A DNA stretch of 40,629 nt, taken from the NCBI GenBank assembly GCA_045225895.1, contig JBGVBT010000016.1:1-40629 (forward strand), in the 5' to 3' direction. Below are positions 1-40,629 of the stretch, one piece after another. The notes under the pieces were generated by a model. The model was not told where the DNA came from. It did no database searches and worked only from the letters and a program-made list of their open reading frames with translations. The stretch comes from Sphaerochaetaceae bacterium. GTDB lineage: Bacteria > Spirochaetota > Spirochaetia > Sphaerochaetales > Sphaerochaetaceae. The position numbers and the translations under genes are program-made. Positions within the stretch are counted from its first letter, which is position 1. Each line of letters begins with the position of its first letter.

Positions 1-974
1 ATGCTCTCGTAGGGTCCGAAGGCAATGACTCTGTCTCCCTTTTCCAGGATCGTGTCCTTGCTGATTCTGATGGGCTTGTTGTCCCTCGAGACCATCATGA
101 TGTTGATGGAGAAGTACTCCTTGATCTTGCTGTCGACAAGACTCTTGCCCTCTATCATTGCCGGAACCTTGTTGAGCTTGATGTCGGAAAGGACCTGATT
201 GCCGAAGTTCGACATGATTGTAAGTGTGTTCTCTTCCTTGTCGGAGGTCTTTTTCTTTGTCTCAGGAACATCATTGTGTTCCTTCAGAAGGAAGGCATCC
301 CTGATGGCGGAAAGGGGACCGAAGGCAATGAGGGTGTCGTTGTTGGAGAACATGGTGTCTCCTGTGACGTAGTGGTTCTGGCCTTTTCTGGTGTACATGA
401 GGATGTTCACGTTGTATTTCTTTCTGAAATCCGTGTCTGCGATGCACTTTCCTTCAAGGAACTCGGGAACCTTGTAGAGGAAGATGTTGGCCACTGCATC
501 CTGTCCGTATGTATCCAGAACTGAAATGAAGTTCTCCTTTGCAGCCCTTTTGAATACCCTGACGGTCATTCCTTCGATCGCCTTGTTCATTGTTCTGGCA
601 ATGAAGGGGATGCGGAGGATGAGGAAGAAAAGGACAAGGCCTCCGAACCATGCGATCATGAGCATGAGCTGAGGGTCGAAATCCGTGAAGTCGATGCTGA
701 GAAAAAGGTTGATGAACAGAGATGCAATGACCACGGCGAAGAAATAGCCTGTCAGCATTGCGGCGGTTGCTATGCTTCTTCTAGTCTTCTCGCTCACGAT
801 TATCTCTGATTCCGCCGTGGTGTAACCGGCGTTCGTCAGAAGGGAGACAGACTGGAAAGCCGCTCTTTCCTTCGGAATGCCTGTAATCCTGAACAGCACG
901 GAGAAAAACTTTATCAGTGCGTAGTAGATGATGATGACTGCGACAATCAGTGAAACGGAAGAAATAAAGCTCAT
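1..974 (-). CDS. Membrane protein with one Trk/Ktr-like pore-loop unit followed by two TrkA-C (RCK_C)-like repeats. It is partial because the 3' end runs off the window.
   Basis: It is absent from the ORF track because there is no stop in the window. ATG at 972-974 with GGGAG 7 nt upstream, and the frame is open to position 1. Hand translation: MSFISSVSLIVAVIIIYYALIKFFSVLFRITGIPKERAAFQSVSLLTNAGYTTAE..., with two further hydrophobic helices. Two similar soluble repeats follow: ...VPEFLEGKCIADTDFRKKYNVNILMYTRKGQNHYVTGDTMFSNNDTLIAFGP and ...VPAMIEGKSLVDSKIKEYFSINIMMVSRDNKPIRISKDTILEKGDRVIAFGP. Confidence 0.6.
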   Translation of the reverse strand, partial: MSFISSVSLIVAVIIIYYALIKFFSVLFRITGIPKERAAFQSVSLLTNAGYTTAESEIIVSEKTRRSIATAAMLTGYFFAVVIASLFINLFLSIDFTDFDPQLMLMIAWFGGLVLFFLILRIPFIARTMNKAIEGMTVRVFKRAAKENFISVLDTYGQDAVANIFLYKVPEFLEGKCIADTDFRKKYNVNILMYTRKGQNHYVTGDTMFSNNDTLIAFGPLSAIRDAFLLKEHNDVPETKKKTSDKEENTLTIMSNFGNQVLSDIKLNKVPAMIEGKSLVDSKIKEYFSINIMMVSRDNKPIRISKDTILEKGDRVIAFGPYES

Positions 975-1058
975 GATTCTGCTCCCAGATTATTCTCGTT
1001 GATTAAGGGACACCCGTCAATAGGACGGAATAATCCAACAATATGCCACCCCTGACCA

Positions 1059-1088
1059 TTGTATATATTTTTAGTTTACAAATATAAT
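1059..1088 (+). promoter_or_regulatory. Candidate sigma70-type promoter for the HD-GYP gene
   Basis: TTGTAT (1059-1064), 18-nt spacer, TATAAT (1083-1088), about 25 nt upstream of the start codon at 1114. Confidence 0.3.
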
Positions 1089-1113
1089 GACGACGTTATA
1101 AAGGGCTATTTCA

Positions 1114-2484
1114 ATGAAGGAAGAACACTGGAAGACGGCGATCTGTATTTTCTCCGTCACACTGATGATATTGGTCGCAATATTTGCAGTCAGCAGGATC
1201 AAAACAGGAAGATACAACAATGAAGTGCATCACGCGGTTTTCTCCGGGGAGGATCTTTTTTCCTCTGATGCGATTCAGAAAGAAGGTGTGTACGTGAAGG
1301 CTTCTGCAAGAAGCAGCACATGGACCAAGGTCTTCGATCTGAATAACGAGGGACTGGTCGAGCCCGATTATCAGGCTTACACATATGACTTCAGCATTAC
1401 AAACGACACAAAGGATGAAGTGAAGGAATTCTCATTCAAGCTGTCTTTCAGCAGTGAGGTCTATATCATGTCTGCCTGGAACGGAGCTCTTGAGATCCAT
1501 CAGCAGGTGACAGGTGGCGAGCTGGTTTCGGTGGTTCCCGACATGAGGGAGTATGATCCTTCCAAGCATGCTCTGGATACTGTCGTTGTCGACGGAGATC
1601 CTCTGGTCCGCATGAGGGTGGGGGATTATCTGGTCTATTATCCGAGTTCAAGCATGAACGCCATGGAGGTTCCGATCAAGCCGTTGGAGGGAACTACTCC
1701 GGGTATCATCCTGTATGTGGCCATCGGTGATAACATCGATGGTTCCACACTGGCGATGGATTACAGATTCCACAGGGTACTGAAAAGCGAGCCTCTGTTC
1801 TGGGTCTCTCTTGCAGGCTTTGTCATCTGGCTTATGGCTCTGGTCAACTACGGAATCACAACGGAGCAGATCAGGAAATACAAGAAACGCCATGAGAGGG
1901 ACAATGAGATCATCAAGGAATCCATCGAGACCTTCACCGGATTCATCGATGCAAAGGACCCTTATACAAACGGTCACTCCAAGCGTGTGGCATACTATAC
2001 CAGGCGTCTTGCCAAGGAGATGGGGTTCGAGGGTGAGGCTCTGGACCGCATCTACTACACGGCGCTTCTGCATGACTGCGGAAAGATCGGTGTTCCCGAC
2101 AACATACTTGGCAAGCCAGGCAAACTGACGGATGAGGAGTTCGAAATCATCAAGTCCCACACCGTCAGGGGTGGTGAGATCCTCCACCGCTTCAAGAGCC
2201 TTGAGCATGTCGAGGACGGAGCCCGGTACCATCACGAAAGATATGACGGCAAAGGATATCCGGAGGGTAAGGCAGGAAATGACATTCCTCTTATCGCACG
2301 TATCATCTGTGTCGCCGATTCATACGACGCGATGAACACGGATCGTGTGTACAGGAAAAAGCTTTCCAGAGAGCAGATCATCAACGAGATCACAAAGAAC
2401 AAGGGGCTGCAGTTCGATCCGCAGATTGCGGACATCATGCTCGCTCTCCTTCAGAGCAACACGCTCGGTTCGGAAGAAGACTGA
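1114..2484 (+). CDS. Membrane-anchored HD-GYP domain c-di-GMP phosphodiesterase with an approximately 200-aa extracytoplasmic sensor domain between two TM helices
   Basis: 456-aa ORF. TM helices are ICIFSVTLMILVAIFAV and LFWVSLAGFVIWLMALV. The HD motif LLHDCGKIGVP starts at nt 2071. HHERYDGKGYP has its GYP at nt 2254-2262. CVADSYDAMNTDRVYR is also present. Confidence 0.9.
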   Translation: MKEEHWKTAICIFSVTLMILVAIFAVSRIKTGRYNNEVHHAVFSGEDLFSSDAIQKEGVYVKASARSSTWTKVFDLNNEGLVEPDYQAYTYDFSITNDTKDEVKEFSFKLSFSSEVYIMSAWNGALEIHQQVTGGELVSVVPDMREYDPSKHALDTVVVDGDPLVRMRVGDYLVYYPSSSMNAMEVPIKPLEGTTPGIILYVAIGDNIDGSTLAMDYRFHRVLKSEPLFWVSLAGFVIWLMALVNYGITTEQIRKYKKRHERDNEIIKESIETFTGFIDAKDPYTNGHSKRVAYYTRRLAKEMGFEGEALDRIYYTALLHDCGKIGVPDNILGKPGKLTDEEFEIIKSHTVRGGEILHRFKSLEHVEDGARYHHERYDGKGYPEGKAGNDIPLIARIICVADSYDAMNTDRVYRKKLSREQIINEITKNKGLQFDPQIADIMLALLQSNTLGSEED

Positions 2485-2503
2485 ATTTGACATGCAGCAA
2501 AAA

Positions 2504-2543
2504 AAGGCAGCTCCATCGCATTGATGAAGCTGCCTTATGTTTT
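2504..2543 (+). terminator. Rho-independent terminator after the HD-GYP gene
   Basis: AAGGCAGCT (2504-2512) pairs with AGCTGCCTT (2528-2536). The loop is 15 nt and the stem is followed by ATGTTTT. Confidence 0.55.
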
Positions 2544-2690
2544 CTGCAACGGTTTGCGCTATTTCTTTTTGTTCAGTGGAAGATGAAGCAGGAGAGGACT
2601 ATCATCGCCGTGTTGGTGACGATGGGTCTTGTTTTGTCCATCAGATCGTCATAACCGGTTTCGGTAGTAGGTCTGGATTTCAAAAAGCCG

Positions 2691-2719
2691 TGACTAAAGT
2701 AAGGTAATACCGTTATAAT
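2691..2719 (+). promoter_or_regulatory. Candidate promoter for the AGDEF cyclase gene
   Basis: TGACTA (2691-2696), 17-nt spacer, TATAAT (2714-2719). AGGAGGG SD at 2741-2747 precedes the ATG at 2753. Confidence 0.35.
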
Positions 2720-2752
2720 GTTATTCTGTATTCAGGATTTAGGAGGGATGCC

Positions 2753-3907
2753 ATGAATATGCAGGAGATTCTGGTAGCGAACGGAGCAAGTGCTATGCTG
2801 CTTGCAATCCTGCTGATCTGCAGGCACAAGACAAGACGCAACCGCCGGGTTACAGACAAGATATTCTCCTTTATCATTTATCTGGCCGTTGTCGGGACCT
2901 TCCTCGAAACCATGACGTTCGTCATGGACGGCCATGGCGGGGCATTCCTCCGGGTTCTGAATTTCTTCTGCAATTCCGTGGAATATGCATGCACCACATC
3001 GGCTGCGACGTTGTGGGTCTTCTATGTGGATATGAATCTGTACCGCAACACAAAAAGGCTGAACAAGACCTATCTGCCGGTAATCATCAGCTGGTCATTG
3101 ATGATGGTCCTTCTGATCGGAAACATCTTCGGAGGATATGCCTTCACCGTGGACGGAGCCAATGTCTACCACAGGCAGCCGTTCGGATACATCTTCTATG
3201 TCCATCTGCTCGGCTGCTACATAGTGAGCATAATCATATACCTGCGTTTCCGTGCCAATCACGGAAAGGCCCAGTTCTTCCCCATCTGGATGTTCATGAC
3301 CCCGCTCTTCATCTCGATCTTCATTGCAATCCCGTTCTATGGAATCTCCGTGACGTTCCTGGGATGCTCGATCGGACTTGTCGGCCTTTACATGAACATA
3401 CAGAGCAAGATATCCCTTGTCGATGGTCTTACGGGACTCTACAACAGGGCTTACATCGAGCACGCAATGATCGACGCAAGGCTCAGCAAGAGATTCATAT
3501 TCGCCGGAATCATGCTTGATATAGACAATTTCAAGCAGATCAACGACACGTACGGACACTCAGTGGGAGACGATGCTTTGGTCGAGGCTTCCAGGATGCT
3601 TGTGAATGCCACAGACCGCAATTCCGTCGCATTCCGGTATGCCGGTGACGAGTTCATTGTTCTTGTGAGGATGACGGCCGGAAACGCTGAGGAGCTTAGA
3701 GGCAGGACTCTTGCCGTCATGGATCGCATCACCGCCGAGACTGAGAAATTCAACAACGGCAGGGAAGTTCCGTACAGGATAGTCTTCTCCATGGGCTATT
3801 CGATGTTTGATACGGACCATTCTGACGATGAGTTCTTCCACAACATGGATCTTGAGATGTACAAGGACAAGCACCGCCACAAGGAACTGGAGAAGATGGA
3901 GAACTGA
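2753..3907 (+). CDS. Integral-membrane diguanylate cyclase (GGDEF domain with an AGDEF active-site variant)
   Basis: 384-aa ORF with about 6 N-terminal TM helices. The GGDEF domain reads LTGLYNRAY...MLDIDNFKQINDTYGHSVGDDALV...FRYAGDEFIVLV, with AGDEF at nt 3641-3655. There is no RxxD I-site five residues upstream. Confidence 0.88.
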   Translation: MNMQEILVANGASAMLLAILLICRHKTRRNRRVTDKIFSFIIYLAVVGTFLETMTFVMDGHGGAFLRVLNFFCNSVEYACTTSAATLWVFYVDMNLYRNTKRLNKTYLPVIISWSLMMVLLIGNIFGGYAFTVDGANVYHRQPFGYIFYVHLLGCYIVSIIIYLRFRANHGKAQFFPIWMFMTPLFISIFIAIPFYGISVTFLGCSIGLVGLYMNIQSKISLVDGLTGLYNRAYIEHAMIDARLSKRFIFAGIMLDIDNFKQINDTYGHSVGDDALVEASRMLVNATDRNSVAFRYAGDEFIVLVRMTAGNAEELRGRTLAVMDRITAETEKFNNGREVPYRIVFSMGYSMFDTDHSDDEFFHNMDLEMYKDKHRHKELEKMEN

Positions 3908-3921
3908 AGGCAGTTCCCCGA

Positions 3922-4299
3922 TCAGTCCTTTTTACCGTACTTCAGATTATGGGCTTTGATGGCCTCAAAGGTCTTGTCACTTATATAATGTTCAACGCGG
4001 CAGGCGTCTTCGGCTGCCGTTTCTTCATCTACACCGATGTTCACCAGCAGTTTTGTAAGAAGCACATGGCGCTCGTAGATCCGTTTTGCCCTGGCTTCTC
4101 CCTCGGGAGTGAGCTTTATGAACCCGCGGCTGTCGGTTTCCGCAAGCTCTTCCTGTTTCAGAAGACTGAGACCCCGGCTTACGGAAGGTTTCGAGTAGCC
4201 CATGTATTCGCCCACATCAATGGCTCTGACCTCGTCTGATTTCTGAGAGAGGATATAGATTGTCTCGAGATACATTTCCCCGGATTCCTGCAAAGGCAT
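3922..4299 (-). CDS. DtxR/MntR-family metal-dependent transcriptional repressor
   Basis: MPLQESGEMYLETIYILSQKSDEVRAIDVGEYMGYSKPSVSRGLSLLKQEELAE...RIYERHVLLTKLL...ACRVEHYISDKTFEAI. I chose the ATG at 4297-4299 because AAGGAG lies 6 nt upstream. The track ORF extends to 4371 and would run into the feo promoter. Confidence 0.85.
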   Translation of the reverse strand: MPLQESGEMYLETIYILSQKSDEVRAIDVGEYMGYSKPSVSRGLSLLKQEELAETDSRGFIKLTPEGEARAKRIYERHVLLTKLLVNIGVDEETAAEDACRVEHYISDKTFEAIKAHNLKYGKKD

Positions 4300-4364
4300 T
4301 TTCGGCTCCTTAAAGATAGATTCACACAGAACTGTCTTTTTAGCAACAGAAAGCCGTGATGCAC

Positions 4365-4393
4365 TTGACAAGTTAGCATAGGCTAACCATAAT
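4365..4393 (+). promoter_or_regulatory. feo operon promoter
   Basis: TTGACA (4365-4370), exactly 17 nt, CATAAT (4388-4393). The spacer is filled by the first palindromic operator. Confidence 0.6.
4372..4387. promoter_or_regulatory. Operator 1: 16-bp palindrome GTTAGCATAGGCTAAC (DtxR/IdeR-box-like)
   Basis: Perfect 6-bp inverted arms, GTTAGC and GCTAAC, with a 4-nt centre. It lies between the -35 and -10 elements of the feo promoter. Confidence 0.6.
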
Positions 4394-4401
4394 CTGAGTC
4401 A

Positions 4402-4417
4402 GTTAGCGCTGTCTAAC
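4402..4417. promoter_or_regulatory. Operator 2: GTTAGCGCTGTCTAAC
   Basis: It has the same architecture as operator 1, with 5 of 6 arm positions matching. It extends to AGTTAG...CTAACT and sits just downstream of the -10 element. Confidence 0.5.
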
Positions 4418-4443
4418 TTCAATGGATCCAAAACAAGGAGAAC

Positions 4444-4659
4444 ATGATGATGCCCCTGAATCTTGCAGAGATGAGCAAAGCACAGATCATAAGGAAAATC
4501 GGTGGAAGTCCTGATGTCAGAAAGCATCTGGAGGACCTGGGTTTCAATGTGGGAGGGGAGGTCAGCGTAGTTAGCTCGCTGGGTGGAAATCTCATTGTAA
4601 AGGTCAAGGAAAGCCGGGTTGCTGTAAGCAGCGAGCTGGCAAGAAGAATAATGGTTTGA
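4444..4659 (+). CDS. feoA: FeoA family ferrous iron transport protein (copy 1)
   Basis: 71-aa ORF: LAEMSKAQIIRKIGGSPDVRKHLEDLGFNVGGEVSVVSSLGGNLIVKVKESRVAVSSELARRIMV. There are three consecutive ATGs (4444, 4447, 4450). AAGGAG at 4435-4440 favours the second or third ATG. Confidence 0.85.
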   Translation: MMMPLNLAEMSKAQIIRKIGGSPDVRKHLEDLGFNVGGEVSVVSSLGGNLIVKVKESRVAVSSELARRIMV

Positions 4660-4671
4660 ACGGAGGAAAGG

Positions 4672-4893
4672 ATGAAAACGCTGAGGGAAGTCGGAATCGG
4701 AGAGACCGCAGTTGTAGTGAAACTCCATGGAGAAGGTGCTGTGAAGCGCAGGATCATGGATATGGGAATTACAAAGAACACATCTGTCTTTGTCAGAAAG
4801 GTTGCACCGCTTGGTGACCCGATAGAGGTGACCGTAAGAGGGTATGAGCTTTCCATCCGCAAAGCCGATGCCCAGATGATCGAGGTCAACTGA
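4672..4893 (+). CDS. feoA: FeoA family ferrous iron transport protein (copy 2)
   Basis: 73-aa ORF: VVVKLHGEGAVKRRIMDMGITKNTSVFVRKVAPLGDPIEVTVRGYELSIRKADAQMIEV. A GGAGGAAAGG SD lies upstream. Confidence 0.85.
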   Translation: MKTLREVGIGETAVVVKLHGEGAVKRRIMDMGITKNTSVFVRKVAPLGDPIEVTVRGYELSIRKADAQMIEVN

Positions 4894-4911
4894 CTTTTTT
4901 TTGAGAGTACG

Positions 4912-4927
4912 GTTAGCAATTGCTAAC
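4912..4927. promoter_or_regulatory. Operator 3: perfect 16-bp palindrome GTTAGCAATTGCTAAC between feoA2 and feoB
   Basis: It has the same half-sites as operators 1 and 2. It lies in the 60-nt feoA2-feoB spacer, about 27 nt upstream of the feoB ATG. Confidence 0.55.
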
Positions 4928-4953
4928 TACAACTGACTATAAGGAGAGGCTTT

Positions 4954-7341
4954 ATGAATATCAGAATTGCTCTTGCAGGCAACCCCAACAGCGGAAAGAC
5001 AACACTGTTCAATGCCCTGACCGGATCGAACCAGTTTGTCGGAAACTGGCCCGGAGTCACTGTCGAGAAGAAAGAAGGAAAACTGAAGAACCACGAAGGC
5101 GTGACCATCACCGACCTTCCCGGAATATACTCGCTGTCCCCATATACCCTTGAGGAAGTCGTCGCACGTGATTATCTGATCACCGAACGTCCCGATGCGA
5201 TACTGAACATCATCGACGGAACAAACCTTGAAAGAAACCTTTATCTGACCACCCAGCTGGTCGAGCTCGGAATCCCCGTGGTGCTGGCCGTCAACATGAT
5301 GGATGTTGTCCGCAAGAACGGTGACGTCATAAACACACAGGAGCTTTCAAGACAGCTCGGTTGCAAGGTAGTTGAAATCTCGGCTCTTAAGGGAACCGGA
5401 GTGATGGCTGCGGCCGAGGCTGCCATCGAGGCTGCGAAGAAAACAAAGACAGTACCTCAGCATACTTTCTCCGGTCCTGTGGAGCATGCACTTGCCCATA
5501 TTGAGGAGGCTGTTGTCCACGACCTTCCCCGGGAGCAGCAGAGATGGTATGCCATCAAGGTCTTCGAACGTGACTGCAAGGTCATGAAGCAGCTGACAAT
5601 CTCTCCCGAGACCCTTTCCCATGTCGAGGATGACATCAGGGATGCGGAAAAGGAACTTGACGACGATGCGGAGAGCATCATCACCAATGAGCGCTACATC
5701 TACATTGCCGGTGTGATCAAGGCCTGTTACAAGAGAAGGAAGACCGCCGGCGCATCCACATCGGACAAGATCGACCGCATTGTCACAAACAGATGGCTCG
5801 GACTTCCGATCTTCGCCATCATCATGTTCGCAGTCTACTGGATTGCGATGGTCGGCGTCGGAACTCCGGCAACGGATTTCACCAACGACTGCGTCTTCGG
5901 TGACGGTTTCCATCTTTTCGGAATAGACGGCGGTTATGCAGAGCTTTCTGAGGAGTATTCAAACGCAACTCTGATTGTGGACGGTTACGATGCATATGTG
6001 GAGGAAAACGGCAAGGCCCCTGTAGGTGAATTCGAGTACGCAGTCGAGGATGAAGAGACTCTGGAAGTTTCCTACGAAGTTGCAACGATAGCCGAATATA
6101 GGGATGCTGTTGAAGTTTTGGATAGAATAGGCGAGGAACCGGACCCCGCTGATTATGGAGTATGGGTTCCCGGAATTCCGGCCCTTGTCGAGAAAGGTCT
6201 GGATGCTGTCAATGCAGCCGACTGGCTCAAGGGTCTGATCCTGGATGGAATTGTCGCCGGTGTCGGAGCCGTCCTGGGCTTTGTCCCTCAGATGCTGGTG
6301 CTGTTCCTGCTGCTTGCATTCCTGGAGGCCTGCGGTTACATGGCAAGAATCGCATTCGTGCTTGACCGTGTGTTCCGCAAGTTCGGCCTCTCCGGAAAGT
6401 CCTTCATCCCCATGCTTATCGGCGTGGGATGCGGAGTTCCCGGTATCATGGCAAGCAGGACAATCGAGAACGAGCGTGACCGCCGCATGACAATCATGAC
6501 AACCACTTTCATCCCCTGCGGTGCAAAGGTCCCGTTCATAGCAATGATTGCCGGAGCCATCTTCGGAAAATCCCCGTGGGTCTCCACCTCCGCCTACTTC
6601 ATCGGAATGGCTGCCATTGTCATTTCGGGAATCATGCTCAAGAAGACAAAGATGTTCTCGGGCGAACCCGCTCCTTTTGTTATGGAGCTTCCGCCTTACC
6701 ACTGGCCGACAGTCGGCAACGTTCTCAGATCCATGTGGGAACGCGGATGGTCCTTCATCAGAAAAGCCGGAACGATAATTCTCCTTTCCACAATCGTTGT
6801 CTGGTTTACGAGCTTCTTCGGCTTCACCGCAGATGGTTTCCGCATGCTGGCAGACGATGAGCTTGACCTTTCCATCCTGGCTAGGATCGGCAATCTGATT
6901 GCCTGGATTTTCGCTCCTCTCGGATGGGGAACATGGCAGGCTGCGGTTGCATCCATCACCGGTCTGGTCGCCAAGGAAAACATTGTCGGTACAATGGGAA
7001 TCCTCTACGGCAGCGGCGATGCAACCGTGTGGCAGGCACTGGCGCAGGCATTCAATGGAATCACCGGTTACTCCTTCCTGGTATTCAACCTTCTGTGCGC
7101 CCCGTGCTTTGCCGCCATCGGTGCCATCAAGAGAGAGATGAACAATCCCAGATGGACCTGGTTCGCCATCGGCTATCAGTGCGGTTTCGCCTACTTTGTG
7201 GCCTTGATGATCAACCAGTTCGGAAAACTGTTCACCGGTAATGTGAACATCATCGGACTTGTGTTCGCTCTGGCATCACTTGCACTGATCGTCTACATGC
7301 TGTTCATCAAGAAGTACAAGGAAGCCACTGTGAGGAAATAA
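4954..7341 (+). CDS. feoB: Ferrous iron transporter FeoB (N-terminal G-domain plus membrane permease)
   Basis: 795-aa ORF. G1 motif is IALAGNPNSGKTTLFNALTG, followed by DLPGIYSL and NMMD. The C-terminal part is polytopic. AAGGAGAGG SD lies upstream. Confidence 0.95.
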   Translation: MNIRIALAGNPNSGKTTLFNALTGSNQFVGNWPGVTVEKKEGKLKNHEGVTITDLPGIYSLSPYTLEEVVARDYLITERPDAILNIIDGTNLERNLYLTTQLVELGIPVVLAVNMMDVVRKNGDVINTQELSRQLGCKVVEISALKGTGVMAAAEAAIEAAKKTKTVPQHTFSGPVEHALAHIEEAVVHDLPREQQRWYAIKVFERDCKVMKQLTISPETLSHVEDDIRDAEKELDDDAESIITNERYIYIAGVIKACYKRRKTAGASTSDKIDRIVTNRWLGLPIFAIIMFAVYWIAMVGVGTPATDFTNDCVFGDGFHLFGIDGGYAELSEEYSNATLIVDGYDAYVEENGKAPVGEFEYAVEDEETLEVSYEVATIAEYRDAVEVLDRIGEEPDPADYGVWVPGIPALVEKGLDAVNAADWLKGLILDGIVAGVGAVLGFVPQMLVLFLLLAFLEACGYMARIAFVLDRVFRKFGLSGKSFIPMLIGVGCGVPGIMASRTIENERDRRMTIMTTTFIPCGAKVPFIAMIAGAIFGKSPWVSTSAYFIGMAAIVISGIMLKKTKMFSGEPAPFVMELPPYHWPTVGNVLRSMWERGWSFIRKAGTIILLSTIVVWFTSFFGFTADGFRMLADDELDLSILARIGNLIAWIFAPLGWGTWQAAVASITGLVAKENIVGTMGILYGSGDATVWQALAQAFNGITGYSFLVFNLLCAPCFAAIGAIKREMNNPRWTWFAIGYQCGFAYFVALMINQFGKLFTGNVNIIGLVFALASLALIVYMLFIKKYKEATVRK

Positions 7342-7353
7342 GGGAGGAAAAAC

Positions 7354-7548
7354 ATGAGCATCGGAACAATCATCATCACACTCGTACTTGTCGGAATTGT
7401 CACTCTGGTGATTGTGAGGATGGTCAGGGACAGAAAGAAGGGCAAGGCCTCCTGTTGCGGAGGCTGCGCCCACTGTGCCATGGCCGGAATGTGCCACAAG
7501 GCCAAGGAGGGCAGCAATCAGAGCTGCAAGTGCGGATGCTGCAAGTGA
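7354..7548 (+). CDS. FeoB-associated Cys-rich small membrane protein
   Basis: 64 aa with one TM helix (IGTIIITLVLVGIVTLVIV). The tail is SCCGGCAHCAMAGMCHKAKEGSNQSCKCGCCK, with 9 Cys and 2 His. GGGAGG SD is present and the gene starts 13 nt after feoB. Confidence 0.8.
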   Translation: MSIGTIIITLVLVGIVTLVIVRMVRDRKKGKASCCGGCAHCAMAGMCHKAKEGSNQSCKCGCCK

Positions 7549-7584
7549 CAGTCAGATGAATGATCTGTTCTGGATCTCATGATT

Positions 7585-7605
7585 CAGGGTTGTCCCTGTC
7601 TTTTT
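7585..7605 (+). terminator. Weak terminator-like hairpin after the feo operon
   Basis: CAGGG-ttgt-CCCTG followed by TCTTTTT. Two further hairpins follow: CGGTCATG/CATGACCG (7628-7651) and CCGTTTC/GAAACGG (7657-7676), the latter followed by AAAAGCTTTTTG. Confidence 0.4.
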
Positions 7606-7803
7606 GACAGTCTTCCAAACGGTCTTGCGGTCATGTTTATTTGCATGACCGTTCGACCGTTTCATTGTAGAAACGGAAAAGCTTTTTGTGTGAGTTAAAG
7701 GAGGGGTATTCCGTCCAGATTTCACCAGAGATACGGGAGTATACGTCAGGGAAATACAGATAACATGATTGCCACATAAAACAAAGACGGGTTATTATTG
7801 GGT

Positions 7804-8811
7804 ATGCACACTCTGATATCTGTTGTGATTCCAATCTATAATCAGGAGAAATACTTAGGGGAATGTCTTGATTCCCTGTTCCCTCATTGCACAGATGAAG
7901 TGGAAGTGGTTCTGGTCAACGATGGTTCAAAGGACAGAAGCCCTGATATCTGCAGGGAGTATATCAGCAGATATCCGGAGGTTAATGCTAAACTAATAAA
8001 TCAGGAAAACAGCGGTTCTCTCAAAAGCAGAGTCAATGGAGTGCGGAATGCTTCCGGAGATTACATCCAGTTCGTGGATTCGGATGACATTCTTCTTGAA
8101 AACGCATTCGAGATCATCCTTGGGACGCTGCACAGTCATTCTGTTGATTTGCTGCTGTTCAACGCAACTTCAGACCAAAAGACGAAAAAACCGGTTTTCA
8201 ACATCCCTTTGGTCCAGTCCAAAGAACTGACAGGTGATGAAAAGTACCCCGTCTATGAACTGCTTTGTGGAAGTAATGTCCTGAACAACCTTTGGACAAA
8301 GTGCATCAGAAAGGAGCTGTACCAGGAAGCAGGATTGCCCAAGGAGGGGCAACGTCTTACAAATGGTGAAGATCTGTTCCAGATTCTCGATATAGTAGAT
8401 AAGGCAAAGAGTGTTATCTATATTGACTGTGTCCTTTACTTCTACAGGGTCATGACTGACAGCATATCAAGAATCTACAATCCGTACTATTTCGATTCCG
8501 AGAAAACCGTCTGTGCCAAACGGCTTGAGTATGCTGGAAAGTGGAGTAGGAACAAAGAGCTAGTCTCCCTTGTGAAAACGCAGACCTACAAGATTATGAG
8601 AGAGACCGCCAGAAAGGTGCTGATTGCCGACATGTCATGGAAGGAAGTTAAAAAAGAAATGCAGAAACTAAGGGACGACTCCTTCTTCAGAGAATACTAT
8701 TACGATTGTCGGATTGCTCCTGACAACAGATTCCGTATTCTGAAAGCCCCTTATCCGGTCATGCATGCCGCGCGGATACTCCGCAGCATAAAGAAGGGCT
8801 TCAAGAGATGA
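7804..8811 (+). CDS. Family 2 glycosyltransferase
   Basis: MHTLISVVIPIYNQEKYLGECLDSL...VVLVNDGSKDRS...FVDSDD. The track ORF starts at TTG 7798, and I prefer the ATG at 7804. Confidence 0.85.
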   Translation: MHTLISVVIPIYNQEKYLGECLDSLFPHCTDEVEVVLVNDGSKDRSPDICREYISRYPEVNAKLINQENSGSLKSRVNGVRNASGDYIQFVDSDDILLENAFEIILGTLHSHSVDLLLFNATSDQKTKKPVFNIPLVQSKELTGDEKYPVYELLCGSNVLNNLWTKCIRKELYQEAGLPKEGQRLTNGEDLFQILDIVDKAKSVIYIDCVLYFYRVMTDSISRIYNPYYFDSEKTVCAKRLEYAGKWSRNKELVSLVKTQTYKIMRETARKVLIADMSWKEVKKEMQKLRDDSFFREYYYDCRIAPDNRFRILKAPYPVMHAARILRSIKKGFKR

Positions 8812-10349
8812 AGATAGAGAGGACGAGGAATGCTGCCCGAAATGTAGTGTTTGACGGCACGCTGAAAATGTTCAACCTCGCGATGCCGCTGATAATGCGC
8901 CGCATTATTCTCTTTTACCTCGGTGTCAAATATCTTGGTCTCAGCGGGCTTTTCAATTCAATCCTTTCTTTCCTGAATCTTGCGGAACTTGGTGTCGGAA
9001 GCGCCATGATCTTCAGCATGTACAAGCCTATAGCCGAAGATGACACCGATACAATATGCGCCCTTATGCGGTTGTACCGGACATTCTATCGGGTGATCGG
9101 ACTGTTCATAGCAGTTGTCGGGCTGGCGATAACTCCTTTGCTCAGGCGCCTGGTTCACGGCGATGTCCCTGCGGGAATAAACCTGTACATACTCTATTAC
9201 ATGAATCTGGCATCGACGGTGCTGACATATTGGCTGTTTGCCTACAAGAACTGCCTGCTTCATGCCCACCAGAGAACGGATGTCGGAAGCAAGATTACAC
9301 TTGTCATAAACATAATCCTGAACATAGTCAGGGTATTCGTCTTGGTCTTTTTTCAAAGCTATTACTTGTATCTCGGTGCACAGCTTGTCTCTCAGATCAT
9401 CGAGAACATAGTCAAGTCCATTGTGGTTTCCAGAATGTATCCGAACTACAGTCCAAGGGGTAGCCTGAGCAAGGAGAAGGTCAGGGACATAACACACAGG
9501 GTGAGGGATCTGTTTACAGCCAAGTTCTCCGGTGTAATTCTGAATTCTGCGGATACGCTTGTCATCTCGTCTTTTCTTGGTCTTGTTCCTCTTGCTTTGT
9601 TCCAGAACTATTTCTACATCATCAATGCGCTTCGCGGAATCCTTTTCGTTTTCCTTTCCGCCTGCAAGGCGGGAATTGGAAACAGTCTTGTTACGGAAAG
9701 CGTGGAGAAGAACTACTACGATCTGAGGAAGCTCAGTCTTTTGTTCAACTGGATTATCGGTCTTGCCAGTACAATGCTGCTTTGTCTGTATCAGCCGTTC
9801 ATGAGCATCTGGATGGGAGAGGACTACCTTTTGAGTCTCGGATGCATGTTCTGCTTTGTTCTGTACCTGTATGTCTACGAAATAAACAGACTGGTCACAT
9901 TATACAAGGATGCCGCAGGCATCTGGCACAAGGATCGTTTCCGCCCTCTGGTGGCATCGCTCGTGAACCTGGGGCTGAACCTTGCAACGGTTCAATGGCT
10001 CGGGCTGTACGGTGTGGTCCTTTCTACGGTTGTATCCATTGTGTTTGTTGAGTTGCCCTGGCTGCTGCATAACCTCTTCCACGAGGTGTTTCCTTCGGAT
10101 CTGTTGTGGAAGTATCTCAGGGATTTGGTTAAATATGTTGCAGCGACAGGATTGTCGTTCCTTGCATCTTGGAATCTGTGCAATCTGTATCATTTCGGTC
10201 ACTGGCCGACTTTGATTCTGAACGCCATAATCAGCTTCGCTGTCTTCAATCTGGCGTTTTACCTTCTGTTCTTCAGGACAACGCTGTTCAAGGACTCGCT
10301 CCGCATCGTCATCAAAACCATATCGCGGAAGAAAAAAGTCAGTGCATAA
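8808..10349 (+). CDS. Wzx-type polysaccharide flippase (MOP / Polysacc_synt family)
   Basis: 513 aa with about 12-14 TM helices. The N-terminus, RNVVFDGTLKMFNLAMPLIMRRIILFYLGVKYLGLSGLFNSILSFLNLAELGVGSAMIF, is typical of the family. ATGA overlap with the upstream GT2. Confidence 0.8.
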   Translation: MKIERTRNAARNVVFDGTLKMFNLAMPLIMRRIILFYLGVKYLGLSGLFNSILSFLNLAELGVGSAMIFSMYKPIAEDDTDTICALMRLYRTFYRVIGLFIAVVGLAITPLLRRLVHGDVPAGINLYILYYMNLASTVLTYWLFAYKNCLLHAHQRTDVGSKITLVINIILNIVRVFVLVFFQSYYLYLGAQLVSQIIENIVKSIVVSRMYPNYSPRGSLSKEKVRDITHRVRDLFTAKFSGVILNSADTLVISSFLGLVPLALFQNYFYIINALRGILFVFLSACKAGIGNSLVTESVEKNYYDLRKLSLLFNWIIGLASTMLLCLYQPFMSIWMGEDYLLSLGCMFCFVLYLYVYEINRLVTLYKDAAGIWHKDRFRPLVASLVNLGLNLATVQWLGLYGVVLSTVVSIVFVELPWLLHNLFHEVFPSDLLWKYLRDLVKYVAATGLSFLASWNLCNLYHFGHWPTLILNAIISFAVFNLAFYLLFFRTTLFKDSLRIVIKTISRKKKVSA

Positions 10350-10365
10350 ACAGGAGGAGGAAGAT

Positions 10366-11523
10366 ATGCGGGAAAGAATTGTCAAGCTGTGGCGGTTTGC
10401 CTCTGCAATGGTGAAATGGTTCCTTCTTCTGCCGTTAGCCGGAATCAGATACCATGGAAAGCATGTCTGGCTTATCTGCGAGAGGGGAAACGATGCACGT
10501 GACAACGGATATCACATGTTCAGGTACCTTCGTACAAAGCACCCTGAAACAGATGTCTGGTATATAATCACAAAGGATTCAGCGGATCTCCGCAAGGTGT
10601 CGGATCTGGGCAACGTTGTTTTTTTCGGAACAATCAGACACTGGTTGCTCTATATCCGTGCCGAAAAAATCCTCACGGCGTTCGAGCCTCATTTCAGTCC
10701 CAGCGGTAGCTATTCCTTTTACAGATTCATAAGGAAGAGAAACAGGCAGAAGATTATATTCCTGCAGCACGGTGTCATTGCAAACGACCTTCCCCTCTAT
10801 CATCAGGAGAGGTCGGGTTTCGACCTGTTCATCTGCGGAGCGAAACCCGAATACGACTTCATCTCCAGCACATTCAACTACAGAAACGGTGAGGTGCGGT
10901 ACACTGGCCTTGCCAGATTCGATGCACTTCACAATCTGAGTGTGAGACGTCAGCTTCTGATTATGCCTACCTACAGAAAGTGGTTCAGGGAACAGACCGA
11001 ATCGGAAGTGATAAGCAGTGAATATGTCAGGCGCTGGCAGGGTCTGTTGAACAATCCCGGACTGTCAGAGCTTGCTGAGAAGTACAATTATGATGTGGTT
11101 TTCTATCCGCATCAGCTCATGCAGAAATACGTCTCTCTTTTCACGTCTCCGAGCAGAAGAATCGTAGTTGCGGATTACAGACACTACGATGTCCAGCCGC
11201 TTCTCATGGAATCTGCCATGCTTGTCACGGATTATTCCAGCATCCATTTCGATTTCGCCTATATGGGTAAACCTCTTCTGTATTATCAGTTCGATGAGAA
11301 GGAGGTTTTTGAGAAGCAGTTCGGACACGGATATTTCGGATACAGGGAGTCAGGATTCGGTGAGGTTGTTTCGGAGGAAAACAATCTTGTCAATCTGTTG
11401 GAGGGATACTTCATAGACGGGCTCAAGGTCAAACCGTTTTACCGGAAACGTGTTGAAGGATTCTTTCCTCTGCATGATGACCATAACTGTGATCGCATTT
11501 ATGAAGAGATTCTCAGTCTATAG
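10366..11523 (+). CDS. CDP-glycerol glycerophosphotransferase family protein (TagB/TagF-like)
   Basis: VWLICERGNDARDNGYHMFRYLRTKHPE...FLQHGV...FICGAKPEYDF...VVFYPHQ...LVTDYSSIHFDFAYMGKPLLYYQFD. ATG at 10366 is preceded by AGGAGGAGG (10352-10360). The track ORF begins at GTG 10342. Confidence 0.8.
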   Translation: MRERIVKLWRFASAMVKWFLLLPLAGIRYHGKHVWLICERGNDARDNGYHMFRYLRTKHPETDVWYIITKDSADLRKVSDLGNVVFFGTIRHWLLYIRAEKILTAFEPHFSPSGSYSFYRFIRKRNRQKIIFLQHGVIANDLPLYHQERSGFDLFICGAKPEYDFISSTFNYRNGEVRYTGLARFDALHNLSVRRQLLIMPTYRKWFREQTESEVISSEYVRRWQGLLNNPGLSELAEKYNYDVVFYPHQLMQKYVSLFTSPSRRIVVADYRHYDVQPLLMESAMLVTDYSSIHFDFAYMGKPLLYYQFDEKEVFEKQFGHGYFGYRESGFGEVVSEENNLVNLLEGYFIDGLKVKPFYRKRVEGFFPLHDDHNCDRIYEEILSL

Positions 11524-11564
11524 GGTGTATAATGACCCTTGAGGTACACTCGGGAGGCATGCAA

Positions 11565-12590
11565 ATGGTTTTTCCTATCAGCATTAGCGTCATCATGGCC
11601 ACATACAACACTGAGATTCCGATGCTCAAGGAAGCCGTGGATAGTATCCTGAACCAGACATTTGGCGATTTCGAATTCATCATAATAGATGACGGGTCAA
11701 CAAACGACTCTGTTAATTATCTCAAAAGCATTAACGATGAGAGGGTGAGGGTAATCCGAAATACCGAGAATGTCGGAATAACAAAGTCTCTGAATGTAGG
11801 TCTCAGGGAAGCCCGGGGAAAGTATATAGCCCGTATGGACGCAGATGATATCTCTATGCCCGAGCGGTTTGAGATAGAGTTCTCATTTATGGAGAAGCAT
11901 CCGGAGGTGATTGTCTGCGGAGCCAAGATAGGAGTAATAGACGAGAACGGCAATGTTACAAAAAAAGCCAGTAAGTCAAAGACTTCTGAAGACATGGAGA
12001 GCTACCGAGTCAGAATGCTCTTTCAGAACCCTGGACCCATTCATCCAACGGCTTTCATGCGCCATGAGAAACTCATAGAGAACCACATTGCATATGATGA
12101 GAGGCTCAGGTATGCTCAGGACTACGGAATGTGGGAGACAACGAGTCACTTCGGGACTATCGTCACAATTGAGGAAGAGCTTCTGTATCACAGAAGGCAC
12201 GGAAAGCAGATTACAACTGCCAGAAGAGAAGTCCAGATGCAATGTGATAAGATGACACAGAAGAAGATCCTGACTGCGTTGCTGGGGGACGTTTCCGACG
12301 AAGAAGTGGATTTCCACTATGTCCATTCCACAGGATACTTCCCGGATGCGAGAATCTCTCCGGAGGTATCGGATTGGTATGACCGTCTGGCCAGGGCGAA
12401 CAAAAACCGCAGAATCTATGACCAGGGAAAGCTTGAGAAAAGGATTCTGACAATAAAGAAGAACCTGATACGGCAGACAATAAAACTTGACAGAATGACA
12501 GGTTTGGTAAGGATGAAGTTTGTTTTCAGGTATATTCCTTTCTTCCCGGCCTTAAGAACCTGCTTCGGGATTCTCAGGCATCCTGTCTGA
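11565..12590 (+). CDS. Family 2 glycosyltransferase
   Basis: MVFPISISVIMATYNTEIPMLKEAVDSILNQTFGDFEFIIIDDGSTNDS...ARMDADD. GGGAGG at 11552-11557 favours the ATG at 11565. The alternative ATGs at 11532 and 11559 cannot be excluded. Confidence 0.8.
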   Translation: MVFPISISVIMATYNTEIPMLKEAVDSILNQTFGDFEFIIIDDGSTNDSVNYLKSINDERVRVIRNTENVGITKSLNVGLREARGKYIARMDADDISMPERFEIEFSFMEKHPEVIVCGAKIGVIDENGNVTKKASKSKTSEDMESYRVRMLFQNPGPIHPTAFMRHEKLIENHIAYDERLRYAQDYGMWETTSHFGTIVTIEEELLYHRRHGKQITTARREVQMQCDKMTQKKILTALLGDVSDEEVDFHYVHSTGYFPDARISPEVSDWYDRLARANKNRRIYDQGKLEKRILTIKKNLIRQTIKLDRMTGLVRMKFVFRYIPFFPALRTCFGILRHPV

Positions 12591-13653
12591 TCAGAGTCTT
12601 TTCGAGTTTCCTTTTCAGATACACTGCTATAATTGACAGGACAAGACTCATTGCTATGCAAATCGACATTACTATCAAGGCAGGCATTCTAAGCTCATTA
12701 TAAAGAACCGTTCCCATGAATGCGCAACACAACGGTTGATGAATCAGATAGATCACAAGGGATTCCTTACCAAGGAAAACCAGTCTTTTCATTCCGGATT
12801 CGGAGATGGGGAAGAGCCTTTTTTCAAACACTTTTCCCAAAAGAACCATCAGACCTGGGAGCATGGTGTATCCCACACAGTAGACGGCAAATCGGGTCCA
12901 ACCTTCCACATTCAGAGAATTGCCGGAGAAGCCCGAGAAGAACCTTACCCTTACGATTATGTATATCAGGCCGAGGATTCCCCATATCCACGCTAACGTA
13001 TCGGAGAATTTCATATCCGCCATCAGAATTCCCAGACAGAATACCGGAAGATACAGCGATATGTAGGAGAAAAGAAACCACCAATCTCCCAAGGAAATCT
13101 TGTCTCGGAATGCAATACCCGCAAGTCCGATGACAATGAGAAAAATGCAGACAAGTGTTGTGTGTCTGCTGTTTGTCAAAGAATCAAACAGGCATACTAT
13201 GACGGTTATGATTATAAGAACCCACAGGAACCACAGGTGGAATGCCCAAGGGTTGTTTGCTAGAATAGCGGAGGTGATATAAGGAATGAAATCGATTTTG
13301 AAATATCCTGCATCTGACAGAATACTGCTTAAAGAAGTGCTTTTCATTGCCAAAGAGAATGCGACATAGATGAAAAGAGTATAGATTATCCAGTATGGAA
13401 ACTGCATTCTCAGACGTTTTCCAGCAATCTGAAGGGGTATTCTGCCCTTGTTTCTTGACAATCTGTATCCGTAGCCGGCAAGCCAGAAGAACCACGTCAT
13501 ATGGAATATGTAGATACTTCTGTAGAGAGCATCCAAAAAAGGATAAGCCACGCGCATTTCGTCTCTCATGCTGTGCCCTATGAGAACCAGAAGAATGGCC
13601 ACTCCTTTAGAAATGTCTATCCAGACAAGACGTCCGTTCTTCTCTTTTTCCAT
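12574..13653 (-). CDS. Acyltransferase family 3 membrane protein (probable polysaccharide O-acetyltransferase)
   Basis: 359 aa and polytopic. N-terminal RLVWIDISKGVAILLVLIGHS is typical of Acyl_transf_3. It is the last gene of the minus-strand operon. Confidence 0.8.
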   Translation of the reverse strand: MEKEKNGRLVWIDISKGVAILLVLIGHSMRDEMRVAYPFLDALYRSIYIFHMTWFFWLAGYGYRLSRNKGRIPLQIAGKRLRMQFPYWIIYTLFIYVAFSLAMKSTSLSSILSDAGYFKIDFIPYITSAILANNPWAFHLWFLWVLIIITVIVCLFDSLTNSRHTTLVCIFLIVIGLAGIAFRDKISLGDWWFLFSYISLYLPVFCLGILMADMKFSDTLAWIWGILGLIYIIVRVRFFSGFSGNSLNVEGWTRFAVYCVGYTMLPGLMVLLGKVFEKRLFPISESGMKRLVFLGKESLVIYLIHQPLCCAFMGTVLYNELRMPALIVMSICIAMSLVLSIIAVYLKRKLEKTLIRQDA

Positions 13654-13656
13654 AAC

Positions 13657-14568
13657 TCAGTAAATATCCACAACAACCAGTTCAGGAGGATTGTTCACCC
13701 TGATTTTACCGCCGATTCCGCGGCTGACAACAACCCATGTGTTGTTTACTTCGTGCACTCCGTCCGTAAACTGGGGGAAGAATCCCGACACCGAATGGTA
13801 CAGTCCTCCGATGAAGGGAATCACTACTATTCCGCCGTGAAGATGCCCGCAGAGGGCCATATCTATGTCACAGTTCAGCAATGCACCGTCATTGAAGAAG
13901 TACTGCGGATAATGAACAAGAAGGAGCCTGTAGTTGGTAGTCTGCAGATAACGTTGCCAGAATCTCTGGGTATAATCTGCATCCAATGCGTTCGGGTTTG
14001 CGGAAAGACCTCCTATGTCTATGAGGTTTCCGTTGACATTGACGGTCACGTACTTGTTGTGCAGAACATGAACTCCCAGATTCTCCAGATCCACGTTGAC
14101 CGTGCTTGTCTGCTTGACCCTGATGACTTCTTTTTCATGGTTTCCGTAGCAGAAGTAGACAGGAGCCACGTTGACCAGCTGTCTGCAGAGCTCGACAACA
14201 ACGGAGTAGTCGGTCTCATTCATATCAACCATGTCTCCGGTCATTGCAATGATATCCGGTTTAAGACGGATTATCTCGTTGACAAGAACGGAGTTGTTTT
14301 CTCCGTATTCCTTGAGGTGGAGATCCGAAAGCTGGACAATGCGGATCCGGTTGTTTATCTTCTTGTCCTCGATCTCGTAGAACGTGACTACGAATTTCGA
14401 GTTGTCACACAGACGTACCACCGTCAATACGGCCAGTCCGACAATCAGAATGACGATAATCCATCTGATGAGCAGTTTTCTTTTGTGAGGATCTTTAAGA
14501 AAGGAAAGAAAGTGTTTTTTCTGTTTTTCCGAAGCCGGTTTTTCTTCGTTTTTTATTTCTTTATCCAT
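13657..14568 (-). CDS. Membrane-anchored calcineurin-like metallophosphoesterase
   Basis: 303 aa. N-terminal Lys-rich segment then TM helix IIVILIVGLAVLTVV. Motifs are VQLSDLHL, MTGDMVD, YGNHE and CGHLHGG. Confidence 0.85.
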   Translation of the reverse strand: MDKEIKNEEKPASEKQKKHFLSFLKDPHKRKLLIRWIIVILIVGLAVLTVVRLCDNSKFVVTFYEIEDKKINNRIRIVQLSDLHLKEYGENNSVLVNEIIRLKPDIIAMTGDMVDMNETDYSVVVELCRQLVNVAPVYFCYGNHEKEVIRVKQTSTVNVDLENLGVHVLHNKYVTVNVNGNLIDIGGLSANPNALDADYTQRFWQRYLQTTNYRLLLVHYPQYFFNDGALLNCDIDMALCGHLHGGIVVIPFIGGLYHSVSGFFPQFTDGVHEVNNTWVVVSRGIGGKIRVNNPPELVVVDIY

Positions 14569-15857
14569 GAAGATCTCCTATCCGAATCAGGAATTATTTT
14601 TCTTGTCAGAGATTCAGCGAAGGCCGATTTGTCTGCCAGGACCAGAGCCAGAGGCAGAACGTGCCATGCAATCTGAGGACAGTATTTCTCGATTGTATTG
14701 TCAGTCATGAACGTGACGAACATAAGCAGGGTGATTCCGAAATAAACCCGCGCCGCTCTGAGCGAGTATGTTCTCTGAAGGAACGTGTATGTGAAAATGT
14801 ATGTCACGAGACACCAGAGCAGGTTCATCGGCATTCCCAGTTCCACGTAAAGACGCAGTACATCACAGTGAAGACGCCTGTTGCCCGTCACCTCCATGAC
14901 TTCAAGAATCTTGGAAACCCTTCCGAAGCCCAGCCCCATATAGGTGGGACTTATCGTGTAATACGGTTTTACATGACCGTACAGACGTTTTCTTCCCATC
15001 AGGTTGATTCCCAGGGAATCGGTGATTTCGAACCAGATATCGGTCCTGATCAGAATTACGAACACTATGCTGATGACAATGAGAAGCACCCCGATTGCCA
15101 CGGAATAATTGATCTGATTCCTCTTGCTGAAACGCTTTGCAATGAAGATATAGATGATTCCAACAGCTAGAGCTGGAAACAGAATCCTCTTCAGTCCAGT
15201 GATGAAGTAGAACCCCAGAGCCAGGATATAGAACCTGCGCCAATGCTCGTCCTGTCCATCGACTATGTAATAAACAAGAAGGATTCCTATACCGAAAGTA
15301 AGATCTTGGACTTCCAGTTTTCTTGAGATCACATTGTCTACAGAACCGAGGGACATGATGAACTGGGAGAAACCCGTGATTGTAGTCATGACCCCGAATC
15401 TGCGCATGACATCCAGAAGAATCAGGGTATTAGCCAGAATGAAGCCCTGTGCCGTGTATTCTATGGCCTTTTTCCCGAACAATACTCCTGGGAAGACCAG
15501 CATTACCAGAAGCAGAAGCTGGTAGAGGACCAGTGATGAACCTCGCAAGATTGAAGCAAGTGTTTCCCTTTGCCATACCCATAGAGCCACGGACCAAACA
15601 ACAATAATCAGATTCGGAATCATCTGAAAAGCCATTACATTCACTGAAGTGTTCAAACGGGATGTGTTTCCGGAAACAAAAATCCATGCTATGCCGAACA
15701 CGATGATTGCTCCATAGGCGAACTGAGTGACATACCATGGAACTTCGACCAAATGGAAGTATCCTTTGAGGTTCGATACGGCGATGAGGCTGGCATATAT
15801 CAATCCTGCAAACCAACCTGCGTACCGTTTTTCCGACTTCAGCGAAGACTGTCCCAT
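14553..15857 (-). CDS. Wzy-type polysaccharide polymerase / O-antigen ligase family membrane protein
   Basis: 434 aa with about 10-12 TM helices and a larger loop near residues 290-340. Its position in a Wzx/PCP locus supports the call. The call rests on topology and context rather than on a strict motif. Confidence 0.65.
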   Translation of the reverse strand: MGQSSLKSEKRYAGWFAGLIYASLIAVSNLKGYFHLVEVPWYVTQFAYGAIIVFGIAWIFVSGNTSRLNTSVNVMAFQMIPNLIIVVWSVALWVWQRETLASILRGSSLVLYQLLLLVMLVFPGVLFGKKAIEYTAQGFILANTLILLDVMRRFGVMTTITGFSQFIMSLGSVDNVISRKLEVQDLTFGIGILLVYYIVDGQDEHWRRFYILALGFYFITGLKRILFPALAVGIIYIFIAKRFSKRNQINYSVAIGVLLIVISIVFVILIRTDIWFEITDSLGINLMGRKRLYGHVKPYYTISPTYMGLGFGRVSKILEVMEVTGNRRLHCDVLRLYVELGMPMNLLWCLVTYIFTYTFLQRTYSLRAARVYFGITLLMFVTFMTDNTIEKYCPQIAWHVLPLALVLADKSAFAESLTRKIIPDSDRRSSWIKK

Positions 15858-15858
15858 C

Positions 15859-17736
15859 TTATTCTCCGCTGATGCCCAGGGTTGCTTCTTCTTCGGCTAC
15901 TACGACATTTTCTATTCTCAGCTGGGACATTGCCATGGAAACCAGTTCCCTGATTGTCCTGGGGCTGTTCTCCGTTGCCGTTGCATTTGCAAGCTTGTAT
16001 CTGATTACAACTCCGTGCTCTCCTCGGTTGAAGTCGGCGACAGACCTCTTCAGAACATTGCTGAAGAACGTTGCACGGGCACCGTCACAGCTCGGGAACA
16101 GACCCATGAATGTGAGGCTTCCGTTGTATCCGACAAAACCGAACTGCTCGGCACTGTCCCTGATGTGGGTTGCGAACACTCGCAGAACCTCGTTTCCGGC
16201 ATCACGTCCGACAACGGCATTGATGTCGTTCATGTTGGTAAGGGAAATGACAACGACGGTGAACGGAACAGGCAGCATCTTGTTTCCGTACTGCTTTATC
16301 TCGTTGTCGCATCTCATGCGGTTCGGCAGATCGGTTGTGGTATCCGTATAGAAATGGTACTCAACGAAGTCAAGGCTTCTTCCGAGAACCACTGCAACGG
16401 TCACTCCGAATATGAAGAACACCACGACGATCAGGGCTGTGTATAGCTTGACGTTCACCGTTTCCTTGACGTTGACCGTGGAACGGACCATGAGGTTTTT
16501 CATGACCTCTCTCTGAATGTGCTCCGAGGCTGTTACGCTCATCAGCTTGTCCAGAACCCTGAGTCTTCCCTCGATGAATCTGATAAGTTCCTCCACCTGT
16601 CTGACCGCATCCTGATCAACGGAATAGATTGTCCTGTTCCTGTCATCCTTGAAAGCTGAGAATACATAGTCGCAGTATTCGTTGTCCTCCTGCCGTTCCT
16701 CGATTGCGGCTCTGAGGGTAATATATCGCTGAAGGACTGTATCGTATGTGTTACTGGCCTTTGATACATTCTCGTCGGAATTCTTGTATACGGACCTGAC
16801 AACATAGTTGTTTCCGGAAGACTGAAGCAGTCCCGTCTCCGTGGTGTCGCTGCCCCAGTGGTAGAGCATAGTGTCCTCGTTCTTCTTTTCATAGCTCGAG
16901 AGCATGTTCTCGGCAACCTCAAGAGCTTCCGTATAGTTCTTGATGGCGAGGGTGTTCTGGTTCTTGCGGTACTGATAACGTGAAATGAGAAGATCCGGAT
17001 TGGAAGTCACGTGATTCTTGAGGATCAGTGAATACAACGACGGGAGATAAATCGTGTAGATGAGGTTGTATTCGTTGTAGAGGTCCTGGAAACTGTAACC
17101 GGAAGCAGAGGATCTGAAGATCGTACCCGTGTCGATTATGCTTTTCAGATAATCTCTGTCGGACTGTATGAAGCTGTCTATGATTTCAGCCCATTCGATA
17201 TAGTCGTAATTCAGGTTCTGAAGGGACTCGACGCTGTTCGGTACCTGCGAGACAGACATGTATTTCGTTGAGTAGGTGTTCAGGAAACTGTCGACGATTG
17301 CCTCTACCACTTCCTGGGCATTAGATGCGCTTTTATGCTTTGCAGACTCGTAGGAAACAATGTACTTCGTAGGGAAGAACTCATAACTGTTTCCCTTTGC
17401 CCACTGAGCGGCCTGACGGGCCGAATCCTCGTCGGAAATCACAGCGGAGATGCTTGTCCTTTTTCTGACGGAATCGACACTGTCGTTCCGGTTGATGCTT
17501 TCAAGTGCATTCCATATGACGGCAGATGACTTGATTTCCTGCACGTCAATAGAATCTCCGGTGGGGTAGAGGCCGTCTTTTGCCTCCGGATTAGTGAATT
17601 CGATAAGGGTCTGGGCTTTATAGGTCTGATTTGAAGAGACGGCAAGATAGAAGACAATTCCGCTGATGATTGAGAAGACTGCAATAAGCCACCACCACTT
17701 GCGGATGTATCTGGACAGTTGGAATTCTTTCATCAT
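15859..17736 (-). CDS. Polysaccharide co-polymerase (Wzz/PCP)-like protein fused to a C-terminal degenerate GGDEF-like cytoplasmic domain
   Basis: 625 aa. Wzz-type N-terminus is RKWWWLIAVFSIISGIVFYLAV..YKAQTLIEF, followed by a long extracytoplasmic segment. The second TM helix is LYTALIVVVFFIFGVTVAVVLG. The 173-aa tail reads TDLPNR...VVVISLTNMNDINAVVGRDAGNEVL...GYNGSLTFMGLF (NGSLT at nt 16111-16125). ATGA overlap with the upstream gene. Confidence 0.75.
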   Translation of the reverse strand: MMKEFQLSRYIRKWWWLIAVFSIISGIVFYLAVSSNQTYKAQTLIEFTNPEAKDGLYPTGDSIDVQEIKSSAVIWNALESINRNDSVDSVRKRTSISAVISDEDSARQAAQWAKGNSYEFFPTKYIVSYESAKHKSASNAQEVVEAIVDSFLNTYSTKYMSVSQVPNSVESLQNLNYDYIEWAEIIDSFIQSDRDYLKSIIDTGTIFRSSASGYSFQDLYNEYNLIYTIYLPSLYSLILKNHVTSNPDLLISRYQYRKNQNTLAIKNYTEALEVAENMLSSYEKKNEDTMLYHWGSDTTETGLLQSSGNNYVVRSVYKNSDENVSKASNTYDTVLQRYITLRAAIEERQEDNEYCDYVFSAFKDDRNRTIYSVDQDAVRQVEELIRFIEGRLRVLDKLMSVTASEHIQREVMKNLMVRSTVNVKETVNVKLYTALIVVVFFIFGVTVAVVLGRSLDFVEYHFYTDTTTDLPNRMRCDNEIKQYGNKMLPVPFTVVVISLTNMNDINAVVGRDAGNEVLRVFATHIRDSAEQFGFVGYNGSLTFMGLFPSCDGARATFFSNVLKRSVADFNRGEHGVVIRYKLANATATENSPRTIRELVSMAMSQLRIENVVVAEEEATLGISGE

Positions 17737-19058
17737 ACGTCCTTCTCCTCCTCTTTCCTAGCCATTGCGACTGTCACCTCGACCACACAGGCCAGAAGTC
17801 CGACAATCAGCGCCAGAACGGCATTGCGTTTGACTTTGTATCCGCCCATCACGCTGTCTGTCGCAATGCTGTATGAGATGGAGCTCTTGTAACGGGACTC
17901 CTCGTAATCGTGGACGACGTACAGGATTCTCTGGATCAGGGCATTCAGGCTCTGTTCCATCTCCTGTATCATGGAATTCGCGGTATCATGTTTCTTCTGA
18001 TCCTTGTCTGCAAGGTATGTTCTTGCTATCGCACCGTTGATGACCTTCAGCTCCTGTTCATGCGCCTCAAGCGTTTTCGCCAGCGCCATCGATGAATCCG
18101 TCAGAAGATCCATGCCGGTTTCCGTTCTGGTCATCTGCATTCCGTTCACTTCGTCGTACATGGGAATCATCACAAAGGTGATCATTGCCTTGTCGTACAT
18201 TCCGAGGGCATCCTGGTTTATGGTGTACATCTCGCTGTCCTTCTTGGAGGTCTGACTGAGAAGGAACCGGCGGTATTCGAGCTTTCCTCTGTATTTCATT
18301 GGATCTCGGAAAAGATTGTTGTTCGTTATGTAGGCGGTGAATTTGTTCAGGTATATGTCTCTGAATGCCGCCACGGAATCCTGGAGGGATCTGAAAGTCT
18401 CTCCTTCCGTCCTGTAGTTATATGTTCCGCTCTCGGTCTGCATTGTCTCGAGATAGGCTATGATGTTGTTGATCTTGACTTCCATTATGTCGGCGAATTC
18501 CAGATACTCCCAGGAATCGGTTTCCGACCAGTCGATGTCCAGAACGCCGTCGTTTCTCCCGTAATGGTCGAGGAAATAGTTCTTGTAGCACTGCATGACC
18601 AGATTCAGCATGGATCTTGCGCTGATTCTCTCAGGAAGATATGTGTTCGTCATTTCCACCGAGTACTCAGTGGCAATATACATTTTCTTGGGATCCTGTG
18701 AGCCTGCGGAGCTGATGGAGATGCAGTTCTGAAGCTGATTCGTGCTGAGTTCACCCTTAAGTCCCGCATCTTCGATTGCCTGAGAAAGGACCTCGTCGCT
18801 CATCAGTTCGTTTATGTTGAATCTGGAACCGTTGGGATTCAGGCCCTCATAGGCGAGTTCGTAGCGCAGCCCCAGAGTGGCCTTCGCGGAATCTTCGGCA
18901 TGCAGTCCCGTGTACACACACAGAATCACGAATGCCATCAGAATTAAAAACAGTATCCAGAATTTATGGCGCCAGATCATAATCAACGCAAAGGATAATT
19001 TGTTTTCCCTGCCTCGGTTCCTATTTCCAGTCTTCATTGACATCCTCTCCGCTCTCAT
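17733..19058 (-). CDS. Polysaccharide co-polymerase (Wzz/PCP)-like bitopic membrane protein, paralogous in layout to the N-terminal part of the next gene
   Basis: 441 aa. N-terminal TM helix is FWILFLILMAFVILCVYTGL and C-terminal TM helix is AVLALIVGLLACVVEVTVAMA. About 370 aa of coil-rich sequence lies between them. ATGA overlap with the upstream GT. Confidence 0.6.
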   Translation of the reverse strand: MRAERMSMKTGNRNRGRENKLSFALIMIWRHKFWILFLILMAFVILCVYTGLHAEDSAKATLGLRYELAYEGLNPNGSRFNINELMSDEVLSQAIEDAGLKGELSTNQLQNCISISSAGSQDPKKMYIATEYSVEMTNTYLPERISARSMLNLVMQCYKNYFLDHYGRNDGVLDIDWSETDSWEYLEFADIMEVKINNIIAYLETMQTESGTYNYRTEGETFRSLQDSVAAFRDIYLNKFTAYITNNNLFRDPMKYRGKLEYRRFLLSQTSKKDSEMYTINQDALGMYDKAMITFVMIPMYDEVNGMQMTRTETGMDLLTDSSMALAKTLEAHEQELKVINGAIARTYLADKDQKKHDTANSMIQEMEQSLNALIQRILYVVHDYEESRYKSSISYSIATDSVMGGYKVKRNAVLALIVGLLACVVEVTVAMARKEEEKDV

Positions 19059-20092
19059 ATAAGCAGGGCATTGAACTGCCCCATTACAACGTCTGTGGAA
19101 AAGCGTGACATGCTCTCTTCGCAGCCGTTCTGTATATTTTTATATAAATTCTTATCCGTGTAAAGTTCGTATAGGATTTCGGCGGCTCTGTCGTTGTCCC
19201 TGAACGGATAGATGAATCCGTTCCTGTGGTCCTCAATCACCTCGCTGTTGTACAGCCAGTCGTTGGCGATAATCGGGATTCTTGCACTGAATGCATCGAG
19301 GGCTGTTCCTGCAAAGCATTCACATGCAAAATAAGTGGGGAAAAGGATTGCGAAGCAGCTTCTAAGGGTCTCCACCGTCTGGCTGGACTCCCTGGCCCCC
19401 ATGTATCTGGCAATTCCGCCGGATTTTTCCAGAGCCTCGTCGAGTTCGGGTTTGAACGAGTCGTACATCTTTCCATAGATCTCAAGGTTGAACAGATTCT
19501 TTCCCGCCAGGGCGTTTGCCTTCTTCACAATCTCTATAGCATCGAGGATTCCCTTGTCCTTTGTGACACGGGAGTAGGTGCAGACCCTTACCGGCTCATC
19601 CTTCCAGTGGTCGAAGTCCACAGCCGGAACATAGTCCCTGCAGTTTGGCAGGTACTGGGCTTTTGCAATACCAAGCTCCCTGAGCTCGTCCCTGAGCTTC
19701 TTGGACTGTACATGTGTTCCGTCGAAGGACGCGATGTGCTTGATGAGCGAGTGCTTTTTCCTGAGTACCTCGGCCAGGTCACCGCCTGTGACTATGTACT
19801 GGATGTGGCACTTGTAGATCTTGTTCATGATGGCCGTCACCGGTGCGAATATCTCTATGTTCTGACCCGGCATGAACAGCACGTTCTGACACTGGCTGAG
19901 CGCTCTTCTGATGTTCCCCAAGACGGAGAACGGATGCTTCTTTGCACTGTCTATGTTTGCAAAGAGGACCTGGTCCTCTCCGTATCTGTCGGAGAACCAT
20001 TTTCGCAGAGTGCGGATCTTCACCGCCTGGCCTGTGGCAAAGCGGGCTCCTGTTCCTGCAACACCTATGATTCCAAGTTTCTTCTTCTCCAC
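19055..20092 (-). CDS. Family 1 (GT4-type) glycosyltransferase, tandem paralog A
   Basis: 345 aa. MEKKKLGIIGVAGTGARFATGQAVKIRTL...RYGEDQV...FPTYFACECFAGTALDAFSARIPIIANDWLYNSEVIEDHRNGFIYPF. Confidence 0.8.
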   Translation of the reverse strand: MEKKKLGIIGVAGTGARFATGQAVKIRTLRKWFSDRYGEDQVLFANIDSAKKHPFSVLGNIRRALSQCQNVLFMPGQNIEIFAPVTAIMNKIYKCHIQYIVTGGDLAEVLRKKHSLIKHIASFDGTHVQSKKLRDELRELGIAKAQYLPNCRDYVPAVDFDHWKDEPVRVCTYSRVTKDKGILDAIEIVKKANALAGKNLFNLEIYGKMYDSFKPELDEALEKSGGIARYMGARESSQTVETLRSCFAILFPTYFACECFAGTALDAFSARIPIIANDWLYNSEVIEDHRNGFIYPFRDNDRAAEILYELYTDKNLYKNIQNGCEESMSRFSTDVVMGQFNALLI

Positions 20093-20102
20093 GGTCTGCT
20101 TC

Positions 20103-21134
20103 CTATATCATTTTGTCGGCAAGCTGCTGAAGGACAACGTCCGAGCTGTATTTCACGGCGCTCTCCTTGCAACCTTCCTGAATCCTTTCATACAGTCCGG
20201 GATCCCTGTAAAGAGATACAAGCATTCCGGCAGCTTCATCCGTATTCCTGAACGGATACAGGAATCCGTCCTCTCCGTTCCTGATGACCTCGGAATTGAA
20301 CTTCCAGTCGTTGGCGATTATCGGAGTTCGTGACAGGAATGCATCCAGCACCGTTCCCGCAAAACACTCGCCTTCATAATACGTGGGGAAGAGGAGGGCG
20401 AACTGGCTCTTCAGTGTTTCCAGGGTCTGGTCGGCGTCTCTTGTGCCGGCATAGGCCATCACATCCCTGTTCTCCTCACACAGTCTTTCAAAATCATCCC
20501 TGTAAGATCCATCGACTGCGCCGAACACATCCAGGAAAAAGACATCCGTTCCAAGAATGGCATTCGCTTTCCTGACGGTCTGTACGGCATCAGCCATGCC
20601 TTTTGTCTGTGTCACTCTGGAATATGTGCAGACATGGAGGGGTTCCTTCCTGTCCTTGTCAGGATTCACCTCCACATAATCCCTGCAGTTTGGAAGATAC
20701 CAGCTGCTGTCTATGCCTATGGCCTTCAGGTCCTCAACCAGACTTTTTGTCTCGGCGCAGACTCCGTAGAACTTCTTTGTGGCACGCCTGATATGACCGT
20801 GTTTCTTCAGGAAGTCCGCAAGCCATCCGCCGATGACGATGAAGAACGTTCTTTTTCTGTAGAACCTGTTCAGTGCCGAGACCAGAGAAGGGAATACCTT
20901 GACCCCGTGAGGAGCCGGGAAGATCATCACGTTGGAACAGTCTTTCATGGCCTTTGCAATGCTGCGGACCAGACGTACCGGATGCTTCTTCCAGCCGTAG
21001 GTATTGACTATCTCTATCTGGTCTTCCCCGTATCGGCGCTTCATCCAGTCCGTTATGAAGACTGTCTTCACGGCCTGTCCAGTGAGGTACTTTGGTCCTG
21101 TTCCGTACTGTCCTATTACAGCAAGCTTCTTCAT
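20103..21134 (-). CDS. Family 1 (GT4-type) glycosyltransferase, tandem paralog B
   Basis: 343 aa. MKKLAVIGQYGTGPKYLTGQAVKTVFI...RYGEDQI...FPTYYEGECFAGTVLDAFLSRTPIIANDWKFNSEVIRNGEDGFLYPF. It is colinear with paralog A. Confidence 0.8.
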   Translation of the reverse strand: MKKLAVIGQYGTGPKYLTGQAVKTVFITDWMKRRYGEDQIEIVNTYGWKKHPVRLVRSIAKAMKDCSNVMIFPAPHGVKVFPSLVSALNRFYRKRTFFIVIGGWLADFLKKHGHIRRATKKFYGVCAETKSLVEDLKAIGIDSSWYLPNCRDYVEVNPDKDRKEPLHVCTYSRVTQTKGMADAVQTVRKANAILGTDVFFLDVFGAVDGSYRDDFERLCEENRDVMAYAGTRDADQTLETLKSQFALLFPTYYEGECFAGTVLDAFLSRTPIIANDWKFNSEVIRNGEDGFLYPFRNTDEAAGMLVSLYRDPGLYERIQEGCKESAVKYSSDVVLQQLADKMI

Positions 21135-22321
21135 CTGGCACCTTTGAGGGATTCTTCCCAGACTGTGTTGTACTCGACTTTCTCTCCGCGGTACACACGG
21201 ATCATCTGCTCAACTGCAAGATCCCAGCTGTACTTGCCTGTGATGTAGTCCGAGGCGTTTGACTTGTAGTTTGCCACGATATCTGGATTGTCCAGAAGGT
21301 TCTGGAGCTTTCCTCTGAGAACGTTGACGTTTCCTTTCGGGAAAGTCTCTGCATGGTCGCCGACCACCTCGGTGTTCTCCGGGATGTCGCTAACCAGGTC
21401 GCAGCATCCGTAGGACATGGATTCCAGCAGCGTGTTGGCCATGCCCTCCAGGTTGCTGGGCAGAAGGAACATGTATGTGTTGCTGTAAAGCTCTGCGGTG
21501 AGCGTTCCCTTGACCTGGCCGATGAACATTATGCGGCCGTCTCCCTGCGCCATCTCTGTAAGTTTCTTGTAATAGCCGTGGTTGCTGTCTCCGCCTGCTA
21601 TCACAAGCTTCTTGTCTGTGTTGCAGTCCCTGAAAGCCTCGATCAGGTAGTGGAGGCCCTTTTCCGGCTCAACGCGGCCCAAGGAGAGGATGTAGCTGTC
21701 CTTCTCAAGACCCCACTTCTCCCTGATCTCGTTCGCCGCCAGAATCTTCGGTTTCACAATTCCATTTGCAAAGCAGAGGACGTCCTTTCCGTACTTCTCT
21801 TTGACATAGCGCTTCATGTTCTGGGAAAGAACAAGACAGGCATCCGCACGCTTTACGGCGAGCCTTTCGCCTTTTTCCAGATACCATTTTGCAAAACGGC
21901 CCCATTTGTCGCGCTGGCTGTCAAAGCCGTGGATGGATGCCACGCAGCGCTGGCCGAAGAACTTGGCCAGGCCTATCATCACACATGGTCCGGATGCCCT
22001 GTAGCTTATGACATCGTAGTGTTGGAATATCGCATGTATGGTTGCAAGGAAGGAGTAGATAAGCACTCCCAGGCCTCCGTTGGGGGTGGGGACCGTGATG
22101 ATCCGGACTCCCTTGTATTCCTTGAGTTTCTTCTGGTTATACTTCTTGCCGTTTATATTGTCGCTTCCGCGGTTGTATACGGTCACGGAGTGTCCCAGGG
22201 CAACCATCCTCACGGCGTGCTCCTCGACACCTTTTTCTATTCCGCCTTCGTTGGAAGGGATTCTCTTGTGTCCGATGATGGCGATCTTCAGCGATTTCTT
22301 TGTGGAAAGGTCCTTCCTCAT
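21131..22321 (-). CDS. Family 1 glycosyltransferase with a DUF1972-like N-terminus (WchF/RgpA-like)
   Basis: 396 aa. KIAIIGHKRIPSNEGGIEKGVEEHAVRMVALGHSVTVYNR...LLPSNLEGMANTLLESMSYGCCDLVSDIPENTEVVG. One-nt TGATG overlap with the priming transferase. Confidence 0.8.
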   Translation of the reverse strand: MRKDLSTKKSLKIAIIGHKRIPSNEGGIEKGVEEHAVRMVALGHSVTVYNRGSDNINGKKYNQKKLKEYKGVRIITVPTPNGGLGVLIYSFLATIHAIFQHYDVISYRASGPCVMIGLAKFFGQRCVASIHGFDSQRDKWGRFAKWYLEKGERLAVKRADACLVLSQNMKRYVKEKYGKDVLCFANGIVKPKILAANEIREKWGLEKDSYILSLGRVEPEKGLHYLIEAFRDCNTDKKLVIAGGDSNHGYYKKLTEMAQGDGRIMFIGQVKGTLTAELYSNTYMFLLPSNLEGMANTLLESMSYGCCDLVSDIPENTEVVGDHAETFPKGNVNVLRGKLQNLLDNPDIVANYKSNASDYITGKYSWDLAVEQMIRVYRGEKVEYNTVWEESLKGAR

Positions 22322-23766
22322 CAGACGGCTCCCTCGTGTTTGAACAGGACGACTATGGTCTTGAAGATGATGCTCAGGTCAAGACCCAGTGACCAGTGCT
22401 CGATGTAGTAGCGGTCCAGGGCCACGATCTCGTCGAAATCGGTGATCTTGCTTCTTCCGCTGACCTGCCACATTCCGGTGAGACCCGGACGGGTGCTCAT
22501 CCTGATTCTGTGGCTCAGGCTGTATTTGCTCCATTCGTCTTTCGTCGGCGGGCGGGTTCCTATAAGGCTCATGTCGCCCTTCAGGACATTGAAGAACTGC
22601 GGGAACTCGTCCAGGCTGGTCTTGCGGATGAAGTTTCCGATGCCCTTTGGCTTTCCGTTCTTGTCCTTTTTCTCGCTTCCTATGATTCTCGGGTCATCGT
22701 CGATCTTGAACATCAGATTGCTGGACATCTTGTTCTGCTTCTCAAGCTCCGCCTTGCGCTCTTCGGCATCCAGATACATGCTGCGGAACTTGTACATCTT
22801 GAAGATCTTTCCGTTCTTTCCGATCCTCTCCTGGGCGAAGAATACAGGGCCCGGTGATTTCCTCTTGATGGCCGGAGCGATGAAGATGTAAAGGATTCCG
22901 GTGAAGAAGCAGCCGAAGATGCCGGCCACGATGTCGAACAGACGTTTGATGGCAAGCGACAGTGCGGATGCGAACTTGACCGATGACGTAAGGACATCGA
23001 AATAGCCGATCCTGTGGATTTCGGTGAAGTTCTCCATGAAGGAGTTCGTGTAGTTAACAGTGATTCCCATGTTCATGAAGATGTCGATGTACTCCCTGGG
23101 CATTGGCATGTCATCCGGCTGGACCACGAGGATCTCGTCGATGTATGTGTGGTTGATTTCCTGAAGCGACTCATCGTTCAGATGGGTCACGGGAACCTGC
23201 ATGTCTTCGAACTGGCCGGGGATGATGGGATCCATCGTGCATATCTGGGAGATGAAGAAGTCCTTGATCGTGTTCGCATTGAACAGCTTCTCATAGGTCT
23301 TTCTGACCATCGAAGAGGATGTCAGAAGAAGGAATGCACGTTTCTGGTGTGACTTTCTTGATGCGAAGACGCGCTTCTTGTTCAGAGTGCGTCCTATTAG
23401 GTCGAGAACTACAAAGCTGCCCGTTACGGAAATGAGAAGCAGACGCGATGCCTCGTCAGTTGTCTTTGTGATGAAGAAGTAGAGCAGGGCAAGAAGCGCG
23501 ATTCCGATGGCGAACTGCAGGATTTTCCAGAATTCAAGGAAGAAGCTCCGTCTGACTATGGTGAAATAGTACCCTGAGAAAGGCATGACAGCCAGCTGGC
23601 ACATGGACAGTACAGCCGCCTGGAAACGGAGGGAGTGATCTATGTACGGAAACCATACGCCTTTCCTTATGAAACTGACCAGCATCAGCGCAAGCTGAAG
23701 ACAGACGATGTCAATGAGCATGAAGTCCCAATGTCTCATCCATTCCTGATTCATTTGTTTCTGCAC
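22321..23766 (-). CDS. Polyprenyl-phosphate glycosyl-1-phosphate transferase (CpsE/WbaP-type priming enzyme)
   Basis: 481 aa with 4-5 N-terminal TM helices. C-terminal domain is KRLFDIVAGIFGCFFTGILYIFIAPAIKRKSPGPVFFAQERIGKNGKIFKMYKFRSM...DPRI...LDEFPQFFNVLKGDMSLIGTRPP. GTG start at 23766 has GGGAGGG 7 nt upstream. An alternative ATG lies at 23754. Confidence 0.9.
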   Translation of the reverse strand: MQKQMNQEWMRHWDFMLIDIVCLQLALMLVSFIRKGVWFPYIDHSLRFQAAVLSMCQLAVMPFSGYYFTIVRRSFFLEFWKILQFAIGIALLALLYFFITKTTDEASRLLLISVTGSFVVLDLIGRTLNKKRVFASRKSHQKRAFLLLTSSSMVRKTYEKLFNANTIKDFFISQICTMDPIIPGQFEDMQVPVTHLNDESLQEINHTYIDEILVVQPDDMPMPREYIDIFMNMGITVNYTNSFMENFTEIHRIGYFDVLTSSVKFASALSLAIKRLFDIVAGIFGCFFTGILYIFIAPAIKRKSPGPVFFAQERIGKNGKIFKMYKFRSMYLDAEERKAELEKQNKMSSNLMFKIDDDPRIIGSEKKDKNGKPKGIGNFIRKTSLDEFPQFFNVLKGDMSLIGTRPPTKDEWSKYSLSHRIRMSTRPGLTGMWQVSGRSKITDFDEIVALDRYYIEHWSLGLDLSIIFKTIVVLFKHEGAV

Positions 23767-23792
23767 GTTCCAACCCTCCCGAACAACAGAAT

Positions 23793-23821
23793 ATTTTATA
23801 TCTCGTATTATCTGCTGTCAA
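23793..23821 (-). promoter_or_regulatory. Near-consensus sigma70-type promoter for the 9-gene minus-strand polysaccharide operon
   Basis: Read on the minus strand: TTGACA (23821-23816), 17-nt spacer, TAAAAT (23798-23793). It sits about 27 nt upstream of the GTG start. Confidence 0.55.
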
Positions 23822-23880
23822 ATATTGTTTAGTATGTTTTTAACAGCATGTATCAAGGAACGGGCGTGCGCTTGCGCTTC

Positions 23881-24756
23881 CTATAGTGACTTCTTCACGA
23901 AATCGATGAAAATCTCGTCGGCCATCGGAAGCGGTTTTCCCTTCAGCCACACGAACAGATATTCCACATACCGGCCCGAGTTGACGATCTCCTTTGCCAC
24001 GATCTCCTGGTTCAGGACGTAGGAAGTCTTGGGAAAGATGCTTATTCCCACATTGCATCCGGCAAGGGCCGCGACATCCAGATAGTTGTCCATCTTGCAG
24101 ACGATTCTGGGCTCCGAACCTATCTCCCTGAACCATTCGAACATCATGTCGTTGATGGACTCGCGGCTGGGGACGATCAGGGGCTGGCCCTTGAGCATCT
24201 CAAGGTCGATCGTATCCCCGGGAAGGGCAGCAAGGGGATTGTCCTTGCTCATGAAGGCCGTCATTTTCTCCTGTCCTACCTTGAAGCTGTGAAGCAGCGT
24301 CTGGTCGCAGGGCGATGTGATGACGGCAAGGTTGATCAGGCCGCTTCTCAGCCTTTCAATCAGCTCCTCGCTGTTTCCGTCCATGATCCTGAATTTCACC
24401 TCCGGGTAATTTCTGATGAAGGATTCTATCCACTTTGACGCGATGTTAGGGGCAGAGCCTTCCACGAGTCCAATGGATATGGTTCCGTTCATCTGCTTTC
24501 CCATCAGCCGGACCTCGTTTGCGGTCTTGTCGGAAAGGCTGAGGATCTCCTTCGCATGCCTGTACAGGAGCTTTCCGGAGTCGGTCAGCTGCAGATGCCG
24601 CTTGCCACGGATGAACAGAACGGTGTCCAGTTCGTCCTCAAGGTTCTTTATCTGACTGCTGAGAGGCGGCTGGCTGATGTTCAGCTTCTCGGCGGCGCGG
24701 GTTATGTTAAGTTCTTCTGCTACAGTGACAAAGTATTTCAGCACTCTGAGTTCCAT
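23881..24756 (-). CDS. LysR-family transcriptional regulator
   Basis: 291 aa. MELRVLKYFVTVAEELNITRAAEKLNISQPPLSSQIKNLEDELDTVLFIRGKRHLQLTDSGKLL. AAGGAG lies 7 nt upstream of the ATG. Confidence 0.9.
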   Translation of the reverse strand: MELRVLKYFVTVAEELNITRAAEKLNISQPPLSSQIKNLEDELDTVLFIRGKRHLQLTDSGKLLYRHAKEILSLSDKTANEVRLMGKQMNGTISIGLVEGSAPNIASKWIESFIRNYPEVKFRIMDGNSEELIERLRSGLINLAVITSPCDQTLLHSFKVGQEKMTAFMSKDNPLAALPGDTIDLEMLKGQPLIVPSRESINDMMFEWFREIGSEPRIVCKMDNYLDVAALAGCNVGISIFPKTSYVLNQEIVAKEIVNSGRYVEYLFVWLKGKPLPMADEIFIDFVKKSL

Positions 24757-24785
24757 CTGCAGGCTCCTTGGAATTGCGGTTTTTT

Positions 24786-24806
24786 ATCATACGAAAAAAG
24801 TATGAT
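24786..24806. promoter_or_regulatory. LTTR-box-like palindrome ATCATAC-N7-GTATGAT (contains T-N11-A)
   Basis: Perfect 7-bp arms. It lies in the 150-bp lysR/asnB divergent region, 30 nt from the lysR ATG. TATAAT hexamers follow on the plus strand at 24810-24815 and at 24850-24855; the latter has TTGTTT 17 nt upstream. Confidence 0.5.
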
Positions 24807-24906
24807 GGCTATAATATTATATGTATTTGTTTGTTTTTTATCAACTTTATATAATCATCCCCAATAATACTCGGCCCCGTGTTTTCGGGACCGGAAGGAG
24901 CGGGAT

Positions 24907-26496
24907 ATGTGTTCAATTATCGGTTTTTCATCAACCTCAGTTTCTCCCGACTCCGTAAGGAGCCTTTTCGAGAAATCAATTTCAAGAGGACCTGATCAGG
25001 TCCGTTTCGAGAGGGTCGCCAATAATAACAATACATACCTCGGTTTCAACCGCCTTGCCATCATGGACCTCAACCCCACAGGGATGCAGCCCTTCCATCT
25101 GGACGGCGACAGCCTTGTCTGCAACGGTGAGATCTACGGATTCAGACCAATAAAGGAAAGTCTCGAGAGCAAATACGAATTCAAAAGCGAATCCGACTGC
25201 GAGGTTCTTCTTCCCCTCTGGAAGGAGAAAGGAACCGACATGTTCAAGGAACTTGACGCGGAGTTCGCTCTCGTCATCTACGACGCGAAGTCCGGTTCAC
25301 TTGTGGCGGCCAGAGATCCCATCGGAATCAGGCCGCTTTTTTATGGCGTTTTTCCGGACGGAGGCATTGTTTTCTGCAGTGAGGCAAGATGTCTTGTGGG
25401 ACTTTGTGAAGAAGTCGTTCCTTTCCCGCCGGGATGTTATTACAAGGACGGGCAGTTTGTAAGATATGCAGATCCCGCCGGGGTTGTCCGGTACACCACG
25501 GATGATTTGGACACCGTGTGCAGAACGATCAGGGATAAGCTTATAGCTGGGGTGGAGAAACGCCTTGATTCGGATGCCCCGGTAGGATTTCTGCTTTCAG
25601 GAGGCCTTGATTCCAGCCTTGTATGCGCCATTTCGGCAGGAATCCTGAAAAAGAGGATAAGGACATTCGCCATAGGAATGGATACTGACCCGATTGACCT
25701 CAGATATGCGAAGCAGGTTGCGGACTTCATCGGAAGCGACCACATGGAAGTGCATATGACGATCGAAGATGTGCTTCAGAATCTGGATACGGTCATCTCG
25801 ATACTGGGAACGTGGGACATAACCACAATCCGTGCGAGCATGGGAATGTTCCTGTGCTGCAAGGCAATCCATGAGAAGACTGACGTGAAGGTCCTTCTTA
25901 CAGGCGAGATTTCGGATGAGCTGTTCGGATACAAGTATACGGATTTCGCACCTTCGGCCGAGGCCTTCCAGAAAGAGGCCCAGAAGAGGATACGCGAGCT
26001 CCATTACTACGATGTCCTCAGGGCCGACCGGTGCATTTCGGACAACACGCTCGAGGCCAGGGTCCCATTCGGCGATCTGGATTTCGTACGGTACGTGATG
26101 TCCATCGATCCCGAGATGAAGATGAACAGTTACAACATGGGCAAATACCTTCTCAGGAAAGCCTTTGCCGACGACCACATACTCCCTGATGAGATCCTCT
26201 GGCGCCAGAAGGCTGCATTCTCTGATGCCGTTGGCCACAGCATGGTGGACGGTCTGAAAGCCTATGCCGAAAAGCTCTATTCGGATGAGGAATATGAGAA
26301 GAGACGCAGACAGTACGGCTACTGCATGCCGTTTACAAAGGAAAGCCTGATGTACAGGGAGATATTCGAGAAGCATTATCCGGGCGGGGCAAGGATGATT
26401 CCCGACTACTGGATGCCGAACAAGGAATGGGAAGGATGCAACGTGAACGATCCTTCGGCAAGGGTTCTTTCGAACTATGGAGCAAGCGGAGTCTGA
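24907..26496 (+). CDS. asnB: Asparagine synthetase B (glutamine-hydrolysing)
   Basis: 529 aa. N-terminal MCSIIGF provides the Cys2 Ntn nucleophile. The PP-loop reads FLLSGGLDSSLV. GGAAGGAG SD lies upstream. Confidence 0.9.
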   Translation: MCSIIGFSSTSVSPDSVRSLFEKSISRGPDQVRFERVANNNNTYLGFNRLAIMDLNPTGMQPFHLDGDSLVCNGEIYGFRPIKESLESKYEFKSESDCEVLLPLWKEKGTDMFKELDAEFALVIYDAKSGSLVAARDPIGIRPLFYGVFPDGGIVFCSEARCLVGLCEEVVPFPPGCYYKDGQFVRYADPAGVVRYTTDDLDTVCRTIRDKLIAGVEKRLDSDAPVGFLLSGGLDSSLVCAISAGILKKRIRTFAIGMDTDPIDLRYAKQVADFIGSDHMEVHMTIEDVLQNLDTVISILGTWDITTIRASMGMFLCCKAIHEKTDVKVLLTGEISDELFGYKYTDFAPSAEAFQKEAQKRIRELHYYDVLRADRCISDNTLEARVPFGDLDFVRYVMSIDPEMKMNSYNMGKYLLRKAFADDHILPDEILWRQKAAFSDAVGHSMVDGLKAYAEKLYSDEEYEKRRRQYGYCMPFTKESLMYREIFEKHYPGGARMIPDYWMPNKEWEGCNVNDPSARVLSNYGASGV

Positions 26497-26509
26497 CAGG
26501 GGGTGGATT

Positions 26510-28612
26510 ATGGAAAAAGATATGGATCTGACAAAAGAATTCGCAAGTTGTGTGTTCACTGAGGAGACAATGGAGAAATACGTTCCGTCCTCCGAGATCG
26601 TGAAGTACAGAAAGTGCATGGAGACAGGCGAGAGCCTTTCCATGGATACCGCCGATGCCATAGCAAAAGGCATGAAGGAATGGGCAATAAGCATGGGAGC
26701 CACCCATTACTGCCACTGGTTCCAGCCGCTGACCGGAGGAACCGCCGAAAAGCACGAAGGCTTCATCAGCCCCACCGGAAAAGGCAAGGTCATCATGGAC
26801 TTCTCCGGCAAGGAACTGGTCAAGGGCGAGCCCGATGCATCGAGCTTCCCATCGGGAGGTCTGAGGGCCACTTTCGAGGCCAGAGGCTACAGTGCCTGGG
26901 ATCCCACTTCCTATGCGTTCATCGCAGACGGAAGCCTTTGCGTACCCACCGTGTTCTTCTCGTATTCCGGAGAGTCGCTTGACCAGAAGACCCCGCTTCT
27001 GAGGTCCCTCAGCGCACTGAACAGACAGGCATTGAGGATTCTCAGGATCTTCGGAGACAAGGATACTAAGTACGTCACCTCCATGGTCGGTCCCGAGCAG
27101 GAGTACTTTCTGATAGACAAGGAGCTTTTCAACAAACGCGAGGACCTGAAGATCTGCGGAAGAACACTTTTCGGATCCCGTCCGCCCAAGACACAGGAGC
27201 TGAACGACCATTACTTCGGTTCTATCAAGCCGAGGGTCTCCGCCTACATGAAGGACTTCGAGAAGGAGCTCTGGAAGCTGGGAGTCCTTGCCAAAACAAA
27301 GCACAACGAGGTTGCCCCGTCCCAGCACGAGATGGCACCCATATACACTGACTGCAACAGCGCCAACGACCAGAACCAGCTGACGATGAACGTCATGAGG
27401 CAGGTGGCCGACAGACACGGTCTTGTCTGTCTTCTTGCCGAAAAGCCGTTCGACGGGGTAAACGGAAGCGGAAAGCACAACAACTGGTCCGTTGCCACTG
27501 ACAAGGGCAAAAACCTTCTTTCTCCTGGAAAGACCCCCTCTCAGAATGCCCAGTTCCTGCTGTTCCTCGCCGCATTCGTAAGCTCTGTGGACGAGTATCA
27601 GGATCTTCTCAGAAGCACCGTAGCCTATGCGGGAAACGACAACAGACTGGGAGGCCACGAGGCACCTCCTGCCATCATCTCCATCTTCCTGGGCTCCGAG
27701 CTCCAGAGCGTCATAGACTCGATCATCCAGGACAGAAGCTATGACGGAACGGATGTCAAACCGATCAAGATCGGCATAGACACCATGCCGTTCATACCTC
27801 GTGACACCACGGACCGCAACAGGACAAGCCCAATAGCTTTCACCGGAAACAAGTTCGAATTCAGGATGCCCGGATCAAGCCAGTCCATTGCTGGCCCGAA
27901 CACTGTTCTGAATACAATAATGGCCGAAAAACTCTGTGAATACGCAGATATTCTGGATAAGGTTGCATCGGAGGCTATCAATGACAAGCTTCATGACCTG
28001 ATCAAAAGCGAGTTCACGGCACACTCGAGAATCCTGTTCAACGGAAACGGCTATGACAAGAGCTGGGTCGAGGAGGCTAGGAAACGTGGTCTGAGCAACT
28101 TCGCCACAACCGCCCAAGCCATGCACCATTACCTTGACCCCAAGAACGTCGAGCTGATGAAAAAGCATGCCGTCATGTCCGAATCCGAGATGACAGCAAG
28201 AAAGGAGATCTACGTTGAAAAGTACTGCAACGTGCTTTCAATCGAGGCCCACACCCTGATCGACATGGTCAGGCGTGAGATCATACCTGCCGTCTCCGAG
28301 TTCGAGGGATCCCTCTTCAGAACCATCGCAGACATGAGGGCTCTGTTCGACGGTGCCTTCCAGCAGGTAGAGCGCGACACCTGCACCAAGCTCATGTCCT
28401 GCAACATCAGGATGGCCGATCTTGTGGAGAAACTCGGCGAGGCTCTGGATAAGGCCTCGTCGCTCGAGGGCGATGCCATGGCCGACTACTACCACGACAA
28501 GGTCCTTTCCCTGATGGAGAGGATCCGAAGTGCGGTCAACGAGGCTGAGGTGCTGATTCCGTCCAAATACTGGCCGTATCCCACATACAGCCAGCTTCTG
28601 TTCTCAGTCTGA
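26510..28612 (+). CDS. glnN: Type III glutamine synthetase
   Basis: About 700 aa. ...MKEWAISMGATHYCHWFQPLTGGTAEKHEGFISP...FSGKELVKGEPDASSFPSGGLRATFEARGYSAWDP...NGSGKHNNWS. I chose the ATG at 26510, 13 nt after the asnB stop. The track ORF starts at 26477, inside asnB. Confidence 0.88.
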   Translation: MEKDMDLTKEFASCVFTEETMEKYVPSSEIVKYRKCMETGESLSMDTADAIAKGMKEWAISMGATHYCHWFQPLTGGTAEKHEGFISPTGKGKVIMDFSGKELVKGEPDASSFPSGGLRATFEARGYSAWDPTSYAFIADGSLCVPTVFFSYSGESLDQKTPLLRSLSALNRQALRILRIFGDKDTKYVTSMVGPEQEYFLIDKELFNKREDLKICGRTLFGSRPPKTQELNDHYFGSIKPRVSAYMKDFEKELWKLGVLAKTKHNEVAPSQHEMAPIYTDCNSANDQNQLTMNVMRQVADRHGLVCLLAEKPFDGVNGSGKHNNWSVATDKGKNLLSPGKTPSQNAQFLLFLAAFVSSVDEYQDLLRSTVAYAGNDNRLGGHEAPPAIISIFLGSELQSVIDSIIQDRSYDGTDVKPIKIGIDTMPFIPRDTTDRNRTSPIAFTGNKFEFRMPGSSQSIAGPNTVLNTIMAEKLCEYADILDKVASEAINDKLHDLIKSEFTAHSRILFNGNGYDKSWVEEARKRGLSNFATTAQAMHHYLDPKNVELMKKHAVMSESEMTARKEIYVEKYCNVLSIEAHTLIDMVRREIIPAVSEFEGSLFRTIADMRALFDGAFQQVERDTCTKLMSCNIRMADLVEKLGEALDKASSLEGDAMADYYHDKVLSLMERIRSAVNEAEVLIPSKYWPYPTYSQLLFSV

Positions 28613-28626
28613 TCCGGCAGTTTTGA

Positions 28627-30240
<1,614 letters not shown>

Positions 30241-30256
30241 TTGTTTCGGAAAAATA

Positions 30257-31039
30257 TCAGACGACGTAGACCTCGATGCCGCGTGATCTCAGCTTCTCAA
30301 TGTCCTCGTGAGGGGTCTCGTCGTCCGTGACTACGGTCTTTATGAGGGAAAGGTCGAATGCCAGGCAGAAGGCCTTTCTGTTGAACTTGCTGCTGTCCAC
30401 CAGAAGGATCGTCTCCCTTGCATGGGTTGCAAAGGTCCGTTTTGTGCTGGATTCACTCGGAATGGCGCTGTAGCAGCCGGTTTCCGGGTCAATTCCGGAC
30501 ACGCTTGTGATGAACTTGTCCACAAAGTATTTCCTGATGTTCTCAACAGCATCCGGTCCGGTTGTAAGTCTGGTGTCCCTGGTGAGCTCCCCTCCTATCT
30601 GGAGAATACGGTTGTTCTCGTTCTCAAGAAGGATCTCCGCGATGTCGGGCGAGTTGGTGACAAAGAGCATGTTGTTCAGGTCCTTGACCATCGGTGCAAG
30701 GATCTGGTTCGTGCTGCCGCCGTCAATGAAGATGCTTTCGTCGTTCTGTATCAGGGTTGCGGCGAACTGGGCTATGCGCTCCTTCTTCTCCCTGTTCCTT
30801 CCCAGTCGGTCTGCGATGGCGGATGTGTGCAAGACGGCTTTCTTCTGTTCGTTGAGAATGGCTCCGCCGTGGACCCTTATGAGTTTTTTTGATTTCTCGA
30901 GCTCTATCAGGTCACGTCTGATTGTGATCTCAGTCTCGTTGAGAAGAACCGAAAGCTCATGGATGTCGGCTTTCTGGTTTGTCTTTATGTATTCAAGAAT
31001 TCGGTTTCGTCTTTCCTCGATCAGTGATCTCTGTGCCAT
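30257..31039 (-). CDS. DeoR-family transcriptional regulator
   Basis: 260 aa. RRNRILEYIKTNQKADIHELSVLLNETEITIRRDLIELEKSKKLIRVHGG, followed by a DeoR C-terminal sensor domain. Confidence 0.88.
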   Translation of the reverse strand: MAQRSLIEERRNRILEYIKTNQKADIHELSVLLNETEITIRRDLIELEKSKKLIRVHGGAILNEQKKAVLHTSAIADRLGRNREKKERIAQFAATLIQNDESIFIDGGSTNQILAPMVKDLNNMLFVTNSPDIAEILLENENNRILQIGGELTRDTRLTTGPDAVENIRKYFVDKFITSVSGIDPETGCYSAIPSESSTKRTFATHARETILLVDSSKFNRKAFCLAFDLSLIKTVVTDDETPHEDIEKLRSRGIEVYVV

Positions 31040-31120
31040 GCTGTAATTCTACATCATGTATTTTGAGTTGTACAGCGAAATTATCAGAATTTTTGCAAAA
31101 ACGGATTTTTATTGACAAAA

Positions 31121-31141
31121 TTTTGATAATAGCTATCAAAA
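31121..31141. promoter_or_regulatory. Candidate operator palindrome TTTTGATA-atagc-TATCAAAA in the DeoR/aldolase divergent region
   Basis: 8-bp perfect inverted arms. TTGACA at 31112-31117 lies immediately upstream. The surrounding region is AT-rich. Confidence 0.4.
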
Positions 31142-31229
31142 AAATGAAAATTCTGTCTTTACAACAGCACCATTTGGATATAGAGTTTAGGTTAGGAACA
31201 ATATGTGGTTCCTTTGGGAGGTCTTGTTT

Positions 31230-32096
31230 ATGAAGCTTGTATCTGCTAAGGAAATGCTCGATGATGCCGTAAGAGGGCATTACGCCGTAGGTCATTTCAA
31301 CCTTAACAATATGGAGAGCGTAAGGGCTTTTCTCCTTGCCGCTCAGGAAGTTAAATCTCCGATAATCCTTGGTGTCTCCGGTGGAACCGCCAAGTACATG
31401 GGTGGATACCGCACCATCACAGATATGGTCCAGGGATTCATGGATTTCCTTGACATCACCGTTCCGGTCGCACTTCACGTGGACCACGGCAAATACGCCG
31501 AGGCTCTGGATGCAATCGAGAAGGGCTTCTCTTCCGTCATGTTCGACGGCTCGTCTCTTCCCATCGAGGAGAACATCGAGAAGACTAAGGAAGTCGTCAG
31601 ACTGGCACATGCCAAGGGCATCAGTGTCGAGGCAGAGGTCGGCGGTATCGGAGGAGAGGAGGACGGACGCATCTCACGCGGTGAGTGCGCAGACCCGAAG
31701 CAGTGCAAGATGATAGCGGATCTCGGAATCGATTTCCTTGCAGCCGGAATCGGAAACATCCACGGAAAGTATCCCGCAGACTGGGAAGGACTCCATTTCG
31801 ATGTCCTCGCAGCCATCAAGAAAGAGATCGGAAACCTTCCTTTGGTCCTTCACGGAGGTTCGATGATCCCCGACGACCAGATCAGGGAAGCAATCAGAAA
31901 CGGTGTTGCAAAGATCAATGTCAACACCGAGTGCCAGATTGCATTCACCGAGGCCACCAGAAAGTACTTCGAGGAGAACCGAGACAAGGAGAGCAAGGGC
32001 TTCACTCCCAGAGCTGTCCTGGCACCGGGCCTTGAGGCAACCAAGGCAATGTGCATCAAGAAGATGGAACTGTTCGGAAGCATCGGAAAAGCCTGA
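31230..32096 (+). CDS. fba: Class II fructose-/ketose-1,6-bisphosphate aldolase (Bacillus FbaA-like)
   Basis: MKLVSAKEMLDDAVRGHYAVGHFNLNNMESVRAFLLAAQEVKSPIILGVSGG...VALHVDHG...SVEAEVG...LVLHGGS...KINVNTE. ATG at 31230 is preceded by GGGAGG. The track ORF starts at 31203. Confidence 0.8.
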   Translation: MKLVSAKEMLDDAVRGHYAVGHFNLNNMESVRAFLLAAQEVKSPIILGVSGGTAKYMGGYRTITDMVQGFMDFLDITVPVALHVDHGKYAEALDAIEKGFSSVMFDGSSLPIEENIEKTKEVVRLAHAKGISVEAEVGGIGGEEDGRISRGECADPKQCKMIADLGIDFLAAGIGNIHGKYPADWEGLHFDVLAAIKKEIGNLPLVLHGGSMIPDDQIREAIRNGVAKINVNTECQIAFTEATRKYFEENRDKESKGFTPRAVLAPGLEATKAMCIKKMELFGSIGKA

Positions 32097-32111
32097 TTTA
32101 CGGAGACAAAG

Positions 32112-32930
32112 ATGAGGGATCCTGATTTCCTTGAAAACAAGGCAAGACAGCTCAGAATCGACACTCTGGACATGATCCTCAAGGCCGGATCGGGCCATGT
32201 GGGAGGATCGTTCTCGATTGCCGAGCTTCTGGTTGCCCTTTATTACGACAAGATGAATCTCGGAAAGGGTGCATCCGACCCTGACCGTGACAGGTTCGTC
32301 CTTTCCAAAGGCCATGCCAATCCCATCCTGTATGCAGTCCTCATGGACATAGGGTTCGCACCCAAAGAGGCCAAGGACACACTCAGACGTTACGGCAGCC
32401 CGTTCCAGGGACATCCGGACAGCTCCAAGTGTCCGGGTCTGGACTGCAGCACCGGATCTCTGGGCCAGGGACTGAGCATTGCAACGGGAATGGCACTTGG
32501 ACTTAAGAAGCAGGGCCGCCCGGGCCATGTCTATGTAATCACCGGAGACGGAGAGCTTCAGGAAGGAATCTGCTGGGAAGCCTTCATGGCTGCCAATGCA
32601 TTCAAGCTGGACAACCTGACCGTCATCATAGACAGGAACAGGCTTCAACTCAGCGCACCTACGGAGGTGACGAATCCGCTGGACAGCATCGAGGACAAGC
32701 TGAGAAGCTTCAATTTCGCAGTCGATTCGATTGACGGACACGACTTTGAGCAGATTTTCGGTGCTCTGGACAAAAAGTATGAGGGAAAGCCGCACTGCAT
32801 AGTGGCCAACACGATCAAGGGTATGGGCGTTTCCTTCATGGAGAACGGAGTCAAGTGGCACGGCGCACTTCCCACAGGGGACGAGATCGCCGAGGCATAC
32901 AGGGAACTGGGGGCAAGCTATGGCAAATAA
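32112..32930 (+). CDS. Transketolase, N-terminal (TPP-binding) subunit
   Basis: 272 aa. GSGHVGGSFSIAELLVALYY...SKGHANPILYAVL...ITGDGELQEGICWEA. Confidence 0.9.
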   Translation: MRDPDFLENKARQLRIDTLDMILKAGSGHVGGSFSIAELLVALYYDKMNLGKGASDPDRDRFVLSKGHANPILYAVLMDIGFAPKEAKDTLRRYGSPFQGHPDSSKCPGLDCSTGSLGQGLSIATGMALGLKKQGRPGHVYVITGDGELQEGICWEAFMAANAFKLDNLTVIIDRNRLQLSAPTEVTNPLDSIEDKLRSFNFAVDSIDGHDFEQIFGALDKKYEGKPHCIVANTIKGMGVSFMENGVKWHGALPTGDEIAEAYRELGASYGK

Positions 32931-33858
32931 GGAAGCTACCAGATTCGGTTTCTATGAAGGACTGGTCGAACTTGCGAAGGACCATCCCGAAATCTATTGC
33001 CTGGATGCCGACCTTGCCAAGACAACAGGGTCCGTCGCATTCCAGAAGGCTTTCCCGGAAAGATACATCGATGTCGGAATCGCCGAGCAGAACATGGTCG
33101 GAATCTCCGCCGGACTGAGCAAGGTCGGACTTGTTCCGTTCTGCGCCTCGATGGCCGTCTTTGTTGCGGGCCGCGCTTTCGAGATCATCAGAAACGGTGT
33201 CTGCTACTCGCGTCTGAACGTCAAGATCGTCGGAAGCCACGGCGGAATCACGGCAGCCGGTGACGGTGGAAGCCACCAGTGCGTCGAGGACATAGGGATC
33301 ATGAGGTCTCTGCCCAACATGACGGTGCTTCAGCCATGTGACTCCAACCAGGCAAGGCTTATTGCAAAACTGGCCTACGAGATCAAGGGACCTGTGTATG
33401 TCAGGACATCGAGAGAGCCGATGGAGAACATCACAAGCCTTGACGACAAGCTTGAGTTCGGCAAGGTCCAGGTTCTGTCCGAAGGAAAGGACCTGTGCAT
33501 CATCGCTTCAGGAATGATGACCTGTCTTGCACATCAGGCTTTGGAAATTCTCAAAGAGAACGGAATTAAGGCATCGTTGGTGAACATTCATACCATCAAG
33601 CCGTTTGACAGGGACGGAGTTGTGGCTGCAGTCAGAAAGGCCGGTGGACGCGTTCTTGTCTGCGAGGAATCCAACATGGTCTGCGGCCTGACGGAGGCCG
33701 TCGCAAGCGCTCTGGTGGAAGAGGACGGAATCAGGATCTCGCATGTGGCGATAGAGGACCGCTTCGGTCAGTCAGGTGCCACAGGTGAGCTTCTTGAGGC
33801 ATACGGAATAACAAAGGAGAACATTGCCGCAAAGGCAATGGAGCTCTGCAGAAGATAG
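32920..33858 (+). CDS. Transketolase, C-terminal (pyrimidine-binding) subunit
   Basis: 312 aa. FPERYIDVGIAEQNMVGISAGL...GSHGGITAAGDGGSHQ. It overlaps the N-terminal subunit gene by 11 nt. Confidence 0.9.
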   Translation: MANKEATRFGFYEGLVELAKDHPEIYCLDADLAKTTGSVAFQKAFPERYIDVGIAEQNMVGISAGLSKVGLVPFCASMAVFVAGRAFEIIRNGVCYSRLNVKIVGSHGGITAAGDGGSHQCVEDIGIMRSLPNMTVLQPCDSNQARLIAKLAYEIKGPVYVRTSREPMENITSLDDKLEFGKVQVLSEGKDLCIIASGMMTCLAHQALEILKENGIKASLVNIHTIKPFDRDGVVAAVRKAGGRVLVCEESNMVCGLTEAVASALVEEDGIRISHVAIEDRFGQSGATGELLEAYGITKENIAAKAMELCRR

Positions 33859-33867
33859 GGATTTGAA

Positions 33868-34782
33868 TTGGAACGGTTTCAGATTGTCGGGGTCGGATAC
33901 AACTGTGTGGATGTCATCTGCAACGTTGAGGACTTCCCTGTAGAGAACAGCTCGACTCACATCACAACCCGGATCACCCAGGGCGGGGGAGCCTCCGCCA
34001 CGGCCATCGTGGCCGCCTCCAGGCTGGGCTCCAAATGTGCCTTCATAGGGACGCTCGGAAACGACATGCTCTCCGATGAATGTGTCAGGCTGTTTCAGCA
34101 GGACGGGGTCTGCACCGACTATCTGGTACGCAGGGATGACTGCTGGGGCCTTGAGTCCATAGTGATGGTCAACCCGGAAACCGGTTCTAGGACAAAGTTC
34201 CCGCAGCGCGACTACAATCCGCCGATCGTCTGGGACGAAAGGCTCAGACAGGTCATAAGGAACTGCGACATTGTCCATCTTGACGGCACTCACTACGACA
34301 ATGCCCTCAATGCTGCAAAGATAGCCAGGGAGTACGGCGTCACCGTATCCCTGGACGGATGTTCCATGCAGAAAGACAATGAGAAAAACAGAACACTTGC
34401 GACTTTGTCTGATATACTTATAATGAACAATAAATATCCGCTCCGCGTGAGCGGGAAGGCCTCGTACGACGAGGCGCTGCTCGAAATGTCGACATGGGGA
34501 AAGAAACTCGTCGTCGGATGCACCCTCGGCGAGGATGGAAGCAAGTTCGTTGTGGACGGGAAGGTGGTGAACTATCCCGCCTTCAAGGCTTCCAAAGTGG
34601 TTGACACCACAGGATGCGGGGATGTGTTCCACGGTTCGTTCCTCAACGCGTACGTTTCGGGCATGGACCTTGGGCATTGCATCAGGTTTGCTAGTGCAAC
34701 GGCATGCTGCAAATGTGCGGTGCCCGGAGGCAGGGCCGGAATCCCGGACAGGGAGACGGTCCTGAAAATGATCGGAGAATAA
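33868..34782 (+). CDS. PfkB/ribokinase-family carbohydrate kinase
   Basis: 304 aa. IVGVGYNCVDV...GGGASATAIVAASRLG...VDTTGCGDVFHGSFL. An apparent TTG start at 33868 is used because there is no in-frame ATG near the N-terminus. Confidence 0.8.
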   Translation: MERFQIVGVGYNCVDVICNVEDFPVENSSTHITTRITQGGGASATAIVAASRLGSKCAFIGTLGNDMLSDECVRLFQQDGVCTDYLVRRDDCWGLESIVMVNPETGSRTKFPQRDYNPPIVWDERLRQVIRNCDIVHLDGTHYDNALNAAKIAREYGVTVSLDGCSMQKDNEKNRTLATLSDILIMNNKYPLRVSGKASYDEALLEMSTWGKKLVVGCTLGEDGSKFVVDGKVVNYPAFKASKVVDTTGCGDVFHGSFLNAYVSGMDLGHCIRFASATACCKCAVPGGRAGIPDRETVLKMIGE

Positions 34783-34820
34783 CTACACGGTATGTGTAGG
34801 AAAAAGAAAAGGAGAAAAGT

Positions 34821-35861
34821 ATGAAGAAAGCATTAACAGTTTTGCTTATCGCTCTGGTTGCCATGACAGCCATTTTCGCACAGGCCGCAGCCGAGTCAAA
34901 GGCCGGCGGATCCGGAGAGCTCATTCTTTACACAACAGTGAGCCAGGCACACTATGACATCGCCATTGCAAAGTTCAATGAGCTGTATCCGAACATCACT
35001 GTCTACTACACATACGGTGGTGCAGGAGACTGCAAGGCAAGAATCCAGGCTGAGGCTTCCAATCCTCAGGCCGATGCAATGTTCGGCGGACTCCAGTATG
35101 CCGACCTCGATGCATACGGACAGTATTTCGACACCTATGTCAGCAAGAACGACGCCAAGATGCAGGAAGGCTACCACAACACATCCGGTAAGCTCACATT
35201 CCACGACATCCAGATCCCCGTCATGGTCGTCAACGACGCAATCGAGAAGGATCTCGGAATCAAGGTCACAGGATGGAACTCACTGCTCGATCCGAAACTC
35301 TACGGAAAGGTAGTCATCGCCAACCCGACATCATCATCTTCAGCATGGAACAACCTCCAGTGTCTGCTCACAGACTTCGGCGGTTGGGACAGCCCCGCAG
35401 CTTGGGATTACATCGCAAAGCTCATGCAGAACGGACTTGTTGTCGTAAGCTCATCCTCAGTCCCCGGAAAGTCAACTCTCGCCGGTGAGTATGCAGTTGG
35501 TCTCTCATACGAGCCCGCAATCGTCAAGCTTCTTGATGCCGGAACAACCGGTGGCCACATGGTCTACTGGGAAGAGGGTGTCACCAGTGTCGGATTCGCT
35601 TCTGCAATCATCAAGGGTGCTAAGAACCTTGAGAACGCAAAGCTGTTCATGGACTTCCTCCAGAGCGACGAAGGCCAGCAGTCCTACCTCGATGCTGCAG
35701 CAAGACCTGCCACAACAACAAAGCTGACAGGCGGCAGCGCAAGAATGGTCGATATCGACACCATCAACTACAAGGTCGCCGATACAGAGGCTCTTGCAAA
35801 GAACAAGGCAGCCATCTGCGACAAGTGGAACGAGTACTGGGCAAAGTACGGCAAGAACTGA
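34821..35861 (+). CDS. ABC transporter substrate-binding protein, FbpA/AfuA/PotD-type
   Basis: 346 aa. The signal peptide MKKALTVLLIALVAMTAIFAQAAAE has no lipobox Cys. The mature protein starts GELILYTTVSQ.... AAGGAGAAAAG SD lies upstream. Confidence 0.8.
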   Translation: MKKALTVLLIALVAMTAIFAQAAAESKAGGSGELILYTTVSQAHYDIAIAKFNELYPNITVYYTYGGAGDCKARIQAEASNPQADAMFGGLQYADLDAYGQYFDTYVSKNDAKMQEGYHNTSGKLTFHDIQIPVMVVNDAIEKDLGIKVTGWNSLLDPKLYGKVVIANPTSSSSAWNNLQCLLTDFGGWDSPAAWDYIAKLMQNGLVVVSSSSVPGKSTLAGEYAVGLSYEPAIVKLLDAGTTGGHMVYWEEGVTSVGFASAIIKGAKNLENAKLFMDFLQSDEGQQSYLDAAARPATTTKLTGGSARMVDIDTINYKVADTEALAKNKAAICDKWNEYWAKYGKN

Positions 35862-35880
35862 TAACGGATGCAAATCCTAT

Positions 35881-35902
35881 GTGGCCCCGCTTCCGGGGCC
35901 AC
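35881..35902 (+). terminator. Intercistronic GC-rich hairpin after the binding-protein gene (attenuator or mRNA stabiliser)
   Basis: GTGGCCCCG-cttc-CGGGGCCAC is a perfect 9-bp stem. It is followed by AAAATTTG rather than a clean U-tract. Confidence 0.45.
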
Positions 35903-35965
35903 AAAATTTGTCCTGATTTAAGGACGCAATTCAACAAACAATAAAACTAGCGGAGTTGGTTTATT

Positions 35966-37054
35966 ATGGATGTTAAAATCACAATTAATAATGCAGTAAA
36001 GAAATATGGCGATTTCACCGCCATTCCGGATTTGTCCCTGGAGATTCAGCCAGGAGAGTTCTTCACCCTTCTTGGTCCTTCAGGATGTGGAAAGACAACT
36101 CTGCTCAGAATGATTGCCGGATTCAACTCGATCGAGGGCGGAACCTTCTACTTCGGCGACCGTCTGATTAACGACCTTGATCCGTCCAAGAGGAACATCG
36201 GAATGGTGTTCCAGAACTATGCAATCTTTCCACACCTCACAGTAAGAAAGAACGTTGCTTTCGGACTCAAGAACAAGAAGCTTCCGAAAGAAGAGATAAA
36301 GGCCAAGACCGAAGAGTTCATGGCCCTGATGAAGATCTCCGAGTATGCCGACCGTCTCCCCGAGAAGCTCTCCGGTGGACAGCAGCAGAGAGTCGCCCTT
36401 GCCAGAGCTCTGGCAATCGAGCCTGAGGTCCTTCTCATGGACGAGCCTCTTTCGAACCTCGATGCAAAGCTCAGGGTCGAGATGAGAACCGTCATCAAGG
36501 AGATCCAGAACAGACTTGGAATCACCACCGTCTATGTCACCCATGACCAGGAAGAGGCCATGGCCGTCTCCGACAGGATCGCCGTCATGAACCTCGGTGT
36601 CATCCAGCAGATCGGTTCCCCGAAGACCCTGTACCAGAGACCTGCCAACCAGTTCGTCGCAACCTTCATCGGCCGCACGAACCTGATGGAGGCCCAGATC
36701 AAGGTCGAGGGCAAGGAGAAGTCCATCGTCTTCGACAACGGTTACACGGTCAAGATGAAGAACCTCACCGATGTCACCGACGGACAGAAGGTTGTCGTCT
36801 CAGTCAGACCTGAGGAGCTTGTCATCAACTCCAAGTCCGAGACCGGAAGCCTTGTCGGAAAGGTCCTGTACAGCACCTTCCTCGGACTGAACACACACTA
36901 TGTCGTGGAGCTTTCCAACGGAACCAGAGCCGAAATCATCCAGGAGTCACTGATCGACGACATCATCGAGAACGGAACAGAGGTCTATCTGACAGTCAAG
37001 GCCGAGAAGATCAACGTGTTCACCGATGACGGTGAGAAGAGTCTTGTCAGGTGA
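35966..37054 (+). CDS. ABC transporter ATP-binding protein (PotA/FbpC/AfuC-type with a C-terminal TOBE-like domain)
   Basis: 362 aa. Walker A is LLGPSGCGKTTLLRMIAGF, the signature motif is LSGGQQQRVALARAL, and Walker B is LLMDEPLSNLD. Confidence 0.92.
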   Translation: MDVKITINNAVKKYGDFTAIPDLSLEIQPGEFFTLLGPSGCGKTTLLRMIAGFNSIEGGTFYFGDRLINDLDPSKRNIGMVFQNYAIFPHLTVRKNVAFGLKNKKLPKEEIKAKTEEFMALMKISEYADRLPEKLSGGQQQRVALARALAIEPEVLLMDEPLSNLDAKLRVEMRTVIKEIQNRLGITTVYVTHDQEEAMAVSDRIAVMNLGVIQQIGSPKTLYQRPANQFVATFIGRTNLMEAQIKVEGKEKSIVFDNGYTVKMKNLTDVTDGQKVVVSVRPEELVINSKSETGSLVGKVLYSTFLGLNTHYVVELSNGTRAEIIQESLIDDIIENGTEVYLTVKAEKINVFTDDGEKSLVR

Positions 37055-37061
37055 GGGGAAT

Positions 37062-38720
37062 ATGAAGAAGAAAGCGAAATTCGATTTCTGGGTCATAGCC
37101 AGCCTTGTTGTGCTTGGCCTGTATCTGCTTTTCATGGTCTATCCGCTTCTGAAGATCGTCAGACAGTCCGTCCTAGACGACAAGACCGGAGCTCTGACAC
37201 TGAAGCACTTCATCAAGTTCTTCAGCCAGCCTTACTACTTCAGAACCCTGACCAACAGCTTCAAGGTCGCCATCTGCACCTGTGCCATCTCCCTGGCTCT
37301 CGGTGTGCCCCTTGCATATCTGTACAACATGTACCAGATCAGAGGCCGCAAGACTCTCCAGATGCTGATCATCCTGTCATCCATGTCCGCCCCGTTCATC
37401 GGAGCCTACGCATGGGTAAACCTGCTGGGAAGAGCCGGAGCAATCACAAAGCTGTTCAAGACGGCCTTCGGGATTACAATTCCGAACATCTACGGATTCA
37501 ACGGAATCCTCCTTGTCCTGTCTCTGAAGCTGTTCCCCCTGGTATTCATGTACGTCTCAGGTGCAATGAAGAACATCGACAAGTCGTTGCTTGAGGCATC
37601 CGCCAACATGGGTGTAAGCGGCACAAAGAGATTCTTCCGCATTGTCATCCCACTCTGCATGCCCTCAATCCTGGCCGCCGCACTGATGGTCTTCATGAGA
37701 GCCATCGCAGATTTCGGAACCCCGCTGATGATAGGAGAGGGCTACACCACATTCCCCGTCATCATCTACAACGAGTATGTCGGAGAGGTGGGAACCAACC
37801 ACAACTTCGCAGCTGCCATAGCGGTCATCGCAATCCTGATCACACTGGTCTTCTTCCTCGTCCAGAGATATCTGACAAAGAAGAACAGCTTCTCCATGAG
37901 CGCGATGAACCATGTGGAGAGAAAGAAGGCCAAACCCCTCGGAAGTTTCTTCATCCATCTCTACAGCTACGGTCTTGTGGCCCTTGCCCTTCTTCCCCAG
38001 CTGTATCTGGTCTACCTGTCATTCAGAAAGACCAATCCCAGCGGAGAGGTCTTCCAGAGCGGTTTCTCCATGCAGAGCTACCAGCATGTGTTCAACAGAA
38101 TGGGCAACACCATCTGGAACACAATCAGGATCTGCGGCATGGCACTCATACTGATCATCATCCTGGCAATCCTGATCTCCTATCTTACAGTCAGGCGCAG
38201 GAATGTCCTCAACGCCACGATCGATACCCTTTCAATGGTCCCGTACGTCATTCCGGGTGCCGTTGTAGGTATCTCCATGATCCTTGCATTCAACAACCGT
38301 TACCTTCCTCTGGTCGGAACGGCGGCCATCATGGTCATTGCCATGTGTGTCAGAAGAATCCCGTACACAATCCGTTCTTCAGTCGCCATCCTTTCCCAGA
38401 TACCGATGTCCATAGACGAGGCGGCCGAGTCCCTCGGAGCCAGCAAGTTCAAGACACTGGTGAAGGTCACCATCCCCATGATGTTCAACGGACTGTTCGC
38501 CGGAGCCATCATGAGCTGGGTCACTCTCATCACAGAGCTTTCATCATCCATGCTCCTGTATTCGTTCAAGACCCAGACACTGAACGTCGCGGTCTACAAG
38601 GCTGTTGCAAACGCCACGGACGGAAGAGCCTGTGCTCTCGCCACGGTCGTCTCGCTGTTCACAGTCCTGTCTTTGGTCCTGTTCAACAAGGTCTCCAAGG
38701 ACGGAGAGATCATGATGTGA
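37062..38720 (+). CDS. ABC transporter permease, fused two-module type (FbpB/AfuB-like)
   Basis: About 552 aa and about 12 TM helices in two repeated halves, each with an EAA-type loop (LLEASANMGVSGTKRFFRIVIP and IDEAAESLGASKFKTLVKVTIP). ATG at 37062 is preceded by GAGGGG. The track ORF starts at 37026, inside the ATPase gene. Confidence 0.88.
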   Translation: MKKKAKFDFWVIASLVVLGLYLLFMVYPLLKIVRQSVLDDKTGALTLKHFIKFFSQPYYFRTLTNSFKVAICTCAISLALGVPLAYLYNMYQIRGRKTLQMLIILSSMSAPFIGAYAWVNLLGRAGAITKLFKTAFGITIPNIYGFNGILLVLSLKLFPLVFMYVSGAMKNIDKSLLEASANMGVSGTKRFFRIVIPLCMPSILAAALMVFMRAIADFGTPLMIGEGYTTFPVIIYNEYVGEVGTNHNFAAAIAVIAILITLVFFLVQRYLTKKNSFSMSAMNHVERKKAKPLGSFFIHLYSYGLVALALLPQLYLVYLSFRKTNPSGEVFQSGFSMQSYQHVFNRMGNTIWNTIRICGMALILIIILAILISYLTVRRRNVLNATIDTLSMVPYVIPGAVVGISMILAFNNRYLPLVGTAAIMVIAMCVRRIPYTIRSSVAILSQIPMSIDEAAESLGASKFKTLVKVTIPMMFNGLFAGAIMSWVTLITELSSSMLLYSFKTQTLNVAVYKAVANATDGRACALATVVSLFTVLSLVLFNKVSKDGEIMM

Positions 38721-38743
38721 TCCTGCATCCGATTGCAGAAATG

Positions 38744-38779
38744 GCCTTCTTCCGTATTCCGGAGGAAGGCTTTTATTTT
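38744..38779 (+). terminator. Rho-independent terminator ending the aldolase-to-permease operon
   Basis: GCCTTCTTCCG pairs with CGGAGGAAGGC as an 11-bp stem with one G-U pair and a 5-nt loop. It is followed by TTTTATTTT. Confidence 0.8.
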
Positions 38780-38874
38780 GCCTTGTTGAAATAGTTTTGG
38801 GTTTTTAAGTAAACTATGATATCCTGTTAGACGGTTGGCCATAAACGTATACAGGAACGAGGACGATAGATAAA

Positions 38875-40533
38875 ATGTACTATTCGGCAATTGGCATACT
38901 TGCTGCCGTGATTCTGCTGATTGAGAACTTTGATATTCTTCTGAACCTCAATGGGGCTTTCGAGCAACGTGTCTGGAAACTCTACAGACGCTTTCTCTTC
39001 GTGGTCCTTGTCTACTATGCCACGGACATCCTCTGGGGATATCTCGAGAAGCGCAAGCTTGCAACCCTTCTTTTTGCAGACACCTCCCTGTATTTCTTCA
39101 TCATGGCGGTGGGCGTGACCTACTGGACCAGGTACTGCGTCGAGTATCTCGGCGAGAATAACTTATTCAGCAGATTCTTCCTCATTACAGGGAGACTCAT
39201 AACAACCTGTGCGGCTTTTTTGGTTGCCGCGAACCTCGTCACACCTGTCCTTTTCACCGTAGATGAGAAATGCGTCTATCATCCGCTCAAATACAGGTAC
39301 ATCCTCCTTATCAGCCAGATAGCTCTGCTTGTCCTGATTTCCGTCTATGCAATGGTCTCCATCATCGGACTCCGGGGTAAGGGCAAGACCGACAAGCTCA
39401 GACGTTACCGGACCCTCTGGCTGTTCGGAATGATCATGTCCGGCTGTCTCACCGCCCAGATATGGAATCCGTATCTCCCTCTCTACGCAGTGGGTTATCT
39501 TCTCGGAACATCACTTCTGAGGACCTTCGTCATAGGAGACGAGAAGGAAGAATACCGGCAGAAACTTGAGCAGACCGCTCTTGTTGCAGACAAGGCAAGA
39601 CACAGACTTGCAGAGGAACGCATGGCCGAAGAGAGGATTGCATACGCCCGTATCAACGCCCTGACCGGAAACTTCATTGTGATCTACATAGTTGTCCCGA
39701 GTACCGGGCGCTACAGAGAATACAGCGCATCCAGCGGATACGACTCTTTCTCCATCCCAAAGGAAGGTCTGGATTTCTTCGCCGCAGCAAGGGAAAACGG
39801 GAAAAAGGTCATTCATCCGGCCGACATCGACCGTTACCTTTCCCTGTTCACTATGGACAACGTCATGTCTGAAATCCGCAGGAACGACCTTTTCGCCTTG
39901 AACTACCGTCTGATGGTGGATGGCAAGCCTCGCTACGTCCAGCTCAAGGCAGCTATGGTCGATGAAAAAGACGGCCAGCGTCTGATTGTGGGAGTCAACG
40001 ACGTCGATTCCCTGGTCCGTCACGAGGAAGAGTACAGAAAACAGCTTGCCGATGCCCGCAACGAGGTCAATGTCGATGCTCTCACCGGGGTCTGGTCCAG
40101 ACATGCCTTCCTCGAGGCCGAAGACCGCCTGAACGGCCGCATCAAGGAACATGAGGAAGTCCGGTTTGCCATTGTCATCTGCGATGTCAACGACCTTAAG
40201 ACCGTGAACGATACCTTCGGCCATAAGGCCGGAGACCAGTACATCCGCGATGCCGCAGATGTAATCCGTGCTGTGTTCAGAGACAGCAGGATCTACCGTG
40301 TCGGTGGCGATGAGTTTGCCGTAATTGTCCAGGGTGAGGAATACGACAACATAGACGACCTGATGAAGTCTCTCAGGAAGCACAACCTCGAGGCCATACT
40401 GGACAAGTCTGTCGTCGTAGCCTGCGGAATGTCACGATTCAAAGACGATGACAACGTTGCCCTGGTTTTCGAGCGCGCCGACCAGAACATGTACGAAGAC
40501 AAGAACGAACTCAAGAAGAAAAAGAACATCTGA
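38875..40533 (+). CDS. Integral-membrane diguanylate cyclase (canonical GGDEF) with a central PAS-like linker region
   Basis: 552 aa with about 6-7 N-terminal TM helices. The GGDEF domain reads VDALTGVWSRHAFLE...VICDVNDLKTVNDTFGHKAGDQYIRDAA...IYRVGGDEFAVIV, with GGDEF at nt 40303-40317. Confidence 0.9.
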   Translation: MYYSAIGILAAVILLIENFDILLNLNGAFEQRVWKLYRRFLFVVLVYYATDILWGYLEKRKLATLLFADTSLYFFIMAVGVTYWTRYCVEYLGENNLFSRFFLITGRLITTCAAFLVAANLVTPVLFTVDEKCVYHPLKYRYILLISQIALLVLISVYAMVSIIGLRGKGKTDKLRRYRTLWLFGMIMSGCLTAQIWNPYLPLYAVGYLLGTSLLRTFVIGDEKEEYRQKLEQTALVADKARHRLAEERMAEERIAYARINALTGNFIVIYIVVPSTGRYREYSASSGYDSFSIPKEGLDFFAAARENGKKVIHPADIDRYLSLFTMDNVMSEIRRNDLFALNYRLMVDGKPRYVQLKAAMVDEKDGQRLIVGVNDVDSLVRHEEEYRKQLADARNEVNVDALTGVWSRHAFLEAEDRLNGRIKEHEEVRFAIVICDVNDLKTVNDTFGHKAGDQYIRDAADVIRAVFRDSRIYRVGGDEFAVIVQGEEYDNIDDLMKSLRKHNLEAILDKSVVVACGMSRFKDDDNVALVFERADQNMYEDKNELKKKKNI

Positions 40534-40629
40534 TAATCCTTACTGCACGATTGTTCATTGGCTGTGGGTTGCCTGTGCAGCGCTTTGCACATGCCAGGCG
40601 GGGCGCGGCCTTCAGCCTTGGCGCCCGAC

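Follow-up and report, generated by a model that had tools for sequence, protein, structure and literature searches.

The window, by which we mean the whole 40,629-nucleotide stretch of Sphaerochaetaceae DNA analysed here, carries on its reverse strand a Wzx/Wzy-type operon that includes a gene for a 625-residue protein with a co-polymerase (PCP)-like body and a catalytically dead GGDEF tail (table 1). A core of four genes, encoding a tail-less paralogue, the dead-GGDEF protein, a Wzy_C polymerase and a metallophosphoesterase, is conserved in 44 genomes. The junctions between these genes are translationally coupled, and the polymerase gene, itself conserved in the module, starts one nucleotide after the stop codon of the PCP-like gene. 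The paralogue gene lies directly upstream of the dead-GGDEF gene in all 44 loci; its product has TM segments at residues 34-52 and 414-432 by hydropathy and matches the 625-residue protein in BLASTP with E = 2e-8 (18% identity over 273 residues). One relative, P0119, is a fusion of two modules of this tail-less kind.

Table 1. Features of the operon, of the 625-residue protein and of the surrounding window (positions are those of the window; motif residues are numbered in the 625-residue protein).
Feature	Position	Strand	Evidence
HD-GYP enzyme, true, with HD and GYP motifs	1114-2484		Motif inspection
GGDEF protein with AGDEF variant	2753-3907		Motif inspection
Polytopic 513-residue protein, probably Wzx flippase, in the divergent half of the locus	8808-10349	+	TM count, orthologues
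Acyltransferase_3, last gene of the operon	12574-13653	-	Pfam E = 1e-21; present in closer loci
Membrane-anchored calcineurin-type metallophosphoesterase, predicted to face outward	13657-14568	-	Pfam Metallophos E = 1e-14, YaeI-like
Polytopic 434-residue membrane protein, probably Wzy-type polymerase	14553-15857	-	Pfam matches of orthologue and counterparts
Gene for PCP-like protein with dead GGDEF tail, 625 residues	15859-17736	-	ORF call, Pfam, structure model
Cytoplasmic tail, residues 453-625, catalytically dead GGDEF	15862-16380	-	Pfam match 463-603, fold
GG(D/E)EF equivalent G539-S-L-T-F543, behind near-invariant Y537-N538	16108-16122	-	Alignment to solved cyclases
I-site-equivalent position E530-Q-F-G533, no RxxD	16138-16149	-	Alignment
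Metal-ligand DxD equivalent S498-L-T500	16237-16245	-	Alignment
TM2, residues 429-452, after S419...N428-V-K-L-Y432, no proline-rich motif	16381-16452	-	Hydropathy, alignment
Ectodomain, residues 36-428, small α/β base and very long helices	16453-17631	-	Structure models
Basic cytoplasmic N-terminal peptide MMKEFQLSRYIRK and TM1, residues 1-35	17632-17736	-	Conservation, hydropathy
Tail-less bitopic paralogue, 441 residues, overlapping the dead-GGDEF gene by ATGA	17733-19058	-	BLASTP, hydropathy
Priming phosphoglycosyl transferase (22321-23766) and three GT1/GT4 glycosyltransferases	19055-23766	-	Pfam, TIGRFAM-type matches
Promoter-like site TTGACA-17-TAAAAT upstream of the priming transferase	23793-23821	-	Consensus match only
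GGDEF protein with GGDEF motif	38875-40533		Motif inspection

The remaining genes are those of a polysaccharide locus. The 434-residue protein has no Pfam match itself; its orthologue in locus L050 and its counterparts in L045 and L047 match Wzy_C (PF04932), and it is probably a Wzy-type polymerase. The 513-residue protein, with at least eight TM segments, likewise has no Pfam match, and since its orthologues and counterparts match Polysacc_synt, it is probably a Wzx flippase. The metallophosphoesterase, conserved in all loci, has a single TM segment by hydropathy (residues 33-51) that follows a Lys-rich N-terminus; in P0114 it is fused behind the degenerate GGDEF domain and an extra TM helix. 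Further upstream, the priming transferase is matched by Bac_transf (E = 1e-60) and TIGR03025 (323 bits), and the glycosyltransferases by Glycos_transf_1. Promoter-like sites are no more numerous in the region than in shuffled controls. No BY-kinase, recognizable by Walker A and B motifs and a Tyr cluster, was found among the proteins of the window or of the annotated contexts L045-L050, and no other co-polymerase candidate was found in the operon.

Hydropathy assigns the 625-residue protein two TM segments and no more (residues 17-35 and 434-452), and its AlphaFold model (mean pLDDT 81.5) places helices at residues 4-35 and 429-463. The TM helices proposed in an earlier, sequence-only reading of this DNA (W14-V33 and L431-G452) agree with both. 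Because the N-terminal peptide is basic (K3, R9, R12 and K13), the N-terminus and the tail are predicted to be cytoplasmic and residues 36-428 to lie outside. Across the family, R9 and Y10 of this peptide are invariant, and F5, Q6 and W14-16 nearly so; tail-less and EAL-tailed relatives keep the classical PCP N-terminal motif, of which the peptide of the GGDEF-tailed protein is a derived form. Around TM2, residues S419, N428, Y432, F440, F441, G444, G452 and R453 are invariant in the family.

That the protein is a PCP of the Wzz kind, as the sequence-only reading had it, is partly supported, as a divergent member. The PCP layout is present, with two TM helices flanking a large, largely helical extracytoplasmic domain that is modelled as an α/β base from which helices 247-295, 330-362 and 375-414 extend. 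Pfam Wzz (PF02706) covers residues 11-67 with 14.7 bits (E = 0.04), below the cut-off of 25.5 bits; relatives score 16.9-23.7 bits, and weak Wzz matches occur in 29 of the 34 family members (best E = 7e-5). A fold search with the full-length model was dominated by GGDEF matches, and residues 1-455 were modelled alone for the ectodomain search. The ten best PDB matches (Foldseek) were then all Wzc or WzzE, with E-values from 1.2e-4 to 1.4e-2, TM-scores of only 0.14-0.23 and very large rmsd; further down the ranking stand helical sensor domains of chemoreceptors, McpS (2yfb) for one. At the sequence level, residues 1-450 had no PDB match, whether searched with the protein or with the family profile. 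The proline-rich motif that precedes TM2 in classical members is absent, there being no Pro in residues 405-433; the family consensus here is S-T-V-N-V-x-E-x-x-N-V-K-L-Y, and Pro appears only in P0070, the most divergent member. The genomic setting is that of a PCP, with a Wzy_C neighbour in the 44 loci and Polysacc_synt flippases present in loci of the family. Topology, weak Wzz matches, best folds and gene context thus speak for the assignment; the Wzz threshold, the proline motif and the low TM-scores of the fold matches speak against it. Pfam HOCHOB matches to residues 327-384, seen in 21 of 34 members, were all below threshold and were set aside as noise from coiled-coil composition.

The nature of the tail is clearer. 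Pfam GGDEF (PF00990) matches residues 463-603 with E = 6e-12 (46.1 bits, cut-off 23.8) and is matched by all 34 family members, and the family profile finds solved cyclases down to E = 1e-10. The tail, modelled with pLDDT mostly between 81 and 91 per ten-residue block, superposes on solved cyclases with TM-scores of 0.7-0.78 (Foldseek), among them 5euh (0.78, rmsd 2.0 Å), 3hva (0.76) and 3ign (0.73). The GGDEF fold that had been assigned by eye to residues 453-625 is thus borne out by profile and structure comparison alike.

Its catalytic motifs are gone. With the register set by alignment to the solved cyclases 3icl, 4urs, 3ign and 6eib, S498 and T500 stand where the DxD metal ligands should be and G510-RDAG-N515 is the counterpart of GHxxGD, just as the sequence-only reading had described. 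Replacement of the GGDEF motif itself was also called correctly, but its placement at NGSLT (nucleotides 16111-16125) was one residue off. The earlier failure to see an RxxD I-site holds for the whole family: none of 122 family tails has RxxD at the I-site position, five residues upstream of the GGDEF equivalent, and none has GG[DE]EF or a DxD with both Asp. The last two counts rule out active GGDEF domains in distant members as a source of local c-di-GMP. As a hidden I-site elsewhere we considered R475-C-D477, an RxD present in some members, and rejected it as not conserved. The position of the guanine-binding Asp, nine residues after N472, is occupied by K481 in the 625-residue protein and is variable in the family. 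With this Asp unconserved and no metal or phosphate ligand left, none of the known modes of nucleotide binding is preserved. We conclude that, by its motifs, the tail cannot be a diguanylate cyclase or make c-di-GMP.

In place of the catalytic and I-site positions, a different set of residues is conserved in the tails, and the substituted residues of the dead motifs are kept across tails down to 27% identity. In all eight comparisons the ectodomain is less conserved than the tail, whose dN/dS is about 0.03-0.05; on these comparisons, the tail is under strong purifying selection.

The tail is also exchangeable. Six relatives in the same module carry an EAL domain at the position of the dead GGDEF. 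Going by their motifs these EAL domains are mostly degenerate, the second Asp of DDFG being missing in four of six and the Glu of EGVE also in four of six; the full catalytic set is kept only in P0190, and the framework of the binding pocket is kept in all six. Other family members have no tail, their C-terminus being a short, charged peptide on the cytoplasmic side; the core function can therefore do without the tail. These relatives of about 455 residues are not merely the upstream paralogue, as the PCP-GGDEF ectodomain profile is the better-scoring one for all 41. This interchange of a dead GGDEF with a mostly degenerate EAL, or with no tail, in the same core is new here. No PCP or Wzz protein fused to GGDEF or EAL was found in the open-access literature, and no database name for the architecture was found, in keeping with the earlier view that it is uncharacterized.

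Enzymes of c-di-GMP metabolism occur in the window as the sequence-only reading had listed them, one HD-GYP and two GGDEF proteins (table 1). General linkage of the locus to diguanylate cyclase (DGC) or HD-GYP genes was considered and rejected, an HD-GYP gene adjoining it only in L012. No c-di-GMP riboswitch, or any other Rfam family, was found in the window.

Like the PCP-2b proteins of Streptococcus (CpsC/CpsD), Staphylococcus (CapA/CapB) and Bacillus (YwqC/YwqD), the 625-residue protein is bitopic, with a large ectodomain, and is encoded in a Wzx/Wzy operon beside the polymerase; its relatives have the N-terminal motif in common with PCP-2b, and the terminal peptide of the tail-less members recalls CpsC. 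It differs from PCP-2b in that its ectodomain is roughly twice the length, TM2 is not preceded by a proline-rich motif and the Wzz match is sub-threshold; it also carries a dead GGDEF of 173 residues, it is always paired with a paralogue and its operon has neither a BY-kinase nor a phosphatase gene. The PCP-2a protein Wzc of E. coli and Klebsiella (7nhr, 9r62 and 9r68) provides the best structural matches to the ectodomain, at the low TM-scores given above, and shares the plan of TM1, ectodomain, TM2 and a fused cytoplasmic regulatory domain. In Wzc, however, the fused domain is a Walker-type tyrosine autokinase, and no Wza-type outer-membrane partner was seen with the 625-residue protein. PCP-1 Wzz proteins (WzzB, WzzE and FepE) also have two TM helices, an α/β base with long helices and an association with Wzy, and full-length WzzE (8p3p) is among the top ectodomain fold matches, but they are shorter, lack a cytoplasmic domain, pass the Wzz threshold and carry the proline motif. 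The sequence-only reading had placed the GGDEF-like domain where a BY-kinase is expected; the kinase is indeed not found, but ‘expected’ overstates the case, because PCP-1 proteins have no kinase and some members of the family itself are tail-less.

On the side of the tail, PelD (Pseudomonas), PssE (Listeria) and YdaK (Bacillus) are likewise membrane-anchored dead GGDEF proteins encoded in polysaccharide operons. Every degenerate GGDEF receptor so far characterized from exopolysaccharide operons depends on RxxD, PssE and YdaK being the examples. All three bind c-di-GMP through this motif, in contrast to the RxxD-free tails found here; their membrane parts are polytopic or GAF-linked, where that of the 625-residue protein is co-polymerase-like, and they serve synthase-type pathways rather than a Wzx/Wzy-type locus. 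LapD is a functional parallel: there, a degenerate domain of the c-di-GMP family in the cytoplasm controls, from across the membrane, an output domain in the periplasm. The GGDEF folds of LapD (3pjw) and FimX (3hva) match the tail, and the sibling EAL tails are mostly degenerate, as is that of LapD. LapD combines HAMP, GGDEF and EAL with an output domain that sequesters a protease, whereas the proteins described here have a single GGDEF or EAL each and a co-polymerase-like ectodomain as the output.

Tentatively, we read the 625-residue protein as a divergent co-polymerase-like subunit of a Wzx/Wzy-type exopolysaccharide machine, whose dead GGDEF tail serves as a regulatory input tied to c-di-GMP signalling through a putative ligand. 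It would probably assemble with the tail-less paralogue encoded directly upstream and act beside the Wzy_C polymerase and the outward-facing metallophosphoesterase. The dead GGDEF would be a conserved input module, its place taken in relatives by a mostly degenerate EAL or by nothing, and would report the c-di-GMP state of the cell. It could do so by binding c-di-GMP away from the I-site, at the reshaped former active site (N472-R473, R511, Y537-N538 and R596), or alternatively by docking a c-di-GMP enzyme. From there the signal might travel via TM2 and the long helices of the ectodomain and so switch polymerization or chain length, a role that falls to the BY-kinase phosphorylation cycle in classical systems. 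A c-di-GMP input is favoured by the EAL tails of relatives, by the c-di-GMP enzymes that the genome encodes and by the precedent of PssE and YdaK. Against it stand the lack of RxxD in all members, the loss of every known nucleotide-binding mode, the inconsistent linkage of c-di-GMP enzymes to the locus and the absence of a c-di-GMP riboswitch. A bolder version, which we think unlikely, would make these proteins the first second-messenger-controlled co-polymerases, in which c-di-GMP or a related nucleotide, held in a hitherto unknown, non-I-site mode on a dead GGDEF tail or, in siblings, on a degenerate EAL tail, directly gates Wzy-dependent polymerization or chain length across the membrane and replaces the BY-kinase cycle.

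Alternatively, the tail could be a scaffold that works independently of nucleotides, a dimerization, oligomerization or docking domain that sets the stoichiometry or stability of the co-polymerase ring, or keeps the priming transferase or the glycosyltransferases at the complex. Such a role would fit the loss of every known nucleotide-contacting residue save N472, the strong conservation of a new tail surface, the optional nature of the tail and its structural match to LapD and FimX, whose degenerate GGDEF domains are reported not to bind nucleotide. Yet the tail is swapped specifically with EAL, a domain of the c-di-GMP family, and not with generic oligomerization domains, and the invariant Y537-N538 hairpin with N472-R473 seems to resemble a binding pocket more than an interface; on balance we regard the scaffold as somewhat unlikely. 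Sensing of another nucleotide or small molecule (GTP, pGpG, (p)ppGpp or a nucleotide-sugar) at the remodelled cleft appears improbable. The cleft keeps its overall architecture and its base-contacting Asn (N472), and the PleD structures 9g85 and 9g86 are of a GGDEF protein with bound (p)ppGpp, but the phosphate and metal ligands and the guanine-specifying Asp are missing, the residue set is without precedent and the EAL-tailed siblings point to c-di-GMP specifically.

The remaining doubts concern the protein as a whole and the fate of its tail. TM-sensor-TM-GGDEF is the commonest layout of membrane DGCs, and the ectodomain could belong to such a protein as a ligand sensor, with catalysis since lost and its place in the operon due to chance. 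The sub-threshold Wzz match and the chemoreceptor domains among the lower-ranked folds would suit this reading. We give it little credence, as the ten best ectodomain folds are co-polymerases, the tail-less paralogue always adjoins, tail-less orthologues exist, relatives retain the N-terminal motif of PCPs, linkage to the Wzy_C polymerase gene is invariant and the operon offers no other co-polymerase candidate. The loss of all catalytic motifs might mark the tail as a decaying, functionless relic of a once-active cyclase, but the low dN/dS, its conservation above that of the ectodomain and the retention of the same substituted residues in distant tails effectively refute this.

Post-translational control by c-di-GMP is known in synthase-type systems, where BcsA and Alg44 respond via PilZ domains and PelD, PssE and YdaK via the I-site, and also from NfrB; for Wzx/Wzy pathways, the current view is that BY-kinases exert control at the co-polymerase. 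Our observations suggest that some gut anaerobes control polymer assembly via a dead GGDEF rather than the usual tyrosine kinase. If so, a GGDEF or EAL input to a co-polymerase-like family would connect the c-di-GMP and Wzx/Wzy fields and offer a tractable system in which to test how a signal in the cytoplasm alters polymerization outside the membrane. A highly conserved dead GGDEF without an I-site could also reveal a new ligand- or partner-binding mode of a very common domain. The ectodomain profile finds 1,259 representative clusters, and Clostridia of the rumen and gut, together with MAGs labelled Spirochaetales, are rich in family members; second-messenger gating, if correct, would span an exopolysaccharide system that is widespread among anaerobes of gut and rumen. 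Family members also occur in the cultured species Pseudoflavonifractor phocaeensis and Lawsonibacter asaccharolyticus, which makes experiments possible.

The cytoplasmic tail of the focal protein, PCP-dGGDEF (a co-polymerase-like product with a dead GGDEF domain), is a real GGDEF domain. It matched Pfam PF00990 over residues 463–603 (E = 6e-12; 46.1 bits, cutoff 23.8), the profile of 34 homologues matched solved cyclases down to E = 1e-10, and the predicted tail superposed on GGDEF structures (TM 0.7–0.78, rmsd 2–3.5 Å), all upholding the fold assigned by the sequence-only reading. Alignments to solved cyclases likewise bore out the proposed replacements of DxD (S498/T500) and GHxxGD (GRDAGN) and the missing RxxD I-site, whose position holds E530-QF-G533. 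Loss of GGDEF was also correctly called, but in the wrong register: not NGSLT but G539-SLTF543, one residue downstream, is the true counterpart. In an alignment of 122 tails (the window tail, genome orthologues and representatives at ≤50% identity), GG[DE]EF, RxxD at the I-site position and the complete Asp pair of DxD never occur, while D456, Y460, D465, N472, R473, D477, L488, N506, G510, R511, G514, Y537, N538, F543, R596 and L598 are kept in at least 80%. The tail belongs to the GGDEF domain family and is neither a cyclase nor an I-site receptor. Two long antisense ORFs overlap its coding region, probably as a mechanical consequence of the sense gene's codon composition.

Features of the window, with positions and strands
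Feature	Position (nt)	Strand	Description
HD-GYP phosphodiesterase and five-TM GGDEF protein	1114-3907	+	HD-GYP directly upstream
Divergent half-locus	7798-12590	+	GT2, 513-aa polytopic Wzx-like protein, TagF-like CDP-glycerol glycerophosphotransferase, second GT2
Metallophosphoesterase	13657-14568	-	YaeI-like, calcineurin-type; single N-terminal membrane anchor
Focal gene	15859-17736	-	ORF, 625 aa
Cytoplasmic tail	15862-16380		residues 453-625
GGDEF counterpart	16108-16122		G539-SLTF543
N-terminal peptide	17698-17736	-	residues 1-13, cytoplasmic
Antisense ORF	15727-16446	+	239 aa
Antisense ORF	15872-16351	+	159 aa
LysR-family regulator	23881-24756	-	directly upstream of exopolysaccharide operon
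Block divergent from LysR gene	24907-30240	+	asparagine synthase, type III glutamine synthetase, CTP synthase

The focal gene sits in a tightly packed minus-strand operon that encodes, in order, a priming phosphoglycosyl transferase, three glycosyltransferases, a 441-aa bitopic protein, the focal protein, a 434-aa polytopic protein, a membrane-anchored metallophosphoesterase and an acyltransferase; the focal gene overlaps the preceding one by ATGA and is separated from the following one by a single nucleotide. The focal ectodomain has a distant paralogue in the 441-aa protein (18% identity, E = 2e-8). Scanning genomes returned 44 species-level loci. The closest are in rumen MAGs labelled Spirochaetales (78–92% identity), and many from Clostridia follow (27–59%), Pseudoflavonifractor phocaeensis and Lawsonibacter asaccharolyticus among them. 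At every one of the 44 the paralogue gene lies directly upstream of the focal gene, with the metallophosphoesterase and 434-aa protein close by, giving a four-gene core around which glycosyltransferases vary. The 434-aa protein has orthologues or counterparts that match Wzy_C, and annotated related contexts contain Polysacc_synt flippases. Neither the window nor these contexts yielded a BY-kinase, LCP or PilZ protein. One related protein, P0114, is a natural fusion of PCP, dGGDEF, TM helix and metallophosphoesterase, adding support for the predicted outward-facing orientation of the phosphoesterase; another, P0119, fuses two PCP-like modules, and both reinforce functional links within the module. 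The metallophosphoesterase is conserved as tightly as the co-polymerase pair, and candidate substrates are an Und-PP-linked polymer or phosphodiester-linked substituents. The operon is common to MAGs under a Spirochaetales label and others labelled Ruminococcaceae, Oscillospiraceae, Clostridiales or Erysipelotrichaceae (whole-operon protein identity to the window 55–92% for loci L001–L011, all MAGs from ruminants), which suggests that the cluster has been transferred horizontally or that the MAG labels are unreliable.

An exhaustive search with an ectodomain-only profile yielded 1,259 representative clusters (E ≤ 1e-3). Among the best 150, the tail is a dead GGDEF in about 75, absent in about 40 and an EAL domain in six (Pfam E = 1e-20 to 1e-59). 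The tail-less relatives are genuine tail-less forms and not the upstream paralogue, since the ectodomain profile gives the higher score for 41 of 41. EAL-tailed genes occur in the same core (Wzy_C, unannotated paralogue, PCP-EAL, metallophosphoesterase), so the cytoplasmic position is a slot repeatedly filled by c-di-GMP-family domains. All six EAL tails keep the binding-pocket framework; the full catalytic set is present only in P0190, with the second Asp of DDFG missing in four and the Glu of EGVE in four.

Hydropathy places exactly two TM segments in the focal protein (residues 17–35 and 434–452), and a confident AlphaFold model (mean pLDDT 81.5) has helices at residues 4–35 and 429–463. 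With the basic N-terminal peptide, the two segments put residues 36–428 outside the cytoplasm and the tail inside, in agreement with the topology first proposed. The peptide (M-K/R-x-F-Q-L-x-R-Y-L-R-x-W-W-W) is almost invariant across the dGGDEF clade and unlike that of EAL-tailed or tail-less relatives, and may thus co-vary with the tail and contact it. The PCP/Wzz layout, also proposed earlier, survived in its topology and gene context, with low-scoring fold matches in its favour, but not at the Pfam threshold (Wzz 14.7 bits, cutoff 25.5) or in the PCP-type proline-rich motif preceding TM2, which is absent. Sequence and profile searches matched no solved PCP, and from sequence alone co-polymerase identity is not convincing. 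A weak Wzz match nevertheless recurs at the same N-terminal position in 29 of 34 members (best E = 7e-5; weak GNVR matches in three), the ten best PDB matches to an ectodomain-only model (residues 1–455, pLDDT 80) are solely Wzc and WzzE co-polymerases (E = 1.2e-4 to 1.4e-2, with low TM-scores of 0.14–0.23), and the N-terminal motif of classical PCPs persists in tail-less and EAL-tailed relatives and, in derived form, in the dGGDEF clade. Together with gene context, these make four independent lines of evidence for a divergent PCP, at most an outlying branch of the superfamily; that the protein is instead a non-PCP sensor seems improbable.

The focal protein and its paralogue would together form a ring-like co-polymerase, with the tail as a regulatory input tying polymerisation to c-di-GMP signalling and the signal crossing the membrane via TM2 and the long helices. 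We tentatively favour a c-di-GMP-responsive gate, acting through a non-I-site surface or a docked c-di-GMP enzyme. Its main rival, a nucleotide-independent scaffold, appears less probable; in its favour, every known nucleotide contact save N472 is lost from the tail. Characterised exopolysaccharide-operon dGGDEF receptors require RxxD (PssE binds with a Kd of 0.79 µM; YdaK R202A and D205A are inactive). Sensing of another ligand by the tail is unlikely. A functionless relic is effectively refuted: conservation of the tail exceeds that of the ectodomain in eight of eight pairwise comparisons, and tail dN/dS against the closest orthologues is 0.03–0.05. The tail is thus a functional pseudo-enzyme domain under purifying selection.

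In its proposed working the focal protein most resembles PCP-2a and PCP-2b, with the kinase module replaced; the tail is closest to PelD, PssE and YdaK in placement and, as a degenerate domain with transmembrane coupling, to LapD and FimX. Public records name the protein solely 'GGDEF domain-containing protein', and full-text searches of open-access papers brought up none that describes a fusion of a PCP with GGDEF or EAL, in line with the sequence-only reading, which knew of no characterised example. The family is real, widespread and uncharacterised, and its chief interest is the hint of second-messenger input, with a putative ligand, to Wzy-dependent polymerisation.

The window does encode one HD-GYP and two GGDEF proteins, as first noticed, one of the latter with a GGDEF motif and the five-TM one with the AGDEF variant (RYAGDEF). 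The HD-GYP phosphodiesterase has two TM segments, with its HD motif at residue 320 and its GYP motif at 381; together with the AGDEF protein it may be a paired c-di-GMP turnover unit. Only in L012, a Clostridiales MAG locus, is a c-di-GMP enzyme adjacent to the PCP-dGGDEF gene: a homologue of the window HD-GYP (40% identity, minus strand, +1855) lies immediately downstream. The Wzx-like protein of the divergent half-locus has no Pfam match, and the polymer may bear glycerol-phosphate, possibly tied to the phosphoesterase. The LysR-family protein, whose best NCBIfam match (AlsR/CidR-like) is under cutoff, may be a transcriptional regulator of the operon.
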